Assembly: GCA_963782445.1 (NCBI GenBank)
Contig: CAWAJM010000001.1
Span: 2,854,179 to 2,918,178, forward strand
DNA from: an uncultured Gammaproteobacteria bacterium
GTDB taxonomy: Bacteria > Pseudomonadota > Gammaproteobacteria > Steroidobacterales > Rariloculaceae
Direction of reading: 5' to 3'
Length of the DNA: 64,000 bases
Part shown: positions 1 through 64,000 of the stretch, in pieces
Layout: the number at the start of each line of letters is the position of its first letter
How positions within the stretch are numbered: the stretch's first letter is position 1
Translations under genes and position numbers: made by a program
Notes under the pieces: model-generated
Databases searched by the model: none
What the model was told of the DNA's origin: nothing
The model's input: the letters and a program-made list of their open reading frames with translations, nothing else

Positions 1-286
1 TCTGCGCGTGGGCGTTGAGCGCGTCGTTGCCGAAGTCGATGGAGTTCATCTCCATCGTGACGTTGACAGTGCCGGTTTGCGCTGCCTTGTCGAGCGTGAC
101 CGTGCCGTGGTTGTTGCGGATCATGCCGCGCCACTTCGACAGGCCGCCCATGTGGTCGGCTTCGAACGATGGATGCGTGTGATTCGGGTCGAGCTTGTAC
201 GTAGTCGGCGCCGCGAACGCAGCCGTGCAGAGCAGACTCGTGGCGGCCGCCAATGCGAGCGGCCGAATGATTACAACGGGATTCAC
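1..286 (-). CDS. YceI-family periplasmic protein; 3' part lies beyond the window edge
   Basis: Absent from the ORF track because it runs off the left edge. My reverse-strand translation starts at GTG 286, with GAGGAG upstream. It reads VNPVVIIRPLALAAATSLLCTAAFAAPTTYKLDPNHTHPSFEADHMGGLSKWRGMIRNNHGTVTLDKAAQTGTVNVTMEMNSIDFGNDALNAH, which is a signal peptide followed by a typical YceI-domain opening. Confidence 0.6.
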   Translation of the reverse strand, partial: MNPVVIIRPLALAAATSLLCTAAFAAPTTYKLDPNHTHPSFEADHMGGLSKWRGMIRNNHGTVTLDKAAQTGTVNVTMEMNSIDFGNDALNAHAQ

Positions 287-349
287 TGCTTTCTTCTCCT
301 CGATCGTGATGTTAGCCGGCCGTTCCCCCGGCCGCGGCAAAGGGCAAGC

Positions 350-2779
350 TTACCTATGCCGGGATTGTGCGTCGAGGCGCGTGCGTGGGTAAGCCCCGCC
401 GAGCAGGGCGAGCAGGCTCAGCAACCCGGCTCCGCCGCCGCCCCCGCCGCCGGCCGGGGCCTTAGCCTCGACATGCACGGTGCGGGAGACGGGCGCCGCG
501 GCGTTGCCCGCGCTGTCGACGGCGTTGTAGGTCACGGTATAGGTGCCGATGAGCTGCGTGTCGACGCTGCCGTCCGCGGTCGGGGTCAGCTTGCCGTCGA
601 CGTTGTCGGTCGCGACGGCTCCGGGATCGTGGTACGGCTCGTCGACCTGGACCGTCATGTCGGCCGGCCCGACGAGCGAGATGACGGGCGGGCTCGTGTC
701 GCCGAGCCCGAAATGTCCCTGGCCGTCGTTGAAGAACACAGCCGTGCCGTGTTTGCCTGTGACGACGAGGTCGGGCGCCTTGCCGGCGCCGAGGTGCGCG
801 AAGGCGGCGCCCGCGGGGTCGGGACTCGTGAACAGGCTCGGATCGAGCGCGAAGGCGCCCGTGCCATCCCCTTTGAAGACCTCGTCGACGCCGGTCGCGC
901 CGATCGTCACGATGTCCGCGGCCCCGTCGCCGTTCACGTCGCCCGCGAGCACGGCGACGGTTGGGGCCGCGCCGAGCGCGGCGCCCTGCGAGAAGCCGCC
1001 GTGGCCGTCCCCGAGCCACACGAGGTCCGAGGGCACGCCGTCGGCGGTGCCCGGCGCCGTGCGCGCGAAGACGAGATCCGGGAAGCCGTCGCCGTTGAAG
1101 TCCGCGCTCGCGACGGCCGTCGTCGGCCCCGTGACCAGGGCGGCCGCGGGCGCGAAGGCGCCGCCGCCGCGATTCAAGTAGAGCTGCGCGGCGCCGTCCG
1201 CGTTCGCGAAGACGAGGTCCAGGCGGCCGTCGCCGTCGGCGTCGAGCAGCGCGACGCCGCGGCTGTCGAGCGCCGGCCCGTCGAGCGCCGGAGCGGCTGC
1301 GAAACCCGTGCCGCCCCGGTTCAGCAGAACTTCGTTCGCGCCGCGATTCGCGAACACGAGGTCCGCGAACCCGTCACCGTCGAAGTCGCCGGCCGCGACG
1401 GCCTGACCGCCGCCCCCGGGCAGCACGGGACCGGGCTGCATGGCGCCGTTACCGGCGTTCGTGAAAGCCGCATTCGTTCCGGCGGCACCCCCCGCAAGCG
1501 CGATATCGAGGTCGCCGTCGTTGTCGAGATCGGCCAGCGTGAGGCCGCGGCCGCCGGCGTCGAGGGAGAGCGGCACCGCCGAAAGTCCCCGCCGGTCGGC
1601 GGCCGGCGCGAGGGCCGACGCGATCTCGGCCGGGCCCGCGACGTCGAGGCGCAGCTCGGTCGGCGAGCCCGCGCCCGTCGCAATGGCCGCGTCCGCGAAG
1701 CCGTCCCCGTCGAGGTCGCCGGCCGCCACGGCCTGGCCCGCGGTGCCCCCGAGCGCTTGGGCCGGCACGCTCGAGACGGCGCCGCCGACCCCGAGGCTCG
1801 CCGCGGCCGCGGCGTCGGCGGCGTTCGCATCGAGCGGCCCGTCCGCCGCCGCGGCGACACGCGCCGCGACGTAGACGTTGCCGGGCTCGCCCGCGGTCGC
1901 CTTCAGCGTCACCGCAACGGACTGACCGGCGGCCAGCGGCCCGAGCGTGCAGTCGAAATGCCGGGCATCCGTGGACGGCGTGCAGTCGCCCGCGTCGACC
2001 TGCATCGCCTGGCCGCGGAAGTCGACGCCGAGCACGGCCGAGTTCGCGGCGTCGGGGCCGGCATTGGCGAGCGTGAACGTCCAGGTCACGGCGGCGCCCG
2101 TCAGGGCCGGATTGGGCGCGGCCTCGATCTTTTCGATAGAGAGATCGGCGCGCGCGAGGGCCCGGACCGTCAGCGTGAAGCGGTCGCTGACGCGCCCGCC
2201 GCGACCGTCGTCGGCCGTGATCGTCACCGCATAGGGCGAGCCCGCGGCGTCGCTTTGCGAAGGCGTCGCCGCGAGCCGGCCGGCCGCGAGCGACCAGCCG
2301 GGCGGCAGCCCCGCGGCCGTGAACGTCAGCGCGTCGCCGTCCGGGTCGCTGAACGCGGCGCTCACGTCCAGCGCGAACGGCGCGCCCTCGACAGCCGTCT
2401 GGTCGGCCAGCCCCGGGGCGACGACCACGGGCGGGGCATTCGGCACGATGGTGATATCGAAACTCTGATCCTGATAGCAGAACAGGAAGAAGAAGCGGCA
2501 GGTCGAATCCTGCTCGAGCAGCTCGACGTGCCCGTCCGTATCGCCGGGCCCCGGGGTGCCGCTGAGGCGCGCCGTGCCGTCCCCCGTCGGGGTCAGCGTC
2601 AACCAGGGCGGCAGACCGTTGGGCGCCGTGATGTCGACGCGCCCGCGCCCGCTCGCCCGCACGTCATAGACGTACGGCCGGCCCACGTACGCGGTCGTGA
2701 CCGGCGCGCTGTCGAAGCCCGCAAATGCCCGCGGCGCCGCAAGCGCCAGCGCCAGGACCGTCCAGTGGAAGCGCCCCAT
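350..2779 (-). CDS. Large secreted FG-GAP/VCBS-repeat surface protein with cadherin-like, DUF11-like and Ig-like (DUF5011/HYR-like) domains and a GlyGly-CTERM-like tail
   Basis: Part of ORF 350..3070. I place the start at ATG 2779 (MGRFHWTVLALALAAPRAFAG, a signal peptide). It has repeated xDxDGDGxxDLV motifs (AAGDLDGDGFADAAIA, LADLDNDGDLDIALA, AAGDFDGDGFADLVFAN, LLDADGDGRLDLVFAN, SADFNGDGFPDLVFA, LAGDVNGDGAADIVT). A dystroglycan/cadherin-like block is present (FSDPDGDALTFTAAGLPPGWSL). The C-terminus is GGGGGGGAGLLSLLALLGGAYPRTR. Confidence 0.75.
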   Translation of the reverse strand: MGRFHWTVLALALAAPRAFAGFDSAPVTTAYVGRPYVYDVRASGRGRVDITAPNGLPPWLTLTPTGDGTARLSGTPGPGDTDGHVELLEQDSTCRFFFLFCYQDQSFDITIVPNAPPVVVAPGLADQTAVEGAPFALDVSAAFSDPDGDALTFTAAGLPPGWSLAAGRLAATPSQSDAAGSPYAVTITADDGRGGRVSDRFTLTVRALARADLSIEKIEAAPNPALTGAAVTWTFTLANAGPDAANSAVLGVDFRGQAMQVDAGDCTPSTDARHFDCTLGPLAAGQSVAVTLKATAGEPGNVYVAARVAAAADGPLDANAADAAAAASLGVGGAVSSVPAQALGGTAGQAVAAGDLDGDGFADAAIATGAGSPTELRLDVAGPAEIASALAPAADRRGLSAVPLSLDAGGRGLTLADLDNDGDLDIALAGGAAGTNAAFTNAGNGAMQPGPVLPGGGGQAVAAGDFDGDGFADLVFANRGANEVLLNRGGTGFAAAPALDGPALDSRGVALLDADGDGRLDLVFANADGAAQLYLNRGGGAFAPAAALVTGPTTAVASADFNGDGFPDLVFARTAPGTADGVPSDLVWLGDGHGGFSQGAALGAAPTVAVLAGDVNGDGAADIVTIGATGVDEVFKGDGTGAFALDPSLFTSPDPAGAAFAHLGAGKAPDLVVTGKHGTAVFFNDGQGHFGLGDTSPPVISLVGPADMTVQVDEPYHDPGAVATDNVDGKLTPTADGSVDTQLIGTYTVTYNAVDSAGNAAAPVSRTVHVEAKAPAGGGGGGGAGLLSLLALLGGAYPRTRLDAQSRHR

Positions 2780-2909
2780 CTCGTCATTGTTCTCGATGCC
2801 GCAAGCACCGCTGCAAGGAGCGTGCCACGCGAGCACGCGACCCCGCCTGGACAGGCCCTGCCGCAGACTCGAAACTGGCTCGGACTCAAAGTCGACCGGA
2901 GCCCGACCG

Positions 2910-3689
2910 ATGCGAAGACGCGCTTCCCCCTTCCTGCTCGCAGCGCTTGCGCTGACCGCCCTGACCGCCGCGGCGGCCCGCGCCGACACGGCCTCCGTCG
3001 CCGTCGCCGCCAACTTCAGCGCGACGCTCGATGCGCTCGCCGCGAAGTTCGAGCAGGTCGCGCGGCACAAACTGCGGATCTCCGCGGGCTCGACGGGTCA
3101 GCTCTATGCGCAGATCACGAAAGGCGCGCCCTTCAACGTCTTCCTCGCCGCCGACGAGCGCCGCCCGAAGCTCCTGGCGCGGGAGGAACTCGGCGATACG
3201 CGCACGCGCTTCACGTATGCCGTCGGCCGGCTCGTGCTCTGGACGAATCAGGTGGACAAGTACCCGAAGCTCGATCTCGCCGTGCTGCGCACCGACCGCT
3301 TCCGCTGGCTCGCCATCGCGAACCCGAAGCTCGCGCCCTACGGGGCGGCGGCGCAGCAGACGCTGCAACGTCTCGGCCTCTGGAAATCGCTCGCGAAGCG
3401 AATCGTGCAGGGGCAAAACATTACGCAGGCATTCGCGATGACCGAGAGCCGCAGCGCCGACCTCGGCCTCGTCGCGCTCTCGCAGGCCGTGAACTACACG
3501 GACAAGGCAACCTATGTCGAAGTGCCGGCGGACATGTATGCGCCGATCCGTCAGGACGCGATCCTGCTCGAGCACGGCCGCGGCAATCGCGCCGCCGTCG
3601 CCTTCCTGAAGTTTCTGGCCGGCCCGGATGCCAGGGCCATCATCGAGAAGTTCGGTTACGAGGTGCCGGCGACGGAGCCGCCGCCCTGA
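2910..3689 (+). CDS. modA: Molybdate ABC transporter periplasmic substrate-binding protein
   Basis: Part of ORF 2697..3689. The start is ATG 2910 (MRRRASPFLLAALALTALTAAAARA, a signal peptide). ModA-like blocks include VAVAANFSATLDALAAKFE, ISAGSTGQLYAQITKGAPFNVFLAAD, RWLAIANPKLAPYGAAAQQTL and ADLGLVALSQ. No modB or modC is adjacent. Confidence 0.8.
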   Translation: MRRRASPFLLAALALTALTAAAARADTASVAVAANFSATLDALAAKFEQVARHKLRISAGSTGQLYAQITKGAPFNVFLAADERRPKLLAREELGDTRTRFTYAVGRLVLWTNQVDKYPKLDLAVLRTDRFRWLAIANPKLAPYGAAAQQTLQRLGLWKSLAKRIVQGQNITQAFAMTESRSADLGLVALSQAVNYTDKATYVEVPADMYAPIRQDAILLEHGRGNRAAVAFLKFLAGPDARAIIEKFGYEVPATEPPP

Positions 3690-3757
3690 GGTGGGGCCGC
3701 CGAAGGCGGGCCGCGTCGCAATGACGCGGCCGCCCACGACGTATCGTCGACTAAGTC

Positions 3758-4039
3758 TTATTGGCTGCTCTGACCCTGCGGCAGGCCGCCCTGGGCGCCC
3801 TGCGAGCCGCTGCTCTGGCCCTGTCCGGTCGCGGCGTCGTACTCCTGACGACTCAGGTGACCGTCGTTGTTCGTGTCGGCCTGGGAGAAATCCAGACCTT
3901 CGACCTTCGCCGCCTCGGCACGGCTGATCATGCCGTCGTTGTTCGTGTCGACCTGTTCGAACGGAGGCGCGGAGCTCTGCTGCGCAAACGCGATCGCCGA
4001 AAACCCAAGCGCCAAGAGCGTGACCATTACTCGTTTCAT
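3758..4039 (-). CDS. Small secreted EF-hand calcium-binding protein
   Basis: Part of ORF 3758..4177. The start is ATG 4039 with GGGAGAAAAG upstream. The signal peptide is MKRVMVTLLALGFSAIAFA/QQ. It has two canonical EF-hand loops, DTNNDGMISRAE and DTNNDGHLSRQE, and a Gly/Gln/Ser-rich tail. Confidence 0.75.
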   Translation of the reverse strand: MKRVMVTLLALGFSAIAFAQQSSAPPFEQVDTNNDGMISRAEAAKVEGLDFSQADTNNDGHLSRQEYDAATGQGQSSGSQGAQGGLPQGQSSQ

Positions 4040-4109
4040 CTGTCTTTTCTCCCGTGAGTGGTTGTCAGACTGACCGGGAAGCACTCCGGCTTCCGCGGCC
4101 AGAGCGAAT

Positions 4110-4125
4110 TGCAAGTCGTATGCCA
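4110..4125 (-). promoter_or_regulatory. Sigma54 (-24/-12) promoter for the EF-hand gene 3758..4039
   Basis: The minus strand reads TGGCATACGACTTGCA, against the consensus TGGCAC-N5-TTGCA. The GG and GC elements have exact spacing. It lies about 70 nt upstream of ATG 4039. Confidence 0.6.
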
Positions 4126-4430
4126 CGCGCCGAACGCGAGCAATGACACGCGTTGCGCCTGCAACGACTCGATTCACGTCGTAATTGTGTTACCGCTGCC
4201 CGACAGTTCCGCGCCGCCGCAAACCGGCCGCGAGGCCAAGTTCAGATGGCGCGGGGCCGAACGTCGAAATCGAGCCTGCCGCCGATCGGCAACACCTGCC
4301 GCGAAAACGCCGGCAGCGAGCCTGCGCATGGAGGCGACGGCGCGAGGCCGCCGCTCGCAGAGGTCCAGCTACGGTGCGCATTTTCAATGTCTTAACAGGT
4401 ATACGTTCCTGCATCCGGTATGACTACGGC

Positions 4431-4446
4431 TGGCACGCGGTTTGCA
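4431..4446 (+). promoter_or_regulatory. Sigma54 (-24/-12) promoter for the EF-hand lipoprotein gene, and possibly the downstream kinase operon
   Basis: The plus strand reads TGGCACGCGGTTTGCA, a full match to TGGCACG-N4-TTGCW. ATG 4500 lies 54 nt downstream. An AT-rich IHF-like site, TTTCAATGTCTTA, sits at 4382..4394 just upstream. Confidence 0.7.
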
Positions 4447-4499
4447 GTCGTTGCAAATGCGAAATTGGGCTGCGCAAAACTTGCGGACGGGGACGATCG

Positions 4500-4733
4500 A
4501 TGTTGGGGAAGGCGGCGCTGTTCGGCTTGTCCGTGCTTTTGGGGGGCTGCTCCCGAGAGCCTGCCGCCTCGTTCGACCAGCTGGATCGAAACCATGATGG
4601 CCGCATTTCCCGGCAGGAAGCCGCAGCGGATCCGGGTCTGGTCCGGCAGTTCGCGAAGCTCGATGCGGACGGCGACGGCGAAGTGACACCCTTCGAGTAC
4701 CTGCAGTACCTACAGGCCGCCAACCGGCTCTAG
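4500..4733 (+). CDS. Small EF-hand calcium-binding lipoprotein
   Basis: Part of ORF 4185..4733. The start is ATG 4500. MLGKAALFGLSVLLGGC carries an LLGGC lipobox. It has two EF-hand loops, DRNHDGRISRQE and DADGDGEVTPFE. Confidence 0.7.
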   Translation: MLGKAALFGLSVLLGGCSREPAASFDQLDRNHDGRISRQEAAADPGLVRQFAKLDADGDGEVTPFEYLQYLQAANRL

Positions 4734-4896
4734 GAGCGCACACGGTCGGCGGCCGAACACGAGTTGGCTCGGAATGACGCGGTTTCTATCTCGAGCACCG
4801 GCGGTCGGAGACCTCCCCCGCCGGTTTTTTTATAGAATCTCCGGCACGTGCCGCGTGCCGCAGGTGTCCCTGCGCCGGCCCGTCTGGAGCGTCTTA

Positions 4897-6348
4897 GTGT
4901 ACCGTCCGCGCTCGATCGTCAGACTGATCCTGATCGGCTTCGCCGTCGTCATGGCGCCGCTCATCGCCGCCGTGATCACGGCCGTGATTCAAGTCGACAG
5001 TCTCGCGCAGGACAGCCGCGCCGCGCTCATAGAAGGCGAGATCGGCATCCAGCAGAGCCGCTCGCTCGTCGAGCAGCTCATCGAGATGCAGCGAGCGCTG
5101 ACGCAGTTTCAAGTGCTCAAGGACGCGGACTTCCACGAGAATTATCTCGAGCGCCGGCGCGTGTTCCTCAACGCCGTCGAGAACCTCTCCGAGCTCAAGC
5201 TCACGAAGCTCGGCCGGCAACAGTTGGAGAGCCTGAAGAACGAGGAGCGCGCGCTCTTCGAGAAGCTGCACACCCCGTCGGGGCAGCCCGCCGCCACGCT
5301 CGCGAAAGACAACAAACCTGCCGTTTGGGCGGATCTCACGAACAAGGCCCGCACGGTGCTCTCCGAGAGCAGCCGGCTCATCGAGAGCGAGGTGGACGCG
5401 ACGACGGCCCGCGCGGGAATCATGCAGCGCACGCTGCTGCTGCAGGCGGCGGCCGTGATCCCGGCGGCCATCGTCCTCGCGGCGCTCGCCGTCGGGCTCA
5501 TCGTGCGCCCGCTGCGGGAGGTGGACCAGGCCATCCGGCGGCTCGGTGCGCGCGAGTTCGCGGCCCCGATCGAAGTCCACGGCCCGCGCGACCTCGAGGC
5601 GCTGGGCCGCCAGCTCGACTGGCTGCGCCTGCGCATTCAGGAGCTCGAGCGGCAGAAGATCAACTTCTTGAGGCATATCTCCCACGAGCTCAAGACGCCC
5701 CTCACGACGATCCGCGAGGGCTCGGAGCTGCTGGCGGAAAGCCTCGAAACCGGCTCCCCGGAGGAGGCGGAGATTTCGAGAATCATCTGCTCCAACAGTC
5801 TGCACCTGCAGAAGCTCATCGAGGACCTGCTGCAGTTCGGCAAGACGGCCGAGCTCGTCTCGGACCTCCGCATCCTCGATTCCGTCGACCTGCAGGCCGT
5901 CGTGCGCCAGGTCGTGGCGACCCAGGCCCTGGCTTCGGCCTCCAAGGTCCTGAGGATCGAGGAAGACCTCGCGCCCGTACGGATTCGCGGCGACGAGAAT
6001 AAGCTTAGAATAGTCGCCGACAACCTGCTGACGAATGCCGTCAAATACACGCCCGCCGGCGGACGGGTAGCGGTTACACTGGCGGCGCACGACGGCTATG
6101 CATTCGTCGACGTGCGCGATACGGGGCCAGGCGTAGCGGAGTCGGAAAAGCAAAAGATCTTCGAACCTTTCCAGCAAGGCCAGGCGGAATACCAATCGAG
6201 CGTCAAAGGAACCGGCCTCGGTCTGGCGATTGCCAGGGAATACGTGGAGGCCCACGATGGGTACATTGAGGTCGTCGATTCAAGCGAAGGCGCCCACTTC
6301 CGCGCCGCCTTCCCGATTGCTGGGCCGAAGCGGTTCGCGGCGGCTTAA
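4897..6348 (+). CDS. Membrane sensor histidine kinase (HAMP-HisKA-HATPase), GlrK/QseE-like by synteny
   Basis: ORF 4774..6348. The likely start is GTG 4897, with GGAG 7 nt upstream, but ATG 4774 is possible. It has TM segments (IVRLILIGFAVVMAPLIAAV and LLLQAAAVIPAAIVLAALAVGLIV), an H-box FLRHISHELKTPLT, an N-box LLTNAVKYTP, and G-boxes DTGPGV and GTGLGLAI. Confidence 0.75.
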   Translation: MYRPRSIVRLILIGFAVVMAPLIAAVITAVIQVDSLAQDSRAALIEGEIGIQQSRSLVEQLIEMQRALTQFQVLKDADFHENYLERRRVFLNAVENLSELKLTKLGRQQLESLKNEERALFEKLHTPSGQPAATLAKDNKPAVWADLTNKARTVLSESSRLIESEVDATTARAGIMQRTLLLQAAAVIPAAIVLAALAVGLIVRPLREVDQAIRRLGAREFAAPIEVHGPRDLEALGRQLDWLRLRIQELERQKINFLRHISHELKTPLTTIREGSELLAESLETGSPEEAEISRIICSNSLHLQKLIEDLLQFGKTAELVSDLRILDSVDLQAVVRQVVATQALASASKVLRIEEDLAPVRIRGDENKLRIVADNLLTNAVKYTPAGGRVAVTLAAHDGYAFVDVRDTGPGVAESEKQKIFEPFQQGQAEYQSSVKGTGLGLAIAREYVEAHDGYIEVVDSSEGAHFRAAFPIAGPKRFAAA

Positions 6349-6934
6349 GCCTTGGCTCGTGCTCGTCCTGACCTGCGCCGCCAGCGCCTGCCAGACGGCT
6401 CAACTTCCCGCCGCGGCGACGGCCGCTGCCGCCGCCGCCCCCGTGCCCTCCGACGACGTGCTGGCCGAGCTCTCGAGGTACGGCAATAAGGTGCGCGAGC
6501 TCGGCGGCAAGCAGCTCGAGCAGCAGTATCGGCAGCTCGCCCTCGCGAACGATTCGATGCTCTCGAGCGAGTCCGCGATCAAGCTGTCGCTGCTGCTGAG
6601 CGCCCCGAACTCGGCCTTTCAGGACATCGACCAGGCGACGCGCTTCCTGCGCAACGTCGTGTACCGGGAAGCCGGCCAGGAGCCCAAGATCGCCGAGTTT
6701 GCCCGCCTGCTCTACAATCTGCTGCGCGAGCGCGTCTACAGCGATTCCGACGGCGATGCCACGCTCGCTCTGCTCGCCAAGGAGCGCGACCGCAACGAGC
6801 AGCTGAACCGCCAGCTCACGAAGGTCAAAAGCGCCCTCGCGCTGGAGCGCAAGCAGCGCGAGACGCTCGAAGGCCAGCTCGATGCGCTGAAGAAACTCGA
6901 AGAGCAGCTCTCGCGCGAAGACCTGGGACAGTAA
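6317..6934 (+). CDS. Coiled-coil lipoprotein between kinase and regulator (QseG/YfhG-like position)
   Basis: ORF 6230..6934. The start is uncertain: TTG 6317 or ATG 6257, both overlapping the kinase 3' end. The signal-like segment is RRLKPWLVLVLTCAASAC. The C-terminal part is a heptad-rich coiled coil (ERDRNEQLNRQLTKVKSALALERKQRETLEGQLDALKKLEEQL). The call rests mainly on its position between a GlrK-like and a GlrR-like gene. Confidence 0.45.
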   Translation: MLGRSGSRRLKPWLVLVLTCAASACQTAQLPAAATAAAAAAPVPSDDVLAELSRYGNKVRELGGKQLEQQYRQLALANDSMLSSESAIKLSLLLSAPNSAFQDIDQATRFLRNVVYREAGQEPKIAEFARLLYNLLRERVYSDSDGDATLALLAKERDRNEQLNRQLTKVKSALALERKQRETLEGQLDALKKLEEQLSREDLGQ

Positions 6935-6943
6935 CACCGGCTT

Positions 6944-8332
<1,389 letters not shown>

Positions 8333-8399
8333 GCCGCGGCGCTTCAAATAGCCGCCGCGCTGGGTTCTAATACCCCGTCCGGGGAGGGGAGGACCCAGT

Positions 8400-10034
8400 A
8401 TGTGGCAGCAGCCTTATTTGCCGATAGCGAATAGCCTTGGGTGGTCGGCGCTTGCCGCCGCCGTGCCGATTCTCGTGCTGCTGCTGCTGATCGGTGTGCT
8501 GCGCCGGCCGGCCTGGGTCGCGGCGCTGGCGGGCCTCGCCACCGCGCTCGTCGTCGCGATCGGCGTCTACGGCATGCCGGTCAAGCTCGCCCTGAGCTCG
8601 ACGGCCATGGGCGCCGCCTTCGGCCTGTTTCCGATAGGCTGGATCGTCTACTGGGCCATCGTGCTGTACCGCCTCACGCTCGAGACGGGCAACTTCGAGA
8701 TCATCAAGGACTCGATAGGCGGGCTCACGTCCGACCGGCGGCTCCAGGCCATGCTCATCGCCTTCGCGCTCGGCGCCTTCATCGAGGGAGCCGCGGGCTT
8801 CGGCACCCCGGTCGCCGTGGCCGCGGCCATGCTCACGGGGCTCGGCTTCTCACCGTTCTTCGCGGCCGGCATCTGCCTGCTCGCCAACACGGCGCCCGTC
8901 GCGTTCGGCTCGATCGGCATCCCGGTCATTACGCTGGCCGGCACGACGGCCGGGCTGCACGGGGTCGCCGTGGGCCCGTGGACGGCGGAGCTCAGCAGCT
9001 GGGTCGGCCGGCTCTGCGCGCCCGTGTCTTTGTTCATACCGGCCTACCTCATGATGGTCATGGGCGGTTTCAAAGGCCTCAAGGCCGTGCTGCCCGCGGC
9101 CGCGGTCTGCGGGGTCGCGTTCGCGTCCGTGCAGTTCCTGATGTCGAACTTCGTGGGGCCGGAGCTCGTCGACATCGTGGCCTCGATCGTCGCGATCCTA
9201 GCGCTCATCGCGCTGCTCAAGGTCTGGCAGCCCGCCGAGGGCTTTCACATGGCCGGCGAGCATACCGCCGAGATCGAGCTCAAAACCCACGGCGTGGGCC
9301 GCACCGTGCTCGCCTGGTCGCCCTATCTGTTCCTCGTCGCATTCGTGCTCGTCTGGGGGACCTCGGGCGGCAAGCACGCGCTCGATGCGGTGACGGCCTC
9401 CGTGCGCTGGCCGGGCCTCGACAACCTCGTGCTGCGGGGCGCGCCCGTCGTCGCGACGCCGACGCCGTACGCGGCCAGTTACACGCTGAACTGGCTCTCG
9501 GCCGCGGGCACGGCCTGCGCCTTCGCGAGCATGGCGGCCGCGCTCGTGCTGCGCGTCTCGCTGGGACGCTATGTGCTCCTGCTCGGCTCCGTAGCCCGGC
9601 AGCTCGCGTTCCCGATGCTCACGATCGCCGCGGTCGTCGGCCTCGCCTATCTCATGAACTACTCGGGTGCGACGGTCACGCTCGGCCTCGCGTTCGCGGG
9701 CACGGGCGCGCTGTTTCCGTTCTTCAGCTCGTTGCTGGGGTGGCTCGGCGTGTTCCTGACCGGCAGCGATACGTCGTCGAACGCGCTGTTCGGCAACCTG
9801 CAGGTCGTGACGGCGACGAGCCTGCACCTCAATCCGGCGATCCTGGCCGCAGCGAACTCGGCCGGCGGCGTCATGGGCAAGATGATCAGCCTGCAGAGCC
9901 TCGCGGTCGCCGTCGCCGCCACGGGCATGAGCCGCAGCGAGGAAGGCAAGCTCTTCCGCTTCACATTCAAGCACAGCATCCTGCTCGCGGCCGTCGTCGG
10001 TGCGCTGACGGCGCTGTACGCCTACGCGATCTGA
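8400..10034 (+). CDS. lldP: L-lactate/glycolate permease (LctP family)
   Basis: ATG 8400 follows GGGGAGGGGAGG. The protein is 544 aa and polytopic. Family blocks include GLFPIGWIVYWAIVLYRLTLETGNFEIIKDSI, LIAFALGAFIEGAAGFGTPVAVAAAML, ANTAPVAFGSIGIPV and FLTGSDTSSNALFGNLQ. Confidence 0.85.
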   Translation: MWQQPYLPIANSLGWSALAAAVPILVLLLLIGVLRRPAWVAALAGLATALVVAIGVYGMPVKLALSSTAMGAAFGLFPIGWIVYWAIVLYRLTLETGNFEIIKDSIGGLTSDRRLQAMLIAFALGAFIEGAAGFGTPVAVAAAMLTGLGFSPFFAAGICLLANTAPVAFGSIGIPVITLAGTTAGLHGVAVGPWTAELSSWVGRLCAPVSLFIPAYLMMVMGGFKGLKAVLPAAAVCGVAFASVQFLMSNFVGPELVDIVASIVAILALIALLKVWQPAEGFHMAGEHTAEIELKTHGVGRTVLAWSPYLFLVAFVLVWGTSGGKHALDAVTASVRWPGLDNLVLRGAPVVATPTPYAASYTLNWLSAAGTACAFASMAAALVLRVSLGRYVLLLGSVARQLAFPMLTIAAVVGLAYLMNYSGATVTLGLAFAGTGALFPFFSSLLGWLGVFLTGSDTSSNALFGNLQVVTATSLHLNPAILAAANSAGGVMGKMISLQSLAVAVAATGMSRSEEGKLFRFTFKHSILLAAVVGALTALYAYAI

Positions 10035-10047
10035 CCGGCCTGCGCCC

Positions 10048-10947
10048 TCAGGTGGCGGAGCCGGGCACTTTGACGACGAGCACGTCGCCCGCGGCGTCGT
10101 GCAGCACACGGTCGGCCGTACTGCCGATGAACAGGCTCCGGATCGGGCCGCGCGGCACGGCACCGAGCACGAGCAGCGTGTGCGGCTCGCGCGCGCGCTC
10201 GCCGAGCACCTCGCCGGGGCGACCTTCGACGATGGTGCCCGCTGCTGCCGGCAGGCCCGCTTCGGTGACGAGCCGCGCGAATGCCTCGCGGCGCCCGGCC
10301 TCCAGCGAGCCCTGGACGTCGTCGACCATGACGGCATCGAGCCCGGAATCCGCGACGATCAGCGCAAGCGGCGTGAAGCAATGCACGACCTCGAGCCGTG
10401 CGGCACAGAGGTCCCGAAACAGCTTGGCCGCCGCGAGCACCGCGAGATCGAGCGAGGCGGGCTTGCCGTGCTCGCGCGCCGGGTCCACGCCCGCAACGAC
10501 CCGCTCGTAGGGCTCGCCGCCCCGGGCGCGCGCGACGAGCACGGGCACGGGACACGTAGCCACGAGCCGCCAGTCGTCGTGCGAGAACCGTCCCGCCGGC
10601 CCGCTCGGCTCCGTGACGACAAGCTCCGCGCGGCCACTGAGGGCCTCGCGGGCCGCGCCGTCTGCACGCGGATGGCTCCAGACCGCGCGCGCCTCGGCCC
10701 GCAGGCCGCGCTTGCGCAGGGCCGCGGCGATCGCCTCGGCGGCGCCCCGCCGTTCCTCGACGAGGCGGTCGCGCAGCGACGCATAGACCTCCGGATGGCC
10801 GAGATAGCCTTCGAGGTGCGGATCGTGAACCAGGGCCAGAACGTCGACGGCAGCGCCGGCGCGCTCGGCGATGGCTGCGGTACGCCGCACGGCGGCGGCA
10901 TCGGCGGTGGTGCCCCTCTCGGCGAGCAGCAGAAGCTTTTCGATCAT
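10048..10947 (-). CDS. Tandem universal stress protein (UspE-like, two Usp domains)
   Basis: ORF 10048..10992. The start is ATG 10947 (MIEKLLLL) or 10959. It has two Usp-like halves. The second ends with the typical LVLGAVPRGPIRSLFIGSTADRVLHDAAGDVLVVK. Confidence 0.7.
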   Translation of the reverse strand: MIEKLLLLAERGTTADAAAVRRTAAIAERAGAAVDVLALVHDPHLEGYLGHPEVYASLRDRLVEERRGAAEAIAAALRKRGLRAEARAVWSHPRADGAAREALSGRAELVVTEPSGPAGRFSHDDWRLVATCPVPVLVARARGGEPYERVVAGVDPAREHGKPASLDLAVLAAAKLFRDLCAARLEVVHCFTPLALIVADSGLDAVMVDDVQGSLEAGRREAFARLVTEAGLPAAAGTIVEGRPGEVLGERAREPHTLLVLGAVPRGPIRSLFIGSTADRVLHDAAGDVLVVKVPGSAT

Positions 10948-11042
10948 GCGGGCAAGCATAGAGGGCCCGGCCGCGCCGTCCCATCTCGGCATCTACGAAT
11001 CCGCGCGACGTCAAATGCCGGCATGGACGGTACACTCTGACA

Positions 11043-13718
11043 ATGCAACCTCTCTACCTTCGTACCCTCCAGGATCTCGTCGCATCTTTCGGCGCCCGCG
11101 GCGACAAGCAGGCCCTCGTCGCCTTCGGCGCGGATTCGAGCGAAACCTTGAGCTTCGACGCCTTGGGGGCCCGCATCGCGGACATCGCCGGCGGCCTGAC
11201 CGAGCGGGGCATCCGCCCGGGCGATCTCGTCCTGCTGTGCGGTCCCAACGGCCCCGGCTGGGCGGCGGCCTACTTCGGCATCGTGGCGGCCGGCGCGACG
11301 GCGGTGCCGGTCGACGATCAGTCCGGGCCCGAGACGCTGATCGGCGTGCTGCGCCACAGCGGCGCACGTTTCGCCTTCACGAGCCGCCGCCACCTCGACG
11401 CGCTCGGCGACGTACCCGAGAGACCTCAGGCTTTCGCCCTGCTCGAGGCGGGTGCCGAGGACCCGCTCGCGTACTCGCGCATCAAGGCCGACGGTCCGGT
11501 CGAGCTGCCCGCGCCCGACCCGGCCCGCATCGCCTCCCTTGTCTACACGTCCGGCACGACGGGCAACCCGAAGGCGGTACCGCTCACGCATGCGAACCTC
11601 GCCGCCGACGCCAACGCGCTCATGCGCGCCGGGCTCATCGGCGCCAGCGACCGCGTGCTGCTGCCGCTGCCGATGCATCACAGCTATCCGTTCACGGTCG
11701 GGCTGCTGCTCGTGCTCGGCATGGGCGCGACGCTCGTGCTGCCGTCCGGCATGTCGGGCCCCGAGATCACGGGGGCGCTCAAGGCCGGCGACGCGACCGC
11801 AATGCTCGGCGTGCCGAGCCTGTACGCGGCGGTCTGGCAAGGCATCACGACGCGCGTCGAGGCCGGCGGCGGAAGGCAGGCGCGGCTCTTTCGCCGGCTG
11901 CTCGCGGTGAGCCGCCGCACGACGCGCCTGACCGGGCTGCGCCCCGGCAAGCTGCTGTTCCGCCCGCTGCACGCCAACCTCGGCAAACGGCTCAGGATTC
12001 TCGGCTGCGGCGGCGCAAAGCTCGATCCGCAGCTCGCGCGGGATCTCGAGACGCTCGGCTGGACGGTGCTCTCCGGCTACGGCCTGACCGAGACCTCGCC
12101 CGTGCTCACGTTCAACTCGCGGCGCGGGCGCCGCCTCGATTCCGAAGGCCGCGCGCTGCCGGGCGTCGAGATTAGAATCGCGGAGGCGAGCGATCCGGCG
12201 CAAGGCGAGATCCTCGCACGGGGCCCGAACGTCTTCGCCGGCTACTGGAACAACCCCGACGCGACGCGCGAGGCGTTCACGGCCGACGGCTGGTTTCGCA
12301 CCGGCGACCTCGGCTGGCTCGACGCCGAGGGTTATCTGCACGTCGCCGGCCGGCTCAAGGAGGTTATCGTGCTCGCGGGCGGCAAGAACGTCTTCCCGGA
12401 GGACGTCGAGCCGACCTACGGAGCCTCGCCCCTGCTGCGCGAGATCGCGCTGCTCGAGCGCGAGGGCCGGCTCGTCGCGCTCGCGGTGCCGGACGAGGAC
12501 GAGCTGCGCCGGCGCGGCGGCCTCGGTGCCGTGCGCCTGATCGGCGACGAGCTCGAGCGGCTCGGCATGCAGCTGCCGCCGTACGAGCGCCTCATGGACT
12601 TCCGGGCCGTGCGCGAGCCGCTGCCGCGGACGCGCCTGGGCAAGCTGCGCCGGCACCTGCTGCTCGACCTCTACGAGCGCGCCGGGCAGCGCTCTCTCGA
12701 GGAACAGCCGGTCGATCTCAGCGCCGAAGACAAGCAGCTCGTCGAGGCCTCGCCGACGACGCAGGGCGTCTGGCAGTGGCTCGCCGAGCGCTATCCGGAC
12801 CGGCACCTCTATCTCGACATGAGCCCGCAGCTGGATCTGCAGATCGACTCGCTGGGTTGGGTCACGCTGACGCTCGAGCTCGAGCAGCGCTTCCGTGTCG
12901 CCCTCTCGGGCGCGGCTGTGAGCCGCGTGCTGACGCTGCGGGACCTTCTGACCGAAGTTCACCGCGCCGAGCAGAGCGGCGCCACGACGCCCGCCGCCGG
13001 CGGGCCGCGCCCGGCGCCGCCGCGGCCCGGGCCCGTGCTCGGGGCGCTCGGCGCGGGCCTCTTCGCTCTCGACCGCGCGCTCATGCGCACGCTGTTCAGC
13101 CTCTCGGTCACGGGCCAAGAGCGCGTGCCGAGCGAGGGCCCGCTCGTCTTCGCGCCTAACCACGAGAGCTTTCTGGATCCCGCGGCCATCGCGGCCGCAC
13201 TGCCGCCCGGGATGCTGCGGCGAGTGCATTGGGCCGGCTGGGTCGGCGTCATGTTCGCGGGCCCGGTCAGCCGCCTCGTGAGCCGCGCGACGGGCGTATT
13301 CCCCGTGGACCCGGACCAGGACCTCGCGGGAGCCATCGGCACCGCGCGCGCCGTGCTCGAGCAGGGCGACTCGCTCGTCTGGTTCCCCGAAGGCCGCCGC
13401 TCGCTCGACGGCCGGCTCCTGCCCTTCCGCCCGGGCATCGGCGCATTGCTCGAGCATCAGACCTGCCGCGTCGTGCCGACGTTCGTGCAGGGCAGCTTCG
13501 AGGCCTGGCCGCCGACGCGCAAGCTGCCTCGCCGCCATCCGGTCAGCATCGCCTTCGGGCCGAGCGCGTCGGTGGCCGAGCTTGCGGCGGAGGGGGAAGG
13601 CGATTCGGAGCCGGCGCGCATCCGCAGCGCGCTCGAGCGCCGCGTCCAGGCGCTGGCCGCGCAGTTCGGAGCCCCCCCGGAAAGTCCGGACTCGACTAAG
13701 CTCGGCCCCGCGCGGTAA
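11043..13718 (+). CDS. Tri-domain fusion: AMP-dependent fatty-acyl ligase, carrier (PP-binding) domain, and PlsC-type lysophospholipid acyltransferase
   Basis: The protein is 891 aa. AMP-binding motifs are LVYTSGTTGNPKAV, GYGLTETS, TGDLG and GGKNVFPEDVE. The carrier-domain Ser motif is LQIDSLGWVTLTLELEQRF. The acyltransferase H(X)4D motif is NHESFLD, with FPEGRRS downstream. Confidence 0.8.
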   Translation: MQPLYLRTLQDLVASFGARGDKQALVAFGADSSETLSFDALGARIADIAGGLTERGIRPGDLVLLCGPNGPGWAAAYFGIVAAGATAVPVDDQSGPETLIGVLRHSGARFAFTSRRHLDALGDVPERPQAFALLEAGAEDPLAYSRIKADGPVELPAPDPARIASLVYTSGTTGNPKAVPLTHANLAADANALMRAGLIGASDRVLLPLPMHHSYPFTVGLLLVLGMGATLVLPSGMSGPEITGALKAGDATAMLGVPSLYAAVWQGITTRVEAGGGRQARLFRRLLAVSRRTTRLTGLRPGKLLFRPLHANLGKRLRILGCGGAKLDPQLARDLETLGWTVLSGYGLTETSPVLTFNSRRGRRLDSEGRALPGVEIRIAEASDPAQGEILARGPNVFAGYWNNPDATREAFTADGWFRTGDLGWLDAEGYLHVAGRLKEVIVLAGGKNVFPEDVEPTYGASPLLREIALLEREGRLVALAVPDEDELRRRGGLGAVRLIGDELERLGMQLPPYERLMDFRAVREPLPRTRLGKLRRHLLLDLYERAGQRSLEEQPVDLSAEDKQLVEASPTTQGVWQWLAERYPDRHLYLDMSPQLDLQIDSLGWVTLTLELEQRFRVALSGAAVSRVLTLRDLLTEVHRAEQSGATTPAAGGPRPAPPRPGPVLGALGAGLFALDRALMRTLFSLSVTGQERVPSEGPLVFAPNHESFLDPAAIAAALPPGMLRRVHWAGWVGVMFAGPVSRLVSRATGVFPVDPDQDLAGAIGTARAVLEQGDSLVWFPEGRRSLDGRLLPFRPGIGALLEHQTCRVVPTFVQGSFEAWPPTRKLPRRHPVSIAFGPSASVAELAAEGEGDSEPARIRSALERRVQALAAQFGAPPESPDSTKLGPAR

Positions 13719-13729
13719 TTTGGCCCATT

Positions 13730-14170
13730 ATGGCTATCGTAAGAAATTGCCCGAACTGCGGGCGCCGCAACCGGATCCCCGAGGCGCACTTGTCGGACAC
13801 GGGACGCTGCGGCTCCTGCCGCGAGCCGCTGCCGCCCCTCGCGGCGCCGCTCGAGGTCGGCAGCCACGAATTTCGCGCCATCGTGGCCGCGGCCCGGGTC
13901 CCGATTCTCGTCGACTTTTGGGCCGCCTGGTGCGGCCCGTGCAAGATGGCGGCGCCCGAGGTCGCGCGCGTCGCGGAGGCGATGGCCGGGCGCGCGCTCG
14001 TGCTCAAGGTCGACACCGAGACGGCCCCGGACCTCGCGGCCGAGTACAACGTCCGCAGCATCCCGAACTTCGCTGTGTTCGCCAACGGCTCGCTCGTATT
14101 TCAGCAGGCCGGGCTCGTGAACCACAGCCGGATGCAGACGTGGCTCGAGCAGGCTGCGGCGGCCGCATGA
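13730..14170 (+). CDS. trxC: Thioredoxin 2 with N-terminal zinc-finger extension
   Basis: The N-terminus has CPNCGRRNRIP...CGSC (two CxxC pairs). The active site is WAAWCGPCK. The tail matches the thioredoxin fold (VDTETAPDLAAEYNVRSIPNFAVFANG). Confidence 0.85.
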   Translation: MAIVRNCPNCGRRNRIPEAHLSDTGRCGSCREPLPPLAAPLEVGSHEFRAIVAAARVPILVDFWAAWCGPCKMAAPEVARVAEAMAGRALVLKVDTETAPDLAAEYNVRSIPNFAVFANGSLVFQQAGLVNHSRMQTWLEQAAAAA

Positions 14171-14202
14171 AACGTGTTCACACTCGAGGAGCGTCAAGCG
14201 CC

Positions 14203-14610
14203 ATGAAATCGACTGCTGCCACCGCCACGATCGCCTTGCTGGTCCTCGCCGCCGGGAGCGCCGCGGCGGCCGAGAACGCCGCCTCCGGCTCACAGATCTA
14301 TGCCAACAACTGCGCCTCCTGCCACGGGCCGACGGGCGAAGGCAACGGCCCCGTCGCCGCCGTTCTCAACGTCAACGTGCCGAATCTGCGCAACCTCGCC
14401 GAGCGCAATCACGGCGTCTTCCCGACGGCCGATGTGCGCGCCTACATCGACGGCCGCAATCTGCCGGCCGCCCATGGCGACCGCTACATGCCGATCTGGG
14501 GCGCCGAGTTCGGCTGGGGCGGCAAAGGCAAAGCGGCCACCGAAAAGCTCATTGCAGAGCGCATCGACGCGGTCGTCGACTACCTCAAAAAGCTCCAGTA
14601 CCGGAAGTAA
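14203..14610 (+). CDS. Periplasmic monoheme class I cytochrome c
   Basis: This is the C-terminal part of artefactual ORF 13582..14610. The start is ATG 14203, or ATG 14167 overlapping the trxC stop. The signal peptide is MKSTAATATIALLVLAAGSAAAA. There is a single heme motif, CASCHG, and a distal M in YMPIWG. Confidence 0.7.
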   Translation: MKSTAATATIALLVLAAGSAAAAENAASGSQIYANNCASCHGPTGEGNGPVAAVLNVNVPNLRNLAERNHGVFPTADVRAYIDGRNLPAAHGDRYMPIWGAEFGWGGKGKAATEKLIAERIDAVVDYLKKLQYRK

Positions 14611-14621
14611 CCGAAGCCGAT

Positions 14622-15236
14622 TCAGATCTGGCGGATGCTGCCGACGATGCGCACGAGCTCGGCCAGCGAACGCACGCCCATCTTGTGCATGACGCGGGCG
14701 CGATGCAGTTCGACGGTGCGCTGGCTCACGCCGAGATCGAGCGCGATGACCTTGTTGGCATGGCCCTGCACGACCTTGTCCATGACCTCGGTCTCGCGCG
14801 GCGTCAGCGTCTTGAGGCGTTTGCGCGCCCGCGCGACCGACTCGTCCTCGTTGCGGCGCTCGCGGTCCGCCTGCAGCGCCTTGTGGATGCGGTCCAGCAG
14901 GTCCTGATCGCGAAAGGGCTTCTGAATGAAATCCGCGGCGCCGGCCTGCATGGCGGTGACGGCCATCGGCACGTCGCCGTGCCCGGTGACGAAGATGATC
15001 GGAATCTCCGCCTGCCGTGAGTTGAGCTCTTCCTGCAGCTCGAGACCGCTCAGGCCCGGCATGCGAATGTCGGCGACGAGGCAGCTCACGCGCGACGGCT
15101 CGTAGCCCTCGAGAAACGCATTGCCCGAAGAATACGTCTCGCACGGCAGCCCCACCGATTTCAGCAGCAACCGCAACGAATCGCGCACGGCGTCGTCGTC
15201 GTCGACGACGTAAACGACCGAAGACTCTTCACTCAC
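14622..15236 (-). CDS. fixJ: FixJ-type response regulator (REC + LuxR/NarL HTH)
   Basis: VVYVVDDDDAVRDSL...ADIRMPGLSGLELQEEL...IIFVTGHGDVPMAVTAMQAGAADFIQKPF is followed by LTPRETEVMDKVVQGHANKVIALDLGVSQRTVELHRARVMHKMG. It lies 4 nt downstream of the fixL-like gene. Confidence 0.8.
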   Translation of the reverse strand: MSEESSVVYVVDDDDAVRDSLRLLLKSVGLPCETYSSGNAFLEGYEPSRVSCLVADIRMPGLSGLELQEELNSRQAEIPIIFVTGHGDVPMAVTAMQAGAADFIQKPFRDQDLLDRIHKALQADRERRNEDESVARARKRLKTLTPRETEVMDKVVQGHANKVIALDLGVSQRTVELHRARVMHKMGVRSLAELVRIVGSIRQI

Positions 15237-15239
15237 GCT

Positions 15240-16382
15240 TCACTCCCCAGAATAGCCCGGCAATGAGACCGAGAACTCGGCCCCGCCCTGCGGGAGGCTC
15301 TCGTAGGAGAGCGTCCCGCCGTGAGCCTGCACGATCGTCTGGCTGACCGCCAGTCCCACGCCGAGCCCTTCCGGCTTGCTCGTCACGAAGGGGTGGAAGA
15401 TCGAGGCGCCGAGCCGGGCGTCGACGCCGGGCCCCAAGTCCGCGACCGCGATGCAAAGACCGCCGGCGCCGTCGGCCCGCGTCTCGATGCGCAGTACGCG
15501 CCCGGCCGAACCGACGTCCTGCATCGCTTCGACGGCATTACGCGTGAGGTTCAGCACGACCTGCTGCAACTGCATGGCATTGCCGTGGACCCGCGGCAGG
15601 CCCTCGGCCAGGTCGAGCTCGATGGCGACGCCGCCGGCCCGCGCATCGGCCTCGACGAGCCCGAGGACGTCGCGGATCACGCGATTCACGTCGAGCGCTT
15701 CGAGCTCAGCCTCGTGCTTGCGCACGAAGCTGCGCAGATTCTCGATGACCTGGCTCGCACGCCGCGCCTGCTCGGCGATCGCGCCGCAGGCTTGACTCAA
15801 CGAGGCCAGATCGGGCTCGGTCCCGGCCACGAGCCGCTTCGCGGCCTGCGCATAAGTCGCGATCGCGCTCAGCGGCTGGTTGATCTCGTGGGCAATGCCG
15901 GCGGCCATCTCGCCCATGAGGCTGAACCGGCCGACGTGCGCCAACTGCGCCTCGAGCAGCCGGCGCTCGCGCTCGGCGGCGCGCATCTCGGAGAGATCCC
16001 GGACGATGCCGACGAAGCTCCGGCCGGCGGAGCCGACCGCCTCGCCTATCGAGAGCCAAATGGGCACCCGCTCGCCCGACTTGCGCAGGGCCTCGACCTC
16101 GCGGCCGATGCCGATGACGCGGGCCTCGCCTTCGCACAGATACCTTTTGACATAATCATCGTGCAGCGAGGCATGCGGCTCCGGCATCAGGCGCGCGACG
16201 GGCGTGCCGACGACCTCTTCGGCGCGGTAGCCGAACAGCTGCTCGGCCGCGGGATTGAACGACGTGACGCGGCCGCGCTCGTCGATCGTGATGATGGCGT
16301 CGACGGCCGCGGCCAGCAGCGCATCGAGCTCCGCGCCTCGGTTCGCCTGGGCCGACGTTTCCGTCTCGTGCGTTTCTACCAT
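15240..16382 (-). CDS. fixL: Soluble heme-PAS oxygen-sensor histidine kinase (FixL-like)
   Basis: The PAS block AIITIDERGRVTSFNPAAEQLFGYRAEEVVGTPVARLMPEPHASLHDDYVKRYLCEGEARVIGIGREVEALRKSGERVPIWLSIGEA is collinear with the Bradyrhizobium FixL heme pocket as I recall it (MPEP..RHDSYISRY...IIGIGR...HLSIGE). The kinase core has GEMAAGIAHEINQPL, LTRNAVEAM, DLGPGV and GLGVGLAV. No TM segment is present. Confidence 0.8.
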   Translation of the reverse strand: MVETHETETSAQANRGAELDALLAAAVDAIITIDERGRVTSFNPAAEQLFGYRAEEVVGTPVARLMPEPHASLHDDYVKRYLCEGEARVIGIGREVEALRKSGERVPIWLSIGEAVGSAGRSFVGIVRDLSEMRAAERERRLLEAQLAHVGRFSLMGEMAAGIAHEINQPLSAIATYAQAAKRLVAGTEPDLASLSQACGAIAEQARRASQVIENLRSFVRKHEAELEALDVNRVIRDVLGLVEADARAGGVAIELDLAEGLPRVHGNAMQLQQVVLNLTRNAVEAMQDVGSAGRVLRIETRADGAGGLCIAVADLGPGVDARLGASIFHPFVTSKPEGLGVGLAVSQTIVQAHGGTLSYESLPQGGAEFSVSLPGYSGE

Positions 16383-16484
16383 GGATGGATTCCGACTCAG
16401 CGCGGCCGTCGGCTCACGCCCCTGGCCGCCGCACTATAAACTTGGGCGCAGATTGCAGGCAAAGCGCCCGGGGAGGTATCCGCA

Positions 16485-17417
16485 ATGACCGAAGGGGACC
16501 GTATTCTCGTCGTCGTCGATCCGACGGCCGATGCGCAGCCCGCGTTCGAGCGCGGCCTGTGGCTCGCGGAGCGGCTCGGCGCCGCCCTCGAGCTTTTCAT
16601 CTGCGACTACGACGCCCATCTGGCGGGCAAACGCTTCTACGATGCCGATTCGCTGGGCCGCGCGCGAGAGACCCGGCTCGAGGCGGACGGCGCCCGGCTC
16701 GCCGCGCTGGCCGCCCAAGCCGAGGCACGCGGCGTGCCTGCTTCCGTGGACGTGCAATGGGACCACCCGCTGCATGCGGGCATCGTGAGAAAGACGGCAG
16801 CAACTCGGCCTGCCTTCGTCCTCAAGGACACGCATTACCACGAGCTCATCCGCCGCTCGATCTTCTCCAACACCGACTGGCAATTGATCCGCGAATGCCC
16901 GGCCCCGCTTTGGCTCGTCAAGCCCCACGAGCCGGCTACCCGCCCCGTGTTCCTCGCGGCCGTCGATCCGCTGCACGAGCGCGACAAACCGGCTGATCTC
17001 GATCGTGAGATCGTCGCCCTCGCACGGCGGCTCGGCGACGCGCTCGGCGGCCGGCTCGAGCTGTTTCACGCGTTCGATCCGACGCCGGCCTTCGCGGCCT
17101 CCGGCGATGCGAACGGAATCGCACTCGCGGCCCCGGATGGCGTCCTCGACGAGCTGCGCGTCATGCACGCCGAGGCCGTGCGCGCGCTGGCCGCGGCGCA
17201 CGGCGTGCCGGACGCGCGCGTCCACGTGCTCGACGGCGGGACACGCGAGCTGCTCGTCGACCTCGTCGGCCGTCTTGCGGCCGACTGCGTCGTCATGGGC
17301 GCCGTCTCGCGCAACGCGCTGCAGCGGCTCTTTCTCGGCAGCACGGCCGAAGAAGTGCTCGATCGGCTGCCTTGCGACGTGCTCGTCGTCAAGCCGCCGT
17401 CGGTGCCGCGGACATAG
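16485..17417 (+). CDS. Tandem universal stress protein (UspE-like)
   Basis: The protein is 310 aa with two Usp halves. It opens with ILVVVDPTADAQPAFERGLWLAERLGAALELFICDY and ends with VVMGAVSRNALQRLFLGSTAEEVLDRLPCDVLVVK. Confidence 0.75.
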   Translation: MTEGDRILVVVDPTADAQPAFERGLWLAERLGAALELFICDYDAHLAGKRFYDADSLGRARETRLEADGARLAALAAQAEARGVPASVDVQWDHPLHAGIVRKTAATRPAFVLKDTHYHELIRRSIFSNTDWQLIRECPAPLWLVKPHEPATRPVFLAAVDPLHERDKPADLDREIVALARRLGDALGGRLELFHAFDPTPAFAASGDANGIALAAPDGVLDELRVMHAEAVRALAAAHGVPDARVHVLDGGTRELLVDLVGRLAADCVVMGAVSRNALQRLFLGSTAEEVLDRLPCDVLVVKPPSVPRT

Positions 17418-17427
17418 TCCGGGCGAA

Positions 17428-17448
17428 CCGGAAGCACAGCGCTTCCGG
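17428..17448. terminator. Hairpin between convergent usp and hsp20 genes (possible bidirectional terminator)
   Basis: CCGGAAGC-acagc-GCTTCCGG forms a perfect 8-bp stem. No clear U-tract follows on either strand. Confidence 0.35.
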
Positions 17449-17471
17449 CTGCCCGTCGCTGCGCATCGCGC

Positions 17472-17891
17472 TCAGCCGATGTCGACTTGGACGCGGCGAG
17501 GCTGCTTCGCTTCGCTCTTCGGCAGATGGACCCTCAAGACGCCGTCCTTTGAATCGGCGCTGATCTTCGTCTGATCCACGTCCTCCGGCAGCGCGAAACT
17601 GCGGGCGAAGCGGCCATAGAACGCCTCGCGACGATGCTCCTTCTCGTTGTCCGTGGACTTCTCGACGCGGCGCTCGCCGCTCAGCGTCAGCACACCGTTC
17701 TCGACGCTGATGTCGATGTCCTCTTTCTTGACCTCCGGAAGGTCGGCCTTGATCAGGTATTCCTTGTCGTTTTCGACGATGTCGGCGGACGGCCGCCACT
17801 GCATGTTGTCCCCCGCCGGGCTCATATCGCGCGCATAGCGCGAGAACAGCTGGTCCAGCTCACGAAAGGGGCTCCAGGTAATCAGGTTCAT
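17472..17891 (-). CDS. Small heat shock protein, Hsp20/alpha-crystallin family
   Basis: Part of ORF 17472..17957. The start is ATG 17891 after GGAGGA. It reads PSADIVENDKEYLIKADLPEVKKEDIDISVENGVLTLSGERR...FYGRFARSFALPEDVD..KISADSKDGVLRVHLPK. Confidence 0.85.
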   Translation of the reverse strand: MNLITWSPFRELDQLFSRYARDMSPAGDNMQWRPSADIVENDKEYLIKADLPEVKKEDIDISVENGVLTLSGERRVEKSTDNEKEHRREAFYGRFARSFALPEDVDQTKISADSKDGVLRVHLPKSEAKQPRRVQVDIG

Positions 17892-17930
17892 GATCTGTCC
17901 TCCTGCAATTGGGACTGCGAGACAACGACT

Positions 17931-17958
17931 ACATTGAGACGGCAGCTCGTTTTTCAAG
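17931..17958 (-). promoter_or_regulatory. Sigma32-like heat-shock promoter upstream of hsp20
   Basis: The minus strand reads CTTGAAA-N13-CTCAATGTA, against the consensus CTTGAAA-N13-17-CCCCATNTA. The -10 ends about 40 nt upstream of ATG 17891. Confidence 0.4.
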
Positions 17959-17964
17959 GCCGCC

Positions 17965-18756
17965 TCACCCGGGGACGACTACGATGTCGGCGTCTACGGC
18001 ATCGACGATGCGTTCCGCCGTAGCGCCGATGATGCGCGCGCGGTCATCGAGCCCTTCCGGCGCGCAGCCGACGACGAGCACGCCGACGCCGAGCCGCACG
18101 GCGACCTCGGCGATGGCGCGAGGGACCGGACCGGCCGCGACGTGCGTACGCTCATGCGGCAGACTGCAGCGCTCCGCGAGCGCCTGTCGATCGTCGGACG
18201 CGGCCGGGCCCTCGGTGACCGTCACAGCATGCAGCTCGGCGCCGAGCGCGTCCGCGATGCCGCGCGCCGCGGCAATCACGGCCGCATCGGGCTCGCCGGC
18301 GGCCGTGCGCGCGCCCAGCTTGACGGCCGCGAGCACGACGTTGGGCGCTTGCGGCGCGTTCGGACTCACTAACAGCGTCGGGCAGCCCATGCTCCCGAGC
18401 AACGTGAAGTCCGTCGTCTTCATTAGATGCCGCGCGAGCGCAGTCTGGCGATTCGCCGTCTTGACGACGAGCTGGCTGCCCGATGCAATGGCCGCGCGCG
18501 CCATCGCGTCCCGCCATTCCGGGTCCCAGCCGACCTCGATCGAGGCCCGTGTGCCGCGCCCGCGCGTGCCCGCCGCGAGCCGCTCGAGCCACGAGCGCGT
18601 CCGTTCCACGTTAGCGATCTTCGCGTGCTGATCGAAAGCGAGCCGGCTGTCGTAGCAGCAGCAGTACAACAGCAGCTCGGCGGCGCTGCGCTCGGCGATC
18701 CACTCGGCCCTCTCGAGCGCAGGCTGCACGAGCCTCGTCGGATCCAGCACGGCCAT
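17965..18756 (-). CDS. Tandem universal stress protein (third paralog)
   Basis: ORF 17965..18861. The likely start is ATG 18756 (MAVLDPTR...). It has a two-domain Usp layout. The C-terminus VLVVGCAPEGLDDRARIIGATAERIVDAVDADIVVV resembles the other two paralogs. Confidence 0.65.
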   Translation of the reverse strand: MAVLDPTRLVQPALERAEWIAERSAAELLLYCCCYDSRLAFDQHAKIANVERTRSWLERLAAGTRGRGTRASIEVGWDPEWRDAMARAAIASGSQLVVKTANRQTALARHLMKTTDFTLLGSMGCPTLLVSPNAPQAPNVVLAAVKLGARTAAGEPDAAVIAAARGIADALGAELHAVTVTEGPAASDDRQALAERCSLPHERTHVAAGPVPRAIAEVAVRLGVGVLVVGCAPEGLDDRARIIGATAERIVDAVDADIVVVPG

Positions 18757-18947
18757 GACCTTGGCGATAGGAATCGGCACCTTCGTCAACCCAGGGTTTC
18801 CCGCCTCGCAGTGGCGCAAAGGATGCGGCGCGGCGCCAATCCCGAGAATAAGTAGATGCACGTAGCGATGGCGGCAAATGCGGATTGCCGCAAACGCCGC
18901 TCTCGCCCATCATGGGCAGGTCGAGAAAAAGAACCAAAGGGCCGCTC

Positions 18948-19397
18948 ATGTCAGTCGACAAAATCTGCAATCACAACGTCGTCACCACGGAGGCCGACGC
19001 CGGGCTCGTCGAGACGGCCCTGCGCATGCGCGAAGAGCACGTCGGCAACGTCGTCGTAACCGAATACCGCAATGGCCGGCAGACGCCCGTCGGCATCCTT
19101 ACGGATCGCGACATCCTCGTCGAGGTCGTCGCCGCCAAGGTCGATGCGAGCGCCCTGACGGTCGGCGCCGTCATGACGCGGGACCTGACCGTCGTCGCAA
19201 AAGACAACGGCGTAGATTTCGCGCTCAAAGCCATGATGCGGGCCGGCGTGCGCCGCGTCCCGGTCGTGGACCGCGACGGCTCCCTGGTCGGCATCCTCAG
19301 CGTCGACGACGTGCTCGCACACATGAGCGAGCAGCTGTCGCACCTGGCCGAGGCGCTGCGCGGCGAGCAGCGGCGGGAGGCCAAGCAGCGGCCGTAG
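18948..19397 (+). CDS. CBS-pair domain protein
   Basis: Part of ORF 18885..19397. The start is ATG 18948. It has two CBS motifs (VVTTEADAGLVETALRMREEHVGNVVV...VGILTDRDI and VMTRDLTVVAKDNGVDFALKAMMRAGVRRVPVVDRDGSLVGILSVDDV). Confidence 0.75.
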   Translation: MSVDKICNHNVVTTEADAGLVETALRMREEHVGNVVVTEYRNGRQTPVGILTDRDILVEVVAAKVDASALTVGAVMTRDLTVVAKDNGVDFALKAMMRAGVRRVPVVDRDGSLVGILSVDDVLAHMSEQLSHLAEALRGEQRREAKQRP

Positions 19398-19571
19398 GCG
19401 GCGCGTGCGGGTAGCCCGCATGATTCACGAACGGGCTTGGCGCGGGGGGGTTGTCGGAGGCTCGTGCTGCCACGGCGCGAGGAGATTGGCGGGGCGAAGA
19501 CCGTAACCCTGGCGGCTGCAGCAGACCCCGGCCCGGGCGCTCTTCGGCGGCTATAGCCAGCCCGGTATCCA

Positions 19572-19694
19572 GGCTTCAGGCTGCTCGTCGTAAGGGCGGT
19601 GTCGGGACGCTGAGCGCCAGGGATGGCGCTCAGCGAGCGCCCAGGGACGGGTTCACGGCGGTCCCGACACCGCCCTTACGACGAGCCTGAAGCC
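19572..19694 (+). repeat. Nested-palindrome intergenic repeat, copy 1 (full length)
   Basis: The outer arm GGCTTCAGGCTGCTCGTCGTAAGGGCGGTGTCGGGAC pairs with GTCCCGACACCGCCCTTACGACGAGCCTGAAGCC. The inner hairpin is GCTGAGCGCC-aggga-TGGCGCTCAGC. An asymmetric core, GAGCGCCCAGGGACGGGTTCACGGCG, sets the orientation. It lies between the convergent CBS and kinase genes. Confidence 0.85.
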
Positions 19695-19743
19695 CCACCG
19701 GCAACGTCTCGAAAAGCCTCACCGCCGCCGACGAGCGACCGAG

Positions 19744-21033
19744 CTACCCCGCCGCCGAGAAGTCCACCGTAGCCGCCGTCCCCTCACCGGGCCGGCTGTC
19801 GATCGTGAGCCGCCAGCCGAAGCGCTCGCAGATGCGCTTCGCGAGGTGCAGCCCCATGCCGCCGCTGGGCTTCGTGCTGTAGCGGCGATCGAACAGCGAA
19901 CCGAGTGCCTCCGCCGGTATGCCGCAGCCCGTGTCCGTCACGGACAGCCGCGAGCCTTGCGTTTCGACGCGGATGCCGCCCGCGCGCGTGTGCTCGATCG
20001 CGTTGCGCAGCAGATTGCCGACGACGATGGCCGGCAGGGCCGGCGGCACATCGAGCCGCAAATCGGTCCCGCCCCGGTATTCGAGCGCCACGGCGGCGGC
20101 GTCCACGAGCGGACGGTAGCTCTCGGTCAGCTCGCGCGCGACGCGGTCCAGCTCGCAGCCGGCCGGCTCGCCGTCGTCGGCGCGGGTCTCGCGCGACAGG
20201 AACAGCAGCGCCTCGCTGTACTCGCGCATCTCGCGCTGGGCACGCGCGATGCGCTCGGCGGCGCGCCGGGCGCCCGGCGGCAGATTCGGCTGCTCGAGCA
20301 GCACTTCGGTCGCGCCCTGCATGACCGCGAGCGGTGTCCTGAGCTCGTGCGCCGCGGCCGCCGTGAACAGCTGCTCGCGCTCGACGAAGCCATCCAGCCT
20401 TTCCATATAGCGGTCGAAGGCCTCGGCGATGGGCGTGACCTCGTCGCCGACGAAATCGGGCGCGATGCGCACGTTGCGCTGGCGCGGGTCGAGCTTCTTG
20501 AGCCGCGCCGCGAGCGACGTCACGGGCGCGACGAGCTCGCCGGAGGCCCAGAACCCGATCCACACGGCCAGCAGCGCACTCAGCACGACGCCGCCGACCA
20601 GCACGTAGATGACGGGTTGCTCGAGCGCCTCCCACTCCGTGATGTCGTAGCCGACGTAGAGCCTGCGGCCGTGCGCGTCGCCGACATAGACCTGATAGGC
20701 CTTGTCGCCGACGCGGACGGCGTGGTGGACACCGGGTGCGAGCGCCGCGAAAGCGCTTGGCAGCGCCGGGTTCTGACGACCGACGAAGCCCAGCAGCAGC
20801 GCGCTCTTGACGGAGTCGAGCGCCGGGTGCGTCTCGAGATTCGCGGCCAGCGTCTGAAACTCGGCGCGGATGTGCCGATTCAGCACGCTGCGCTCCATGC
20901 GCTCGGCACCGATGAAGACGCCGAAAGCGAATACCGCCGTGCTCAGCGCGCCGAGCAGCAGCATCGCGAGCGTGATGCGCGCGCGCAGGCTGGCGAAGCG
21001 GCGTTTCGGCTCAGCGCTCATCGATGTCGGCAA
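19744..21033 (-). CDS. Membrane sensor histidine kinase, partner of the adjacent OmpR-type regulator (metal-efflux associated)
   Basis: The start is ATG 21033, or 21021 overlapping the regulator stop. It has two TM segments (ITLAMLLLGALSTAVFAFGVFIG and VIYVLVGGVVLSALLAVWIGFWA). The H-box is FTAAAAHELRTPLAVM, with LLRNAIEHT, DTGCGIP and GGMGLHLA downstream. Confidence 0.75.
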   Translation of the reverse strand: MPTSMSAEPKRRFASLRARITLAMLLLGALSTAVFAFGVFIGAERMERSVLNRHIRAEFQTLAANLETHPALDSVKSALLLGFVGRQNPALPSAFAALAPGVHHAVRVGDKAYQVYVGDAHGRRLYVGYDITEWEALEQPVIYVLVGGVVLSALLAVWIGFWASGELVAPVTSLAARLKKLDPRQRNVRIAPDFVGDEVTPIAEAFDRYMERLDGFVEREQLFTAAAAHELRTPLAVMQGATEVLLEQPNLPPGARRAAERIARAQREMREYSEALLFLSRETRADDGEPAGCELDRVARELTESYRPLVDAAAVALEYRGGTDLRLDVPPALPAIVVGNLLRNAIEHTRAGGIRVETQGSRLSVTDTGCGIPAEALGSLFDRRYSTKPSGGMGLHLAKRICERFGWRLTIDSRPGEGTAATVDFSAAG

Positions 21034-21697
21034 GCCGATAACCCACGCCGTGCACGGTGTGCAGAAGCTTGCGTTCGAAGGGTTTGTCGATGGCGGAGCG
21101 CAACGAGTAGATGTGCGCCCTGAGCACGTCGCCCCCGGGGGGATCGTCGCCCCAGAGCGCCTCCTCGAGCTCGCGGCGCGCGACGACGCGGTGACTGTTC
21201 GCCATGAGGACGCCGAGCAGCCGGCGCATGCTCGGGTTCAGCTCGAGCTTACGCCCGGCGCGGCGCACGGTCTCGGTCGCCTGCTCGTATTCGAGGTCCG
21301 CGACGCGCAGCGTGCGGCCGCCGATGACCCGGCCGGCCCCGCGCCGGTGCAGCGCTTCGAGGCGAGCCTCGAGCTCCTTGAGCGCGAAGGGCTTCACGAG
21401 GTAGTCGTCGGCGCCCGCGCCGAAGCCGCCGACCTTGTCCTCGAGGCGGTCGCGCGCCGTGAGCATGAGGACCGGCGTCTCCTTTTGCCCCTCCCGCCGC
21501 AGCTTGCGGCAGACCTCGACACCGTCCATGCCGGGCAGCATGAGGTCCAGCACGACAACGTCGTAATCGTGGGTCAGGGCGAGGTGCAGGCCCGTTACGC
21601 CGTCGCCGGCATAGTCGAGCACGTGCCCGCGCGGCTCGAGGTAATCCCCGATGTTCTCGGCAATGTCGCGATGGTCTTCGATGACGAGCACTCGCAT
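21011..21697 (-). CDS. OmpR/PhoB-family response regulator
   Basis: Part of ORF 21011..21910. The start is ATG 21697. MRVLVIEDHRDIAENI...VVLDLMLPGMDGVEVCRKLR...VLMLTARD...GADDYLVKPF is followed by a winged helix (LHTVHGVGYRL). It is divergent from the czc-like operon. Confidence 0.85.
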   Translation of the reverse strand: MRVLVIEDHRDIAENIGDYLEPRGHVLDYAGDGVTGLHLALTHDYDVVVLDLMLPGMDGVEVCRKLRREGQKETPVLMLTARDRLEDKVGGFGAGADDYLVKPFALKELEARLEALHRRGAGRVIGGRTLRVADLEYEQATETVRRAGRKLELNPSMRRLLGVLMANSHRVVARRELEEALWGDDPPGGDVLRAHIYSLRSAIDKPFERKLLHTVHGVGYRLADIDER

Positions 21698-21897
21698 GGG
21701 GCCGGATTCTAAGGGAACCGCGTGAAAAAAAAGTCGCTGCACGTATCTTCCGCAATGCCACGAAAGTATGAGTTTTCCACGACATATTTTTAACGTCGTT
21801 CGCGGCATCGTCTCGCCACGTTTCGGCGCAGGGCGCCGCTCAGCTGGGAGGCCGTTATGCCACCGATCAGAACGACGACGAGCCGGGCTCCACGGCG

Positions 21898-23185
21898 ATG
21901 AACCGTGCATTCGGAGTCGCCCTGACCCTCGCGGGGTTTGCGGCGGCGGGCGCCGCGCGGGCGCAGGCCGAAGCCCCTGCGCCCGCGGAGGAGTCGGCGT
22001 CCGCGCATCTGCATCACGAGCACACGCCGCTGAATCTCGATGCGGCGCTGACCTGGGACGCGCTGCTCGAGCATACGGTCGAGAACTTCCCGCGCTACGT
22101 CGAGCTCGAGGCCCGCGACCGCGAAGCGCGCGCGTTGGAACGGCGCGCTCACAGTCTACTTGCGGGCCAGCCCAGCATGACGCTGAGCTATCGTACCGAC
22201 GAATCGCTCACGAACGACAATCTGCGCGAATACGAGGCCGGCCTCGTGCTGCCGCTGTGGCACGCCGGCCAGCGCCGCGCGGCGGGCGCACTCGGCGCCA
22301 GCGCCGGCGCAGAGGCGCGCGCCGCGACGGCCGCGCTGCGCTGGGACGTCGCCGGCCGGCTGCGCGAGGCGCTCTGGGACCTCGAGAGCGCCTCGAACGG
22401 CGTCGAGCTGGCGCGCGACGAGCTCGAACGTCGCAAGAAAGCTCGAGCGCGTCGTCACGCGGCGCAACCAGGCCGGGGACCTGCCGCTCGAGGATGCGCT
22501 GCTCGCGCGCTCGACCGTGCTCGACAGGCAAGCCGCGGTCGTCGACGCCGAAGCCCAATTCGTCGACGCGCAGCGCGCTTACGAGAAGCTCACCGGGCTC
22601 GCGGCGCGTCCCGCTTCGTTCGCGGAGAAGCTGACGACGCGCAGCGACTACGACGCGTCGCATCCGCTGCTCGTACTGGCGGCGGCGGAGGTCGCCCGCG
22701 CCCGCGCCGCGCGCGAGTTTACCGCGCGCGAGACGCGCGGCAAGACGCAGCTCTCGATCGGCCCCCGCCGCCAACGCGACCCCCGAACGAACTTCTTCGA
22801 CGACAGCCTCGGCGTCGCCGTCAGCGTGCCTTTCGGCGGCCGCGCCCAGGCGGCGCCCGAGATCGCCGCGGCCGACCGGCGCGTTGCCGAGGCGCTGGCC
22901 CAGCAGACGGCCGTGCAGCGCGACGTCGAGACCGCCATGCACGAGGCGGCGCACACGCTCGAGACGACCGAGAACGCGCTCGATCTTGCGGAGCAGCGCG
23001 CCGCGCTCGCGGAACGGCGCTGGAAGATGGGCCAGAACGCCTTCGAGGAAGGCGAGATATCGCTGACCGAACTGTTGCGGCGCGAGGAAGCGGCCCGCGC
23101 CGCCCACCGCGAAGCCGCGCGGTTGCGGATCAAGCGCGGACGCACGATAGCCGAGGTCAATCAGGCCGTGGGAGAGCTGCCATGA
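21898..23185 (+). pseudogene. CzcC-like outer-membrane efflux factor interrupted by a 1-nt frameshift near 22438..22441
   Basis: The N-terminal half runs in frame 1: signal peptide MNRAFGVALTLAGFAAAGAARA, His-rich SAHLHHEHTP, then ...ARDELERRKK. The C-terminal half runs in frame 2: LERVVTRRNQAGDLPLEDALLARSTVLDRQAAVVDAEAQF...AEVNQAVGELP. The two frames join cleanly if one base is removed from CGCAAGAAAGCTCGAG. The combined length is about 428 aa, typical for CzcC. Confidence 0.65.
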
Positions 23186-24357
23186 GATCCAAAGTCGCCT
23201 TGTTAGCCGTCGCCTTGTTGCTGCCTTTCGCGGCAGCGCCGGCGCAGCAGGCCGCGGCCGGCGCGACGCCGGGCCCCGCGGCCGAGGTCGCCCAGAGCGG
23301 CGCCAGCGCCGAGGCCGGCCGCGCCCTCGCCGTGACGCCCGAGCAGATGGCCCGGCTCGGGCTGGAGTGGCGGCGCCCCGAGACCGTCGCCGAGTTCGCC
23401 GTCGGCTCGGCGCCCGCTGTCGTCGTCGTGCCGCCCTCTCAGGAAGCCATCGTCAGCGCGCCCGTCGGCGGCCTCGTCACGCGCATCCTGATTGCGGAAG
23501 GCAGCTCGGTCGAGGCCGGCCAGGCGCTCGTCGAGATGCGCAGCACGGAACTGCTGCAACAGGAACGCGAGTACCTCGAAGCGCTGAGCGCGCGGCGGCT
23601 CGCGGACGCCCAGCTCGCGCGCGACGAAGGCCTGCGCACCGACGGCATCATCGCCGAGCGCCGGCTGCAGGAGACGAAGGCTCAGGCCGCCTCGGCCCGC
23701 GTGCGCCTCGAAGCGGCGCGGCAGCAGCTGCATCTCGCGGGCTTCGACGACGGCGGGCTCGCCAAGCTCGCGGCGAGCGGCACGATCACGGCGAACCTCA
23801 CGCTGCGGGCCCCGTTCGCGGGCACGGTCGTTGCGCGCCATATTGCCCTGGGCGAGCAGGTCCAGGCCCAGGACAAGGTCGCGCGCATTGCCAATCTCGA
23901 AAGGCTCTGGCTCGAAGTGCGCGTGCCTCAGGAACGCGCCGATGCCGTCGCGCCCGGCATGCACATCCGCGTCGAGCCGCAAGGCCGGCCCGCGACGGCC
24001 GAGGTCTTCCAGGTCGGCCGCGTCGTGGATCCGGCGACGCAGACGGTGCTCGTGCGCGGCAAGATCGACAACGCCGGCGGTGTCCTGCGCGCCGGCCAGA
24101 CCCTGCCCGCCCGCATCCTCGGCTCGAGCGCCGACGGTGCGCTGGCCGTCCCGAAGGCGGCCGTCGTGAGAATCGACGGGCATGCCTTCGTGTTCGTGCG
24201 CCGGGCGGACGGCTTCGACCTGCGCCCGGTGCGCCCCCTCGGCGAGGACGCCGAGCGCGTTTACGTGGCGGCCGCGGGCCTCGCCGGCTCCAGCGAGATC
24301 GCGGTCAAGGGCGTCAGCGCGCTCAAGTCGCTTCTGCTCGGCGGGGAAGAGGGCTGA
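23182..24357 (+). CDS. RND efflux membrane fusion protein (CzcB-like)
   Basis: ATG 23182 overlaps the upstream stop (ATGA). The signal-like start is MRSKVALLAVALLLPFAAAPA. It has a lipoyl/beta-barrel layout (VSAPVGGLVTRILIAEGSSVEAGQALVEMRS ... LTLRAPFAGTVVARHIALGEQV ... LWLEVRVPQE). Confidence 0.8.
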   Translation: MRSKVALLAVALLLPFAAAPAQQAAAGATPGPAAEVAQSGASAEAGRALAVTPEQMARLGLEWRRPETVAEFAVGSAPAVVVVPPSQEAIVSAPVGGLVTRILIAEGSSVEAGQALVEMRSTELLQQEREYLEALSARRLADAQLARDEGLRTDGIIAERRLQETKAQAASARVRLEAARQQLHLAGFDDGGLAKLAASGTITANLTLRAPFAGTVVARHIALGEQVQAQDKVARIANLERLWLEVRVPQERADAVAPGMHIRVEPQGRPATAEVFQVGRVVDPATQTVLVRGKIDNAGGVLRAGQTLPARILGSSADGALAVPKAAVVRIDGHAFVFVRRADGFDLRPVRPLGEDAERVYVAAAGLAGSSEIAVKGVSALKSLLLGGEEG

Positions 24358-24358
24358 C

Positions 24359-27300
24359 ATGGGCAGGCTCATCGAATTCGCACTGAGCCAGCGGCTGCTG
24401 GTCAGCCTGCTGACCGTGCTGTTGGCCGCGGGCGGTTACGAGGCCTTCAGGCACCTGCCGATCGACGCGTTCCCGGACATCTCGCCGACGCAGGTCAAGG
24501 TCATCATCAAGTCGCCGGGCATGACGCCCGAGGAGGTCGAGACACGCATCACTTCGCCCGTCGAGGTCGAGCTGCTCGGCATCCCGAAGCAGACGATGCT
24601 GCGCTCGAACACGAAGTACGCGCTCACGGACATCACGCTCGACTTCGAGGAAGGCACCGACATCTACTGGGCGCGCCAGCAGGTTGCAGAGCGGCTCAAC
24701 AATGTTTGGGGAGACCTGCCCGACGGGGTCCAAGGCGGCATCGCGCCGATGACGACCCCGCTCGGCGAGATGTTCATGTTCACGATTGAGGGCGGGGATT
24801 TGACGCTCGCGCAACGGCGCACGCTGCTCGAGTGGACGTTGCGCCCCGCCCTGCGCACGGTGCCGGGGGTCGCGGACGTCAACGTGCTCGGCGGCTACGT
24901 GCGCAGCTTCGAGGTCGTGCCCGATCCCGTGCGCATGGCCGCGCGCGGCATCGACACGCTGACGCTCGCGAACGCCATCGCGGCCAACAACCGCAACGAC
25001 GGCGCGGGCCGCCTCAACGAAGGCGAGGAGACACTGCTCGTGCGCGCCCAGGGACGCATTCAGACGCTCGCCGATCTCGAGGCCATCGTCGTCGCGGCGC
25101 ACGGCGGGATCCCGATCCGCGTCGCCGACGTGGCCGACGTGCGCATCGGCTCGATCACGCGCTACGGCGCGGTCAGCGAGGACGGCAGCAAAGAGGCCGT
25201 CGAGGGCCTGATCCTCGGGCTGCGCGGCGCCAACGCGGGCGCCGTCGTCGAGGGGGTGCGCGCGAAGCTCGACCAGCTCTCCTCGGCGCTGCCGCCCGGC
25301 GTCAAGATCAACGTGTTTTACGACCGCGGTAAGCTCGTCTCCGACGCCGTCGGCACCGTCTCGGAGGCACTGACCGAAGCCGTCGTCCTCGTGCTCGTGC
25401 TGCTCGTGCTGTTCCTCGGCAATCTGAGGGCGGCGCTCACGGTGGCGCTCGTCCTGCCGCTGGCGGCGCTGACGACCTTTCTGCTCATGCGCCTCTTCGG
25501 CATGTCGGCGAACCTCATGAGCCTCGGCGGCCTGGCGATCGCGATCGGCATGCTCGTCGATGCGGCCGTCGTCGTCGTCGAGAACATCGAGACACAGCTT
25601 GCGGCCGGCGGATCCGCCGCCGGCCGCCTGCCCCGCCTGCACATGATCTACCGTGCCGTGCGCGAGGTCTCCGTGCCGGTCGCGTCCGGCGTCGGCATCA
25701 TCGTCATCGTCTTCCTGCCGCTGCTCTCGCTGCAAGGGTTGGAGGGCAAGCTGTTCTCCCCCGTCGCGCTGACGATCAGCTTCGCGCTCGCGGGATCCTT
25801 GCTGCTTTCGCTGACGGTGATTCCCGTGCTGGCCTCGTTCCTGCTGCGCGAGTCCGCGCACGGGAAGGAGCCGTGGCTGCCGCGCAAGCTCGGCGAGGTC
25901 TACGAGCCCTTGCTCCGCTGGAGCCTCGCGCACGGCAACCGGCTCATCGCCGGCGCCGCCGTCGCCCTGGTCGCGATGGCCGTCGCCTACCCGTTCATCG
26001 GCAAGACCTTCATGCCGACCATGGATGAGGGCGACATCATCGTACAGCTCGAGAAACTGCCCTCGATCACGCTCGACCAGTCCGTCAAGACCGACGAGCG
26101 CGTACAGAAGGCCATCATGACGCAAGTGCCGGAGGTCCGGCACATCGTGGCGCGAGTCGGCTCGGACCAGATCGGCATGGACCCCATGGGCCTCAACGAG
26201 TCGGACATGTTCTTCCAGCTCGCCCCGCGCGATACCTGGCGCTTCGCGAGCAAGGACGCGCTCATCGAGGCCATCCGTAAGGTGCTCGATCAGTTCCCGG
26301 GCGTCGCCTACGGCTTCACCCAGCCGATCCAGATGCGCACGGCCGAGATGCTGACGGGCGTGCGCGGCGACGTGGCCGCCAAGCTGTTCGGGCCCGATCT
26401 CGGAGAGCTCGGCCGGCAGGCTGCGGCCATCGAAAACGTGCTGAAATCGATTCCCGGCAGCGAAAACGTCTTCGTCGCGCGCAACAGCGGCGTGCAGTAC
26501 TTGCAGGTCGATCTCGACCGCGAGCGCGTCGGCCGCCTCGGCCTCAACGGCGATGATCTCGAGCGCATTCTGCACGCGCAGATCGAGGGCCTGCCGATCG
26601 GTATCGTGCAGGAAGGCGTGATCCGCACGCCGCTCGTGATCCGCGCACCGACGCAGATCCGCGAGTCCGTCGAGGGGCTCAAGAACATGCCGCTCGCGAT
26701 CGAGGCCGCGCCCTCTGCGCCGGTGCCCGTGGACGCCGTGGCCCGCATCAAGCGCGTCGACGGCGTCGTCTCGATCGCGCGCGAGCGCGGTCAGCGCTTC
26801 ACCGTCATCCGCTCGAACGTCAAGGGCCGCGACCTCGTCGGCTTCGTCGACGAGGCGCGCCGGCGCGCAGCCCAGGAGGTCAAGCTGCCGCCGGGCTACT
26901 TCGTGGAATGGGGCGGTCAGTTCGAAAACCAGCAGCGCGCCGCAAAGCGCCTCGCGCTCGTCGTGCCGATCTCGATCGGCCTCATCTTCCTGCTGCTGTT
27001 CTCGACCTTCGGCTCCGTGCGCCAGGCGCTGCTCGTGCTCATGAACGTGCCGTTCGCGCTGATCGGCGGTGTGTTCGCGCTGCTGTTGACCGGAGAATAC
27101 ATGTCGGTGCCCGCCTCGGTCGGCTTCATTGCGCTGCTCGGCATTGCGGTCCTGAACGGCGTCGTCATGGTCAGCTACTTCAATCAGCTCCGGACGCGCG
27201 GCCTCAGCCTCGAGGAGACCGTGATCCAAGGCGCGAAACGGCGGCTGCGTCCGGTCACGATGACGGCCACGATCGCAGCGTTCGGCCTCGTGCCGCTGCT

Positions 27301-27436
27301 GTTCGCGACGGGCCCGGGCTCCGAGATCCAGCGGCCGCTGGCCATCGTCGTGATCGGCGGCCTCATCACGGCCACGCTGCTGACGCTGATTCTGCTGCCG
27401 ATCCTCTATCGCCGCTTCGGCACGAAGGAGGCCTAG
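24359..27436 (+). CDS. Heavy-metal-efflux RND inner-membrane pump (CzcA/CusA family)
   Basis: Part of ORF 24182..27436. The start is ATG 24359. It opens with MGRLIEFALSQRLLVSLLTVLLAAGGYEAFRHLPIDAFPDISPTQVKVI and carries LGGLAIAIGMLVDAAVVVVENI. The protein is about 1025 aa and has a 12-TM architecture. Confidence 0.85.
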   Translation: MGRLIEFALSQRLLVSLLTVLLAAGGYEAFRHLPIDAFPDISPTQVKVIIKSPGMTPEEVETRITSPVEVELLGIPKQTMLRSNTKYALTDITLDFEEGTDIYWARQQVAERLNNVWGDLPDGVQGGIAPMTTPLGEMFMFTIEGGDLTLAQRRTLLEWTLRPALRTVPGVADVNVLGGYVRSFEVVPDPVRMAARGIDTLTLANAIAANNRNDGAGRLNEGEETLLVRAQGRIQTLADLEAIVVAAHGGIPIRVADVADVRIGSITRYGAVSEDGSKEAVEGLILGLRGANAGAVVEGVRAKLDQLSSALPPGVKINVFYDRGKLVSDAVGTVSEALTEAVVLVLVLLVLFLGNLRAALTVALVLPLAALTTFLLMRLFGMSANLMSLGGLAIAIGMLVDAAVVVVENIETQLAAGGSAAGRLPRLHMIYRAVREVSVPVASGVGIIVIVFLPLLSLQGLEGKLFSPVALTISFALAGSLLLSLTVIPVLASFLLRESAHGKEPWLPRKLGEVYEPLLRWSLAHGNRLIAGAAVALVAMAVAYPFIGKTFMPTMDEGDIIVQLEKLPSITLDQSVKTDERVQKAIMTQVPEVRHIVARVGSDQIGMDPMGLNESDMFFQLAPRDTWRFASKDALIEAIRKVLDQFPGVAYGFTQPIQMRTAEMLTGVRGDVAAKLFGPDLGELGRQAAAIENVLKSIPGSENVFVARNSGVQYLQVDLDRERVGRLGLNGDDLERILHAQIEGLPIGIVQEGVIRTPLVIRAPTQIRESVEGLKNMPLAIEAAPSAPVPVDAVARIKRVDGVVSIARERGQRFTVIRSNVKGRDLVGFVDEARRRAAQEVKLPPGYFVEWGGQFENQQRAAKRLALVVPISIGLIFLLLFSTFGSVRQALLVLMNVPFALIGGVFALLLTGEYMSVPASVGFIALLGIAVLNGVVMVSYFNQLRTRGLSLEETVIQGAKRRLRPVTMTATIAAFGLVPLLFATGPGSEIQRPLAIVVIGGLITATLLTLILLPILYRRFGTKEA

Positions 27437-27439
27437 CCC

Positions 27440-27760
27440 GTGGACGCGACGAACGCCGTGCTCTTCGTGATTTCCGTCTCGCCCGCGCTCGAGGACCAGC
27501 TCATCGACTGGCTGCTGGAGCGCGACGGCGCCCCGGGCTTCTCGAGCTGGCCGAGCAGCGGCCACAGCTCCGACCCTGCGCGGCTGAGCGCCACCGAGAA
27601 GGTCAGCGGCAAGCAGCGGCGGCTCACGTTTCAGGTGCAGCTTCCGGCGGCGCGGCTTCCGGCCTTCACAGCGGCACTGCGCGAGGACCTCGCCGGGGCC
27701 GACGTGCACTACTGGGTCGTGCCGCTCGTCGATGCGGGGTCGTTGCGCGGGTCGGCGTAA
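27440..27760 (+). CDS. DUF3240-like small protein commonly found downstream of HME-RND pumps
   Basis: GTG 27440 lies 4 nt after the pump stop. The sequence is LFVISVSPALEDQLIDWLLERDGAPGFSSWPSSGHSS...KVSGKQRRLTFQVQLPAARLPAFTAALREDLAGADVHYWVVPL. This matches my recollection of DUF3240 proteins. Confidence 0.5.
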   Translation: MDATNAVLFVISVSPALEDQLIDWLLERDGAPGFSSWPSSGHSSDPARLSATEKVSGKQRRLTFQVQLPAARLPAFTAALREDLAGADVHYWVVPLVDAGSLRGSA

Positions 27761-27804
27761 TTCCCGCCGTTGGCGGCAGGCCGCCGACGGCCATCGCCAT
27801 ACCA

Positions 27805-27924
27805 GGCGGAGGCTTGTGCGTAAGGGCGGTGTCGGGACGCTGAGCGCCACGGAGGGCGCTCAGCGAGCCCCCAGGGACGGGTTCACGGCGGCCCCGACAC
27901 CGCCCTTACGCACAAGCCTCCGCC
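27805..27924 (+). repeat. Nested-palindrome intergenic repeat, copy 2 (full length, same orientation as copy 1)
   Basis: GGCGGAGGCTTGTGCGTAAGGGCGGTGTCGGGAC ... GCTGAGCGCC-acggag-GGCGCTCAGC ... GCCCCGACACCGCCCTTACGCACAAGCCTCCGCC. The outer arms differ from copy 1 but remain self-complementary. Confidence 0.85.
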
Positions 27925-28035
27925 TGCCACCGACGTCTCCGCGCCGATGCCTCCGCCCGCGCCCGAAGGTTGACGCCGTCGCCGCCCCCGTCGAAGAATG
28001 CCCGAACAACGAGAACGACACCGGAAGGAAACCCA

Positions 28036-29571
28036 ATGAGACGAGCCACCCGCCGGCAGGCGATGCTATGCGCGTTAGCTGCCGTTGCCGTCGCCGGCCC
28101 GCTCGCGGCCGAAGCTGCGCCTTCGGACTGCGCTTCGCTCGCGAGCCACAAGGCCCCGGGCGCGGCGCTCGAGGTCGAAAGTGCGAAGGAAACGGCGGCC
28201 ACCGACGCGCTGCCCGCGCACTGCCTCGTGCGCGGCGCGCTCGAGCGCCGCAAGGGCGTCGGCGGCGTCGACTACGCGATCCGCTTTGCGCTTGCGCTGC
28301 CCGACGCGTGGAACGGCCGGTTCCTGTTCCAGGGCGGCGGGGGGCTCAACGGCCGCGTGCGGCCGCCCACGGGCGCGACGGCGGCCGGCGATCGGCCCGC
28401 GCTCGCCCGCGGCTTCGCCGTGGTCAGCACGGACAGTGGCCACGAAGGCGCCGTCTTCGACGGCCGCTTTCTGGCCGACCAGGAAGCCGCCCTGAATTTT
28501 CTGTATCTCAGCGTGGGCAAAGTCACGCGCGCGGCGAAAGGGCTTGTCGCGGCGTATTACGGCCGGCCGGCCGCGCACTCGTATTTCGTCGGCTGCTCGA
28601 CGGGCGGCCGCGAGGCCATGATCGCCTCCGAGCGCTATCCGGATGCGTTCGACGGCATCGTGGCCGGCTCTCCGGCCATGCGTACGGGCTACTCGAACAT
28701 CGGCATGCGCTGGGTCGAGGTCGCTATCGACGGGCTTTCGAAGCGCGACGCGCACGGCATGCCGATTCCAGGCACCGGGCTGACCGACTCGGACCGGCAG
28801 CTCATCGTCGACAAGCTCGTCGCGGAGTGCGACGCCAAGGACGGCCTTGCGGACGGCATGATCTTCAACGCGAAGGCGTGCAAATTCGATCCGGCCGAGC
28901 TCACCTGCCGCGGTGCGAACACCTCGCAGTGCCTCGCACCGGCCAAGGTGGCGGCCGTCGAGCGGGCCATGTCGGGCCCCGTGGATGCCAACGGCGACCA
29001 GGTCTATCCCGGCTACCCCTACGACACGGGCATCGCCGCGCACGGACCCGGGGTGCTGCCGGGCGTGCTGAACGGGGCCCCGAGCCCCGTCGACCCGCCC
29101 GTCCCGCCGACGCATCAGGATGTCGACAAGGAGGCCATCGCGGCCGCGACCGGCGTCGAGGCATTGGGGTATACGCGCGCCTGGACAAACTTGAGCTCAT
29201 TTTCATCTCATGGCGGTAAGCTTTTGTTTTACCATGGAATGAGCGACCCTTGGTTCTCGGCCAACGACACGATCGGGTACTACGAGCAACTCGCCGCGGA
29301 CGGCGGCGGCAGCGCGGCGATCGCAAAGTGGAGCCGGCTGTTTCTCGTGCCGGGCATGAGCCATTGCGGGGGCGGTCGCTCGCTCGATCGCTTCGACCTG
29401 CTCGGCGCCGTCGTGGACTGGGTGGAGCACGGCCGAGCGCCGGCGAGCGTGACGGCCACGGGTCCCGCCTTCCCGGGCCGCTCGCGGCCACTGTGTCCGT
29501 ACCCGGCGCATGCCGAGTACCGCGGATCGGGCGATCCGGACGACGCGGGAAATTTCGTCTGCCGGCGTTGA
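28036..29571 (+). CDS. Secreted tannase/feruloyl-esterase family hydrolase
   Basis: Part of ORF 27970..29571. The start is ATG 28036 after GGAAGGA. A signal peptide is present. Family blocks include LPDAWNGRFLFQGGGG, FAVVSTDSGH, the nucleophile motif YFVGCSTGGREAM, RYPDAFDGIVAGSPA and VPGMSHCGGG. Confidence 0.7.
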   Translation: MRRATRRQAMLCALAAVAVAGPLAAEAAPSDCASLASHKAPGAALEVESAKETAATDALPAHCLVRGALERRKGVGGVDYAIRFALALPDAWNGRFLFQGGGGLNGRVRPPTGATAAGDRPALARGFAVVSTDSGHEGAVFDGRFLADQEAALNFLYLSVGKVTRAAKGLVAAYYGRPAAHSYFVGCSTGGREAMIASERYPDAFDGIVAGSPAMRTGYSNIGMRWVEVAIDGLSKRDAHGMPIPGTGLTDSDRQLIVDKLVAECDAKDGLADGMIFNAKACKFDPAELTCRGANTSQCLAPAKVAAVERAMSGPVDANGDQVYPGYPYDTGIAAHGPGVLPGVLNGAPSPVDPPVPPTHQDVDKEAIAAATGVEALGYTRAWTNLSSFSSHGGKLLFYHGMSDPWFSANDTIGYYEQLAADGGGSAAIAKWSRLFLVPGMSHCGGGRSLDRFDLLGAVVDWVEHGRAPASVTATGPAFPGRSRPLCPYPAHAEYRGSGDPDDAGNFVCRR

Positions 29572-29617
29572 GCTAGAATGCTTCCCGTCCCGGCCGTTCG
29601 CCGAGGCGGGAGGCCAC

Positions 29618-31429
29618 ATGCCTGCGCCGAGCGTTCACGTCGTCTTCGCGATCGTTCTGTGCGTCGCGGCCATCGCTCTGTTCATGCGCGACGAGGTGCC
29701 CGTCGAATCGACGGCGCTGCTGGTCCTCACCGTCATCCTCGTTTGGTTCCAGGCCTTCGCCATCGAGGCGAACGGCCGGCGCATCGGCGCTACGGATTTC
29801 TTCGGCGCCTTCGGCGACGAGGCCGTCGTCACGATCACCGTCCTGCTCGTGTTGGCTCGCGGGCTCGAAACCACGGGCGCGCTCCAGTCCGTCGGCCAGG
29901 TCCTGGCGGGTCTATGGCGGCGCCGCCCGCGCCTCGCGCTGCTCTCGACGCTGCTGATCGTTTTTGCGATCAGCATGTTCTTGAACAACACGCCCGTGGT
30001 CGCGGCCGTGCTGCCGCTGCTCGTCGCCGTCTCGCTCGAGGCGCGCACGTCGCCGTCGAGCGTGCTCATGCCCGCGGGCTTTGCGACGATCATCGGCGGC
30101 ATGGCCACGCCGATCGGCACGTCGACCAATCTGCTCGTCATAGGCGTCGCGGGCAGCCTCGGCCAGAGAGAATTCGGCATGTTCGATTTCGCGCTGCCCG
30201 TCCTCGTCGTGGGCGGCATCGCGATCCTGTATCTGTGGCTCGTCGCGCCTCGCCTGCTGCCGGCGCGCGCGCCGCCCATGACCGACGTGGCCCCGCGCAT
30301 CTTCGATTCCGTGCTGCGCATCGACGAGGGCAGCTACGCGGCGGGCCGGCCGCTGTCCGAGGTCCTGGCCCGCACGCGCGGCCGCCTGCGCGTGGAGCGC
30401 ATCACGCGCGGTGCGTTGACGCTGTCGAAGCTGCCCTCGGTCATGATCAAGGCCGGGGACCGCCTGCACGTGCGGGATACGCCCGTGCGCCTCAAGCAAT
30501 TCGAGCGCGAGCTCGGCGCGACGCTCATGACCGGCGAGTCCGGCAACGACCGCGGCCTCGGAAGCTCGCAGCACCTGGCCGAGGTCGTCGTGACCCCGCG
30601 CTCGATACTCGATCGCGCGAGCCTCGAGTCGACCCCGCTGCTTTCGGCCTATGAGCTCCTGCCCGTGGCGCTGCATCGGCCGGGCCGGCTCGCGGCCGAG
30701 ACGGCGCAGGAGGACGTGGCCCGCACGCAGCTCGACGCCGGCGACGTCGTGCTCGTGCAGGGCGACGACGCGGCTCTCGATCGCCTGAAACGCTCGGGGC
30801 AGGTGCTCGTGCTCGACGGGCGCTTCGCGCTGCCGCGCAAAGCCAAGGCGCCCGTCGCCGCGGCAATCATGGCGGGCGTGGTCGCCTTCACGGCCGTCGG
30901 GGCGCTGCGCATCTCGATCGCCGCGTTCCTCGGGCTCGCGCTGATGCTCGCGACGCGCTGCATGAGCTGGCGCGAGGTCCTGGCCGCCATCGATCGACGC
31001 ATCATCCTCGTCATCGTCGCGAGCCTCGCGCTCGGCACCACGCTGACGGTCACGGGCGCGACGCAGTACCTCGCGATGCTCTTCGTCGCCGTGGCCGGCT
31101 CGCTGCCGATCCCTCTCGTGCTTTCGAGCTTCCTGCTGCTCATAGCGCTGCTGACCGAGATCGCGACGAACAATGCCATCGCGGTGCTCGGCACGCCGAT
31201 CGCGATCAGCGTTGCGCAGCAGCTCGGCGCGCCCGCCGAGCCGTTCGTGCTTGCCGTGCTCTACGGCGCGAACATGAGCTACATGACCCCCTTCGGCTAC
31301 CAGACGAATCTGCTGGTCATGAGCGCAGGGGGCTATCGATTCTCGGATTTCCTGCGCGTCGGCATCCCGCTGCAGATCATCATGTGGCTCGGAATGTCGA
31401 TCGTGCTGCCGCTGCGTTATGGGCTGTAG
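29618..31429 (+). CDS. SLC13/DASS-family anion permease with central TrkA-C domains
   Basis: Part of ORF 29510..31429. The start is ATG 29618 after GGGAGG. It has polytopic N- and C-terminal halves (FLNNTPVVAAVLPLL and IATNNAIAVLGTPIA hairpin motifs) flanking two soluble TrkA-C-like segments. Confidence 0.75.
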   Translation: MPAPSVHVVFAIVLCVAAIALFMRDEVPVESTALLVLTVILVWFQAFAIEANGRRIGATDFFGAFGDEAVVTITVLLVLARGLETTGALQSVGQVLAGLWRRRPRLALLSTLLIVFAISMFLNNTPVVAAVLPLLVAVSLEARTSPSSVLMPAGFATIIGGMATPIGTSTNLLVIGVAGSLGQREFGMFDFALPVLVVGGIAILYLWLVAPRLLPARAPPMTDVAPRIFDSVLRIDEGSYAAGRPLSEVLARTRGRLRVERITRGALTLSKLPSVMIKAGDRLHVRDTPVRLKQFERELGATLMTGESGNDRGLGSSQHLAEVVVTPRSILDRASLESTPLLSAYELLPVALHRPGRLAAETAQEDVARTQLDAGDVVLVQGDDAALDRLKRSGQVLVLDGRFALPRKAKAPVAAAIMAGVVAFTAVGALRISIAAFLGLALMLATRCMSWREVLAAIDRRIILVIVASLALGTTLTVTGATQYLAMLFVAVAGSLPIPLVLSSFLLLIALLTEIATNNAIAVLGTPIAISVAQQLGAPAEPFVLAVLYGANMSYMTPFGYQTNLLVMSAGGYRFSDFLRVGIPLQIIMWLGMSIVLPLRYGL

Positions 31430-31483
31430 CAGACTGTCGAAAAGCGCGCCGCCAGAGGCCCTTTTTCAACAGCCTGCTCGCGC

Positions 31484-32716
31484 TCAAAAGCTCAGCTGGC
31501 ATTGGAGCATCAGCAGCCGTTCGCCGGGCCGGTTCGCGCCGCTCGCCGCGCCGCCCCGGAACCGCGTGCGCTGATAGGCGGCCGAGCCCCGGAGCCAGGG
31601 CAGCGGAAACCAATTGACGCCGACAGCTTCCGTGCGCGCCCGGCTCACGGCGACGGCCGGATCGGCAAAGGAGGCGGCGGCGCCAGCGAAGGCTCGGTCG
31701 TCGGCGGCGAAGGTCGAGAGCCTGGCCGCGATCTGGACCGCTCCGCGGCCGCCAGCCGGGCCTGCGAGGCCGGCAGGCTCGCCCGTAACGAACCATTCGC
31801 CCGTGATCTCCCAGGCGTCGTGCGAAAGCGCCGCGCCGCGGCTCAGGTTCGCAACGACGGCATGCACGTCCTCGCGCACGCGCACCCATTCGGCCATGAC
31901 TCCCGCCGGCCCCTTGAACCAATACAGCTGCGGCACGACCTGCACCCGCCTGCCCGCCGCGAAGCTGCCGGCCGAGCCGCTTCGATAGTCGAACAAGGTG
32001 ACGTGCCCCGGGCTGCGGTAGGCCGGCAACAGCGGCACCGTCGCCGAACCGCTGAGGCTCGCGCGAGTCAGGCCGAGCCCGAGACCCAGCGTGCCGCCGG
32101 CCCGTCCTTCGAGCGGCCGTGCAAGGAGCCGCAGGGCCAGCTCGGCGTTGCCGTCCTCGGGGCCCTGGCCCCCGCGCCCGTCATGAATGCCGTCGAAGGC
32201 CGTGAGCGCCCAGCTGAACCGGCGGCGCCCGCCCGTGAGCCGCAGGCCCAGGTCGCGCTGCGGCAGCAGCTCGTTGACGATCGAACGCTCGACGAGCACG
32301 AGCTCGCTCGAGGGCTGAGAGCCCTCGAGCCCGACGGAAGGCTTGAACTCACCGGCACGCAGTGCGAGGCCGCGCGCAAGCCGCGTTTCGACGTAAGCGC
32401 CGATGATCCGGGCGCCGCCGCTATCGACGTTGGGCGTGATCCGAAAGGCCGTCCGGCGGCCGAGCCGGCCCTCGAGAATCGGGCGCGCTCGGCGCACGAG
32501 CCACTCGTTCATGGGCCGCCCGGCCGCGTCGCTCGTAAACAGGCGGCCGTCGAGCTGCAGCAGGCCGCGCAGGCGCAGCTGCCACATCCCGTCCGCAGAG
32601 GTCAGCACGAGCCCGGCCGGCCGCGTGTCGGCGCCGGGCTCCGCGGCAACGGCGGCGCGCAGGAGCAGGCCGGCCGCGGCCAAGACGGCAAACCCCGCCA
32701 TGCAATGGATCTTCAC
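31484..32716 (-). CDS. Phosphate-selective porin O/P family outer-membrane protein
   Basis: ORF 31484..32932. The start is GTG 32716 or ATG 32701. A signal peptide is present. It has alternating beta-strand patterns, WQLRLRGLLQLDGR and VRRARPILEGRLGRRTAFRITPN, and a C-terminal LQCQLSF ending in Phe. Confidence 0.55.
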   Translation of the reverse strand: MKIHCMAGFAVLAAAGLLLRAAVAAEPGADTRPAGLVLTSADGMWQLRLRGLLQLDGRLFTSDAAGRPMNEWLVRRARPILEGRLGRRTAFRITPNVDSGGARIIGAYVETRLARGLALRAGEFKPSVGLEGSQPSSELVLVERSIVNELLPQRDLGLRLTGGRRRFSWALTAFDGIHDGRGGQGPEDGNAELALRLLARPLEGRAGGTLGLGLGLTRASLSGSATVPLLPAYRSPGHVTLFDYRSGSAGSFAAGRRVQVVPQLYWFKGPAGVMAEWVRVREDVHAVVANLSRGAALSHDAWEITGEWFVTGEPAGLAGPAGGRGAVQIAARLSTFAADDRAFAGAAASFADPAVAVSRARTEAVGVNWFPLPWLRGSAAYQRTRFRGGAASGANRPGERLLMLQCQLSF

Positions 32717-32819
32717 GGCGTCTTGCACCGCCCCATAGAAAAGGGGGCCAGAGCACGGCCCTGACCCCCGATTGCTTCGATGCTCGAAAAAGGGCTCTGA
32801 CCCCTTTTTTCCTTTTTTC

Positions 32820-35108
32820 TTAGACCGTGAAGCCCTCGTTCTTGAACGGCATCGTCCTGATCCGGTGCCCCGTCGCCGCGAAGATCGCGTTGGCGATGGC
32901 CGGCGCCGAAGGCGGCAAGGCCGGCTCGCCACAGCCCGTCGGCGAGAAGTCGGACTGGATGAAGTGCACGTCCACGACGGGCGCGTTCTTCATGCGCAGG
33001 ATCGGGTACCGATCGAAGTTGCTCTGCTGCACGCGGCCCCCCTCGAACGTGATTTCGAGGCCCATGGCCGTGCTGAAGCCGTCGATGGCCGCACCCTGGC
33101 ACTGGTTCTCCGCGCCGCTCATATTCACGACGGGGCCGATGTCGGCCGCGACCGTGATCCGGTGCACCGTGATCTTGCGGTTCTCGTCGACGCTCACGTC
33201 CGCGACTTCGGCGAAATGCCCGAGATGGCTGAAATGGAACGCGAGGCCCAAGCCGCGGCCTTTCGGCATCGACTTACCCCAGCCCGCCTTCTCGGTCGCG
33301 AGCTTGATGACGTCGCGCGCCCGGCCCGTGTTCAGCGCCCGCGGGTCGCCCTGTTTGAGCCAGCGCGGCTCGCCCATGACGTCGAGCAGGAAGTCCCGGT
33401 GGTCGCGCCCGGCCGCCGCCGCGCACTCCGCGATGAAGCTCTGCACGGCGAACGCGATGACGTTCGAGCCCGGGGCGCGCCACGGCCCCGTGGGCACCAT
33501 GGTCGGGATCATCGACTGGCCGATGCGCGTGTTCTCGAGCACGCTGGCCGGAAACTCCTTCGGCGAGAGCGTCGCAGCGCTGACGGGCTTGCCGTGGCGG
33601 CCGAAAGTGATGAAGTGGTCCTCCCAAGCCGAGAGCTTGCCGCTCGCGTCCACGGCGCCTCGGAACGAATGGAAGCCGCCCGGGCGGTAGAAATCCCAAT
33701 GCATGTCGTCCTCGCGCATCCACTGCGCCTTGACGGGCTTACCGACCTTGCGCGAGATGGCCACGACCTCGACGACGCTGTCGTTGCCGAGACGCCGACC
33801 GAAGCCGCCGCCGCCGCGCAGCTGGTGCAGCGTGACGCGGTCCTCGGCGACGCCGAGGTACTTGGCGGCCGCCTGCACCGCAGCCTGCGGCGTCTGCGTC
33901 GGCGCCCAGATCTCGCAACTGCCGTCGTTCTTTACCCAGGCCGTGCAGTTTTGCGGCTCGAGGTCCGCGTGCGAGGCGAATTGATACGTATAAAAGCCTT
34001 CGGCCGTCTTGTGCGCGTCGGCGAAGGCCTTCTCGACGTTACCCGTCTCGCCGAGCATCGCCTGCGGCTTGGCCTTGGCCATGCGCTTCGCCTCGCCCAT
34101 GGCGCGGGACCAGCTATCCTTCGAGGCGTCGCTCTCGTCCCACTGGACCTCGAGCTGCTTCTTGGCCTGGAACGCGTTCCACGTCGAGTCCGCGACGATC
34201 GCGACGCCCGAATTCAGCGCATCCGAGTTCGGCCCGAACTCGAGCGGATCGCCGCGGCCCTCGAGCACGAACGCGTCGTGCACGCCGCGCAGCTTGCGCA
34301 CGTCATCGAGATTGGCCGACTTGACCTTGGCGCCGAACGCCGGGGCCTTGAGGTAGGTCGCGTAAATGAGCCCGGGCGGCCGCTGGTCGATGCCGTACAT
34401 CGGCTGGCCCGTGACGATCTTGATGTTGTCGACGCCCGTGACGCGTTTGCCGAGCAGCTTGTAGTCGCTGCGGTCCTTGAGCTTCAGCGACTTCGGGTCC
34501 GGCACCGGAAGCTTCGCGGCCGCGTCGGCGAGCTCGCCATAACTGATGCTGCGGTTCGTTTCCGCATGCATGACTCGGCTCGCCTCGGTCGAAAGCTCGG
34601 TGGGGTTCACGCCCCACTGCTTGGCCGCAGCGGCGACGAGCATGGCGCGGCCGACGGCGCCGGCCTGGCGCAGCGTGTCCCAGTTCATGGGCACGGAGGT
34701 CGAGCCGCCCGCGAACTGCGGGCCGTAGAGCTTCTGATCGATGATCGACTGCTCGACGTGCACGTCTTTCCAATCGGCGTCGAGCTCCTCGGCGATGATC
34801 ATGGGCAGCGCCGTCTTGACGCCCTGGCCCACGTCCGGATTCTTGGCGTAGAGCACGATGCGGCCCGTCGGCGCGATCTGGATGTAGGCGTTCGGCTTGA
34901 ACTCCTCCTCGCCGCTCTGCTGCGCATCGACGCGAGAGCAGCCACCGAGCGCGAAGCCGATCACGAGCCCGCCGCCGACGAAGCCCGTGGCCTTCATGAA
35001 GTGCCGCCGGCTCAGCGCGGGCGCAGCGGCGAGCGCGGCCAGCCGCTTCTGCAGATAGTCCGGAAGATAGGGGTCCGTGAGGTCCTTGATCTGGTCGGTG
35101 CTCATCAC
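32820..35108 (-). CDS. Molybdopterin-binding subunit of an aldehyde oxidase/xanthine dehydrogenase-family oxidoreductase (IorB-like), Tat-exported
   Basis: The protein is 762 aa. The twin-arginine signal is [25 protein letters not shown]. Family blocks include [29 protein letters not shown] and [13 protein letters not shown]. It overlaps the small subunit stop by 4 nt. Confidence 0.8.
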
Positions 35109-35581
35109 AGGCCCTCCGTCTTCTCGGCCTGACCGGCGGCGACATGGATCGCGCGGCGGATGCGGTTGTACGTGGCACAGCGGCAGATGTGCCGCGACAT
35201 CGCACTATCGATGTCTGCGTCCGTCGGTTTCGGCGTACGCTCGAGCAGTGCGACGGCGCTCATGATCTGTCCCGCCTGGCAGTAGCCGCATTGCGGGACG
35301 TCCTCGGAGATCCAGGCCTCCTGGATGGGATGCAGCTTGCCGTCCTGCGCAACGCCCTCGATCGTCGTGATGCGCATGCCGGCCGCCGCCTGCAGCGTGA
35401 GCTGGCAGGACTGGATGGGCTGGCCGTCGAGATGAACCGTGCAGGCGCTGCACTGGCCGATGCCGCAGCCGTACTTGGTGCCGATCAGGCCCAGTGTGTC
35501 GCGCAACACCCAAAGCAGCGGCGTCGACGGGTCGACGGTGTCGTCGATGTCGTACGACCGACCGTTGACGTTCAATTGCAT
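35105..35581 (-). CDS. (2Fe-2S)-binding small subunit of the IorAB-like oxidoreductase
   Basis: Part of ORF 35105..35632. The start is ATG 35581. It reads [10 protein letters not shown]...[32 protein letters not shown] and [11 protein letters not shown]...[10 protein letters not shown]. Confidence 0.85.
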
Positions 35582-35670
35582 GGATCTCTCCCCGTGGATC
35601 GTTCTGACGAGATTACCCCAAGTCTCGGCCAATTCCGGGTGGGAAGCAACCGGGCCCGGGGCCTCCGGCG

Positions 35671-35718
35671 CCCCGGCCCCGCTGGTGTCGGCGGCCCCGG
35701 CCCCGCTGGTGTCGGCGG
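35671..35718. repeat. Perfect 2 x 24-bp direct tandem repeat in an intergenic region
   Basis: CCCCGGCCCCGCTGGTGTCGGCGG occurs twice back to back, between the IorA-like start and the DUF167 gene end. Confidence 0.7.
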
Positions 35719-35765
35719 CCCCGGCGCCTGGCCGGCCGTCGAGGCCGCATGCCGCGCAACGGCCG

Positions 35766-36035
35766 CTAGGGCCGTCCGAAGACCCGATCGAGATCGGCCT
35801 GCTCGAGCCCTGCGAATTCGACGAGCTTGAGCGTCGAGGTGTGCCCGGTCACGACCCGGACGGCGCGGCGCGGCCGGCCCACGCGCTCGGCCAGAAGCGC
35901 CTCGAGCGCGGCATTGGCCCGGCCGCCTTCGGGCGGCGCCGTGATACGGACCCTGAGTCGGCCGGCCGTCCAGCCGACGACCTGGTCCCCGGCAGCGCGC
36001 GCCGTGACTTTGACCGAAAGCCGTGCTCCGCCCAT
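35766..36035 (-). CDS. DUF167 (YggU-like) small protein
   Basis: The protein is 89 aa. It reads [46 protein letters not shown]......[15 protein letters not shown], the typical DUF167 pattern. Confidence 0.65.
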
Positions 36036-36091
36036 GTGCCTGCCCTACCCGCGAGACTCGGCGGGCCGGGCCCGAGCCGGCGACCGTCGAG

Positions 36092-39000
36092 CTACATCTT
36101 GACCGTCAAGCCGATATAGTAGCTCCGTCCGACCTGGTCGTAGTTGCTGTTCGTCGAGCCGATGGCGTTGTTCGTCGACGTGGCCCCGACCCACTCCGGG
36201 TCCGCGTTCAGCAGGTTCTGGATGCCGCCGCGCAGCTGATAACGGTCGCCGAAGCTCCAGTTTCCGTAGACATCGAACTGGTCGTGGGAATCGACGGGAC
36301 GGGTATCGGCGGCCGCGCCCGGCGCCGGGTTCAACGAAGGCAGATGCTCCCAGCGCAGCCCTACGAGGAACGGCCCGTTGCTGTAGCTGAAATTCGAGAG
36401 GAAGCGGGTGTCGAACGAGGAATTCGTGGTCGTTCCGGTGTAGTCGATGAAGTCGGCCCCCGGGAACGGCGACTCCGCGTACTTGTTCAGATGGCTCGCC
36501 TGGACGCTGATATTGAGCAGGCCCGGAATCCTCTGGAACCCGACATCCGAGAAATTGATGCCCCAGTCCAGCTGAAAATCGATGCCCTCGGACGTAATGC
36601 CGCCCTGATTGATGTACTGGGCGCTGTACTTGCGGTCGGCGCCGTAATTGCCGGGCGTAAGCGGCGCTCCCCCGACGTACTCACGCTGAATCAAATCGCA
36701 GAACGGATTGCCCGCCGCCAGCTCCGCGCCCGTATGCGAACCCGGCGCGTCGCCGATCAGCGCGTTGTACTTGGGATCGAGGCACTGCTGGTAGATCGTG
36801 TCGTGCCCCGGCGTGCCGATCGCGTTCGTGAGCTTGATCTGGTACCAGTCGAGAGAAAGCGTAATGTTGCTGAACGTGGGCTTGGCGAACTTCGGCGTCA
36901 GCACGACGCCCCAGGTATAAGTATCGGCCTTTTCCGATTCGAGGTCGGGGTTGCCTTCGGTCACGCCGATCACAAACGGGAAATAGGTCGTGCCGCCGAA
37001 GACGTTGTAGGCGTAGCTGTCGGCGCTCGGCGTGCCGGGCACGTAGAGCGAGGCCGGCGCGCCCTCGCGCGTCATGAGGTACTGGCACAGCGTCTGCACG
37101 TTCAACCGGTTCGGGTTCTCGGGCCGGTTTCCCCAGGACTGCGTACCGGAGGGATAGTAGGCGCAGGCGTCCGTGCCGCCCGCGAGAGTGCTGCCGCCCC
37201 TCGGCGTAAACAGCTCCGTCACGTTCGGCGCGCGGTTCGCGAGTTGATAGCCGCCGCGGAACCGCAGCCAGCCGTTCACGCTCCAGTCACCCAACAGCTT
37301 GTAAGTCGAGACCTTGCCGACCGTGTCGTAGTCCGAATAGCGCACGCCGGGATCGAGCTCGAGCGACTGGGCGAACTTCTTGTCCTTCACGAGCGGAATC
37401 GCGAGCTCGCCGTAGACCTCCTTGACGTCCGTCGTGCCGTCGACGGAGACAGGCAGGATCACGTTCTGGATGACGTTGGGATAATCCTGGTTCGCGTTGT
37501 AGCCGGAATCGGGGTCGAATGCGAAATGCTCGCGACGGTAGTCGGTGCCGAGCGCGAACTGCAACGGTCCCGCGGGCATTTTGACGACCGTGCCCGTCAC
37601 GTCGCCCTCGACGATGTCCTGCTGCAGCGCCGTAATCGAGTTCATGCGCAGGACGACGTAGTCGGCGCAGTCCTTCGATACGGACGGCGTGTTGTTGACG
37701 CTGCCGTCGGGATTGAAGATCGGCAGACCGGAGGTGCAATGACCCGTCACGGCGATGGGCACGTAGCCCGGCAGGCTCGAGATATCGAAGTTCACGCCGT
37801 ACTGGTCGGCGTTGAACAGGTTCTGAAGCCTAGGCAGATAGGGAAAGCCTTCCGGCTGGCGCGCATTCACGGTCGTGTTGCCGTGCGAGGCGTAGACCGT
37901 CCAGTTCCACGGGTTGTTCCCGACCGTGAAGTCGCTCTCGAGGCCGCCGACGATCTGGTAGACGTTGCTCGTCGTCTCCGTCCTGAAATTCGGCAGGTAG
38001 TCGAGGCCGCCGACATAGGTCCAAGGGGCATCCGGATTCGGCCGCGAATCGAGCAGCGCGGCGAGTTGGGCGGGCACCGGGTGCTGGGCCGTACCGGCCG
38101 GCGCCATACCGAAGGTCGGCGAGTTCGGGTCGTCGTAGAGGTGGTTGTACGGAATCGTCGGCGACCAGACGTTGAACGCGCTCGAGACGAATCCCGACGA
38201 CGTTACGAACGACTCGGTGTAGTTCAGCTGCGAGAAGACGTTGATCTTGTCCGTGATGGCGATTTGCCCCGAGCCGAACAGCGAGTAGCGCTGGAGCGGC
38301 AGCTGCAGATAGCTGTGCGCGGCATCGTTGTAGCCGAGCGTCCCGTCCGGATTGACCTTGAAGCCCGAGCTGCCCCCGAGCGGACCCGTGTAGGGATGGG
38401 CGGCATTCATCGGGTCGGAGGAATCGAACACGGCGCCGTTCTGATCGATGACGTAGGTCGAGCCCTTGAGCGGAAAACCGGCCGCGGGCGCGTTGAAGGC
38501 ACTCGGAGTGAATTGCGAAAGATTCGAGCTGCCGATGGAGCCGCCCATGGTCCCGGGATCGTTCCAGCCGCGCACGACCCAATCGCGGTTCTTCGAAAGG
38601 ATGATTCCGCGCTTGCTGTACTCTGCGCCGAGCATGACGTTGCCGCGGCCGTCGCCGAAGGCCGCCCCCAACAAGCCGCTGACGGACGTCTCCTGGCCGT
38701 CGCCCTCTTGGCTGATCCCGGACTGAGCGGTGACGTTGAGGCCTTCGAAATTCTTCTTGAGGATGAAGTTCACGACGCCGGCGATGGCATCGGCGCCGTA
38801 GACCGCCGCGGCGCCGCCCGTGATGACCTCGACGCGGTCGATGGCGGCGGACGGAATGGTGTTGAGGTCGACGACGAGCTGGCCGTTGATGGGCTGCATG
38901 CGCCGCCCGTTGACGAGGACGAGGCTGCGGTTCAGGCCGAGGCCGCGCAGGTTGATCGTGGCCGCGCCCGGCGCGGCGCCGGCCTGCGGGAACGGCGTAG

Positions 39001-39313
39001 CGGCGTCGCTCGTCGCCGCCTGCGTGCCGGCGGCCGTGAATTGGGGGAGCTGATTGAGCGCGGCTTCGAGGCCGATGTTGGTGCGCTGATTGAAGGTCTG
39101 CGCCTGCACCGTCACGATGGGACTTTGCGAAGTGTAGTCCCGGCGCGCGATGCGCGACCCGGTGACGACAATCTCTTCGAGATTCCTTTGGCCCTGCCCC
39201 TGGGACTGGGACGGCTGCTGCTGAGCGAGAACGTCGGTTTCGACACAGACGCCGAGCGCCAGAGCGACCGCCATCGAGAGCATGGCCTTGCGGCCAATAC
39301 AGAACGTGTTCAT
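36092..39313 (-). CDS. TonB-dependent outer-membrane receptor (large, about 1073 aa)
   Basis: It has a signal peptide, a TonB box-like LEEIVVTGSR, and a plug (IDRVEVITGGAAAVYGADAIAGVVNFILK). A long beta-barrel with aromatic-rich alternating strands follows. The upstream region is AT-richer. Confidence 0.85.
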   Translation of the reverse strand: MNTFCIGRKAMLSMAVALALGVCVETDVLAQQQPSQSQGQGQRNLEEIVVTGSRIARRDYTSQSPIVTVQAQTFNQRTNIGLEAALNQLPQFTAAGTQAATSDAATPFPQAGAAPGAATINLRGLGLNRSLVLVNGRRMQPINGQLVVDLNTIPSAAIDRVEVITGGAAAVYGADAIAGVVNFILKKNFEGLNVTAQSGISQEGDGQETSVSGLLGAAFGDGRGNVMLGAEYSKRGIILSKNRDWVVRGWNDPGTMGGSIGSSNLSQFTPSAFNAPAAGFPLKGSTYVIDQNGAVFDSSDPMNAAHPYTGPLGGSSGFKVNPDGTLGYNDAAHSYLQLPLQRYSLFGSGQIAITDKINVFSQLNYTESFVTSSGFVSSAFNVWSPTIPYNHLYDDPNSPTFGMAPAGTAQHPVPAQLAALLDSRPNPDAPWTYVGGLDYLPNFRTETTSNVYQIVGGLESDFTVGNNPWNWTVYASHGNTTVNARQPEGFPYLPRLQNLFNADQYGVNFDISSLPGYVPIAVTGHCTSGLPIFNPDGSVNNTPSVSKDCADYVVLRMNSITALQQDIVEGDVTGTVVKMPAGPLQFALGTDYRREHFAFDPDSGYNANQDYPNVIQNVILPVSVDGTTDVKEVYGELAIPLVKDKKFAQSLELDPGVRYSDYDTVGKVSTYKLLGDWSVNGWLRFRGGYQLANRAPNVTELFTPRGGSTLAGGTDACAYYPSGTQSWGNRPENPNRLNVQTLCQYLMTREGAPASLYVPGTPSADSYAYNVFGGTTYFPFVIGVTEGNPDLESEKADTYTWGVVLTPKFAKPTFSNITLSLDWYQIKLTNAIGTPGHDTIYQQCLDPKYNALIGDAPGSHTGAELAAGNPFCDLIQREYVGGAPLTPGNYGADRKYSAQYINQGGITSEGIDFQLDWGINFSDVGFQRIPGLLNISVQASHLNKYAESPFPGADFIDYTGTTTNSSFDTRFLSNFSYSNGPFLVGLRWEHLPSLNPAPGAAADTRPVDSHDQFDVYGNWSFGDRYQLRGGIQNLLNADPEWVGATSTNNAIGSTNSNYDQVGRSYYIGLTVKM

Positions 39314-39675
39314 CTCGTCCCCTCCCCGAAGCCTCGTGAACAGGACTGCAGCGTGTGCCGCGACTCTATTGCATTAGAACCTACCGTCAGACATATGGCG
39401 TATCGGGCATTTGTCGCATATTCGCGATTACTTTCCAAGCCCCCGCGAGGCGCAAATGCGCTACTTTTCGAGCCTGGCTATTTTGCGAGGTATGCGGCGC
39501 GGGGCTCGCCTGCGTGTCTAGACGCCGTCGTGGTATCCTTCGTCATGAGCCGACCGTCGTCGACCTTCTCTTCTACGAAGTCGCGCCGGGGCCGGCCCCG
39601 GCTCCCCGAACCCTTCCGCTATGCGGCCCTCGCGGCGAGCCCGTGCGCCGCGGAGCGTCCGCGCGTACCTCAAGC

Positions 39676-41211
39676 ATGGAGACCGAACACGCGATGACGA
39701 ACCCAGACGGCCTCAGTGCCTCGGAACTGTTCGAGCGCTCGCCCTACGCGCTCACTTACAACGACCTTCTCCTCATGCCCGGGCACATCGATTTCGCGCC
39801 GGCGGACGTCGACCTCGCCACGCGGCTGACGCGGGAAATCACGCTGAAGCGCCCGCTCGTGAGCTCGCCCATGGACACGGTGACCGAGCACCGCATGGCC
39901 ATCGCGCTCGCGCTCTGCGGCGGCATCGGCATCATTCACTACAACTGCACGATCGACGAACAGGTCGCTCAGGTCCGCAAGGTCCGCCGCTTCGAGAACG
40001 GCTTCATCCTCGACCCCGTAACGCTCTCCCCGGCGCACACGATCGCCGACGTGCAGGCCATCAAACGCCAGCACGGCTTCAGCGGCATTCCGATCACGGA
40101 AGACGGCACGATGCGCTCGCGCCTGGTCGGCATCGTGACGAATCGCGACATCGACTTCGAGACCGACGCGAGCCGGCCGCTGAGCGAGGTCATGACGAAG
40201 GAGCTCGTGACGGCGCACAAGGGCATGTCGCTGACCGACGCCAACGAGATCCTGCGGCGCTCGAAGAAAGGCAAGCTGCCCGTCGTCGACGAGCAGGGGC
40301 GGCTCGTCGCTCTGACCAGCCGCCGGGACCTGCGCAAGAACCGCGACTATCCCGACGCGACGAAGGACGCTTCGAAGAACCTCATGGTCGGCGCCGCGCT
40401 CAGCACGAAACCCGAGGACCGCGACCGCATGGCCGCGCTCGCCGAGGCCGGCGTCAGCGTCGTAGTCATCGACGCCGCGCAGGGCGACAGCAGCTTCCAG
40501 CACGACATGATCCGCTACGTGAAACACCGCCACCCCGAAGTGCAGGTCATCGGCGGCAATGTCGTCACACAACGGCAGGCCGAGAACCTGATCCGCGCGG
40601 GTGCCGATGCGCTGCGTATCGGCATGGGGCCCGGCAGCATCTGCACGACGCAGGAGGTCACGGCCGTCGGCCGCAGCCAGGCCACGGCCGTGTACTACAC
40701 GGCCCGGGCGGCGCGGCGCCACGGCGTGCCCGTCATCGCCGACGGGGGCATCAGCGTCATCGGTCAGATCATGAAGGCGCTCGCAGTCGGGGCGAGCGCG
40801 GTCATGTGCGGCAGCCTCTTCGCCGGCACCGAGGAGAGCCCCGGGGAATATGTCTACCGCGACGGCGTGCGGCTCAAGACTTACCGCGGCATGGCGAGCC
40901 TCGAGGCCATGAAGGCGGGCGGCAACAAGCGCTATTTCACCGAGCAGAGCAACGTCAAGGTCGCGCAGGGCGTCAGCGGCTTCGTGCAGGATCGGGGCAG
41001 CATGTTCGAGCTCGTGGCCTACCTGACCCAGGGACTGAAGCTCGCGATGCAGGACACGGGCGTGCGGAGCATCGCCGCGCTGCACGAAGGGCTCGAGGCC
41101 GGCGACCTGCGTTTCGAGCTGCGCAGCCCGGCCGCCCAGCGCGAGGGCGGCATCCACGACCTGTACAGCTATATGCCCTCGGACTCCGTCTACTTGACCG
41201 CGACGGAGTAG
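39676..41211 (+). CDS. guaB: Inosine-5'-monophosphate dehydrogenase, eukaryote-like subtype with CBS subdomain
   Basis: Part of ORF 39355..41211. The start is ATG 39676. Blocks include [40 protein letters not shown] and [14 protein letters not shown]. The catalytic loop is [14 protein letters not shown], followed by [26 protein letters not shown] and [10 protein letters not shown]. Confidence 0.85.
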
Positions 41212-41273
41212 TGAATCGTCATCGCGACGATCCGGCCGTCGCGAATCAGAATGCAATAACGACGGCCCGCCCT

Positions 41274-41528
41274 CTATGCGCCGCCGACGCGCCCTTCGAG
41301 ATACGCAACCGCACTCGCGACGCTAACGAGCTTCGGATAGTCCGTCTCGGGCACGTCGACGCCGAGGGTCCGATGCAGCGCCGTGACGAAGTTCAGCGTG
41401 TCCATCGAGTCGAAGTCGAACTGCTCGCGGAACGGCACGTCGGGCTCGAGTGTGGCCGCGTCGACGTCGGGGGCCACCTCGACGAGGGCGTCGACGACCG
41501 CCTGGGCGAGTTGCTCTTTGGATGTCAT
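41274..41528 (-). CDS. Stand-alone acyl carrier protein-like protein
   Basis: The protein is 84 aa and acidic. The phosphopantetheine-type Ser motif is FDFDSMDTLNFVTAL. Its ATG overlaps the E2 stop (ATGA at 41525..41528). Confidence 0.7.
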   Translation of the reverse strand: MTSKEQLAQAVVDALVEVAPDVDAATLEPDVPFREQFDFDSMDTLNFVTALHRTLGVDVPETDYPKLVSVASAVAYLEGRVGGA

Positions 41529-42784
41529 AGCAATCCCTCGGGTTCGAGAAGCCGCCGAGCGAGGTCCGCGAGGAAGAGGCTGCCGCGGTGGCCGTCACTG
41601 GCGCGGTGATCGGCGGACAGCGTGGCCGTGATCACGGGCGCGGGCACGACTTTGCCGTCCGCACACCACGGCCGCTGAACGATCGCGCCGAACCCGACGA
41701 TCGCGACCTGCGGCGGGTAGATGATCGGAAAAACGGTCTCGACGCTGCCTTCGCCGAGGCTCGACACCGTGATCGTGGCCGCCGTGAGCTCCGTGCGCGT
41801 CAGGCGGCCGGCGCGCACGCGCTGCACGAGATCCTGGAAGCGGCGCATGAGGTCGGGCAGCGGCACGCGCGCCGCGTCCTCGAGCGCGGGGGCGACGAGG
41901 CCGCCGCCGCGCAGCCGCACCGCGACGCCGATGTTGGCGGCCGCGGCCGGCTCGAAGCGGCCGTCGCGCCAGTAGCCGTTGAGCTCGGGCACGGCCTCGA
42001 GCGCGAGCGCGACGGCCTTGACGAGCAGCACGGCATAGAGCAGGCGTTCCGTGACGGGATGGGCCACGTTCCACTTCTCTAGCCAACCCAGCGCAGCGGT
42101 CATGTCCACCGTGGTCGCGAGATAGTAATGGGGGATTTCGCGTTTCGAGCGGCTCATGCTCTGCGCGATGACGGCGCGCATGTCCTGAGGCCCCGCCGGA
42201 CGCGGCGGCGCCGCCGTTCGCTTCGCGCCGGCCGCTGCTGCGCCCGTCGAGCCGCGCGCCCGCTCCACGTCCTCCAACGTCACGGCGCCGCCCGCGCCGC
42301 TACCCGCCAGCGACTCGGCATCCACGCCGAGCTCGCGCGCGCGGCGCCGGGCCGCCGGGGAGACGGGACGCCGGCCCGGGGCCGCAGGCGGTTGTGCCCC
42401 CGAGCGGGCGGGAGGGGCCGAGGCGCCGGGCCCGCCCGCAGCGGGCCGCGCTGCCGCCGATGTCGGCGCCGTCGCGGCGGATGTCGGCGCCGCCGCGGCG
42501 GCGCGGCCGGGTCCGGCGGCTGCGCCCCCGGCGATTGCGGCGGCCTCCCCGGCCTTGCGATAGATGGCGAGGACCGTGCCGACCGGCACCTCGGCACCCG
42601 GCTCGACGAGCAGCCGCTCCACGACACCGGGCTCGAAGATCTCGATGTCGATGATGCCCTTAGCCGTCTCGACGGTCGCGACGATGTCGCCGCGCTCGAA
42701 CGCGTCGCCGGGATTCACGAGCCAGTCCGTGAGCGTGCCCGCCTCCATGTCGGCCCCGAGCGAGGGCATGCGAAACTCAGCCAT
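41525..42784 (-). CDS. Dihydrolipoamide acyltransferase (E2) of a 2-oxoacid/acetoin dehydrogenase-type complex
   Basis: Part of ORF 41525..43081. The start is ATG 42784. It has a lipoyl domain ([35 protein letters not shown]) and an Ala/Pro linker. The E3-binding domain is [34 protein letters not shown]. The catalytic motif is [17 protein letters not shown]. Confidence 0.8.
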
Positions 42785-43784
42785 CGCCGAACAGCGCAGC
42801 GGCGGCTGCAACGATGCCTGCGACCTGGGGCAGCGCGGCCTCTTCCAGGTGCTTCGCATAGGGGATCGGCACCTCGGCACTGCAGACGCGCGCGAGCGGC
42901 GCATCGAGGTCGTAGAACGCGCGCTCCGCGATGCGGGCAACGATCTCGCCCGCGAGGCTGCCGCTGCGCCAGCCTTCGTCGACGACGACGGCGCGGCGCG
43001 TCTTGCGCACGGAGGCGAGGATGCTGGCCTCGTCGAGCGGCCGCAGGGAGCGCAGGTCCAGGACCTCCGCCTCGATGCCACGCTCGGCGAGCGCGCGCGC
43101 CGCGTCGAGCGTCTTGGGCAGGCTGCCGCCGTACGTAATCAGCGTTAAGTCCCGGCCCGCCCGGCGCACGGCGGCACGATCGATATCGACGGCCGTCACG
43201 GCCGGATCGAGCTCGGCCTCGAGGTTATAGAGCATGACGTGCTCCACGATGATCACGGGATCGGGATCGGCCAAAGCCGCGGCCAGCATGTAGCGCGCGT
43301 CCTCGTGCGTCGCGGGCGCGACGACGCGCAGCCCCGGCACGTGCGCGTACCAGTTCTCGAGGCTGTGCGAATGCTGCGCGGCGAGTTGGCGGCCCGCCCC
43401 CGTCGCGACGCGGATCACGAGCGGCACGGAGAACTGCCCGCCCGACATGTGGCGCAGGGTCGCGGCCGTGTTCACGATCTGGTCGAGGCACAGCAGGCTG
43501 AAGTTGACGGTCATGATCTCGACGATGGGCCGCATGCCGCCCAACGCCGCCCCAATGCCGGCGCCGACGAACGCGGACTCCGAGAGCGGCGTGTCGCGGA
43601 CGCGCGTCTCGCCGAACTCCTCGACGAGCCCGAGGCTCACGGCGTAGCAGCCGCCGTAGCGGCCCACGTCTTCGCCCATGAGGAACACGCGCGGGTCCGC
43701 GGCCAGCGCCTCGCGCAGCGCCGCGCGCATGGCTTCGCGATACGAGAGCTTGCCGCTCTTCGAGGCTGCGGACGCGGCGCTCAC
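42777..43784 (-). CDS. 2-oxoacid (pyruvate/acetoin) dehydrogenase E1 beta subunit
   Basis: This is the C-terminal 335 aa of ORF 42777..44684. GTG 43784 overlaps the E1alpha stop (GTGA). It reads [32 protein letters not shown]...[40 protein letters not shown]. Confidence 0.85.
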
Positions 43785-44772
43785 GGCGCCGCCTCGCGCG
43801 CATAGACACCGCGCACGAGCGCCTCGACCGGCTCGAACGTACCGCGCTCGGCGAAGTCCACGGCGGCCGCGACCTCGTCGGCGGCGGCCGTCCCGAGCGC
43901 GGCCAGGGCCGCGTCGTCGACGAGCCCGGCCTCGCGACAGCGCGCCGAGTAGGTCGCGATCGGGCAGCGCGCCTTCCACTGCTCGACCTCGTCCTTCGAG
44001 CGGTAGCGCTCCGGATCGAACATCGAGTGGGCGCGGAAGCGGTAAGTCAGAAACTCGAGCAGCTCGGGGCCGCCGCCGCTCCGCACACGGCCGACCGCGG
44101 CCGCGGCGGCCTGCTCGCAGGCCTCGGGGTCCATGCCGTCCACGGTCGCGGCGGGCACGGCATAGGCCGCGGCCTTGCGCGCGATGTGCGTCTCGGACTC
44201 CGAGCGTTCGAGCGCCGTGCCCATGGCATAGCGGTTGTTTTCGCAGAGAAACAGCACGGGCAGTTTCCAGAGCTCGGCGAGATTCATGGACTCGTGGAAC
44301 TCGCCCTCGGCCACCGCGCCCTCGCCGAAAAAGCAGGCCGTGACCGTCTGCAGGCCGGCGAGCTTCGCGGCTAGCGCAAGGCCGACCGCGAGCGGCAGCC
44401 CGCCGCCGACGATGGCGTTGCCGCCGTAGAAGTTCGTTTGCGCATCGAACAGGTGCATAGAGCCGCCGTGACCGCGGCAGCAGCCCTCCTGCTTGCCATA
44501 CATCTCGGCCAGGATGTTCGGCATCGGCACGCCGCGCGCAAGCGCGTGACCGTGCTCGCGGTAGGTCGCGACGACGGCGTCCTCGGCCTCCAGGCCGCGC
44601 ATGACGCCCGTCGCGACGGCCTCCTCGCCGACATAAAGGTGCAGGAAGCCGCGGATCTTCGAGGCGCTGTAGAGCTCCGCGCATTTCTCCTCGAAGCGGC
44701 GGATGCGCAGCATCTGGCGCAGCAGCGCGAGCGCGTGCTCGCGGTCCGCGGTCGGGCTCGCGGCGGCCGCGC

Positions 44773-44776
<4 letters not shown>
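43781..44776 (-). CDS. 2-oxoacid (pyruvate/acetoin) dehydrogenase E1 alpha subunit (TPP-binding)
   Basis: This is the C-terminal 331 aa of ORF 43781..45946. GTG 44776 overlaps the ligase stop (GTGA). It reads [35 protein letters not shown]. The TPP motif is [39 protein letters not shown]. Confidence 0.85.
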
Positions 44777-46533
<1,757 letters not shown>

Positions 46534-46678
46534 GGACGCGAGTCTATGGGCGCGCGGGCCGAGGGGCCAATGCGCAAAAACCGGAGACGTCCGCGGGACC
46601 TTCTTGCGCAGCCTGCCAAATCGGCTTACTTTCGCCCGATAATCACGACAACGACCGGGCCGGCCGGGGGAGGAAGCC

Positions 46679-47944
46679 ATGACGCGTCACAAGGGGCCCG
46701 ATCTCGAGCCCGTCGCCGGCAACGGCCTGTTGCATCGGCGCCTGTTCCTGGCCGGCGCCGCCGGGCTCGCGCTCGTGCGAGTGCGGCCGGCCGCGGCCGC
46801 CGTGCCGCCGGATCTGCCCGAGTGGATGAAGGCGCCCGGGCGCGGCATGAGCCCCTACGGCGCCCGCTCGAAGTACGAGGCCGACGTCGTGCGCACGGTC
46901 GGCGCCATGCCGGGCACGACGGGCACCGGTTCCTCGCGCACGCCGCTCGAGCATCTCGAGGGCATCATCACGCCGAGCGCCCTGCACTACGAGCGCCATC
47001 ACAGCGGCGTGCCCGACATCCCGCCGGACCGCCATCGCCTCCTGATCCACGGCCTCGTCGACCGGCCGCTGCTGTTCGATCTCGACGCGCTCTCGCGCTA
47101 CCCGCTCGTCTCGCACATCCGCTTCCTCGAGTGCTCCGGCAACAGCGGCGGTCTCAATGCCCCAAAGCCCCCGCAGCTCTCCGCCGGCGGCATCCACGGC
47201 CTCGTCTCCTGCAGCGAATGGACTGGCGTCCCGCTCGGGACGCTGCTGCAGGAGGCCGGCGCGCGCCCCGAGGGCCGCTGGCTGCTGGCCGAAGGCGGCG
47301 ATGCGGCGGCAATGAGCCGCAGCATCCCGATCGAGAAGGCGCTCGACGACGCCGTCATCGCGCTGTATCAGAACGGCGAACGGCTGCGGCCGGAGAACGG
47401 CTATCCCATGCGTCTGCTGCTGCCGGGCTGGGAAGGCAATACGAACGTCAAATGGCTGCGCCGCATCAAGGTCACGGCGACACCGACGATGACCAAGGAC
47501 GAGACGTCGAAGTACACGGACCTCATGCCGAACGGCAAGGCGCTGCAGTTCACGTTCCCCATGGGCGTGAAGTCCGTCATCACGTCGCCCTCGGGCGGCC
47601 TGCACATGCACGGACCGGGGCTGTACGAGATCTCCGGTCTCGCCTGGTCGGGCGCCGGACGCATCGTCAAGGTCGAGGTCTCGGCCGACGGCGGCAAGAC
47701 GTGGGGCGAAGCGGCGCTGGCCGATCCCGTGCTGCCGAAGGCCTTGGCGCGCTTCCGCATGGCCTGGCGCTGGAACGGCGGCCCCGCGATCCTGCAAAGC
47801 CGCGCGATCGACGACACCGGTGCCGTGCAGCCCACGCGCCGCGCGCTGCTGTCGGAGCGCGGCAGCGAGTTTCGTTATCACTATCATGCGATCCAGAGCT
47901 GGCAGGTCGCAGCGAACGGCGAGGTGCGCAATGTCTACGCTTGA
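46679..47944 (+). CDS. Sulfite-oxidase-family molybdoenzyme (SorA/SoxC-like sulfite dehydrogenase catalytic subunit), Tat-exported
   Basis: The Tat motif is [17 protein letters not shown]. It also has [16 protein letters not shown], the Moco Cys motif [34 protein letters not shown] and a C-terminal Ig-like dimerisation domain. Confidence 0.8.
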
Positions 47945-48509
47945 GCGGTCCTTGCACGGGCGTCTGCTGCCGGCGGCCGTCGCCGCGCTCGCATTAGCCG
48001 CCTCGTCGCTGGCCGCGGCCCAGCAGGGCTCGAAACCGCCCCCGCAGGGTCCCAATCTCGGCGTGCCGGCAACGGCCGCGCAGATCGCGGGCTGGGACAT
48101 CAGCATTCCGCCGGACGGCGCCGGCTTGCCGGAAGGCGCGGGCACGCCCGCGGACGGTGCGCGCGTCTACGCAACGAAGTGCATCGGCTGTCACGGCAAG
48201 GAAGGCGCGGGCAATCCCGCCGACCGGCTCGTGGGCGGCCGGGGCACGATCGCGAGCGATCGTCCCGTGCGCACGGTCGGCAGCTACTGGCCGTATGCGA
48301 CGACGCTGTTCGATTACATCCGCCGCGCGATGCCCTATCCGGCACCGCATTCGCTGACGAACGACGAGGCCTACGCGCTGACCGCCTACCTGCTGCGGTT
48401 GAACGGCATCGTCGGCGACGATGCGAAAATCGACGCCGAGACGCTGCCCAAGATCAAGATGCCGAACGCCGGCAACTTCGAATGGGCGTGGCCCAATTGG
48501 CACCAGTAG
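47931..48509 (+). CDS. Monoheme cytochrome c subunit (SorB/SoxD-like)
   Basis: Part of ORF 47820..48509. ATG 47931 overlaps the 3' end of the molybdoenzyme gene by 14 nt. A signal peptide is present. There is a single CIGCHG heme motif. It also has SYWPYATTLFDYIRRAMP. Confidence 0.7.
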   Translation: MSTLERSLHGRLLPAAVAALALAASSLAAAQQGSKPPPQGPNLGVPATAAQIAGWDISIPPDGAGLPEGAGTPADGARVYATKCIGCHGKEGAGNPADRLVGGRGTIASDRPVRTVGSYWPYATTLFDYIRRAMPYPAPHSLTNDEAYALTAYLLRLNGIVGDDAKIDAETLPKIKMPNAGNFEWAWPNWHQ

Positions 48510-48917
48510 CCGCTCCGAAAGCGATCCTTCGCCGCGCTCGGAATCGGCGGGTCGACTCGCGGCCGTCGCTGATCCGGTAGCCTGACGAGACGTGCCGGCA
48601 AACGCGCGGACCGTCGAGGCGCCGCTTACTGCAGCCCGAAAACGGTGCACTCGGCACGAGCGGCGCATTAGCAGCAAACATTAGCTTGCGTTCGCTGCTT
48701 ACTCTTCCCGTTGTGCAACAGCCTCTGCGCGCCGTCCGGTCCAGGCGCGCATTCTGCAGAAGGCCTCTGCCGACCTGCGCAATGAAGCCTCACGGCGCCG
48801 CGCGATCCACTGCCTTAAAATCAGCGCGAGTTTCCCGGTATCCCACCCGGCGTTTGCGAACGAGGGATGGCCAAACGCCTCTGCTGCATCCTGAGTAATC
48901 GAGAAGGTGAGTCGCCC

Positions 48918-49859
48918 ATGGGCATGATCTTGAATGGAAAGTGGACGGAGGAAACCCCGGCGGAGACGGGCGCGGGCGGCGAATTCAAGCGCATGGACTC
49001 GGCCTTCCGCCGTTGGATTCGGGCCGACGGCTCGACGGACTTCGCACCTGAGCCCGGCCGCTACCATCTCTACGTCGGCTGGCACTGCCCCTGGGCTCAC
49101 CGCACGATCATGTTTCGCGTGCTCAAGGGGCTCGAGGACGCCGTCAGCATCTCGTACTGCCTGCCCTATTACCGCGAAGGCGGCTGGACGTTCGAGCGCC
49201 GGCCCGAATGCCCGGACTGCACACCGGACGCGGTCAACGGCTTCAGGCATCTCTATGAGGCCTACATTGCCGCGCGGCCCGATTACACGGGCAAGGTTAC
49301 GATTCCGACGCTCTGGGACAAGAAACGCCGAACGATCGTGAGCAACGAGTCCTCGGAGATCATCCGCATGCTGAACTCGGAGTTCGTCGGGGTCGCCGGC
49401 AACGACCGAGACTACTATCCGGAACCGCTGCGCGAGGAAATCGACGCAGTCAATACCTTCGTCTACGACAATGTGAACAACGGCGTCTACAAGACCGGCT
49501 TCGCGAAGAGTCAGGCGGCCTACGATGCGGCCTACGACGCGCTGTTCGCGGCCCTCGACAAGCTCAACGTCCGGCTCGGCACCCGGCGATATCTGCTGGG
49601 CGACCGGCAAACCGAAGCGGATTGGCGGCTGTTTCCGACGCTCGTGCGCTTCAACGTCGCCTACTTCTCGGCCTTCAAATGCAACCGCCAGCGCATCGCG
49701 GACTTTCCGCATCTCTGGCGTTACGTCAAGGATCTGTATGCGACGCCGGGCATCGCCGCGACCGTCAAGCCGCGCATTTACGTGCAAAACTACTATTCGC
49801 TGGAAAACGTGAACCCGAACGGCATCATCCCCAAGGGCACGCCCGTGGATTTCTCCTGA
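48918..49859 (+). CDS. Glutathionyl-hydroquinone reductase (Xi-class GST, YqjG/ECM4-like)
   Basis: Part of ORF 48867..49859. The start is ATG 48918 after GAGAAGGTGA. It reads GRYHLYVGWHCPWAHRTIMFRVLKGLE (CPWA active site), VTIPTLWDKK..TIVSNESSEIIRMLN, NNGVYKTGFA and EADWRLFPTLVRFN.VY. Confidence 0.8.
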   Translation: MGMILNGKWTEETPAETGAGGEFKRMDSAFRRWIRADGSTDFAPEPGRYHLYVGWHCPWAHRTIMFRVLKGLEDAVSISYCLPYYREGGWTFERRPECPDCTPDAVNGFRHLYEAYIAARPDYTGKVTIPTLWDKKRRTIVSNESSEIIRMLNSEFVGVAGNDRDYYPEPLREEIDAVNTFVYDNVNNGVYKTGFAKSQAAYDAAYDALFAALDKLNVRLGTRRYLLGDRQTEADWRLFPTLVRFNVAYFSAFKCNRQRIADFPHLWRYVKDLYATPGIAATVKPRIYVQNYYSLENVNPNGIIPKGTPVDFS

Positions 49860-49872
49860 CGGGAACGCGCCT

Positions 49873-52554
49873 ATGATCATCGTCGCATTGGCGCTCGTCG
49901 GCGGCATCGCCGGGGCAACGCTGCTCCGCGGCCACCTCGGGGGCTTCGCGCTCGGCGCGGCCTGCGGCGCACTCGCGGGCTGGGTGCTCCGGCTCAACGA
50001 CCGGCTCGACCGGCTCGAGCGCCGAGTGGCCGAGGCGACGGGCGCTGCGGCGCACGATAGCCGGGCCGAGCGGTCGGCCGCGGCGGCCGTGAGCGTCGAA
50101 CGCAGCGCCGAGCCGACACCGCCGCGCGAGCGGCGTGCTGCCGACGCGGCCTCCGCGGCGCCTGCCGCTGCGATGCCGGCACCCGCGCGTCCTTCGCCTG
50201 CGCCGCGCCCGCCCGGGCTCGCGGAAGTCGCGCTCGGCCGCCTCCGCGTCTGGTTCACGACGGGTAACGTGCCCGTCAAGGTCGGCGTCGTGCTGTCCTT
50301 ATTCGGCGTCGGCTTCTTGATCAAGGCGGCCGTCGACCGGCACTGGTTGACGTTGCCGGTCGAACTGCGGCTCATCCTCGTCGCGCTGTTCGGCTTCGCG
50401 CTGCTCCTGCTCGGCTGGCGCCTAAGGATGCGCCAACGCAGCTTCGCGCTCAGCGTCCAGGGCGGCGGCATCGCGATCCTGTACCTTACAACCTACGCCT
50501 CGTTCGCCGTCTTTGACTTCCTGCCCGGCGCGGCCGCATTTGCGCTCCTGCTCGCCGTGACCGCGGCGGTCGGCGCGCTCGCCGTGCTGCAGGACGCGCC
50601 TGCGCTCGCCGTGCTCGGCATCATCGGCGGCTTTATGGCGCCCCTGCTGGCGTCGACCGCGGAAGACAATCACGTCGTCCTGTTTGGCTATTACGGCGTG
50701 CTGAACCTCGCAATCGTCGGGGTCGCCTGGTTCAGGTCGTGGCGCGCGCTCAACGTGCTCGGTTTTCTGTTCACGTTTGCCATCGGCAGCCTCTGGGGCT
50801 ACGCCGGCTACCGCCCCGAGCACTTCGCGACGACCGAGCCGTTCCTCGTGCTGTTCGTGCTCATGTACACGCTGATCCCTTTGCTGTTCGCGACGCGGCA
50901 GCCGCCCGACCTCAAGGGGTTCGTCGACGGCACGCTCGTGTTCGGCACGCCGCTCGTCGGCTTCGGGCTGCAGTCCCGGCTCGTCGAGGGCATGCACCAT
51001 GGGCTCGCGACCAGCGCGCTGGTTCTAGCGGCTTACTACTTTGCGCTCGCGATGGGCCTAGCCGCTCGGCGCGCGGCGCATCTGCGCGTGCTCATGGAGG
51101 CCTTCCTCGCCTTGGCCGGCGTGTTCCTCGCCCTCTATATGCCGCTCGCGCTCGACGCGCGCTGGACCTCGGCGGGCTGGGCGTTGCAGGGCGCGGCCGC
51201 CGTGTGGCTCGGCCTGCGGCAGCGCCGGCCGCTCGTACTCGCAGTCGGGGCCGCTCTGCAGGTTGCGGCCGGCGGCGTGCACTTCGTCGGCGACTACCTC
51301 GGCGGCGGTCCCGCGGCCCGGCCCATGCTGAACGGCGCGTATCTCGGTGCCGTGCTGCTCGCGGCGGGCGGGTGGCTCTCCGGCTGGCTCGTCGATCGCG
51401 CGCCCGCCGTCGAGCCGGCGTCCGGCATGCGGCGCTTCTTGGCCCCGAAGATCCTCGCGCCCTGCTTCCTGGCGTGGGGCACCGCGTGGTGGCTGCTCGC
51501 AGGCCTGGCCGAGCTCTGGCGCCATGCGCCCGGCCGACTCGAGCCCGCCGTCGCCCTGCTGCTCGTGACCGCGACCGCTCTAGTCGCCGTGCTCGCCGCC
51601 CCCCGCGTACGCTGGACCCGGCTCAACGCCCTTGGCCTGCTGACCCTTCCGGCCATGGCATTCGCGGCCTTCGTCGCACTCATGGCGAAGCCGCATCCGC
51701 TCGCGGACCTCGGTTGGATCGCGTGGCCTTGTGCCTTTTCGGTCCACGCGCTCTTCCTGCGCCTGCGGGAGACGCAGTTCCCCCGGCTGCGTACGGCGCT
51801 GCATTGCGGCGCATTCTGGCTGCTCGCCTGGCTGCTCGCGCCCGAGGCGGCCTGGCTCGTCGGCCGCCTTGTGCACGGCATCTGGCCCGTCGCGGCCGCG
51901 CTCGCGGCCGTCGCGGCGCTGGTTCAGCTGACCTTGCGCGCAAGCGCACGGCGAGGGTGGCCCGTAGGCGTCAATCGCTCGGCCTACGTCTACGGCGCGG
52001 CCGGAATCGTGCTGGCCGTCCTCGCGTACGCGACGTTCCGCATCAACCTGACCTCGCCCGGCGATCCCGCGCCGCTGCTCTACGTCCCGTTGCTGAATCC
52101 GCTCGAGCTCGCGAGCGGGTTCGTCGTCTTCGTCATGACCGAGTGGTGGCGCGCAGCGCGGCGTCCGGGCATCGATGCCCGCCTCGGCGTCGCGATTCCG
52201 ACGCTGTTCGCCCTGTTCCTGCTTACGATGACCGTCGCGCGCACGGTCCATCATTGGCTCGGCGTGCCGTTCGCCTTTGCGCCCCTGGCGGCCTCGACGC
52301 AGCTGCAGGCGGCGCTCTCCATCGTCTGGGGCACGGCCGGCATCGCGGCCATGCTGATCGGCGCGCGCGGCACGCGCCGCGAGCTGTGGCTCGCGGGCGC
52401 CGGGCTCATGGCCATCGTCGTCGTCAAGCTGTTCCTCGTCGACCTCGGCCACGCGGGAACGGGCGGCCGCGTCGTATCGTTCCTCGGCGTCGGCTTGCTG
52501 CTGCTCGTCGTCGGCTACTTCGCGCCCGTCCCGCCCCGTTCCGCGCCGCCCTAG
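49873..52554 (+). CDS. DUF2339-like large polytopic membrane protein
   Basis: The protein is 893 aa. It has an N-terminal TM, a short coiled segment (LNDRLDRLERRV) and an Ala/Pro-rich linker. More than 20 predicted TM segments with recurring W/G-rich helices follow. Confidence 0.6.
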   Translation: MIIVALALVGGIAGATLLRGHLGGFALGAACGALAGWVLRLNDRLDRLERRVAEATGAAAHDSRAERSAAAAVSVERSAEPTPPRERRAADAASAAPAAAMPAPARPSPAPRPPGLAEVALGRLRVWFTTGNVPVKVGVVLSLFGVGFLIKAAVDRHWLTLPVELRLILVALFGFALLLLGWRLRMRQRSFALSVQGGGIAILYLTTYASFAVFDFLPGAAAFALLLAVTAAVGALAVLQDAPALAVLGIIGGFMAPLLASTAEDNHVVLFGYYGVLNLAIVGVAWFRSWRALNVLGFLFTFAIGSLWGYAGYRPEHFATTEPFLVLFVLMYTLIPLLFATRQPPDLKGFVDGTLVFGTPLVGFGLQSRLVEGMHHGLATSALVLAAYYFALAMGLAARRAAHLRVLMEAFLALAGVFLALYMPLALDARWTSAGWALQGAAAVWLGLRQRRPLVLAVGAALQVAAGGVHFVGDYLGGGPAARPMLNGAYLGAVLLAAGGWLSGWLVDRAPAVEPASGMRRFLAPKILAPCFLAWGTAWWLLAGLAELWRHAPGRLEPAVALLLVTATALVAVLAAPRVRWTRLNALGLLTLPAMAFAAFVALMAKPHPLADLGWIAWPCAFSVHALFLRLRETQFPRLRTALHCGAFWLLAWLLAPEAAWLVGRLVHGIWPVAAALAAVAALVQLTLRASARRGWPVGVNRSAYVYGAAGIVLAVLAYATFRINLTSPGDPAPLLYVPLLNPLELASGFVVFVMTEWWRAARRPGIDARLGVAIPTLFALFLLTMTVARTVHHWLGVPFAFAPLAASTQLQAALSIVWGTAGIAAMLIGARGTRRELWLAGAGLMAIVVVKLFLVDLGHAGTGGRVVSFLGVGLLLLVVGYFAPVPPRSAPP

Positions 52555-52719
52555 CCGGTCAGGAGCCCGTACCGAGGCCTAGCGCCCGCGCGAGTCGACG
52601 CGTGTAACGGGACTGCAAACATGCCGGCGACGAACCGTCATGTGTGCCCGGTAATCTCTCGCCGCATCCGGAAACCTACACGGAGCGACCATGCGCCGAT
52701 GCGAGGAGAGATTGCGCTC

Positions 52720-53199
52720 ATGACGATCAGCGACTGCCTGGACCGAAGCCGGGACGCCCCGGCGAGCGGTGCGAGGCTCGACGTTCAGATCCGCCACGGC
52801 GCCGCGGACGGGCGCCTCGAAATTCGAATCACGAATCGGTCGCCGGGCTCGGTCAAGTTGCGCGTGCTCGACCATTACGGCGGCCGGACGCTCGCGCATG
52901 CCCTGGCACCGGATCGGACGCTGGCCGGAAGCCTGCTGCTCGCGCACGCTTGCGGCCGCTACGACGTAGCGATCACCGTCGACGAGGCACCCGACATCCT
53001 TTATCGCTTCGCGGGACGCGTGGAAACGGGCGGTTCAGAGAAGCTTCACGAGCGCGATCGCGATGAGGATCGGCACGGCGACGAGGACGATCACGGTGAG
53101 CACGAGCAGCGCCGAAATGCCCAAGACGAACAGCAGACTCCGCCGATGCGTCCGGACCGGGTCGGCCTCCATCCGCGACAACAGGGCGTAGTTGCGTAG
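52720..53199 (+). pseudogene. Isolated DUF756 (phospholipase C C-terminal domain) fragment, probably a gene relic
   Basis: From ATG 52720 it reads LEIRITNRSPGSVKLRVLDHYGG....GRYDVAITVDEAPDILYRFAGRVETG. This matches the terminal DUF756 repeat of PlcN-type phospholipases (YD..V......F.RRFAGRVETG). There is no phosphoesterase domain upstream. The reading frame then continues about 165 nt antisense into the DUF4112 gene. Confidence 0.4.
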
Positions 53200-53496
53200 G
53201 TTCGCCTTGAAGCCCGCGTCGAAGATATCACCGGCGACCGGGATAGTCCCGACGAGGGCGTCGACGAGGACATTGCCGATCATGCGCAGCAGCACGCTGG
53301 TCGGCGCGCCGACACGGCGGGCCTCGTTGACGATCGCGGCTGCCAGCAAAGCGCCCAGCGTATCGCCGAGGCCGGGCACGAGACCGACAATCGGGTCGAT
53401 ACCGATCCGATAGCCGCCCGGCAATGGGATGGATGCGTCGAGAATCCAGGCCAGCCGGTGCAACTTGCGCAGTCGTTCGGGCGAGGATCGGATCAA
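53035..53496 (-). CDS. DUF4112 membrane protein
   Basis: The protein is 153 aa. It reads LDASIPLPGGYRIGIDPIVGLVPGLGDTLGALLAAAIVNEARRVGAPTSVLLRMIGNVLVDALVGTIPVAGDIFDAGFKANLRN, followed by a C-terminal TM. Confidence 0.7.
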   Translation of the reverse strand: MIRSSPERLRKLHRLAWILDASIPLPGGYRIGIDPIVGLVPGLGDTLGALLAAAIVNEARRVGAPTSVLLRMIGNVLVDALVGTIPVAGDIFDAGFKANLRNYALLSRMEADPVRTHRRSLLFVLGISALLVLTVIVLVAVPILIAIALVKLL

Positions 53497-53527
53497 CGAG
53501 TGAACGGGTCCGCAACCTTTCGGGGTC

Positions 53528-53691
53528 TAGTGGCCTGTAACGGCTGATTCGGTAGCGCCTGAACGCGTCTGGCGCGCCGGTGCCGCGTTGCTCGTCGTCG
53601 CCATAGTCACCACTATACCTCCTCCTCGCGCCTTGCCCCGACGCGCCATCCATCGCTCAGCCACTACCGAATCAGCCGTTACAGGCCACTA
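53528..53691. mobile_element. MITE-like element: perfect 28-bp terminal inverted repeats around a 108-bp non-coding core
   Basis: TAGTGGCCTGTAACGGCTGATTCGGTAG at 53528..53555 is the exact reverse complement of 53664..53691. The outermost TA on each side could be a TA target duplication. There is no ORF inside. Confidence 0.55.
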
Positions 53692-53945
53692 CTCACCTTC
53701 GCACCTCGTCCCGGCGGCCCGCAACACGGGCGGTTACGCAGGCGGCAACGCATGACGCGCGAAGAAGGCCCACCGGACGACCGTCGCCCTCGACGACGGG
53801 CCAGACCGCGACGCGGACGCACCCGGCGCTGTCGGTTATCATCGATTCGGGCGTGAGCATTGCGACGTTCGAGCGCGGCCGACGATGCCGCAACTGCGGC
53901 GGGGGCGCCGCTTTCGCACTGCGAGCCGGCTTCGGGAGAGAAGAC

Positions 53946-55502
53946 TTGAACCTACCACCGCTCCTCGCGGCGAGCCTCGCGCTCGGAACCCTCGGTGCGG
54001 CCGCGGCCGTCGACGGCGCGCCGAAGCCGCCGCCGAAGAACTGGACCGCCGAGCAGGACCGCCGGAACATGATGCAGCAGCTCGGCATCGAAGCGCTGCG
54101 GCCCGGGCCGAGCGGCAACGAAAAAGCGCCGAATCACGCCAACTACGACGAATCGAAGGCCGACCCGTTTCCGACGCTTCCCGACGCGCTGACGACGAAA
54201 GACGGCCGCAAGGTCACAACGCCCGAGCTGTGGTGGCACGTGCGCCGGCCCGAGATCGTCGCGGACTTCGAGCGCGAGATCTACGGCCGCGTACCCGCGC
54301 ACATGCCCAAAGTCATATGGTCGGTCCAGGCTGTCGACCATGAGGTCATCGGCCGGCTGCCCGTCATTGCCAAGAAGCTCGTCGGCCACGTCGACAACTC
54401 GAGCTATCCGCTCATCAACGTCAATATAGAGATGACGCTCGTGACGCCGGCGAACGCACACGGGCCCGTGCCCGTGCTCATGATGTTCGGGGGCGGCGGC
54501 TTTCCCGCGCCGGCGCAGCCCTCGCGCGCGGAGCTCGCGAGAATCAATGCGGCGCTCAAGGCCGCCGCGATCGCGCAGGACCCTTCTCTCGCCGCCTTGT
54601 TCGACGCGCATCCCGCCTACGAGCTCGTCAAGCCCGAGCCCTTCCGGTTCCCGCGGCGCAACGCAGACGGCGACCCGCCGAACGACGAGGAGCTCATCAT
54701 GGACGGCTGGGGATTCGCCTCGATCGATCCGACGAGCGTCCAGGCCGACAATGGCGCAGGTCTCAGGCGCGGAATCATCGGGCTCGTCGACCAAGGCCGG
54801 CCGCGCAAGCCCGACGCCTGGGGCGCGCTCAGAGCTTGGGCCTGGGGCGCGAGCCGCGGCTTCGACTACCTTGCGACGGACCCGGCCGTCGACGCCAAGC
54901 ACATCGGCATCGAAGGCGTCTCGCGCTACGGCAAGGCGGCGCTCGTCACGATGGCGTTCGACCGGCGCTTCAAAATGGTGCTCATCGGCTCTTCCGGCGA
55001 AGGCGGCGCCAAACTCCATCGGCGCAACTTCGGCGAGGCCGTCGAGAATCTCACGGGCACCGCTGAGTACCACTGGATGGCCGGCAACTTCCTCAAATAC
55101 GGGGCGGCGAAGGCGCGCTTCGGCAGCATGAACGCGGGCGATCTGCCGGTCGACGCGCACGAGCTCATCGCCCTGTGCGCGCCGCGCCTCACCTTCGTGA
55201 GCTACGGCGTGCCCGCGAAGGGCGACGCGAAGTGGCTGGATCAGAAAGGCAGCTTCATGGCGGCCGTGGCGGCCCAGCCCGTGTTTCGGCTGCTCGGCGC
55301 GAAGGGCCTCGGCGTCCCCGACGACTATCGCAACGCGACGCTGCCGCCCGTGAACCACGGTCTACTCGGCGGCGAGCTCGCCTGGCGCCAACACGACGGC
55401 GGCCATACGGATGCGCCGAACATGAAATACTTCATCGCCTGGGTGGACGAGCATATCGGCCGCCCGTCCAAGCTCATGCCAGACGGATTGGGAGGTTTCT
55501 GA
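53946..55502 (+). CDS. Secreted CE15-like (glucuronoyl esterase-type) alpha/beta hydrolase
   Basis: ORF 53853..55502. The likely start is TTG 53946 after GGGAGAG, giving the signal peptide LNLPPLLAASLALGTLGAAAA. The nucleophile motif is IGIEGVSRYGKAAL (CE15 G-x-S-R-x-G-K). It also has IGSSGEGGAKL, LPVDAHELIALCAPR and HDGGHTD. Confidence 0.55.
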   Translation: MNLPPLLAASLALGTLGAAAAVDGAPKPPPKNWTAEQDRRNMMQQLGIEALRPGPSGNEKAPNHANYDESKADPFPTLPDALTTKDGRKVTTPELWWHVRRPEIVADFEREIYGRVPAHMPKVIWSVQAVDHEVIGRLPVIAKKLVGHVDNSSYPLINVNIEMTLVTPANAHGPVPVLMMFGGGGFPAPAQPSRAELARINAALKAAAIAQDPSLAALFDAHPAYELVKPEPFRFPRRNADGDPPNDEELIMDGWGFASIDPTSVQADNGAGLRRGIIGLVDQGRPRKPDAWGALRAWAWGASRGFDYLATDPAVDAKHIGIEGVSRYGKAALVTMAFDRRFKMVLIGSSGEGGAKLHRRNFGEAVENLTGTAEYHWMAGNFLKYGAAKARFGSMNAGDLPVDAHELIALCAPRLTFVSYGVPAKGDAKWLDQKGSFMAAVAAQPVFRLLGAKGLGVPDDYRNATLPPVNHGLLGGELAWRQHDGGHTDAPNMKYFIAWVDEHIGRPSKLMPDGLGGF

Positions 55503-55504
55503 GA

Positions 55505-57100
55505 ATGCGCAATGCTTACAGGATCGGTTCGGCCGCAGTCGCTGTGCTCGTGCTGGCGGGGCCCGCGGCACACGCCCAGGCGTTCGCCGACGCAGCGTCG
55601 GCGCGCTCCGACTACGTCAAAGCCCCGCTGAAGCCTCGGGCCGATTGCGCCGATCTCGCCGCCGCGAAGCTGCCGGACCTCGTGCGTCTCGATGCCCGCA
55701 GCCTGCCGGCGGCCAACGGCGTGCCGGCACATTGCCGAGTGGACGGCGTCATCGCCCCGCAGATCCGCTTCGAGGTGAACCTGCCCGCCGCCTGGAACGG
55801 CCGCTTCTATATGATCGGCAACGGCGGCCTCGCGGGCCAGGAGGCCGACGACCCGCGCAACGCCGCCGCCCGCGCCGCCGCCCTCGCCCACGGCTTCGCG
55901 ATGGCGAGCACGGATACCGGTCACGACGCGCAAAAGGAGGCCGGCGGCAGTTTCGTGATGAGCAATCCGCAAAAAGCCATCGACTACGCGTACCGTGCCG
56001 TGCATACGACGGCGACGACGGCCAAGGACATCGTGAGCCGCTACTACGGGCGGCCGGCTGAGCGCTCGTATTGGAACTCGTGCTCGAACGGCGGGCGCCA
56101 AGGGCTGCTCGAAGCCGAGCGCTACCCGGCCGACTTCGACGGCATCGTCGCGAATGCGCCCTGGATCGACCAGACCGGCTTCACGATCGGCGCGCTGTGG
56201 AATCAGCGTGCCCTCGGCGCAACCCCGGTCTCCGCCGCCAAGATCGCGCTCGTCGCGAAGCACGTCATGGCGAAGTGCGACGGGCTCGACGGGCTCGCTG
56301 ACGGCCTCATCGACGACCCGCGCAGGTGCGCGTTCGACGCCCGCAAGGACGTGCCGATGTGCGCGGCCGGCACCGAGTCGGCAAGCTGTCTCACGCCCGC
56401 CGAGGCCGCGGCCGTGCAGAAGGTCTACGAGGGCCCCCGCACCCATGCCGGCCGGCAGATCTTTCCGGGCTACATGCCGGGCAGCGAAGCGCTCGCTCCC
56501 GGCCGCAACGGCGAGTCCGCGAGCGGCTGGAGCAATCTGATCCTGCCGGGTCGGCCCGGCGCGAAGCCGGCCGACTTCAACCTGGCCGAGCAGATCATGC
56601 GCTACCTCGTGTTCAAGCCGCCGATGCCCGATTACGACTATCGCACGTTCGACTTCGACCGCGACCCGCAGCTGCTCGAGCGCTGGGGCAAGATCGCCGA
56701 CGCGACGGACACGAACCTCGAAGCATTCCGCAAGCGCGGCGGCAAGCTCATCATCACCCACGGCTGGGCGGACCCCATCCTGCAGCCGCTCGAAAGCGTG
56801 CACTACTACGAGCAGGCCCTCGCCGCCAACGCGCCGAATGCGACCGACTTTCTGCGCCTCTACATGGTGCCCGGCATGGCCCATTGCGCGGGCGGCGTCG
56901 GGCCCGACCAGAACGACGCCGTCACGGCCGTCATCGACTGGGTCGAGCGCGGCGTCGCGCCGCGGCGCATCAAGGCCCGTAAGATCGTCGCCGGCAAGGT
57001 CGTGCGCTCGCGGCCGCTGTGCCCGTATCCGCAGGTCGCACGCTACAAGGGCGACGGCAGCATCGACGACGCCGCAAGCTTCGAGTGCCGGGCGCCGTAG
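55505..57100 (+). CDS. Secreted tannase/feruloyl-esterase family hydrolase (second paralog)
   Basis: Part of ORF 55175..57100. ATG 55505 lies 3 nt after the CE15-like stop. The signal peptide is MRNAYRIGSAAVAVLVLAGPAAHA. It has LPAAWNGRFYMIGNGG, FAMASTDTGH, the nucleophile YWNSCSNGGRQGL, RYPADFDGIVANAPW and VPGMAHCAGG. Confidence 0.7.
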   Translation: MRNAYRIGSAAVAVLVLAGPAAHAQAFADAASARSDYVKAPLKPRADCADLAAAKLPDLVRLDARSLPAANGVPAHCRVDGVIAPQIRFEVNLPAAWNGRFYMIGNGGLAGQEADDPRNAAARAAALAHGFAMASTDTGHDAQKEAGGSFVMSNPQKAIDYAYRAVHTTATTAKDIVSRYYGRPAERSYWNSCSNGGRQGLLEAERYPADFDGIVANAPWIDQTGFTIGALWNQRALGATPVSAAKIALVAKHVMAKCDGLDGLADGLIDDPRRCAFDARKDVPMCAAGTESASCLTPAEAAAVQKVYEGPRTHAGRQIFPGYMPGSEALAPGRNGESASGWSNLILPGRPGAKPADFNLAEQIMRYLVFKPPMPDYDYRTFDFDRDPQLLERWGKIADATDTNLEAFRKRGGKLIITHGWADPILQPLESVHYYEQALAANAPNATDFLRLYMVPGMAHCAGGVGPDQNDAVTAVIDWVERGVAPRRIKARKIVAGKVVRSRPLCPYPQVARYKGDGSIDDAASFECRAP

Positions 57101-57179
57101 GCCGCCGGCGGCGGCGCTTGCGGCCGGCCGCGTGGGCGCCTGCGGTGCGCCTTTGACTCACCAGTTGCGCTGGGGGCGA

Positions 57180-57228
57180 GCTTCAGGCTCGGCGCAAGGG
57201 CGGCGGCGGGACCGCCGTGAACCCGTCC
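57180..57228 (-). repeat. Nested-palindrome repeat, truncated copy 3 (one arm plus part of core)
   Basis: GCTTCAGGCTCGGCGCAAGGGCGGCGGCGGGACCGCCGTGAACCCGTCC aligns with the first 50 nt of copy 4. The inner hairpin and second arm are missing. Confidence 0.6.
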
Positions 57229-57251
57229 ATGAATCATGCGGAATCGTAGCC

Positions 57252-58766
57252 TCAGAGCCGCCGAAAGAGCGCTTCGTGCGCCCGCCGCAGCACGTTCTTC
57301 TGCACCTTGCCCATGGCGTTGCGCGGCAGCTCGGCCGCGAACACGACGCGCTTCGGCAGCTTGTACGGTGCCAAGCGCTCGCGAAGACGTGCGAGCACGT
57401 CGGCCTCGGTCAGTGCGGCACCGGGCGCTTGGACGACGACGGCCGTCACGCCCTCGCCGAAGTCCGGGTGCGGGACGCCGATGACGGCGGACTCGACGAC
57501 GCCCGGCAACGCGTCGATCTCGTTTTCGACCTCTTTCGGATAGACGTTAAAGCCGCCGCTGATGACGAGATCCTTGCCGCGCCCGACGATGTGGACGTAA
57601 CCGCGCGCATCGATCTTGCCGAGATCCCCCGTGATGAAATAGCCGTCCTCGCGAAACTCCTCGCGGGTCTTTTCGGGATTACGCCAGTAACCGCAAAACA
57701 CGTTCGGCCCCTTGACCTCGAGCATGCCGATCTCCTCGGGCGCCAGCTCCGTGCCGCGCTCGGGGTCGACGACGCGCAGACTTACGGCCGGAAGCGGATG
57801 GCCGACTGTGCCGGGCACACGTTCGCCGTCGTACGGATTCGAGGCGTTCATGTTCGTCTCGGTCATGCCGTAGCGCTCGAGGATCGCGTGACCCGTGCGC
57901 TCGCGCCACGCCCTGTGGGTTTCGGCGAGCAGCGGCGCGGACCCGGAGACGAAGAGCCGCATGTGCCCGCAGCTGTCGCGGTCCAGCCATTGTTCGGCGA
58001 GCAGGCGCGTGTAGAAGGTCGGTACGCCCATGAGCATCGTGGCTTGCGGCAGGCAGCGCCGAATCATGTCTGTATCGAACTTCGGCAGCAGGATCATGCC
58101 GCCGCCCGCCGCCAGCGTGACGTTCGTGGCCACGAACAAACCGTGCGTGTGAAAGATCGGCAGCGCGTGCAGCAGCACGTCGGCGGTGCTGCAGTGCCAA
58201 TAGTCCCTGAGCGTAAAGCAGTTGGAGGCGAGGTTCCCGTGGCTCAGCATCGCGCCCTTGGAGCGCCCCGTCGTGCCCGACGTGTAGAGAATGGCCGCGA
58301 GATCCGTGCTGCTGCGCTCGGCATCCTCGAAATTCGCAGGCTCATGTGCCGCCGCCTCCAGCAGCGAACCCGAGCGGCCGTCGGCGCCCAAGGTCGCCAA
58401 TCCCGCCGGCTTCGCCGCGGTCGCGACCGCTTCCCGCCTGTCGGGGCTGCAGACGACGAGACTCGGCTCGGCGTCTGCGACGAAGTACTCGAGCTCGGCC
58501 AGCGTATAGGCCGGGTTCAACGGCACATAGATCGCGCCCGCCCGCAGGCAGGCCAGATAGAGCAGCAGGGCTTCCGCGCTCTTCTCGACCTGCACGACGA
58601 TGCGGTCTCCGGAGTGCACGCCGAGGCGCTTTAGAGCCTGCGCGAACCGCGCGGAATGCACGAGTGCTTCGCCGTACGTGATGCGCCGGCCTTCCGGCGT
58701 CGCGATGAAAAGCCGTTCGTCGTTCCAGGCGGCGGCCCGGAAGCGGCTGAAGAGATTGTCGGACAT
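57252..58766 (-). CDS. matB: Malonyl-CoA synthetase-like AMP-dependent ligase (MatB-like)
   Basis: Part of ORF 57252..58784. The start is ATG 58766. It reads MSDNLFSRFRAAA..., DRIVVQVEKSAEALLLYLACLRAGAIYVPLNPAYTLAELEYFVADAEP, ILYTSGTTGRSKGAMLSH, ERYGMTET and GGFNVYPKEVE. The opening blocks match my recollection of rhizobial MatB. Confidence 0.7.
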   Translation of the reverse strand: MSDNLFSRFRAAAWNDERLFIATPEGRRITYGEALVHSARFAQALKRLGVHSGDRIVVQVEKSAEALLLYLACLRAGAIYVPLNPAYTLAELEYFVADAEPSLVVCSPDRREAVATAAKPAGLATLGADGRSGSLLEAAAHEPANFEDAERSSTDLAAILYTSGTTGRSKGAMLSHGNLASNCFTLRDYWHCSTADVLLHALPIFHTHGLFVATNVTLAAGGGMILLPKFDTDMIRRCLPQATMLMGVPTFYTRLLAEQWLDRDSCGHMRLFVSGSAPLLAETHRAWRERTGHAILERYGMTETNMNASNPYDGERVPGTVGHPLPAVSLRVVDPERGTELAPEEIGMLEVKGPNVFCGYWRNPEKTREEFREDGYFITGDLGKIDARGYVHIVGRGKDLVISGGFNVYPKEVENEIDALPGVVESAVIGVPHPDFGEGVTAVVVQAPGAALTEADVLARLRERLAPYKLPKRVVFAAELPRNAMGKVQKNVLRRAHEALFRRL

Positions 58767-58867
58767 GGGTCGTGACCTTACCATGAGAGCGAACCACGCG
58801 AGCGCCCGAGTCGCTTCGTGCGGCCCGACCCAAGTATGCTGGCACGGTCCCTGCAGGGAGACGTGCC

Positions 58868-59224
58868 ATGGGTCTGCTCATATCGTGGATCATTCTATCG
58901 CTTGCCGTTTGGATCACGGCGGAGGCGCTGCCCGGTTTCCACGTCAAGAGCCTCGGCAGCGCCTTCGCCGTCGCCGCGCTGTTCGGCGTGTTGAACTTCC
59001 TAATCGGCTGGCTGTTCTTCGTCGTCCTAACGATCGCCACGCTGGGGCTGGCCTTCCTGCTGGCCTTCCTGACCCGCTGGCTCATCAACGCGATCCTTCT
59101 CAAGCTCGTAGACGCGCTGACCGATCACCTGACTATCGACAGCTTCGGCTGGGCCTTGGGCGGCGCCCTCATGATGTCCGCCATCGGCACATTGGCCGAG
59201 TGGATCGTGCGGGGCGGCTTCTGA
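58868..59224 (+). CDS. Four-TM membrane protein of the phage-holin-4_2 / DUF360 family
   Basis: The protein is 118 aa. It reads LISWIILSLAVWITAEALPGFHVKSLGSAFAVAALFGVLNFLIGWLFFVVLTIATLGLAFLLAFLTRWLINAILLKLVDAL...FGWALGGALMMS. Confidence 0.65.
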   Translation: MGLLISWIILSLAVWITAEALPGFHVKSLGSAFAVAALFGVLNFLIGWLFFVVLTIATLGLAFLLAFLTRWLINAILLKLVDALTDHLTIDSFGWALGGALMMSAIGTLAEWIVRGGF

Positions 59225-59317
59225 TCGCGGCGGCCGCCGGCCTTGACACCGAACGTCGCGCGGGAGAGTGTTCGGTGGTTAACCCATTCACCGGCGAGAC
59301 AGTCAGGAGCCTACGAC

Positions 59318-60688
59318 ATGCCCTCTACCCCCTCGGCAGCCCCATCCGATCCCTCCCTCCGCGGCCACCGTCTGCGCGCCGTCGTCGCCAGCACGGTGGG
59401 AACGACGATCGAATGGTACGACTTCTTTCTTTACGGAACCGCCGCGGCGGTGGTCTTTCCAGGCGTCTACTTTCCGAACAGCACGCCGCTCCGAGGGGTC
59501 CTGCTGGCCTTCGCGACTTTCTTCGTCGGCTTCGCGGCGCGGCCGATAGGCGCCGCCATCTTCGGGCACTACGGCGACCGGATCGGCCGCAAGGGCACTT
59601 TGATTTCGACTTTGATGCTCATGGGCATCGCGACGGCGCTCATGGGCGTGCTGCCCGGCTACGACTCGATCGGCATCGCGGCCCCGTTGCTGCTCGTGCT
59701 GCTCCGCGTGCTGCAGGGAATCGGCGTCGGCGGCGAATGGGGCGGCTCGGTGCTGCTCTCCATGGAATGGGGAACGCAGCGGCGCCGCGGACTCATGGCC
59801 AGCTGGCCGCAAATCGGCGTACCGCTCGGATTGCTGCTGTCGACCGGTATGGTCCGGCTCTTCACCGGCGTCGCGGGCGCAGGTTTCGCCAGCTGGGGCT
59901 GGCGCGTGCCGTTCCTCGCGAGCGTCGTGCTGATCGGCATCGGCCTTTACGTTCGCCTCAAAGTGCTCGAGAGCCCGGCATTCGAGCAGATCAAGCGCGA
60001 AAAGGCCGTCGTGGCCCAGCCCGTATGGCAGGTCATCAAAGAGCAACCTCTCGAGGTCGTCACTTCCGCATTCGTGCGGATGTCGGAGCAGGCGCCCTTC
60101 TACATCTTCGTGACGTTCGTGCTCACCTACGGTACCGAGCACCTCGGACTTTCCAGAGGCCCGATTCTGACGGACACGCTCATCGCGGCGACGCTCGGTT
60201 TAGTCTTGGTACCGCTATTCGGGCATCTCTCGGACGTGATCGGCAGGCGCCTCGTGTACGGCATCGGCATCGTCGGCGTCGCCCTCTACGCCTTCCCTTA
60301 CTTCGGCCTGCTGAACACGAAGGCATCGTTGCTCGTGCTGCTCGCCATCGTCGTCTCGCTCGTGTTTCATGCGATGCAATACGGCCCGCAGGCGGCGCTG
60401 ATCGCCGAAAGTTTCGGTCCGGCGACACGCTACAGCGGCGCGGGCCTCGGCTATCAGTTCGCGTCAGTCATCGCGGGCGGCCCGGCGCCCCTGATCGCGA
60501 CGGCTATCCTGACGTACACGGGGTCGAGCACGTGGATCAGCGTCTATCTCGTCGGCTGCTGCGTGCTCGCCATGGCCGCGTTGATCCTCATGCCGCATCG
60601 CGAGACGACGGCGGCGCCTTCTCGATTCGACGAGGCCACGGACCGCGGGCCGATCGCCGAAGCCGACGTTGAGACGGCCGGCGCATAG
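59318..60688 (+). CDS. MFS transporter, metabolite:H+ symporter (MHS) family
   Basis: Part of ORF 59243..60688. The start is ATG 59318 after CAGGAG. It reads GTTIEWYDFFLYGTAAAVVF, the MFS motif FGHYGDRIGRKGTL and RVLQGIGVGGEWGG. It has 12 TM segments. Confidence 0.8.
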   Translation: MPSTPSAAPSDPSLRGHRLRAVVASTVGTTIEWYDFFLYGTAAAVVFPGVYFPNSTPLRGVLLAFATFFVGFAARPIGAAIFGHYGDRIGRKGTLISTLMLMGIATALMGVLPGYDSIGIAAPLLLVLLRVLQGIGVGGEWGGSVLLSMEWGTQRRRGLMASWPQIGVPLGLLLSTGMVRLFTGVAGAGFASWGWRVPFLASVVLIGIGLYVRLKVLESPAFEQIKREKAVVAQPVWQVIKEQPLEVVTSAFVRMSEQAPFYIFVTFVLTYGTEHLGLSRGPILTDTLIAATLGLVLVPLFGHLSDVIGRRLVYGIGIVGVALYAFPYFGLLNTKASLLVLLAIVVSLVFHAMQYGPQAALIAESFGPATRYSGAGLGYQFASVIAGGPAPLIATAILTYTGSSTWISVYLVGCCVLAMAALILMPHRETTAAPSRFDEATDRGPIAEADVETAGA

Positions 60689-60756
60689 ACGGCGCGCAAG
60701 AGGCCGGCGCATGGTCGACGCCCGAGCGCCCGGCGCCTCTTCGAGCGTATAGAAAA

Positions 60757-60786
60757 GGGCCCCGCTGCCGACCGGCGGCGGGGCCC
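60757..60786 (-). terminator. Rho-independent-type terminator hairpin downstream of the PQQ dehydrogenase gene (between convergent genes)
   Basis: GGGCCCCGC-12 nt-GCGGGGCCC forms a 9-bp GC stem. On the minus strand it is followed by TTTTCT. Confidence 0.4.
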
Positions 60787-60870
60787 CTGCGTGACGACTC
60801 GAGTTAGAAACCGAAGTCGTACATCGGGCGGAACACGCGTCCGCGTCCGTCATAGAGGCTCGCGCCGCGC

Positions 60871-63009
60871 CTATTTCTGTTTTGCGGACCTCGTGAAGTC
60901 CGGCTGCCAATCCTCCTGGGCGCGCGAGATCAGAAAGGCGTGGATGGCTTCCGCCTGTGCCTTGCTGAGCCGGTCTCCAAAGCTCGGCATGCCGGCCTTG
61001 GCGCGCTTACCGCCCAGCACGATATCGAGAAACTCGGCATGCGCGGCCTGCGTCATGTGGCGTAGATCCTTGGCTCCGCCGATCGCATTCGGGCCGTGGC
61101 AGGTCTGGCAGTTGGCGGCGTAGAGCGTCGAGCCCCTCTCGACGTCCTCGGGCGACTCCTGCACGCTCGGCGGCGCCGGAATCGCGGACGAGGGTGTCGC
61201 GGGCGGCAGCTCGACGCCCTTGGCATCTAGCGCGAATACCATGAGCCGCGCCGGCGCGTAGCTGAACGCGCTGCCGTCGGGGTTGGTCAGATTGGAGACG
61301 ATAGCGCTGTTCCAGCCGACGTTGACGGCGATGTATTGCTTACCGTCGACCGTATAGGTCATGGGCCCGGCGACAGGCACGCTCTCCACGGGCATTTCCC
61401 AGAGTTTCTTGCCGTTGTCTGCCCGGTAGACGGCGAGCGTTTTGTTGATCGTGCCCTCGACGAGCAGATTCCCGGCCGTGACGAGCGTGCCGCCGTCGCC
61501 CGCATGCGGATACGGGATCCGGAACGCCTCCTTCTGGCGCACCGGATCCCAGGCCAGCATGTAGCCCTTCTCGCGGCGCGCCGCCTCCGCGTAGAGCTTC
61601 TTCCTGAGCTCGGGATAGTTATTCGTCGCGGCGTTGAGCGTCGTGCGGCCGAGCACGAATTTGAACTGGTCGGCCGGCACGACGGACTCGACCATCCAGC
61701 CTTCCATGAGCGGTATGTACACCAAGCCCGTCAGCGGGCTGAAGGCCATCGGGTTCCAGCTGTGACCGCCCCCGTATCCGGGCGTCATGAGGTGCGGCTT
61801 CTCTTTGACGTAGGCATCCGGATTGATGACCGGCCGCCCGGTCTTCATGTCGACGCGCGAAGCCCACGTGTTGGGAATGTAATTCTTGGCCGACAGCAGC
61901 TCACCGGTTTCCCGGTCGAGCACATAGAAAAAACCGTCCTTCGGCGCCTGCATGATGACCTTGCGCATGCGCCCGCGGATTTTTAGATCGGCCTGGATCA
62001 GCGGCGCCGTGCAGTCGTAGTCCCACTCTTCGGCGGGAATCTCCTGATAGTGCCAGCGATAATGCCCCGTGCGCGCGTCGACGGCGACGATGGAGCACAG
62101 GAACAGATTGTCTCCGCCGCCCGGGCTGCGAAACTTAGCGGGGTGCGGCGAGCCGTTACCGGTGCCGAAATAGACCAAGTTGAGATCGGGATCGTAGGCG
62201 ATGGCATCCCAGTCGTTGCCGCCCCCGCCCATCTTCCACCACTCGCCGCTCCAGGTCTTGGCCGCCATCGGCATGACCGAGTCGGACGCCGCGCCTTCCG
62301 GCATCTTTTTCGGATCGCCCGGAACGATATAAAACTTCCAGGCCAGCTTGCCGGTATCGGCATCCCAGGCGGACATGTAACCGCGCGAGCCGAAGTCGCC
62401 GCCGCCGTTGCCGATCACGACGTTGCCGTCGGCGATGCGCGGCGCGCCCGTGATGGACAGCGGTTGGCCGGGGTCCTTCGTGTCGGCGGACCACACTACC
62501 TTGCCGGTCCGCGCATCGAGCGCGATGAGCCGCCCGTCGAGCGCGCCGAGGATGATCTTGCCGTGCCACGCGACCAGCCCGCGGCTCACGGGCCCGCAGC
62601 ACGCGATGCGCGCATACGCGGCCGGCACCTTGGGATCGTAGGTCCACAGGACCTTGCCCGTGACCGCATCGTACGCGGTCACGATGCTCCAAGCGGAGAC
62701 GTTGTAGAGGACACCGTCGATCATGAGCGGCGTCGCCTCGACGCCGCGATAGGTATTGAGATCGGCATACCAGGCCAGTCCGAGGCGCTGGACGTTGCTG
62801 GCATCGATCTGCTTCAGGGGGCTGAACCGCTGCTCTTTCCAGCTCCGGCCGACCTCCATCCACTGGCCGGGCTCCCGATCGGCATGCTCGAATCGCGCCT
62901 GATCGACGGCGGCCGCATGCCCGACCCCGTCCGCCCGGGCCGGACCGGCCAAGGTCCCGGCGACGCCGAGCAGCAGCCCCAAGATCAGAATGCGTTTCCG
63001 TTCAAACAT
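60871..63009 (-). CDS. Quinohemoprotein PQQ-dependent alcohol dehydrogenase (type II, with C-terminal cytochrome c domain)
   Basis: Part of ORF 60871..63024. The start is ATG 63009 after GGGAGAGG. A signal peptide is present. It has W-motif propeller repeats and the vicinal Cys pair IACCGPVSRG. It also has GGGNDWDAIAYDP and a C-terminal heme motif CQTCHG. Confidence 0.85.
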   Translation of the reverse strand: MFERKRILILGLLLGVAGTLAGPARADGVGHAAAVDQARFEHADREPGQWMEVGRSWKEQRFSPLKQIDASNVQRLGLAWYADLNTYRGVEATPLMIDGVLYNVSAWSIVTAYDAVTGKVLWTYDPKVPAAYARIACCGPVSRGLVAWHGKIILGALDGRLIALDARTGKVVWSADTKDPGQPLSITGAPRIADGNVVIGNGGGDFGSRGYMSAWDADTGKLAWKFYIVPGDPKKMPEGAASDSVMPMAAKTWSGEWWKMGGGGNDWDAIAYDPDLNLVYFGTGNGSPHPAKFRSPGGGDNLFLCSIVAVDARTGHYRWHYQEIPAEEWDYDCTAPLIQADLKIRGRMRKVIMQAPKDGFFYVLDRETGELLSAKNYIPNTWASRVDMKTGRPVINPDAYVKEKPHLMTPGYGGGHSWNPMAFSPLTGLVYIPLMEGWMVESVVPADQFKFVLGRTTLNAATNNYPELRKKLYAEAARREKGYMLAWDPVRQKEAFRIPYPHAGDGGTLVTAGNLLVEGTINKTLAVYRADNGKKLWEMPVESVPVAGPMTYTVDGKQYIAVNVGWNSAIVSNLTNPDGSAFSYAPARLMVFALDAKGVELPPATPSSAIPAPPSVQESPEDVERGSTLYAANCQTCHGPNAIGGAKDLRHMTQAAHAEFLDIVLGGKRAKAGMPSFGDRLSKAQAEAIHAFLISRAQEDWQPDFTRSAKQK

Positions 63010-63110
63010 CCGCCTCTCCCCCATGCACGATGGCGATATTTTGACCGAACTCGCGCGGAAACGCCCGCATGCGGCACGGACGCGTTGGTGGCGGGTTTCA
63101 GATGGTGGCG

Positions 63111-63230
63111 GGCTTCAGGCTCGACGCAAGGGCGGTGTCGGGACCGCCGTGAACCCGTCCCTGGGGGCTCGCTGACCGCCATCCCTGGCGGTCAGCGTCC
63201 CGACACCGCCCTTGCGTCGAGCCTGAAGCC
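63111..63230 (-). repeat. Nested-palindrome intergenic repeat, copy 4 (full length, inverted relative to copies 1 and 2)
   Basis: GGCTTCAGGCTCGACGCAAGGGCGGTGTCGGGAC-CGCCGTGAACCCGTCCCTGGGGGCTC-GCTGACCGCC-atccct-GGCGGTCAGC-GTCCCGACACCGCCCTTGCGTCGAGCCTGAAGCC. It is preceded by a small local duplication, GGTGGCGGGTTTCAG / GGTGGCGGGCTTCAG. Confidence 0.85.
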
Positions 63231-63356
63231 AGAGACGGAGGCGGCCATCGCCGTTGAAGGCCGCACGGACTAGCGTCTTCGCGCCAGCGATCTCCTCGCG
63301 CCGTGGCAGCAGGATGCATGAACGGCCACCGCCGTCACAGAGGAGGCGCGTGCGGG

Positions 63357-64000
63357 CTAAGGCACTGCCGGAGGCAGCAACGCCGGGCGATCCTTCGGCA
63401 AGTGCTGGTCGACGGCCGTCAGCACCATGCCGACCATGACGTAGTCGCCCATCACCGTTACGAGCTCGACCGTCCCCGTCCTGCCGAAACGCTGCACGGC
63501 TTCCGCGAACAGGTTCGAGTCGAGCTGATGCTCGCGCATGAGCTGGCGGCCCAGCTTGATGATCAGCGTCTCATCGGCAGGCAGGCCGACCGGCGCGCGG
63601 TCGTACTTGATCGTATCCACGACGGCCTGTGGCACGCCGAAACGCAGGGCTGCGGGTTCGTGCGCCGAATACTCGTATTGCTGCTCGATCTCGCGCGTCG
63701 CGACGAGGATGGCCGTTTCGGTCAGACGAGGGCTCAGCTTGCCGTGGTAGCGGAGGAAGCCGTTCAGGTCGTTGAAGGCGGCGGCGATCTTCGGACTGTA
63801 GAGCGAGACGGCAACGGGACCCGTCGTCGGCACGGGGCCGTCGCCGACGATGCGATCGTAGACGGCCTTGCCTTCGGCGTCGAGGTCGGCACGCGTAAGC
63901 CGCGGGAGGCGCGTCAGGGAAACCGGGTCGATGTCGAATCCTTTGGAGCGGACGTCCCAGTCCGGATTCTTACAGAGCCCGCAATCCTCGCCGACGAACA
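63357..64000 (-). CDS. Carboxymuconolactone decarboxylase (AhpD-like) family protein; 5' end unresolved and possibly beyond the window
   Basis: The track ORF 63357..63833 starts at a GTG. The frame stays open to the window edge, and the upstream residues (LTRLPRLTRADLDAEGKAVYDRIVGDGP) look like the usual CMD N-terminus. The core has LSPRLTETAILVATREIEQQYEYSAHEPAAL. Confidence 0.6.
   Translation of the reverse strand, partial: FVGEDCGLCKNPDWDVRSKGFDIDPVSLTRLPRLTRADLDAEGKAVYDRIVGDGPVPTTGPVAVSLYSPKIAAAFNDLNGFLRYHGKLSPRLTETAILVATREIEQQYEYSAHEPAALRFGVPQAVVDTIKYDRAPVGLPADETLIIKLGRQLMREHQLDSNLFAEAVQRFGRTGTVELVTVMGDYVMVGMVLTAVDQHLPKDRPALLPPAVP

Follow-up and report, generated by a model that had tools for sequence, protein, structure and literature searches.

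In rhizobia such as S. meliloti and B. japonicum, the haem-PAS kinase FixL and its regulator FixJ act through FixK, and this classical cascade, in which FixLJ turns on a fixK/anr-type gene, is the wiring of rhizobia, Caulobacter, and Burkholderia (PMC4999443, PMC12071387). In M. tuberculosis, the GAF-haem sensor kinases DosS and DosT and the LuxR/NarL-type regulator DosR work with no intermediate regulator, and DosR binds directly upstream of genes for tandem universal stress proteins (USPs) and a CBS-pair protein. The lxa locus of B. cenocepacia, an aerobe in which it has been proposed to aid survival without oxygen, comprises 50 genes, those for CRP/Anr regulators among them, and contains 17 sites with the Anr/FNR-type motif TGA-N6-TCA (PMC3721108). 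Tandem USPs are tied to anaerobic energy stress. In Pseudomonas, they are regulated by the FNR-type Anr (as cited in PMC3721108) and not by a two-component system.

In this study, we describe a cluster of about 11 genes within a 64-kb window (the whole stretch of DNA analysed) of the 4.4-Mb genome of an uncultured, soil-type proteobacterium. Our main reading, to which we give a probability of about 0.55, is that these are chromosomal low-oxygen/stress genes centred on a minimal fixLJ operon and would be switched on by FixJ directly. Pfam and NCBIfam profiles and ORF calls recovered every gene listed in a first-pass annotation at or very near its original position:

8400..10034, plus strand: L-lactate permease LctP (Pfam Lactate_perm, E = 5e-154)
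10048..10947, minus strand: USP1, tandem UspE-type (Pfam Usp, two stretches)
11043..13718, plus strand: fusion of a fatty-acyl-AMP ligase, a carrier-domain-like segment, and a PlsC-type acyltransferase (Pfam AMP-binding, Acyltransferase)
13730..14170, plus strand: TrxC-type thioredoxin 2 carrying a Zn ribbon at its N terminus (Pfam Thioredoxin, Zn_ribbon_Thio2)
14203..14610, plus strand: small periplasmic class I cytochrome c (signal peptide, single CASCH, downstream Met)
14622..15236, minus strand: FixJ-type response regulator (Pfam REC and GerE/LuxR helix-turn-helix)
15240..16382, minus strand: FixL-type histidine kinase, 380 aa (Pfam PAS, HisKA, HATPase_c)
16485..17417, plus strand: USP2, tandem UspE-type, divergent from fixL (Pfam Usp, E = 7e-32)
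17472..17891, minus strand: Hsp20/alpha-crystallin small heat-shock protein (Pfam HSP20, E = 3e-26)
17965..18756, minus strand: USP3, tandem (Pfam Usp; second domain more diverged)
18948..19397, plus strand: stand-alone CBS-pair protein (Pfam CBS, two stretches)

The FixLJ cluster is real and conserved. The whole of it is collinear in the relative L001 (81% identical) and its core of USP, fixLJ, and cytochrome c genes is still present in relatives at about 58% identity, so the clustering is not due to chance. A USP gene lies next to fixL and divergent from fixLJ in 11 of the 11 relatives with sufficient upstream flank. A cytochrome c gene convergent to fixJ is found in most relatives (L001, L002, L003, L086, L087, L088, L092, and L094), the fusion gene and a second USP in several, and a CBS protein ortholog in L001 and L084. 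The relatives' clusters additionally hold cydAB (cytochrome bd oxidase), alanine dehydrogenase, FMN reductase, and more USPs, and the oxidase, alanine dehydrogenase, and extra USPs fit a low-oxygen role. Like lxa, the cluster is dense in USPs and also encodes a small heat-shock protein and cytochromes, to which relatives add a cation ATPase; unlike lxa, it is small, is built around a central fixLJ operon, and has neither TGA-N6-TCA boxes nor a Crp gene. Thus, the lxa parallel drawn in the first-pass annotation holds for gene content but not for regulation.

The FixL-type kinase is soluble and cytoplasmic by sequence, and 3 nt separate its gene from the downstream fixJ. It has a single haem-type PAS domain and lacks both a membrane segment and a second PAS, which sets it apart from rhizobial FixL; both it and the FixJ-type regulator fall below the NCBI equivalog cut-offs (245.5 bits against 255 for FixJ). 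At 43-44% identity, its PAS domain aligns without gaps to two solved haem-domain structures of FixL, 1d06 and 1dp6 (E about 1e-25), and its kinase core matches that of BjFixL within the chimeric sensors 8a7f and 4gcz (E = 1e-51). The pocket said to be retained, with its LHDDYVKRY, IGIGR, and LSIGE segments, is all there: His74, Arg80, Arg94, and Ile112 correspond column for column to His200, Arg206, Arg220, and Ile238 of BjFixL. As judged from this alignment, the haem-ligation and O2-binding pocket residues are conserved, including the counterpart of Arg220, the O2-contacting residue in BjFixL structures. The earlier assignments of a FixL-like haem-PAS kinase and a FixJ-like regulator are borne out likewise by the latter's domains and its PDB matches. 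It matches BjFixJ 5xso (E = 8e-49), and the best match of its DNA-binding domain is 1x3u (E = 3e-14), the C-terminal part of S. meliloti FixJ, whose recognition helix is nearly the same.

Several gases can bind to haem-PAS sensors, and NO, CO, and redox state all act as signals for DosS/DosT. One of these might accordingly be the signal here, so that the cluster would serve against nitrosative or redox stress and not hypoxia. Thioredoxin 2 and the cytochrome c would suit a redox theme; an NnrU gene lies inside the cluster of one relative. We consider this very improbable, given the conserved Arg94, IGIGR, and LSIGE and the addition of the high-affinity bd oxidase in relatives' clusters.

A rival to direct control by FixJ is the classical cascade, in which FixLJ would activate an unlinked fixK/anr-type gene, and the product of that gene, not FixJ, would induce the cluster. 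This is quite unlikely here, although it is the established wiring elsewhere, the window covers 64 kb of the genome, and L087 has a Crp-family gene within its cluster, so that a FixK could exist elsewhere in this genome. In line with the first-pass annotation, profile and tblastn searches of the window turned up no gene of the Crp/FNR family, and 8400-19397 holds no TTGAT-N4-ATCAA box with up to two mismatches; none was found in the loci of nine relatives with up to one. Instead, FixJ-type candidate boxes were found. The sites of interest in the promoter regions are:

10987..11000, minus strand: candidate FixJ box ATTCGTAGATGCCG in the USP1/fusion divergent region (matrix trained on relatives)
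16381..16394, plus strand: degenerate FixJ-box remnant ATGGATGGATTCCG, counterpart of the relatives' CATACGTAGTTTCCG
16433..16462, minus strand: sigma-70-like fixLJ promoter TTGCCT-N18-TATAGT, the sole sigma-70-type match in 8300-19500
17930..17959, minus strand: sigma-32-type hsp20 promoter CTTGAAA-N13-CTCAATGT, kept in L001
18849..18885, plus strand: composite candidate FixJ element in the USP3/CBS divergent region, TAAGTAGATGCACGTAG (18849-18865) with its inverted partner CGGCAAATGCGGAT (18872-18885)

In 12 loci of relatives, the box CATACGTAGTTTCCG between fixL and the USP overlaps the fixL start codon. It matches GTAGTTTCCC and GTAMGTAG, which are SELEX classes for S. meliloti FixJ, as well as TAAGTAATTTCCCTTA, the site at fixK (all quoted in PMC4999443). 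Strongly conserved in relatives, this box is reduced to a TTCCG tail in the window and in L001. The box matrices (10, 11, and 14 nt) were trained on relatives' boxes only. In the whole 64-kb window, the top match of the 14-nt matrix (13.6 bits) is ATTCGTAGATGCCG, for which the orthologous site in L001 is GTTCGTACATGCCG, and the best match of the 10- and 11-nt matrices is the USP3/CBS element. Between 18841 and 18890, 49 of 50 positions are identical to L001, whereas the rest of the spacer has diverged. The pattern.AMGTAG-N3-[TCA]AMGTAG occurs four times in the 2.27 Mb searched, three of them in fixLJ-cluster intergenic regions.

Of 1000 column-permuted control matrices, 2.2% had their top match between genes of the cluster, and 1.2% had at least two of their top ten matches there. 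The permutation p-values are only about 0.01-0.02; statistics for the degenerate pattern ATWMGTAGWT are inflated because it was devised after the sites had been seen. Both ATTCGTAGATGCCG and TAAGTAGATGCACGTAG resemble the SELEX motifs of S. meliloti FixJ, and the window's candidate boxes match GTAMGTAG at 6-7 of 8 positions, none exactly. Exact copies stand at the equivalent promoters of relatives: they lie in the divergent spacer that precedes the fusion gene, which is shared with a USP gene in L003, L087, and L094 and with a run of Na/Ca-exchanger, ATPase, and USP genes in L002. GTAMGTAG is six-fold denser in the clade's loci than in the other DNA compared.

With such boxes at two of its promoter regions, the cluster may well be controlled by FixJ directly, without FixK. 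Of the four intergenic regions where the first-pass annotation had proposed such action, 10948-11042 (ATTCGTAGATGCCG) and 18757-18947 (TAAGTAGATGCACGTAG with its inverted partner) are favoured by these boxes; 17892-17964 has a sigma-32-type promoter and no FixJ-like box, and in 16383-16484 the site is degenerate. That hsp20 promoter is the window's sole CTTGAA-N12-16-CNCNATNT match on both strands; the consensus used is that of E. coli sigma-32 promoters. For the lactate permease, which had been counted in the island, regulon membership is unsupported: lctP is preceded by its own sigma-70-like TTCAAA-N17-TCTAAT, conserved in L001, and pattern and matrix scans found no FixJ-like box upstream of it, so that only adjacency ties it to FixLJ. 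Transcription of hsp20 would be mainly sigma-32-driven and that of lctP would start from its own promoter; both appear to be neighbours, not demonstrated regulon members.

These two promoters would also suit a mosaic, in which independently regulated general-stress genes adjoin by chance and FixLJ controls at most itself and the adjacent USP. Accessory content does vary widely across relatives, the fusion, cytochrome c, Hsp20, and LctP genes stand together without fixLJ in L168, and the fusion gene is also found distant from any fixLJ in other genomes, alone in housekeeping settings in L169 and L170. Nevertheless, a mosaic seems unlikely in view of the core, which is kept down to about 58% identity, and of the FixJ-like boxes at two separate promoter regions. 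In relatives, too, such boxes precede several different genes of the cluster: L002 has them ahead of cytochrome c and USP, and L086 has them in the spacers between cytochrome c and FMN reductase and between trx2 and USP.

Thus, we infer that the cluster is probably under direct FixJ control, as with DosR, a plausible variant of the well-known FixLJ system. With O2 leaving the haem, FixL would autophosphorylate H-box His165 and pass the phosphate to FixJ Asp56; phosphorylated FixJ would dimerise and bind TA(A/C)GTAG-type boxes at the two back-to-back promoter regions, turning on, with no FixK intermediate, USP3 and/or the CBS protein at one and USP1 and/or the fusion-trx2-cytochrome c operon at the other. 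The fixLJ operon itself would be transcribed from the sigma-70-like promoter, whose TATA block is present in all relatives; TATAAA (16435-16440, plus strand) in the same A+T block is likely the -10 of USP2. The divergent USP2 was probably the ancestral direct FixJ target, since relatives have a strong box at this place and this genome only a weak one.

The putative targets, USP, CBS, and lipid genes, are unlike the fixK/nifA of the rhizobial cascade; as with DosR, they include tandem USPs and a stand-alone CBS-pair protein. The CBS protein matches M. tuberculosis Rv2626c (1y5h) over its full length (E = 1e-8), among many CBS proteins, and an alpha-crystallin gene is nearby. Unlike the DosR system, the sensor is a PAS-haem protein, the regulator is FixJ-type and not a DosR ortholog, the candidate box is not the DosR palindrome, and Hsp20 is apparently sigma-32-driven. 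From family knowledge, the tandem USPs and CBS protein would likely restrain growth and energy use, thioredoxin 2 and the cytochrome would likely maintain thiols and periplasmic electron transfer, and the fusion would likely re-acylate lysophospholipids with free fatty acids. The three USPs are paralogous two-domain proteins, as had been claimed, with full-length homology at 25-33% identity (USP3 to USP2, E = 4e-29). Tandem-type UspE is the best-matching NCBIfam model for each (USP1, 75 bits, under cut-off; USP3, 71 bits), and USP2 matches the UspE structures 4r2j and 5cb0 (E about 1e-38) and P. aeruginosa PA1789 (3mt0, E = 7e-21).

Like E. coli Aas, the fusion joins an adenylate-forming fatty-acid activating domain (AMP-binding, 19-402; YTSGTTGNPK at 168) to a PlsC-type acyltransferase (688-814; HESFLD at 707, FPEG at 781), and its score against the NCBIfam model acyl-[ACP]--phospholipid O-acyltransferase falls below the threshold. 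Unlike Aas, it has the ligase first, with a carrier-like segment between (IDSL at 601; PP-binding profile matches are faint in homologs), and its activity is putative. Thioredoxin 2 scored 110 bits against TrxC (cut-off 125), and the cytochrome c has an alternative start at 14167 that overlaps the trx2 stop codon. The hsp20 ATG at 17889-17891 gives 139 aa, the same length as the L001 ortholog. The fusion gene has TACACT ending 6 nt before its ATG and no Shine-Dalgarno sequence. The USP1 start at 10947 is backed by the L001 alignment, and because TATGCT ends 7 nt before this ATG and a Shine-Dalgarno sequence is absent, the USP1 mRNA may be leaderless.

The cluster at 8400-19397 is best read as a low-oxygen stress cluster under FixLJ control, in which the USP3/CBS and USP1/fusion-operon promoter regions, at least, would be direct targets of phosphorylated FixJ. 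Throughout, we infer the regulation of the cluster from its sequence. All the genes listed for it in the first-pass annotation are present, each with Pfam and NCBIfam support:

8400-10034, + strand, lactate permease (lctP)
10048-10947, - strand, universal stress protein USP1
11043-13718, + strand, AMP-binding/acyltransferase fusion
13730-14170, + strand, thioredoxin 2 (trx2)
14203-14610, + strand, cytochrome c with a signal peptide and a single CASCH motif
14622-15236, - strand, FixJ
15240-16382, - strand, FixL
16485-17417, + strand, universal stress protein USP2
17472-17891, - strand, Hsp20
17965-18756, - strand, universal stress protein USP3
18948-19397, + strand, CBS-pair protein

The G+C content is ~69% across the whole window, and genuine genes were told from numerous spurious ORFs by third-position G+C. 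An ORF at 14300-14692 (+) was rejected as spurious, having a low-complexity translation and no family match; the real gene there is that of the cytochrome c, in a different frame. USP1, USP2, and USP3 are homologous to one another over their full length and appear to belong to the tandem UspE type, with two USP domains per chain; against the UspE equivalog model of NCBIfam they score 75, 163, and 71 bits, respectively, each below the cut-off of 227. In a regular-expression search, none of the three matched the canonical USP ATP motif G-2x-G-9x-G(S/T). The fusion protein, which has thousands of homologs, carries motifs that look intact for adenylation (YTSGTTGNPK), for a carrier-type serine (IDSL at 601), and for PlsC acyl transfer (HESFLD and FPEG).

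By sequence, the two-component pair appears to comprise a FixL-type and a FixJ-type protein of shorter architecture. FixL has 380 residues and one PAS domain, and is devoid of a membrane segment. FixL proteins bind haem through a proximal His, and Arg and Ile residues of the pocket make contact with O2 and the haem propionate. Here the PAS domain can be aligned gap-free with the haem domains known from FixL crystal structures of S. meliloti and B. japonicum (1d06 and 1dp6; E ~1e-25, 43-44% identity), with H74, R80, R94, and I112 at the positions of B. japonicum H200, R206, R220, and I238, and V89 at that of I215. H74, R94, and G113-E114 are unchanged across 17 homologs. The proposal of a haem-type PAS domain with a FixL pocket is thus upheld at the sequence level, as the counterparts of H200, R206, R220, and I238 are retained, and we regard a sensor ligand other than O2 as very unlikely. 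The kinase core consists of HisKA and HATPase_c (Pfam), and its best PDB matches are chimeras carrying the B. japonicum FixL kinase core (E = 1e-51). The score against the NCBIfam FixL equivalog NF041777 is 304.5 bits, far under the cut-off of 850, because the N-terminal half of the rhizobial FixL model is absent and only model positions 119-480 are matched. Homologs of this FixL number in the thousands (364-411 aa), nearly all from uncultured soil or sediment bacteria, and the named ones come from Gammaproteobacteria MAGs; an exact look-up found no identical database record. In a genome-collection scan with the full-length FixL alignment, the close ones among the matches listed were the loci L004-L006 only, the rest being mostly generic kinase patterns.

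FixJ, encoded 3 nt downstream of fixL, combines a REC domain with a GerE/LuxR helix-turn-helix (Pfam); D56, at the phospho-acceptor position, T84, and K106 can be read off the translation. Its top PDB match over the full length is StyR (1yio); for the DNA-binding domain it is S. meliloti FixJ-C (1x3u), whose recognition helix is almost identical (SQRTVELHRARVMHKM vs SPRTVEVHRANVMAKM). The NCBIfam FixJ equivalog NF006900 is the top-scoring model by a wide margin, its 245.5 bits falling just short of the cut-off (255).

In L001, a relative's locus with 81% identity, the entire cluster and both flanks are found in the same gene order. Relatives at ~58% identity retain a core in which a USP gene is divergent from fixL-fixJ and the cytochrome c gene is convergent, often followed by trx2, the fusion gene, and a divergent USP; a divergent USP adjoins fixL in all 11 clade loci with upstream sequence. 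The accessory genes are variable (Hsp20, CBS, cytochrome bd oxidase, alanine dehydrogenase, FMN reductase, P-type ATPase, GNAT), and several of them would make sense at low oxygen. In other genomes the fusion gene is found apart from fixLJ as well, and the cluster is therefore a mosaic around a stable USP-fixLJ core. A recently acquired horizontal island was found unsupported, with typical G+C, zero tRNA genes, and flanks collinear with L001. Rfam and tRNA scans returned no matches, and hence no riboswitch, known sRNA, or integration hallmark. In L168 (1-12000), a relative's locus, the fusion gene stands with genes for a sigma-54 regulator, LctP, a beta-CASP/RMMBL RNase, cytochrome c, and Hsp20 but with neither fixLJ nor USP, and the locus looks like a FixLJ-less version of the neighbourhood; a metal-dependent RNase is likewise listed in the lxa locus of Burkholderia cenocepacia.

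No Crp/FNR-family gene is encoded in the 64-kb window, and TTGAT-N4-ATCAA boxes of the FNR/FixK type are found neither in the cluster nor in the relatives' clusters, among which a Crp-family gene was found once. The first-pass annotation had seen neither a FixK/FNR gene nor such boxes, and the search bears it out. The FixLJ-FixK cascade is characterized by a FixJ-controlled fixK gene, which is lacking within the 64-kb window, and by FixK boxes at the targets, which are lacking within the cluster. A FixK tier could instead be encoded elsewhere in the genome, unlinked to the cluster; given that FNR boxes are absent from the cluster, we consider this distinctly unlikely.

FixLJ is a textbook oxygen sensor; to our knowledge, however, the direct targets of FixJ beyond fixK and nifA are not well characterised, and opinions on its binding motif differ. 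In 12 loci of relatives, including L002, L003, L084, L088, and L090, the fixL start codon sits within a conserved box, CATACGTAGTTTCCG, read toward the divergent USP (e.g. L003 9989-10003). FixJ of S. meliloti selects two SELEX classes, GTAGTTTCCC and GTAMGTAG, and its fixK site is TAAGTAATTTCCCTTA (PMC4999443); the relatives' box contains both classes and resembles the fixK site. FixJ binding there could activate the divergent USP and also affect fixL expression. Some 9 nt from this box there is another conserved block, CTAGGGACAT. In the relatives, the divergent spacers ahead of the fusion gene contain exact GTAMGTAG, often with a second copy 10 bp off, and all three copies in L002 are in cluster intergenic regions. 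The density of the motif in the clade loci is ~six times that in the remaining 2 Mb of comparison DNA, despite the lower G+C of the latter.

A matrix trained on the relatives' boxes only was scanned over the 64-kb window, whose boxes are near-matches, none of them exact. The best 14-nt match (ATTCGTAGATGCCG, 10987-11000) falls in the USP1/fusion spacer, and the best 10- and 11-nt match (ATAAGTAGAT at 18848) in the USP3/CBS spacer, where positions 18872-18885 hold an inverted partner. When the matrix columns were permuted as a control, cluster intergenic regions contained the top match in 2.2% of trials and at least two of the ten best matches in 1.2%. The segment 18841-18890 is identical to L001 at 49 of 50 positions amid a diverged spacer; the L001 counterparts of both boxes have GTACAT where the window has GTAGAT. 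The paired pattern of the USP3/CBS element occurs four times in 2.27 Mb of compared DNA, three of them in fixLJ clusters. A separate, degenerate box pattern was composed post hoc, with the sites already seen. Direct control by FixJ, as originally proposed, is therefore suggested in part: the matrix matches at the USP1/fusion and USP3/CBS spacers speak for it, but the fixL/USP2 box is degenerate in the window's lineage (ATGGATGGATTCCG), and neither the fixL/USP2 nor the hsp20 promoter of the window has a convincing FixJ-matrix match.

USP1 (ATG 10947) and the fusion gene (ATG 11043) have no Shine-Dalgarno sequence, and -10-like hexamers end 6-7 nt before their ATGs:

10955-10960, - strand, -10-like hexamer of USP1
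11031-11036, + strand, -10-like hexamer of the fusion gene

The two genes may thus be transcribed back-to-back as leaderless mRNAs, and the FixJ-like box would then be centred near -46 and -50 of the putative USP1 and fusion starts. Between this box and the fusion gene -10 there is a 10-bp perfect palindrome, ATGCCGGCAT (11015-11024). The sigma-70-type match TTGCCT-N18-TATAGT, unique in 8300-19500, lies ahead of fixL. Upstream of hsp20 is the window's only sigma-32-type match, CTTGAAA-N13-CTCAATGT, and because it is unique and kept in L001, hsp20 resembles a normal heat-shock gene; for lctP there is a separate, conserved promoter-like sequence, TTCAAA-N17-TCTAAT. The alternative of a mosaic of stress genes, each regulated on its own, is partly true for these two, albeit unlikely in our estimate as an account of the whole. 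No sigma-54 promoters were found in the cluster. Three TGGCAC-N5-TTGCW matches, two perfect and one with a single mismatch (2812-2827 (-), 4110-4125 (-), and 4431-4446 (+)), are grouped just upstream of a histidine kinase (4774-6348) and a sigma-54 response regulator (6944-8332). Since these promoters lie outside the cluster only, the neighbouring regulator is taken as a separate system, probably of NtrC type and controlling solute-binding protein and FG-GAP genes rather than the FixLJ cluster.

The FixLJ-controlled reading would amount to a DosR-like wiring assembled from FixLJ parts. The parallel to the DosR dormancy regulon, drawn at the outset, can be kept for the proposed wiring and the cargo but not for sensor type or regulator family: the sensor domain here is PAS (Pfam) in contrast to the GAF-haem sensors DosS/DosT, and the best NCBIfam models of the regulator are FixJ and TtrR, whereas the dormancy regulon is marked by DosR and the DosR palindrome. 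Likewise, the likeness to lxa extends to gene content but not to regulation. The lxa locus has an Anr/FNR-like TGA-N6-TCA motif at many promoters and encodes CRP/Anr regulators (PMC3721108), while our cluster has no FNR-type boxes and no Crp gene. A general parallel between FixLJ/Lxa and DosRS has already been made in a review (PMC12071387).

More broadly, and tentatively, with a probability of roughly 0.4, a large uncultured soil/sediment proteobacterial clade may rely on FixJ and a minimal, soluble FixL with a single PAS domain as its master switch, in the manner of DosR. The switch would act directly, without a FixK tier, through TACGTAG-type boxes at genes for USPs, CBS proteins, cytochrome c, and lipid re-acylation. 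If so, a one-step hypoxic-persistence regulon would have evolved independently from FixLJ parts. Compact FixLJ systems lie among their probable targets in many uncultured soil bacteria, with SELEX-type FixJ motifs conserved at those promoters. The cluster would thereby offer a natural FixK-free system for defining the FixJ box and the direct hypoxia regulon, and it connects the sensing of oxygen with tandem USPs and with a ligase-ACP-acyltransferase fusion that is uncharacterised. All the component families are already known, and the link between hypoxia and USPs is established. What is new is the compact architecture of a FixL with one PAS domain, its conserved association with tandem USPs, the small cytochrome c, and the fusion, and the sequence evidence pointing to a direct FixK-free FixJ regulon. 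Given ordinary components and a well-known hypoxia-USP theme, the advance would be incremental rather than conceptual.

Some further features of the window deserve mention. An OmpR-type two-component system, a CzcB/HlyD-like protein, an RND pump, and DUF3240 form a metal-efflux-type module (19744-27760) that flanks the cluster in L001 too; in the relatives' loci L002, L003, and L087, a Pyr_redox_2, OEP, MFP, and RND set adjoins fixLJ instead. Between the histidine kinase and the sigma-54 regulator lies an ORF of 234 codons (6230-6934, +) with coding-type G+C and no Pfam or NCBIfam match; genes without Pfam matches hold the corresponding place beside the sigma-54 regulator in L001 (189 aa) and L168. 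The closest named homologs of the IMP dehydrogenase (39355-41211, +) are Planctomycetota MAG proteins (80-85% identity), followed by Spirochaetota (~67%), unlike FixL and the fusion protein, whose named homologs are from Gammaproteobacteria. As a taxonomic marker the gene was therefore set aside as misleading, and the host is taken to be probably gammaproteobacterial. This pattern could reflect horizontal acquisition or mis-binned reference MAGs; the longest ORF of the gene includes an N-terminal extension of ~130 codons. Finally, two tannase/feruloyl-esterase paralogs and a glucuronyl-esterase-like gene (27970-29571, 53853-55502, and 55175-57100) point to plant-polymer degradation by the host; the ORF start at 55175 overlaps the preceding gene and was probably called too far upstream.

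Follow-up and report, generated by a model that had tools for sequence, protein, structure and literature searches.

YPAL/RU-2 is a 168-bp palindromic miniature insertion sequence of Yersinia, and these palindromes were reportedly described by De Gregorio et al. in 2006 and by Delihas in 2007/2008. We know of no transposase for YPAL. It inserts at or beside dyad symmetries or terminators. Classical MITEs carry conserved terminal inverted repeats, usually together with TA duplications, and one of them, ERIC, is found in every E. coli genome. YPAL has no terminal inverted repeats, is associated with duplications of 3-26 bp and is co-transcribed with upstream genes (PMC2229807), and REP units are 20-40 bp long and bear a GTAG or CGTC tag (PMC3733652). 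Rfam files YPAL as a Yersinia small RNA, Ysr224 (RF02770), but on the wrong strand: taken as its reverse complement, Ysr224 is the central part of the RU-2/YPAL sequence published for Y. pestis.

The window analysed here, a 64,000-nucleotide stretch of DNA from an uncultured high-GC gammaproteobacterium, contains a repeat that a first-pass annotation described as an unclassified, dispersed and intergenic family of nested palindromes, with three full copies and one truncated copy. All four were recovered where it had placed them (Table 1), and each does lie between ORFs backed by Pfam or by high GC3. Motif counts in the window far exceed chance: AAGGGCGGTGTCGGGAC, allowing up to 3 mismatches, occurs 7 times against 0.3 expected, a count reached in 0 of 100 shuffles, and for the core CAGGGACGGGTTCACGGCGG 4 occurrences compare with an expectation of 0.03. 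A fifth, divergent relative and the remnants of a second subtype are additions to that earlier list.

Table 1. Repeat copies, their parts and associated remnants in the window.
Feature	Position	Strand	Remarks
B-subtype partner remnant	19410..19520	.	5' of copy 1
Full copy 1	19572..19694	+	Fold -100.3 kcal/mol, z -11.6; R2 73.4 bits, E 5e-19
Copy 1, outer stem	19572-19608 paired with 19661-19694		
Copy 1, head	19603-19666		CGGGAC...GTCCCG
Copy 1, hairpin P2	19609-19634		Loop AGGGAT, 19619-19624
Copy 1, hairpin P3	19640-19651		Stem CCC/GGG; loop AGGGAC, 19643-19648
Copy 1, 3' flank motif	19695..19711	+	CCCACCGGCAACGTCTC (consensus GCCRCCGACGTCTC); looser direct copy 5' of element
Full copy 2	27803..27926	+	34-nt arms, 100% complementary; DUF3240 stop codon 42 nt before; tannase gene downstream
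Copy 2, P2 loop	27849-27854		ACGGAG
Copy 2, P3 loop	27873-27878		AGGGAC
Copy 2, 3' flank	27927..27957	+	CCACCGACGTCTCC then GCGCCGATGCCTCCGCC
Divergent fifth relative	53528..53691	-	R1 31.6 bits, E 3.5e-4
Truncated copy	57180..57231	-	3' half left: P3 loop through 3' arm
Full copy 3	63111..63230	-	Perfect 34-nt arms; compensated P2 change; neighbours CMD-family gene and PQQ-dehydrogenase gene, both minus strand
B-subtype flank and spacer module remnant	63255..63335	.	5' of copy 3 (element orientation)

The truncated copy measures 52 nt, is 90% identical to copy 1 and lies about 20 nt past the stop codon of an AMP-binding-enzyme gene; at 57225-57241 it is joined to CCGCATGATTCA, a motif that flanks the second subtype. 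The divergent relative has arms of 28-38 nt (38 nt, 92%), a P2 hairpin that starts as GCTGAGCG-ATGGAT-GGCGC, and a longer head of about 90 nt in which an ORF of 25 codons comes after a Shine-Dalgarno-like GGAGGAGG. Remnants of the second (B) subtype occur 5' of copies 1 and 3 and also abut the truncated copy. That beside copy 1, read by comparison with intact B copies at loci L012, L020, L021 and L028, keeps the outer flank and the outer arm (CCGCATGATTCACGAACGG...GGAGGCTCGTGC), with the head and inner arms deleted, and is followed by the spacer module TGCTGCCACGGCGCGAGGAGAT; that near copy 3 comprises 55 nt that are 80% complementary to 19462-19516.

Computed folding energies of the full copies lie between -100 and -112 kcal/mol and their z-scores between -11.6 and -15.2 (copy 1, -100.3 kcal/mol, z -11.6). 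The outer stem, put at roughly 34 bp in the first-pass annotation, is made up of 34-nt arms that are fully complementary in copies 2 and 3, and the inner hairpin it had noticed, hereafter P2, is present in 3 of 3 full copies, with a compensated change in copy 3 (GCTGACCGCC/GGCGGTCAGC). Its "unpaired asymmetric core" has to be revised: this region forms a second short hairpin, P3 (CCC-AGGGAC-GGG), with a stem that shows covariation among relatives. What is conserved is a head of about 60 nt, arranged on one particular strand as a three-way junction between a variable outer stem of 20-37 bp and hairpins P2 and P3, both of which present a hexaloop A-N-G-G-A-Y closed by a C-G pair. Covariation is seen in all three helices. 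The first alignment, A3, has 86.7% paired cells, compared with 66.1% after shuffling, and 21 pairs changed on both sides, the observed values being reached in 0 of 500 shuffles, and RNAalifold applied to 110 copies returned the three-way junction with compensatory changes in 27 of 32 pairs. Two P3 pairs left unconstrained by the search pattern covary (UA 64, CG 37, GC 3, AU 2 for one; AU 56, CG 46 for the other). Loop invariance in the metagenome set is in part imposed by that pattern, but the P2 loop C-A-x-G-G-A-x-G is also invariant in the set in which those positions were unconstrained. Conservation is concentrated in the head: heads are 89-98% identical in comparisons in which the arms reach 55-67% identity (50 ± 7% for shuffled arms); the arms differ from copy to copy, and their outermost sequence is the least conserved part of the element. 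As the conserved part is the structured centre and not the ends, the transposase recognition that is usual for MITEs does not fit.

Sequence comparison places the asymmetric core with the centre of YPAL/RU-2 of Yersinia, to which it is homologous, and the label "unclassified" can be dropped. The published YPAL sequence is an exact fit to the pattern used for the metagenome scan and adopts the same three-way junction when folded. Covariance model R2, for which only metagenome copies were used, scores the full copies of the window at 73-80 bits (E 5e-19 to 5e-21) and their opposite strand at 15-18 bits; copy 1 reaches 73.4 bits (E 5e-19) on the plus strand and 18.4 bits on the minus strand, copy 2 73.6 bits and copy 3 80.4 bits (E 5e-21). 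A second model, R1, which contains non-enterobacterial copies only, matches a YPAL-like copy on an E. coli plasmid at 33 bits (E 1.4e-4). In the Rfam search proposed with the first-pass annotation, the minus strand of copy 1 matched Ysr224 weakly in E-value mode (25 bits, E 0.0014, short of the gathering score of 70), and at gathering thresholds the window gave no matches and 15 element-bearing metagenome loci gave tRNAs alone. A literature search on the repeat's own sequence strings found no paper. The copies are probably mobile DNA of the YPAL/RU-2 type, non-coding and non-autonomous.

The family extends well beyond this chromosome. A pattern scan recovered the same core from many Gammaproteobacteria, spread over several orders, and from more than 120 metagenome contigs, and the true genomic matches are Gammaproteobacteria without exception. 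Of the complete genomes found, the closest is OY969712.1 (5.45 Mb), which has 11 dispersed loci with the exact core and at least 4 more copies within the same 8-kb loci. Local duplication is excluded, because the same element is scattered over this related chromosome and recurs in several gammaproteobacterial orders and in metagenomes, and the description as a dispersed intergenic repeat family is supported. Synteny between the window and the retrieved element loci was not found, a search of a plasmid collection with a window copy gave no match, and an association with phages was rejected, there being only 4 matches among viral contigs. In Stenotrophomonas the copies adjoin SMAG REP sequences. 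Identity with ERIC was considered and rejected: a YPAL-like query matches 5 of 5426 E. coli genomes, where ERIC is universal.

Several observations bear on mobility. The DUF3240-tannase spacer is filled by copy 2 in the window and empty in the OY969712.1 ortholog (a single locus compared, with a flanking protein 82% identical), insertions are found in rpsS-rplV and lpxD-fabZ spacers, and truncated copies exist. The GCCRCCGACGTCTC motif stands on both sides of A-type copies at L012, L020, L021 and L028 as imperfect direct repeats, with one copy in the empty site, and may represent a target-site duplication or a preferred target; for the window subtype, the flanking direct repeats could reflect target preference rather than duplication. 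Within the 3' flank of copy 2, GCGCCGATGCCTCCGCC is a repeat of the outermost part of the 3' arm, and it is this part of the flank that the empty orthologous site retains. Among 97 metagenome copies, target duplications right outside the arms were no more frequent than in shuffled pairings, and there was no duplication of fixed length. An IS-derived MITE of the terminal-inverted-repeat type was rejected on this last ground and on the poor conservation of the outermost arms.

Copies lie 20-175 nt from stop codons, in spacers that are co-directional (36), convergent (22) or divergent (5), and they often form inverted pairs, arranged <- -> in 25 cases and -> <- in 0. A hairpin or terminator placed preferentially on the 5' side was considered as the cause of these pairs and rejected, since the hairpin potential of the flanks is equal on the 5' and 3' sides. 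No linked transposase or reverse transcriptase was found; when the ORFs of about 150 loci were clustered all against all, the only recurring families were common ones such as GGDEF, histidine kinase and ABC. A search for csrA genes near the copies was also negative.

The arms carry a record of which strand is under constraint. In 112 metagenome copies the arm pairs comprise 2677 Watson-Crick, 102 G·U, 17 A·C and 78 other combinations (p = 6e-16), and in the genome set G·U exceeds A·C among arm mismatches by 20 to 1. The bias is alike in sense (G·U:A·C 15:2) and antisense (16:5) contexts. Because the mismatches are G·U and not A·C, whatever the direction of the flanking genes, one strand folds as a single-stranded nucleic acid. 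A general sense orientation within host mRNAs was entertained and then abandoned: it held for 9 of 9 cases among the first 20 genomic copies, and for 6:0 among co-directional singles of the small genome set with better gene calls, but failed in the metagenome set, where co-directional spacers gave 15 sense vs 18 antisense copies, the antisense cases being confirmed by Pfam. Orientation relative to local GC skew, taken as a proxy for replication, is 36:36.

If the paired loops are read by a protein, which one? The two sites of a CsrA-bound RNA are said, following Mercante et al. in 2009, to be spaced 10-63 nt apart. Both loops of the element have the form C-ANGGAY-G and fit CANGGAYG, with about 24 nt from GGA to GGA, and they agree with CANGGANG, with the CsrA/RsmE consensus of such C-G-closed hexaloops and with the SELEX-derived consensus RUACARGGAUGU (quoted in PMC6849547); the YPAL variant UACAUGGAUGUA agrees at 11 of 12 SELEX positions. 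In sequence terms the element thus offers a GGA in a short hairpin loop fitting A/U-CANGGANG-U/A, twice and within the spacing range of CsrA sites, and CsrA/RsmA is tentatively put forward as the best candidate reader.

These loops also invite the view that the head is a host regulatory module, a selected dual CsrA/RsmA site or a dispersed sponge, kept for regulating or stabilising neighbouring transcripts, with mobility incidental. The match of both hexaloops to CANGGAYG, the fit of the YPAL variant, the confinement of true genomic matches to Gammaproteobacteria, the absence of CsrB/CsrC homologues from Xanthomonas genomes (PMC7286519) and the 6:0 sense bias of the small genome set are all consistent with such a role, but the larger metagenome set shows no sense bias and the antisense contexts display the same G·U preference. 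Moreover, a third GGA motif is not generally enriched in the flanks, no GacA box or promoter was found beside the copies, and the neighbouring genes form no coherent regulon. Given random orientation with respect to genes, about half of the copies cannot show their GGA loops in host mRNAs, which weakens a CsrA role at the level of the host, and we consider this explanation unlikely.

A second alternative takes the hairpins as the left and right ends of a minimal IS200/IS605- or RAYT-type element (PATE/REPIN-like), a relic of a single-stranded-DNA transposon once handled on one strand by a HUH Y1 transposase. It would account for a strand-specific structural constraint that is independent of transcription; a pair of similar hairpins could suit binding by a dimer, and the strictly <- -> arrangement of inverted pairs and the neighbourhood of SMAG REP sequences in Stenotrophomonas point the same way. 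Insertion of the IS608 type is biased to the lagging-strand template, however, and the copies show no orientation bias by GC skew. Nor does a Y1 transposase gene recur near the copies, the hairpin feet bear no GTAG or CGTC tag and a conserved cleavage tetranucleotide was not identified, so that we regard this origin as distinctly improbable.

Independent small-RNA genes, each with its own promoter, are what the Rfam entry implies. Ysr224 was defined by RNA-seq in Yersinia, expression profiles differ between copies and the fold is very stable; against this, no promoter-like or terminator-like site or consensus was found adjoining the copies, any promoter would have to be sited in the arms or flanks, and these are not conserved from copy to copy, and the strand of Ysr224 is opposite to that with the G·U signal. 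This makes the small-RNA reading very unlikely. Ordinary intrinsic terminators, or palindromes arisen by chance or local duplication, would explain intergenic copies near stop codons but can be dismissed with near certainty, given the motif counts, an asymmetric 60-nt core kept across orders and metagenome contigs, and the lack of a T-run after every copy, which bears out the first-pass view that the element is unlike simple terminators.

With non-autonomous mobile DNA of the YPAL type as the preferred reading, a mechanism can be sketched. The element would spread through, or be selected as, a single-stranded form of the sense strand, most likely RNA and possibly single-stranded DNA, in which a dimeric trans-acting factor would read the two identical loops. 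Perfect complementarity of the arms might be maintained or restored by copying one arm from the other, and the main effect of inserted copies would be to form very stable hairpins within intergenic transcripts, which is what has been reported for Yersinia YPAL. In its fullest and more doubtful version, the YPAL-type head would be a widespread selfish module, not recognised as such so far, that the CsrA/RsmA dimer would read in single-stranded RNA form: a high-affinity dual site that depends on or exploits CsrA for stability or propagation, with copies that together titrate CsrA and a head that moves without its arms, perfectly complementary arms being built anew wherever it lands. To our knowledge no such mode of head-only mobilisation with rebuilt arms has been described for bacterial repeats. 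Titration of CsrA by the copies, if true, would matter most in Xanthomonadales and relatives that have no CsrB/RsmZ-type sponge RNA, and the predicted recognition of the loops by CsrA/RsmA, if it holds, would bear on how CsrA is buffered in such bacteria.

The kinship itself has more immediate consequences. The "unclassified" repeat of the window becomes a member of the YPAL family, and YPAL, until now a curiosity of Yersinia and Erwinia, becomes one branch of a Gammaproteobacteria-wide family common in environmental metagenomes. The covariance model would let annotators mask these elements rather than call spurious ORFs or small RNAs.

How does the element compare with other known systems? 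The resemblances listed by the first-pass annotation hold for a MITE-like kind of element; they do not hold for REP/BIME, as there is no 20-40-bp GTAG/CGTC unit, and a small-RNA gene is unsupported in view of the missing promoter and terminator and the random orientation. Like CsrB, CsrC, RsmX/Y/Z and CsrA-bound mRNA leaders, the element presents GGA in short C-ANGGAN-G hairpin loops, and like CsrA-bound RNAs it has two sites spaced to suit one CsrA dimer. Unlike CsrB-type sponge RNAs, it has only two sites per copy and neither a GacA/UvrY-dependent promoter nor a terminator. Its copies are dispersed and mobile, half of them being antisense to host transcription, and any binding of CsrA is putative.

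With REP, BIME and REPIN sequences the element shares intergenic palindromes, frequent inverted pairs and the same bacterial groups. It differs from REP and REPIN in its 60-nt asymmetric three-way-junction core and in being tagless, and assignment to REP/BIME was rejected on a unit of 120 bp, this core and a stem foot with no GTAG/CGTC tag. Unlike in a REPIN, the two members of a pair cannot pair together, because their arms are unrelated. Classical MITEs such as Correia/NEMIS, ERIC and RUP are, like the element, non-coding long hairpins of 100-170 bp, and their co-transcription with neighbouring genes is a property that the element may share. The element has a conserved centre and hypervariable arms and no sequence similarity to them.

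YPAL is the closest relative. The two have in common a core consisting of P2 (A-N-GGA-U loop), GAGCC, P3 (A-N-GGA-Y loop) and UUYACGGCG, and both form a long hairpin whose inverted repeats are internal and not terminal. Both are GC-rich, intergenic and polymorphic for presence or absence, and both apparently often lie just past stop codons. They differ in the length of the palindromic unit (120-124 bp in the window, 167-169 bp in YPAL), in arms that are unrelated in sequence, in the P3 stem (CCC/GGG in the window, UAC/GUA in YPAL) and in their hosts, Yersinia or Erwinia for YPAL and an uncultured high-GC gammaproteobacterium here. Unlike YPAL, the window subtype has GCCRCCGACGTCTC motifs on its flanks and, in the related genome, also mirrored tandem arrays of about 34 nt.

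Sequence reading bore out the four copies of the nested palindrome reported by the first-pass annotation, along with their placement between genes (Table). In the window, the inner-arm 17-mer occurs seven times at three or fewer mismatches (0.3 expected) and the 20-nt core four times (0.03 expected). The 34-nt arms are perfectly complementary in two window copies, and either strand of the copies folds with an energy of -100 to -112 kcal/mol (z -11.6 to -15.2). The window copies have no accompanying T-run, promoter consensus or GacA box. Just one sigma-70-like site lies close to a copy; as it falls in the part of the spacer conserved at an empty orthologous site, it probably serves as the tannase promoter. 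The two tannase/feruloyl-esterase paralogues that adjoin elements are 73% identical at the DNA level between 28555-28664 and 56042-56151, and the 59-nt direct repeats near the start of the window are probably a repeated protein domain within a gene.

Table. Repeat copies and associated features of the window
Feature	Position	Strand	Setting or content
Copy 1	19572-19694	+	After an ORF; faces 3' end of histidine kinase gene
Copy 2	27803-27926	+	Between DUF3240 gene (last of CzcA-type operon) and tannase gene
Copy 3	63111-63230	-	Between CMD-family gene and PQQ-dehydrogenase gene
Truncated copy	57180-57231	-	Between tannase gene and AMP-binding-enzyme gene; only 3' half left
Divergent relative	53528-53691	-	Nested palindrome unlike main copies; arms 28-38 nt; P2 start common to main family
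Ysr224 match	19606-19720	-	Copy 1
B-subtype flank motif and spacer module	19410-19520, 57225-57241, 63255-63335		Beside copies
Sigma-70-like site	27970-27999		TTGACG, 18 nt, AAGAAT; downstream of copy 2
Tannase/feruloyl-esterase paralogue	27970-29571		Adjoins copy 2
Tannase/feruloyl-esterase paralogue	55175-57100		Adjoins truncated copy
59-nt direct repeat, four copies	1057-1730		Spacings ~141-144 and 330 nt; 63-73% identical

The first-pass annotation could not assign the repeat to a named family, which can now be supplied through an Rfam match and a published sequence: its MITE-type option was the right one, and the copies belong to the miniature insertion sequence YPAL/RU-2. Nothing matched Rfam at curated thresholds, but in E-value mode copy 1 gave a weak match to RF02770, Ysr224 (25 bits, E 0.0014; gathering score 70). 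Read as its reverse complement, Ysr224 forms the middle of the 168-nt RU-2/YPAL repeat from Yersinia pestis (sequence in Delihas, PMC2759123), and the published YPAL sequence is an exact fit to a degenerate family pattern in which both hairpin stems are free (CANGGAYG, 15-16 nt, CANGGAYG-NN-YTY-ACGGCG). A covariance model built solely from 110 metagenome copies, R2, scored the three full window copies at 73-80 bits (E ~1e-19 to 1e-21) on the sense strand, the strand with GGA loops, vs 15-18 bits on the opposite strand. A second model, R1, whose source copies are non-enterobacterial, detects a YPAL-like copy on enterobacterial conjugative plasmids. Because both models confirm membership, the window elements are, judged by sequence and predicted structure, members of a YPAL superfamily. 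YPAL is described as a miniature insertion sequence whose inverted repeats are internal rather than terminal, with target duplications of 3-26 bp, targets at or adjoining dyad symmetries, filled and empty sites among Yersinia species, and co-transcription with upstream genes (PMC2229807). RF02770, filed as an sRNA gene, models the antisense strand of this mobile repeat and covers Yersinia alone; Ysr224 ranks among the most abundant “sRNAs” owing to its multi-copy nature, and sRNA surveys (PMC9029176) count it so often because the repeat has many copies. Rfam reported tRNAs only in 15 element-carrying loci, leaving the superfamily without coverage.

The family is broad. The exact core 22-mer occurs at 33 loci of the species-representative genome set, in taxa including Stenotrophomonas, a Lysobacteraceae MAG, Saccharospirillum, Steroidobacteraceae and Pseudohongiella; 11 of these loci are spread from 0.58 to 5.13 Mb of one complete chromosome, OY969712.1 (uncultured gammaproteobacterium). 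The element was absent at the three non-gammaproteobacterial 22-mer matches. In metagenome contigs the degenerate pattern identified at least 120 loci with at least 133 copies (GC 42-72% among the matches listed). Viral contigs hold just four matches to the element. A literature search found no report of YPAL outside Enterobacterales. The plasmid copy (E. coli NZ_CP058751.1, 34719-34882) is 75% identical to the Y. pestis unit and recurs on 16 other enterobacterial plasmids, conjugative plasmids of Klebsiella, Citrobacter, Escherichia and Shigella; IS remnants lie on either side of it, and its neighbours are alcohol dehydrogenase and threonine ammonia-lyase genes.

The outer arms are wholly different from one taxon to another yet still paired, while the centre, a head of ~60 nt, is conserved. 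RNAalifold on the 110 metagenome copies gives a three-way junction of P1 (the arms, median 27 bp in metagenome copies), P2 (6-10 bp plus a covarying 2-bp extension, with a hexaloop) and P3 (GCC/GGC, a 5-nt bulge UUYAC, then a 3-bp stem with a hexaloop), with compensatory changes in 27 of 32 pairs. Both P3 pairs free of the search pattern covary (UA 64, CG 37, GC 3, AU 2; the second AU 56, CG 46). In the first alignment 86.7% of cells were paired, vs 66.1% in shuffles and 39-51% with the partner slid by 1-3 columns. Both loops read A-N-G-G-A-Y with a C-G closing pair. The C, A, G, G, A and G of the P2 loop are invariant in the genome set, where the search pattern left that loop unconstrained, and copies found by the model alone again have ANGGAY in P3, on CCC/GGG, UAC/GUA or UCC/GGA stems.

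What might read these loops? The GGA sites lie ~24 nt apart in the head, and two sites at this distance would suit a single CsrA dimer. The hexaloop C-ANGGAY-G is the RsmE/CsrA recognition motif A/U-CANGGANG-U/A, and the YPAL P3 hairpin UACAUGGAUGUA agrees with the SELEX consensus RUACARGGAUGU at 11 of 12 positions (both consensuses as quoted in PMC6849547). Xanthomonas genomes have CsrA but CsrB/CsrC homologues are absent (PMC7286519). However, a host-level role for the copies through CsrA is opposed by their random orientation relative to genes, the lack of a general third GGA site in the flanks and neighbouring genes that form no coherent set. For these reasons CsrA is kept as the leading candidate for what reads the two loops, a tentative and rather doubtful lead and not a finding; the literature search found no link between YPAL and CsrA.

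The arms carry a strand-specific signal. Among 2874 sense-strand arm pairs of the metagenome set there are 102 G·U vs 17 A·C and 78 other mismatches (p = 6e-16), and in the genome set 20 G·U vs 1 A·C. Were the palindrome to matter only as duplex DNA, transitions would yield G·T and A·C equally on each strand, which is not what is observed. An effect of host mRNA was suggested by the single copies in co-directional spacers of the genome set, all of them sense, but this bias was gone with better gene calls and a larger set (15 sense vs 18 antisense, antisense cases being confirmed by Pfam, e.g., in the metK-ahcY spacer and in one flanked by two tldD/pmbA genes). Sense and antisense contexts show the same G·U excess (15:2 and 16:5, respectively) and orientation is unrelated to local GC skew (36:36), so the constraint is intrinsic to the element. 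This suggests that a single-stranded form of the sense strand, whether RNA or DNA, plays a part in propagating or maintaining the element, and speaks against host transcripts as the source of the signal.

Evidence of mobility comes from copy 2. The adjacent DUF3240 protein and its ortholog in OY969712.1 are 82% identical, and gene order is shared (CzcA-DUF3240-tannase); in OY969712.1 the 120-nt DUF3240-tannase spacer is without the element and its promoter-proximal part aligns well with the window. The empty site has a single copy of a motif resembling GCCRCCGACGTCTC, then GCCTCCGCC; the filled site has GCCRCCGAC on both sides and GCCTCCGCC twice direct and once inverted, forming the outer arm ends. 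The same flank motif lies on both sides of A-type copies (the subtype of the full window copies) in the related genome. From this one divergent genome pair, the motif looks like a target preference with duplication; the metagenome set has no duplication signal directly outside the arms. Insertion is also indicated by copies in the rpsS-rplV and lpxD-fabZ spacers and by several truncated copies. The rpsS-rplV copy (L005; OY969712.1 4368001-4376000) sits in the S10 ribosomal-protein operon in sense orientation, with short GAGACAGTGTCCAA tandem repeats just upstream. No transposase-like gene was found recurring near copies.

Heads are 89-98% identical where arms are 55-67% identical (shuffled arms 50 ± 7%). 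Two copies at metagenome locus L102 have a common rare P3 variant and unrelated arms, and L005, L014 and L029 likewise resemble A-type copies of the same chromosome in their heads alone. This divergence implies either copying of the head alone or rebuilding of the arms. Where related arms differ, the changes compensate each other (e.g., L081, L132), which would require that one arm be copied from the other or that selection be strong. At two OY969712.1 loci (L028 4883-5834, L012 198-850) A-type copies lie between mirrored tandem arrays of up to ~9 units; each ~34-nt unit joins the outer end of an arm to the flank motif. Units to the left read GGCGGAGGCATCGGCGC..GACGTCTCC and those to the right are partly complementary to this, so that the palindrome spans several hundred bases with periodic internal loops.

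Copies less than 1.5 kb apart favour one arrangement. Among the metagenome matches listed, 17 pairs are <- -> (5' ends facing; e.g., L102 243/508), seven tandem and none -> <-, and all eight genome pairs are <- -> (L001, L011, L012, L015, L016, L020, L021, L028), giving 25 vs 0. These are not simple inverted duplications, because partners usually differ in their arms; the exception is in Stenotrophomonas, where the entire locus forms a single large palindrome built around a SMAG REP pair. The 5' and 3' flanks are alike in hairpin potential. The window copies look like decayed <- -> pairs. The motif CCGCATGATTCA(C/T)G(A/G)AC and spacer module TGCTGCCACGGCGCGAGGAGAT that recur beside them are the flanks of a second subtype, B, intact in the related genome and with its head deleted in the window; such remnants lie on the 5' side of copies 1 and 3, and the truncated copy is likewise fused to the B flank motif. 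The divergent relative has a head of ~90 nt holding GGAGGAGG, then a 25-codon ORF (MATTSNAAPARQTRSGATESAVTGH), and may be a divergent or recombinant relative of the main family.

The window repeat is thus a new, shorter, high-GC member of YPAL/RU-2 with its own arms and flank motifs. The following go beyond the YPAL literature found: how widely the family is spread; a conserved head that folds as a three-way junction and carries two CsrA-like loops; a wobble signal that is specific to one strand whatever the direction of host transcription; heads that are conserved where arms are not; and the <- -> rule for pairs.

Follow-up and report, generated by a model that had tools for sequence, protein, structure and literature searches.

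The palindrome called copy 2, in the 64,000-nucleotide stretch of gammaproteobacterial DNA analyzed here (the window), belongs as a solo copy to a family of structured mobile repeats, just 95–125 nt long, that is widespread in the Gammaproteobacteria and for which we found more than 100 loci there. Our preferred reading, which we regard as an even call from the sequences compared, is that the family is a REP/MITE-like mobile module that would fold as RNA into a clamped two-site decoy for CsrA/RsmA, and we infer both its transcription and its binding.

Copy 2, its sister copies, and the czc-tannase locus

An inverted-repeat search placed copy 2 at 27803-27926, with two 34-nt arms (27803-27836 and 27893-27926) that are 100% complementary and a 56-nt core between them (Table 1). 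The initial annotation had set the stem at 27805-27924; the palindrome is real, and its arms are 2 nt longer on each side. The arm sequences that it quoted for copies 1 and 2 are exact, and the single mismatch that it described near the core of copy 2 is A27837 opposite C27892, which is an A-T pair in copies 1 and 3. It had also stated that the arms have diverged between copies 1 and 2 yet remain self-complementary, and pair-by-pair comparison bears this out. There are nine double-sided changes between copies 1 and 2, ten between copies 2 and 3, and two between copies 1 and 3, all of them Watson-Crick, and no one-sided change was found within the P1 helix (the outer stem formed by the arms) when copies 1–3 were compared pairwise. 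The three copies thus have a common core and distal stems that differ by 2–10 fully compensated base-pair changes, and the window arms are perfect, with no wobble pairs.

Two features of the sister copies lie beyond what had been annotated: the 5' arm of copy 1 contains a 3-nt bulge, GCT (at about 19583-19585), and there is a third copy, on the minus strand. Copy 1 also has a C-to-G change in P3, giving GAGCGC, and in the inner hairpin (P2) of copy 3 a G:C pair has become C:G, with pairing kept. A CCACC-type tail follows each window copy, and 17–33 nt downstream of the copy lies a degenerate direct repeat of the end of its own 3' arm; the tail of copy 2 falls within the segment that is missing from a related genome (see below). 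A covariance model of the family detected only these three copies in the 64-kb window, at 81–90 bits, and the next best matches (28 bits or less) were the reverse strands of these copies.

Folding of the copies, which had been proposed as a check, gave a very stable structure. As RNA, copies 1–3 adopt the same shape at -107 to -118 kcal/mol (z = -11 to -12.5; 0 of 200 shuffles as good for each). For copy 2, the RNA fold has an energy of -110 kcal/mol, compared with -61 ± 4 kcal/mol for shuffles (z = -11.6), and the DNA fold has an energy of -70 kcal/mol, compared with -32 ± 3 kcal/mol (z = -13), with 0 of 200 shuffles as good in either case.

Table 1. Features of copy 2, its sister copies, and the surrounding locus
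Feature	Position	Strand	Evidence and remarks
Copy 2 P1 5' arm (CAGGCGGAGGCTTGTGCGTAAGGGCGGTGTCGGG)	27803..27836	+	34/34 complementary to 27893-27926
Copy 2 P2 hairpin	27839..27864	+	10-bp stem GCTGAGCGCC/GGCGCTCAGC; folds; loop fits CA.GGA.G
Copy 2 P2 hexaloop ACGGAG	27849-27854	+	Reads CACGGAGG
Copy 2 P3 hairpin GAGCCC-CCAGGGAC-GGGTTC	27865..27884	+	Loop is CAGGGACG; kept in all copies fetched
Copy 2 junction strand ACGGCGGC	27885..27892	+	Read from sequence; ACGGCG conserved in the family
Copy 2 P1 3' arm	27893..27926	+	Inverted-repeat search
Copy 2 3' tail CCACCGAC	27927..27934	+	CCACC... form common to all three window copies
Copy 1	19572..19695	+	Core search; covariance model 84.3 bits; empty site in related genome
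Copy 3	63111..63230	-	Core search; 34/34 arms; covariance model 90.1 bits
Tannase promoter-like site TTGACG-18-AAGAAT	27970..27999	+	Conserved in element-free orthologous locus; outside element
DUF3240-tannase intergenic region			120 nt in MAG L142, 275 nt in window; copy 2 in window
CBS-kinase intergenic region			96 nt in MAG L142, 346 nt in window; copy 1 in window

Copy 2 had been placed between the end of a czc-like operon and the promoter region of a tannase-family gene, and the neighbors and the promoter-like site were found as described: HlyD/CusB, AcrB/CzcA, and DUF3240 genes lie upstream, and a gene with the Pfam Tannase domain starts at 28036. The accompanying suggestion that the repeat could act as a terminator or insulator fared less well. 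There is no T-run after the stem, a scan for terminator-like sites in 27400-28200 found none, and family members show no preferred orientation relative to co-directional genes (22 versus 21). As the stem is followed by CCACCGACG, without a U/T tract, copy 2 is not a canonical intrinsic terminator.

The tannase protein is 89% identical to one encoded on OY969712.1, which belongs to a MAG (MFD02416.bin.1.163) that has two window-type copies elsewhere (L057 and L059). The syntenic locus of this MAG (L142) has the same order of genes as the window (CBS, histidine kinase, response regulator, czcB, czcA, DUF3240, tannase), and the covariance model found no element across its 21.5 kb. With synteny preserved and copies 1 and 2 missing from L142, the two copies represent gains or losses since divergence, which indicates that the family is mobile. 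Past the extra segment, the window and L142 can be aligned well across the promoter-like TTGACG-18-AAGAAT and the leader, and both the order of genes and the promoter-like site are unchanged in the element-free locus; the promoter-like site marks ancestral DNA downstream of the insertion.

Comparison with the empty site at this one locus defined no clean target-site duplication at the junctions of copy 2. Two routes to the arms were considered and rejected. Insertion of the core into a pre-existing palindrome finds no counterpart in empty GGCTTCAGGC or GGCGGAGGC palindromes, which were absent from the window and the related loci. Copying of the distal arms from the flanking target is favored by the empty site, in which GGCTTGCG lies beside GTCTCCGCC and GCCTCCGCC lies further downstream, but it was rejected as a general explanation: a 7/8 match is expected by chance, copies 1 and 3 have the same distal arms at different loci, and the distal arm of copy 2 is also present in other genomes (L024 and L059).

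Family architecture, covariation, and the folding strand

The exact core 19-mer CCAGGGACGGGTTCACGGC matched at least 119 stretches in a collection of species-representative genomes. Among the matches listed, the hosts were Xanthomonas, Stenotrophomonas, Lysobacteraceae, Alcanivorax, Alloalcanivorax, Pseudomonas, Halopseudomonas, Marinobacter, Halieaceae, Cellvibrionales, Porticoccaceae, Steroidobacteraceae, Methylococcales, Thiotrichales, Ectothiorhodospiraceae, Perlucidibaca, Amnimonas, and Sodalis, and all of the confirmed copies came from Gammaproteobacteria or from records labeled just Pseudomonadota. One record labeled Nocardiopsis carries Stenotrophomonas-like sequence. Two matches in Gemmatimonadota (L056 and L086) were discarded as chance occurrences of the 19-mer within coding sequence, and a match in Vicinamibacteria (L058) was left unjudged because it lies at a contig edge.

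All real copies have the same architecture, in which P1, P2, and P3 are arranged around a three-way junction. P1 is the GC-rich outer stem, with a sequence that differs by lineage and a median length of 30 bp (range 22–66 bp, the upper lengths including spurious outward extension by the fold). P2 has a variable stem of 8–10 bp and a conserved loop, P3 is a short hairpin (GAGCCC-CCAGGGAC-GGGUUC), and the family has a conserved junction strand, ACGGCG. From an alignment of real copies (A3, described below) we built a covariance model, which found 140 copies in 97 sources. Subfamily B2, common in Xanthomonas, Stenotrophomonas, Pseudomonas profundi, P. saliphila, Alcanivoracaceae, and Perlucidibaca, has UAC/GUA in place of CCC/GGG as its inner P3 stem but keeps the loop, so P3 also covaries. 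The first data set was gathered by the exact 19-mer, and the invariance of P3 within it is therefore partly an ascertainment artifact; this bias was removed by using copies that the model found without an exact 19-mer. P1 is a mosaic. The distal 13 nt of the copy 2 arm, GGAGGCTTGTGCG, recur in a copy from a Steroidobacteraceae MAG (L024) that has another proximal stem, and GGCGGAGGC of the same arm recurs in L059; distal segments common to copies with different proximal segments suggest exchange between copies.

The family is apparently undescribed. At gathering thresholds it has no match in Rfam 15, and at E ≤ 10 there were just generic miRNA-hairpin matches, which we rejected as long-hairpin artifacts. 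A BLAST search of plasmid sequences with the element gave no match, and one with the czc region gave just distant czcA hits. When metagenomes were scanned with GGCGGTGTCGGGACGCTGA, a 19-mer specific to a subfamily, there were 21 hits, all of them chance matches in coding sequence, and the one hit in a viral scan was not an element, so there was no sign of carriage by phages in that scan. In open-access text, we found neither the core or loop-stem strings nor a paper linking CsrA/RsmA to repeat families, and the combination of a REP/MITE-type repeat with a CsrA-site RNA would be new if confirmed. The cross-genus mobile family, the three-way junction core, the CsrA/RsmA-type GGA loops, and the strand-specific fold all go beyond the initial annotation.

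That annotation had proposed that a hairpin is conserved rather than a primary sequence, and had named covariation among more copies and conservation across species as the checks. Alignment A3 consists of 30 diverse, real, contiguous copies with 20-nt arms each. In this alignment, 84.7% of the cells are paired, compared with 62.4 ± 1.0% in shuffled alignments, and the covariation score is 0.558, compared with 0.155 (0 of 500 shuffles reached either value). Cells changed on both sides number 265, compared with 91 in shuffles, and compensatory changes are present in 20 of the 23 P1 pairs and 7 of the 8 P2 pairs. When the partner columns were slid by 1–3, pairing fell to 26–52%. A larger set of 138 distinct model-aligned copies, which leans toward structure because it was fitted to the covariance model, gave 93.3% paired cells (61.9% shuffled) and a covariation score of 0.727 (0.176 shuffled), with all eight P2 pairs covarying. 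Covariation in P1 and P2 is thus strongly supported, the structure is kept across genera, and the proposal stands. We conclude that the sequence of P1 is free to change while its pairing is maintained.

Transitions in a stem are expected to yield G·T and A·C pairs equally unless the fold of one strand is selected. In non-redundant copies, with the junction pairs left out, we counted 56 G·T/T·G pairs and 7 A·C/C·A pairs; among interior cells, which have two Watson-Crick pairs flanking each side, the numbers were 30 and 3 (p = 1.4e-6). Because the elements are found in both orientations relative to their neighbors, mutational strand bias should cancel, and the G·T excess then identifies the strand with GAGCCCCCAGGGACGGGTTCACGG as the one whose single-stranded fold matters. 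We conclude that selection to fold acts only on the strand bearing GAGCCCCCAGGGACGGGTTCACGG. The selected single-stranded form could be RNA or ssDNA.

These results make it very improbable that the arms are complementary by mechanism alone, through intra-element gene conversion, template switching, or arm inversion in selfish DNA with no structural selection and no cellular role. Conversion predicts equal numbers of G·T and A·C intermediates, rather than the 30 and 3 observed; P2, an independent short hairpin, covaries equally well; and many genera share the same architecture and loops. What such a mechanism does accommodate is the perfection of the window arms, with their lack of wobble pairs, the mosaic structure of P1, and the arm-to-arm recombination that is evident from an inverted interior at a Xanthomonas locus (L103; see below).

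GGA loops and CsrA/RsmA

The Csr/Rsm system is best characterized in the Gammaproteobacteria, and virulence, motility, biofilm formation, and carbon flow are under the control of CsrA/RsmA. Both P2 and P3 bear the motif CANGGAYG. In model-found copies, the P3 loop varies within CA(G/U/A/C)GGA(C/U)G and no further, and the P2 loops include CAUGGAUG, CAGGGAUG, CAUGGACG, and CAAGGAUG, with CAGGACG in Alcanivorax and CACGGAGG in copy 2. The pattern CA.GGA.G is present twice in 106 of the 140 copies and once in 32, and the spacing from motif to motif is 22–24 nt (23 nt in 83 of 104 copies). Per kb, the sense strand has 19.2 occurrences, the antisense strand 0.24, and surrounding DNA 0.31, an enrichment of 62-fold over the surroundings.

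These loops can be compared with the sites defined for CsrA and its relatives. The repeats of CsrB have the sequence CAGGA(U/A/C)G; SELEX with CsrA gave the consensus RUACARGGAUGU, in which GGA lies within a hexaloop that flanking pairs close, and a preference for stems of 4 bp or fewer; NMR structures of RsmE show an ANGGAN hexaloop; and one CsrA dimer can bridge two sites over a distance of 10–63 nt, optimally above 18 nt (PMC7652899). The consensus for RsmE is (A/U)CANGGANG(U/A) (PMC6849547). Both loops of the element fit CAGGA(U/A/C)G, (A/U)CANGGANG(U/A), and RUACARGGAUGU, and so match the published site of high affinity for CsrA/RsmA, and their spacing is within the 10–63 nt dual-site range. 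Given loops that match the consensus at a dual-site spacing, the module resembles a two-site trap, closed by a clamp, for a single CsrA/RsmA dimer. Two observations do not fit this picture as well. The P2 stems, at 8–10 bp, are more stable than the 4 bp or fewer preferred in SELEX, which counts against the CsrA reading, and CsrA binding does not account for the conservation of GAGC and (U)UCACGGCG around P3 or of nucleotides in the junction. The window contains no homology to a curated Csr/Rsm family at Rfam gathering thresholds.

Xanthomonas has no homologues of CsrB or RsmXYZ, and RsmU is the sole antagonist RNA known there (PMC7694677). Identity of the element with RsmU was rejected, because the RsmU primers give a different sequence. 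The case for CsrA/RsmA is accordingly drawn from the match of the loops to the consensus, a constant spacing that falls in the dual-site range, the presence of the motif on one strand, and the restriction of the family to the Gammaproteobacteria, together with the lack of CsrB/RsmXYZ homologues in Xanthomonas and the difference in sequence from RsmU.

On our preferred reading, the folding strand would act as RNA. P2 and P3 would each expose a hexaloop, A-N-G-G-A-Y, with a C-G closing pair, the two being 22–24 nt apart, and one CsrA/RsmA dimer could clamp them together, such that a transcribed copy would serve as a high-affinity two-site decoy or as a site for the recruitment of CsrA to the host transcript. 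P1 would keep the two loops in register and shield the module from exonucleases. A perfect duplex of ~30 bp is a plausible substrate for RNase III, which could cut within P1 and so free the module from read-through transcripts. The arms would stay complementary because copies that lose the clamp cease to function or to spread, and recombination or inversion between the arms may help to homogenize them. The view of the family as a selfish repeat and the view of it as a carrier of CsrA sites are compatible.

It is improbable, in our estimation, that the element is instead a passive hairpin of the REP or Correia kind, acting in RNA or DNA as a road-block or insulator between czc and tannase, as a 3' stabilizer of mRNA, or as an RNase III site, with loops that have no specific ligand. 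Such a role would leave unexplained the strict CANGGAYG loops, their 22–24-nt spacing, and a junction that is conserved across orders, as well as the 10:1 asymmetry between G·T and A·C pairs. The lack of a U-tract and the empty terminator scan also weigh against it, as does the orthologous locus, which works without the element. It draws support from the very stable fold of both strands, the position of copy 2 just past the upstream stop codons and ahead of the tannase promoter, and the ~30-bp perfect duplex, which suits RNase III.

Genomic placement and comparison with known systems

Crude gene calls around 72 copies placed 23 between convergent genes, 22 in sense and 21 in antisense orientation between co-directional genes, and 6 between divergent genes. 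The element thus prefers the 3' ends of genes and avoids divergent promoter regions. Among co-directional neighbors there is no orientation bias, which is not what a function purely as mRNA-embedded RNA would predict. No convincing promoter was found upstream of solo copies, and no conserved sigma-70-like motif was seen in the spacers of divergent pairs of copies. A start codon beside Xanthomonas copies (ATG..., encoding MHTDHL) was rejected as a gene start, as it is part of the repeat.

Copies that are 500 nt or less apart are mostly divergent, with their 5' ends facing (28, compared with 4 convergent and 2 tandem), and the P1 arms of paired neighbors are unrelated. Arrays in Xanthomonas and P. 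profundi have A and B2 types in turn, with alternating orientation, a layout that matches that described for REPs in BIMEs (PMC2817692). At the Xanthomonas locus L103, the interior is in opposite orientations in two B2 copies that have identical arms and outer flanks, indicating that the core can be inverted by recombination between the arms.

An alternative is that the family is a DNA element of the REP/BIME or REPIN kind, in which ssDNA hairpins are moved by a host HUH/Y1 (RAYT-like) or other transposase, the loops and junction are features that the enzyme recognizes and cleaves, and the likeness to CsrA sites is coincidental. We consider this explanation unlikely, although several properties suit it: the high copy number, extragenic location, and preference for gene 3' ends; the ratio of 28 divergent to 4 convergent and 2 tandem pairs; the alternation of A and B2, which resembles that of Y and Z REPs in BIMEs (PMC2817692); the selection on the fold of one strand, as for the substrates of IS200/IS605 and REP systems; the strong fold of copy 2 as DNA; and the presence/absence polymorphism between related genomes. 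However, the GTAG/CGTC tag is missing, the element is 3–5 times the length of a REP, and its conserved center and variable arms are the opposite of what is found in REPs, REPINs, and MITEs. No recurrent protein family or transposase-like neighbor was found within ±2.5 kb of about 90 loci from several genera. The explanation would also require that two loops fit an 8-nt RNA-binding consensus at optimal spacing, with a 62-fold enrichment and on one strand, by what would be a large coincidence. The BIME-like arrays point to a life cycle at the level of DNA and count against an RNA as the active form.

A wider and more doubtful proposal, which extrapolates from the same sequence comparisons, is that the family consists of mobile CsrA/RsmA decoy cassettes. 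A selfish repeat would then spread a two-site trap through intergenic DNA across the Gammaproteobacteria, buffer or tune free CsrA/RsmA by the total transcribed load, and supply much of the "missing" RsmA antagonism in Xanthomonadaceae, which lack CsrB/RsmXYZ homologues, and flips of the core might switch between the GGA loops and their complement on a transcript. If the CsrA/RsmA function of our preferred reading is borne out, post-transcriptional control by CsrA/RsmA would be shaped by dispersed, mobile decoys that vary in copy number, in addition to a few dedicated sponge sRNAs. Xanthomonas, Stenotrophomonas, and their relatives, which have no CsrB/RsmXYZ homologues and where only RsmU is known (PMC7694677), would also gain a candidate RsmA antagonist that can be tested. 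Even without a CsrA function, the family is a clean natural case of a structure-constrained, strand-specific mobile repeat; being widespread and absent from Rfam 15, it is worth annotating, as it yields spurious open reading frames and breaks assemblies.

Like REP, BIME, and REPIN sequences, the element is interspersed, extragenic, and multi-copy (three copies in 64 kb), has a hairpin with strand-specific imperfect pairing, prefers gene 3' ends, and forms clusters of alternating orientation with two alternating types of unit. Unlike these sequences, it is 95–125 nt long rather than the 20–40 nt of a REP and has a three-way junction rather than a simple stem-loop. Neither in the window nor in the other genera does a GTAG/CGTC tag flank P1, and no linked RAYT was seen within ±2.5 kb of copies; in addition, it is the center that is conserved and the arms that vary, in contrast to REP and REPIN sequences.

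ERIC/IRU, the Correia/nemis elements of Neisseria, and YPAL of Yersinia are intergenic palindromes of ~100–150 nt that are co-transcribed, form long RNA hairpins, and show presence/absence polymorphism; their terminal inverted repeats are conserved, and a TA duplication marks their insertion. The element resembles them, on these general properties, as a palindromic intergenic unit with presence/absence polymorphism, and it differs from them in that its termini are variable and its internal junction and protein-site-like loops are conserved. As with MITEs, copies are present or absent at orthologous loci (L142 has neither copy 1 nor copy 2), but the element has no conserved terminal inverted repeats, and its termini vary more than any other part of it, whether copies from one genome or from different genomes are compared.

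With CsrB/CsrC, RsmX/Y/Z/V/W, and the RsmU of Xanthomonas, the element has in common GGA motifs in hairpin loops at a dual-site spacing. Dedicated genes, one or a few in number, encode those sponge RNAs and have a terminator and a promoter that depends on GacA, whereas the element has just two sites per unit and a long clamp stem, and is dispersed, multi-copy, and mobile.

Window copies and their surroundings

Each of the three copies of the element in the window carries a CCACC-type 3′ tail, and in each the end of the 3′ arm of the outer stem recurs as a degenerate direct repeat 17–33 nt downstream. In copy 2, for example, GCCTCCGCC is found at 27916 and 27949. The copy 2 downstream repeat is ancestral DNA, because the empty site in the related MAG, which lacks copies 1 and 2, has the same repeat. 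The pattern of tails and downstream repeats may reflect target preference. The 5′ strand of the short hairpin P3 of copy 1 contains an uncompensated C-to-G change (GAGCGC vs GAGCCC), which, if the A·C mismatch in copy 2 is set aside, is the sole unpaired substitution among the three copies.

Directly 3′ of the DUF3240 stop codon and 5′ of copy 2 lies a small GC-rich hairpin (CCGCCGTTGGCGGCAGGCCGCCGACGG) that is followed by no T-run; the related MAG also has a small hairpin at the equivalent position, but a different one. The longest inverted repeat of the window (TAGTGGCCTGTAACGGCTGATTCGGTAGCGCC...) has 38-nt arms (92% complementary) separated by an 88-nt spacer. It is unrelated to copies 1–3 and may be another MITE-like element.

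Coordinates of the features, in the window or in loci (L) from other genomes
Feature	Location	Position
Tail and direct repeat, copy 1	window	19684-19730
Tail and direct repeat, copy 2	window	27909-27966
Tail and direct repeat, copy 3	window	63075-63125
P3 substitution, copy 1	window	19625-19630
Small hairpin	window	27766-27792
Long inverted repeat	window	53528-53691
B2 pair with reversed interiors	L103 (Xanthomonas sp. LMG 31884)	1065-1570
Outer inverted repeat	L009	1780-2090
Outer inverted repeat	L005, L012, L030, L083	
Short tandem repeats	L080 (Xanthomonas)	1100-1510
Composite units	L035, L078 (Pseudomonas profundi)	1-720; 380-860
Composite units	L003 (X. hortorum)	3180-3800

Probable false gene calls and a doubtful record

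Stretches of short GGGAATCGGGAAT-type tandem repeats occur at L080 and other Xanthomonas loci, where the intergenic repeats are also crossed by long spurious ORFs (translated, for example, as "...AASMPRKVPRRWAGKD..."). Both are likely to give rise to false gene calls. In a record titled Nocardiopsis yanglingensis (L091), the element and its flanks are nearly identical to Stenotrophomonas copies; this actinobacterial assembly probably contains foreign DNA or carries the wrong label.

Inverted, nested, and tandem copies

Two Xanthomonas copies of subfamily B2 have identical arms and outer flanks, and their interiors are mutually reverse-complementary; the core is therefore invertible between the arms. 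Some copies are enclosed by a second, outer inverted repeat, as in a Pseudomonas MAG (CCAGGGAGACACTGATTAAT...ATTTAATCAGTGTTTCCCTGG) and in one MAG with ATTCGGAACAGCT flanks. Such copies either lie within a different repeat or form part of a larger composite.

At three loci, the unit B2(-)–spacer–A(+), composed of one copy of each subfamily, is tandemly repeated, with a unit length of ~373 nt at L035, and the spacers share the motif GGTTTT(A/C)A. These tandems are BIME-like arrays in which the repeats alternate in orientation.

Follow-up and report, generated by a model that had tools for sequence, protein, structure and literature searches.

A dispersed family of intergenic hairpins in Gammaproteobacteria with variable arms and a conserved three-way-junction core carrying two GGA hexaloops

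The 120-nt hairpin at positions 63111-63230 is a member of a large family of intergenic hairpins that is dispersed across the Gammaproteobacteria and, to judge from the aligned copies, it is secure that this family is under selection for a single-strand fold, of which the hairpin (hereafter copy 4) is a clean representative. The architecture of the element is unusual, in that variable arms enclose a three-way-junction core that is asymmetric, conserved and equipped with dual GGA hexaloops, and the family constitutes a new form of bacterial interspersed hairpin repeat, for which we found no record in Rfam 15 or in the literature searched. The sequence of the two loops makes the core a candidate dual CsrA/RsmA-binding RNA module, a reading that we put forward tentatively and to which we give somewhat less than even chances. 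Its main rival, which we hold to be possible rather than probable, is the recognition of the core as folded single-stranded DNA by a transposase.

The window, i.e. the whole stretch of 64,000 nucleotides that was analysed, contains three full copies and one half copy of the element. In the case of copy 4 the folded ('sense') strand is the - strand, on which covariance models R1 and R2 give the complete element 110.9 and 102.4 bits, respectively; on the + strand the scores are 31-42 bits. The outer stem, P1, comprises 34 bp and is formed by a 5' arm (63197-63230) and a 3' arm (63111-63144) that are 100% complementary and separated by 52 nt. Within this stem lie the hairpin P2 (GCTGACCGCC-AGGGAT-GGCGGTCAGC; 63171-63196), which has a C-G closed hexaloop (CAGGGATG; 63181-63186), and the hairpin P3 (GCC CCC AGGGAC GGG TTCAC GGC; 63146-63168), which is made up of P3a (3 bp), P3b (3 bp), a hexaloop (63157-63162) and a 5-nt bulge (63149-63153), all on the - strand. 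Compared to the family consensus copy 4 has zero non-standard pairs, and the folding energy of the region is -112.5 kcal/mol (z = -12.5 versus shuffles). Copy 1 (19572-19694, + strand, 98.3 bits with model R2) lies beside a CBS-domain gene and a histidine kinase gene; its P1 contains a 3-nt bulge and its P3a a G×G mismatch. Copy 2 (27803-27926, + strand, 96.4 bits with model R2) fills the gap between a DUF3240 gene and a tannase-family gene. Copy 3 (57180-57231, - strand) is the half copy, which runs from the P3 loop through the 3' arm of P1 only; it is flanked by a tannase gene and an AMP-binding enzyme gene and starts 21 nt past the stop codon of the latter. With model R2 the sense strands of the window copies score 96-102 bits and their antisense strands 31-34 bits.

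To delineate the family, the genome collection was searched for exact matches to 22 nt of the non-palindromic interior, which yielded 33 loci, four of them (L003, L022, L025 and L032) chance matches. The hosts in this collection are Stenotrophomonas (three species), Lysobacteraceae, Steroidobacteraceae, Saccharospirillum and Pseudohongiella, and the same exact search gave 13 matches on one complete chromosome of an uncultured gammaproteobacterium. A degenerate pattern recovered at least 120 stretches of DNA from the metagenome collection, and covariance-model searches raise the total to at least 166 sense-strand copies, with uncultured Gammaproteobacteria and many metagenomes as further sources. 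The elements measure 80-142 nt (median 111) and the G+C content of the hosts of the collected copies ranges from 41 to 79%. One sub-family of the element occurs both in the window and on the uncultured chromosome OY969712.1, with identities of 84-96%; synteny was found between the window and none of the collected loci. Plasmids gave no BLAST match to the element and viral contigs gave only 5, so that there is no link to phages. Neither the window nor a set of 15 diverse loci contains a match above the gathering score of any Rfam 15 family, and a permissive search around copy 4 returned only sub-threshold artefacts of long hairpins (e.g. VA RNA and a microRNA precursor). In the searchable literature we found neither a prior description of the core sequence, nor a link of CsrA/RsmA to interspersed repeats, MITEs, REP or REPIN sequences.

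The sense strand, recognisable by GGACGGGTTCACGGCG, forms a three-way junction in which P1 acts as a clamp on the hairpins P2 and P3. P1 counts 20-40 bp, is nearly always perfect and is free in sequence. P2 counts ~10 bp, its third base usually being a U opposite C or U, and tandem G·A pairs are common in it. A GA linker connects P2 to P3a. P3 consists of 3 + 3 bp (P3a, GCC/GGC; P3b, CCC/GGG with the hexaloop) and a 5-nt bulge YTYRC, which reads TTCAC in 73 of 111 copies and is followed by the 3' arm of P1. Altogether the conserved core spans ~35 nt. Three resemblances to known structures were considered and rejected: a register for P3 like that of domain V of group II introns (GAGCCC/GGGUUC) is disfavoured by the P3b variants TAC/GTA, TCC/GGA and CAC/GTG, which favour the 3-bp register with a hexaloop; a hammerhead-like CUGA...GAA core in P2 lacks the required A9 and has no Rfam ribozyme match; and a conserved terminal sequence, as in integron attC sites or Tn3-type inverted repeats, is absent.

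The fold rests on changes that preserve pairing, both between the copies in the window and within the family at large. The initial annotation had described double changes in the inner and outer stems of copy 4 relative to copies 1 and 2, and these are real: on the - strand of copy 4 the inner hairpin has changed from GCTGAGCGCC/GGCGCTCAGC to GCTGACCGCC/GGCGGTCAGC, and the outer stem has changed from CGTAAGGG/CCCTTACG to CGCAAGGG/CCCTTGCG and from TCGTCG/CGACGA to TCGACG/CGTCGA. Copy 1 and copy 4 show 7 differences over a 96-nt aligned core, 6 of which make up three compensated pairs (2/95, 5/92 and 28/43), while the seventh, at position 53, concerns a pair that is kept in copy 4 and broken in copy 1; by simulation, the probability that 7 random substitutions produce at least three compensated pairs is ~3e-6. 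The outer 17 nt of each arm of copy 2 are even unrelated in sequence to those of copies 1 and 4, and still the arms are 100% complementary. That such double changes are not isolated coincidences follows from the alignment of 94 copies, in which 36 of the 38 pairs change on both sides, including all 22 modelled pairs of P1 and 10 of 10 pairs of P2. In this alignment, which was fitted to a model so that its figures carry that dependence, 92.7% of the cells are paired, against 56.6% after shuffling and 39-44% when the partners are slid by 1-3 columns, and the covariation score is 0.81, against 0.18 for shuffled and 0.11-0.14 for slid partners. Both parts of P3 covary as well, P3a occurring as GCC/GGC, GGC/GCC and GCT/AGC and P3b as CCC/GGG, TAC/GTA, TCC/GGA and CAC/GTG. 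For P3b the result is independent of the model, since the search pattern allowed 16 combinations at two pairs of P3b, non-pairing ones included, and almost only Watson-Crick pairs were returned (UA 56, CG 33 and UG 2 at one position and CG 47 and AU 44 at the other, among the metagenome matches listed). The compensation would mean that in P1 and P2 the pairing is constrained and the sequence is not.

The mismatches in P1 moreover identify the strand that folds. Transitions should yield G·U and A·C mismatches equally, whereas we counted 58 G·U versus 6 A·C, an asymmetry that is also seen by eye, which implies that one strand is the folded strand. A mutational strand bias is an unlikely cause of the G·U excess, as the orientation of the element is random with respect to genes and GC skew (see below). 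These observations weigh on the explanation that there is no structural selection at all and that the double changes stem solely from mechanical arm-to-arm correction, by gene conversion or template switching, in an inverted repeat whose arms lie close together. Although the nearly always perfect Watson-Crick pairing of P1 with few G·U intermediates and the existence of a palindromised variant (L031) agree with this explanation, it leaves the covariation in the short P3a and P3b with their conserved bulge, the asymmetry between G·U and A·C, and the conserved non-palindromic core unexplained. As the sole explanation it is thus contradicted, and we consider it very improbable. Template correction from arm to arm in the close palindrome probably does hasten the fixation of double changes and probably contributes to the perfection of P1, but it cannot account for P3, the bulge and the strand asymmetry.

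In its genomic behaviour the element is REP/REPIN-like, that is, it is dispersed and occurs as fixed head-to-head doublets, as decayed singlets and with slippage arrays. All copies are intergenic and adjoin unrelated genes in either orientation, the largest family of neighbour genes being found at 5 of ~150 loci. In the pieces of 15 kb or less around the copies no transposase gene was found next to or between them, and the gene-enclosing 'pairs' at L059 and L056 merely flank eda and GMC-oxidoreductase genes. Counted for single copies with a crude GC3-based gene caller, co-directional intergenic regions contain 30 sense and 22 antisense copies, convergent regions 19 and divergent regions 6, and sense and antisense copies are equally intact in structure. 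Orientation is biased neither relative to the coding strand (44 to 35) nor relative to GC skew (40 to 39, a weak test on 8-kb pieces). A T- or A-rich tail, as expected for an intrinsic terminator, was seen in only 1 (sense strand) and 3 (antisense strand) of the 166 copies; a positional promoter (A/T) signal is absent family-wide, and promoter-like matches show no directional excess (12 toward the element, 11 away). The direct repeats that flank the element do not exceed in length those of shuffled pairings, so that target-site duplications are not apparent. No conserved tetranucleotide was found at the foot of the hairpin in 154 5' flanks and 157 3' flanks or in the window copies, and no base exceeds about 50% at any flank position except -1.

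The doublets are uniform, as 23 of the 23 inverted pairs less than 700 nt apart are arranged head-to-head (a - copy, then a + copy) and the opposite arrangement does not occur; the two members are often of different sub-types, with a TTCAC and a CTYGC bulge, respectively. The majority of the copies detected stand alone, and a lone copy already forms a complete hairpin. Partners have decayed in several ways: there is a bare P1 hairpin beside a full copy (L052, 4869-4926), a palindromised variant (L031) and three half copies (copy 3, L015 and L033), whose breakpoints in the P3 loop nearly coincide. Tandem arrays accompany the element in L028, where a 34-nt array (9.1 copies) on one side and an inverted 33-nt array (3.7 copies) on the other have units that include the base of P1. 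Copy 4 shows the same phenomenon in miniature: the local '15-nt duplication' noted at first corresponds to a 17-nt tandem duplication at 63086-63118 (1.9 copies, 93% matches, period 17 according to Tandem Repeats Finder) that overlaps the last 8-9 nt, i.e. the base, of P1, and its interpretation as a slippage scar is supported by the related loci with 33-34-nt tandem arrays at the corresponding place. The duplication is a small slippage array at the foot of the hairpin. On the other side, copy 4 has a 55-nt 5' flank (63260-63314, - strand) in common with copy 1 (19462-19516, 80% complementarity). This flank resembles the start of the outer stem, GGAGGCTCGTGC, of the partner copies in L028 and L021 and probably represents the collapsed remnant of an inverted partner copy.

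Copy 4 is located between two genes on the - strand, namely an upstream ORF (63357-63833 or longer) that has no Pfam match at 1e-5, and a downstream gene for a PQQ-dependent dehydrogenase with a C-terminal cytochrome c domain (60871-63009), the former being the ORF considered first. The stop codon of this ORF and the start of copy 4 are 127 nt apart. The likely start of the dehydrogenase gene is the ATG at 63009, preceded by GGGGGAGAGG, which puts the element 102 nt upstream and bears out the distance of about 100 nt given initially; to a longer ORF start at 63024 the distance is 87 nt. The sense strand of copy 4 is the mRNA strand of both flanking genes, so that an intercistronic or leader transcript may carry the element. 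Neither a sigma-70-like promoter nor a terminator was found at copy 4 or at copy 1. The suggestion that copy 4 controls the PQQ alcohol dehydrogenase gene specifically, from within its promoter or 5'-UTR, draws on its position 102 nt upstream of the start codon on the gene's own strand, but it finds no support in the analysis: the other three copies in the window adjoin other genes (CBS-domain/histidine kinase, DUF3240/tannase and tannase/AMP-binding), the more than 160 copies elsewhere adjoin unrelated genes without a recurrent neighbour, and a promoter-like site was not found at copy 4. The distribution of the family thereby largely refutes this reading, which retains hardly any probability. 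Nor does the family as a whole look like a gene-specific leader or riboswitch, with a largest neighbour family of 5 in ~150 loci and a ratio of 30 sense to 22 antisense.

What the copies do have in common is the pair of loops. In nearly all of the 111 aligned copies the loops of P2 and P3 are of the type CANGGAYG, with an CANGGANG-type loop in P2; the GGA is essentially invariant, only few P2 loops being without an intact triplet, the second position of the hexaloop is free (G, U, A or C), and a 5-nt variant, CAGGACG, is tolerated. A distance of 24 nt separates the two GGA triplets, which the P1 clamp holds together. The optimal hairpin site for RsmE/CsrA is given as (A/U)CANGGANG(U/A) in PMC6849547 and PMC5864733, both of which cite Schubert 2007. 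In RsmZ, the AAGGAU hexaloop of hairpin 2 fits ANGGAN, loops of five nucleotides are tolerated, and dimers bind tandem GGA sites with avidity (PMC3791407). By sequence the element thus has the features of a Csr/Rsm site, i.e. GGA in ANGGAN loops and at least two sites within the reach of one dimer. If the sense strand were transcribed, the GGA hairpins would be displayed next to each other on the clamp helix and a single CsrA/RsmA dimer would bind both; for copy 4 the transcript in question would come from the upstream gene and continue into the PQQ dehydrogenase gene or to just ahead of it. Many such copies would titrate CsrA, or would put host transcripts under Csr control.

The identity of the partner has to be weighed against the distribution of the element. 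In favour of CsrA/RsmA, the core is near-identical in hosts of different orders and of 41% to 79% G+C, while the stems track the composition of the host, as would be expected of a very conserved host partner more than of a co-evolving transposase, and for copy 4 in particular the agreement of its sense strand with that of both flanking genes adds to this. Against it speak the 30 sense versus 22 antisense copies in co-directional regions with equal integrity in both, the lack of a promoter-like excess toward the element and of a terminator tail, and the presence of only two GGA sites per element, whereas known Csr sponge RNAs carry many. A further point against it is that an RNA duplex of 34 perfect base pairs would be a likely target of RNase III cleavage. 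The same holds for the lack of a match to CsrB, CsrC, RsmX, RsmY, RsmZ or any other Rfam family, and for an orthologous locus of Stenotrophomonas where half of one copy has been lost (L015 versus L001), which indicates that individual copies are dispensable. A csrA gene was found neither in the window nor in the collected loci. The more far-reaching proposal that the elements are mobile CsrA/RsmA-decoy cassettes, which spread horizontally as well as vertically and buffer free CsrA or wire host transcripts into the Csr regulon in many gammaproteobacterial orders, we regard as doubtful.

The absence of any transcription-linked signal in orientation or conservation favours an alternative in which the element is mobile but non-autonomous, in the manner of REP/REPIN sequences, and is recognised in the form of folded single-stranded DNA, the two similar core hairpins on one strand being bound by a trans-acting dimeric HUH/Y1 transposase (RAYT- or IS200/IS605-like) or another nuclease; the GGA loops would then serve protein recognition without any relation to CsrA, and transcription would be irrelevant. 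We give this about one chance in three, a real possibility that remains on the improbable side. REPINs and BIMEs have the inverted doublet as their unit, often show compensatory changes, leave singlets as decayed remnants and form tandem clusters together with flanks, and of REP sequences only one strand is recognised (PMC3116915, PMC8266576). The element conforms to this picture in the head-to-head arrangement of all 23 close inverted pairs, in the partner remnants (the solo hairpin of L052 and the 5' flank common to copies 1 and 4), in the flanking tandem arrays, in the random orientation relative to genes and GC skew, in the equal integrity in any transcription context and in the three half copies that break near the same point of the P3 loop. 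Transposition of a single strand would also predict the lack of target-site duplications, and strand-specific folding of single-stranded DNA would give G·T over A·C just as RNA folding gives G·U. Nevertheless, in the pieces of 15 kb or less no transposase adjoins the copies or lies between them, a recurrent neighbour family and a conserved GTAG-like tetranucleotide at the hairpin foot are lacking, and there is no bias in orientation to GC skew as in IS200/IS605 (40 to 39, the weak test on 8-kb pieces). The conservation of this core across orders also contrasts with REP sequences, which as a rule are species-specific, and the conserved part of the element is the asymmetric loop and not the palindrome arms, the reverse of REPINs. 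Binding of CsrA/RsmA and recognition as single-stranded DNA are not exclusive, as the latter concerns the spread of the copies and the former their role once transcribed.

An RNA hairpin without a specific protein partner, its long perfect stem acting as a 3'-exonuclease barrier, RNase III site or operon decoupler, would dispense with both, its core being kept by common descent only. REP, ERIC and Correia repeats have been described as such barriers, processing sites or decoupling elements, the folds are extremely stable, intergenic copies often lie 20-60 nt past a stop codon (e.g. copy 3, L029, L030 and L007), and convergent regions (19) outnumber divergent ones (6). Common descent cannot, however, produce a near-invariant core with complete turnover of the stems across orders and G+C contents, and strand polarity, evident here from 58 G·U versus 6 A·C mismatches, is not required of a generic hairpin; a U tail and a sense bias relative to genes are lacking too. 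This makes such a generic function improbable as the full account of the family.

Irrespective of the partner, the family is abundant and absent from Rfam, and a covariance model now exists for its annotation. Bacterial interspersed palindromes (REP, ERIC, Correia) are usually species-specific and defined by their arms, whereas here the arms are free and the core is nearly constant in distant Gammaproteobacteria of 41-79% G+C, which points to a universal partner. Should this be CsrA/RsmA, then the family would, to our knowledge, be the first dispersed repeat to serve as a Csr-binding module and would add a new layer to a main post-transcriptional network, also in lineages in which RsmA-antagonist RNAs are barely known. 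In Xanthomonas, for instance, RsmU is the only such RNA reported (PMC7694677). Decoy cassettes, if they exist, would supply Csr antagonists or targets that are poorly known in e.g. the Xanthomonadales. Should the partner be a transposase, then the family would represent a new kind of element that is recognised as single-stranded DNA.

Compared to known systems, the element combines traits of several classes. Enterobacterial ERIC/IRU and Neisseria Correia sequences are intergenic repeats of 100-150 nt whose co-transcription produces long RNA hairpins, by which the stability or processing of the mRNA can be altered; they have conserved terminal inverted repeats and target-site duplications (TA for Correia) and occur in narrow taxa. 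They resemble the element as intergenic long-hairpin repeats but lack its dual GGA-hairpin core, while the element has neither conserved terminal repeats nor target-site duplications and is not limited to narrow taxa. MITEs differ likewise, as the arms of the element are not conserved, so that it has no conserved terminal inverted repeats, and as it has no target-site duplication.

The Csr/Rsm sponge RNAs (CsrB, CsrC, RsmX, RsmY, RsmZ and RsmU) share with the element the GGA in C-G-closed ANGGAN loops (PMC3791407, PMC6849547, PMC5864733, PMC7694677) and the pairing of sites that suits one CsrA/RsmE dimer. In contrast to these RNAs, which are encoded by one to few dedicated genes, the element occurs in many dispersed copies, has only two sites per unit and matches none of the Rfam models, and a promoter or terminator of its own was not detected. 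RsmU, a single-locus RNA derived from a 3'-UTR and reported only in Xanthomonas, is unlike the dispersed element in the same respect. REP/BIME/REPIN sequences with their RAYT (TnpA-REP) are, like the element, GC-rich intergenic palindromes of high copy number (PMC3116915, PMC8266576), with inverted doublets in a fixed arrangement, compensatory changes in the hairpins, singlets that look like decayed doublets and tandem clusters that include flanks, and their strand-specific single-strand recognition can be likened to the strand polarity of the element. The GTAG-type tetranucleotide is absent from the element, however, and no RAYT gene was found near its copies (in pieces of 15 kb or less). Moreover, where REP/BIME palindromes are 20-50 nt long and conserved within a genome, the element measures 80-142 nt and its stems differ between copies of one genome; and where REPINs conserve their arms and REP sequences are species-specific, each unit of the element is a three-way junction of ~110 nt with variable arms and an asymmetric interior that is conserved across orders.

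The recurrent box GCATGA(T/C)TCATGAACGG, which carries the palindrome TTCATGAA inside it, is found with partner copies (the opposite members of inverted pairs) of the sub-family present in the window. It occurs at window positions 19418-19440, 57228-57245 and 63310-63330, at 4912-4935 and 5068-5090 of the fetched locus L028, and also in loci L012, L021 and L033. In the half copy of the window (copy 3, 57180-57231, - strand) the box lies directly against the truncated P3 loop (TTCATGGACGG), suggesting that recombination of the box with the P3 loop, whose sequence is similar, gave rise to copy 3. The starts of three independent half copies (copy 3 at window 57228-57231, L015 at about 4165 and L033 at about 6580) all fall within about 2 nt of one point, immediately 5' of the CA(T/G)GGAC in the P3 loop, and this common start point could be a preferred break or cleavage site.

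The element at L031 (257-344) is a palindromised variant: P2 is preceded there by the P3 core in reverse-complement form and followed by the P3 core itself, and together these parts make a single perfect long hairpin. In L028, from the uncultured chromosome OY969712.1, the element has 33-34-nt tandem arrays in inverted orientation on both sides (5149-5457, 9.1 copies; 5548-5670, 3.7 copies), and this assembly of partner copy, spacer, arrays and copy, roughly 0.7 kb in all, is found again at several loci; the observation extends to the flanks of L012, L020 and L021. Four same-strand copies lie in tandem at L099 (9509-10729; spacing 240-460 nt), on a contig of 48% G+C (metagenome record Ga0209395_1000166), which implies both that the family is able to form arrays and that it is not confined to high-G+C hosts.

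Within the window, two paralogous tannase/feruloyl-esterase genes (Pfam PF07519; 27970-29571 and 55175-57100), with a DNA repeat (D3) of 73% identity, each adjoin an element: copy 2 lies just upstream of the former and half copy 3 just downstream of the latter. A long inverted repeat at 53528-53691 (arms of 38 nt, 92% complementary, 88 nt spacing), flanked by divergent genes, could be a relative that has diverged strongly or carries an insertion. Its interior opens with a P2-like GCTGAGCGATGGATGGCGCG and closes with GCGTTCAGGCG, a sequence similar to GGGTTCACGGCG; covariance model R1 scored it at 36 bits on the - strand, and the refined model R2 gave no match there.

A 59-nt unit, present in four copies at window positions 1057-1730 (63-73% identical; spacing 141, 144 and 330 nt), falls within a long - strand ORF (350-3070) and has the look of coding sequence for a repeat domain, not of a non-coding repeat. 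In L001 (Stenotrophomonas indicatrix) the spacer of the paired copies contains, at about 990-1150, short palindromes preceded by GTAG (GTAGATCCACGCCATGTGTGGATG); they are apparently the classical REP elements of Stenotrophomonas (SMAG-type), in which case two unrelated repeat families occupy one intergenic region.
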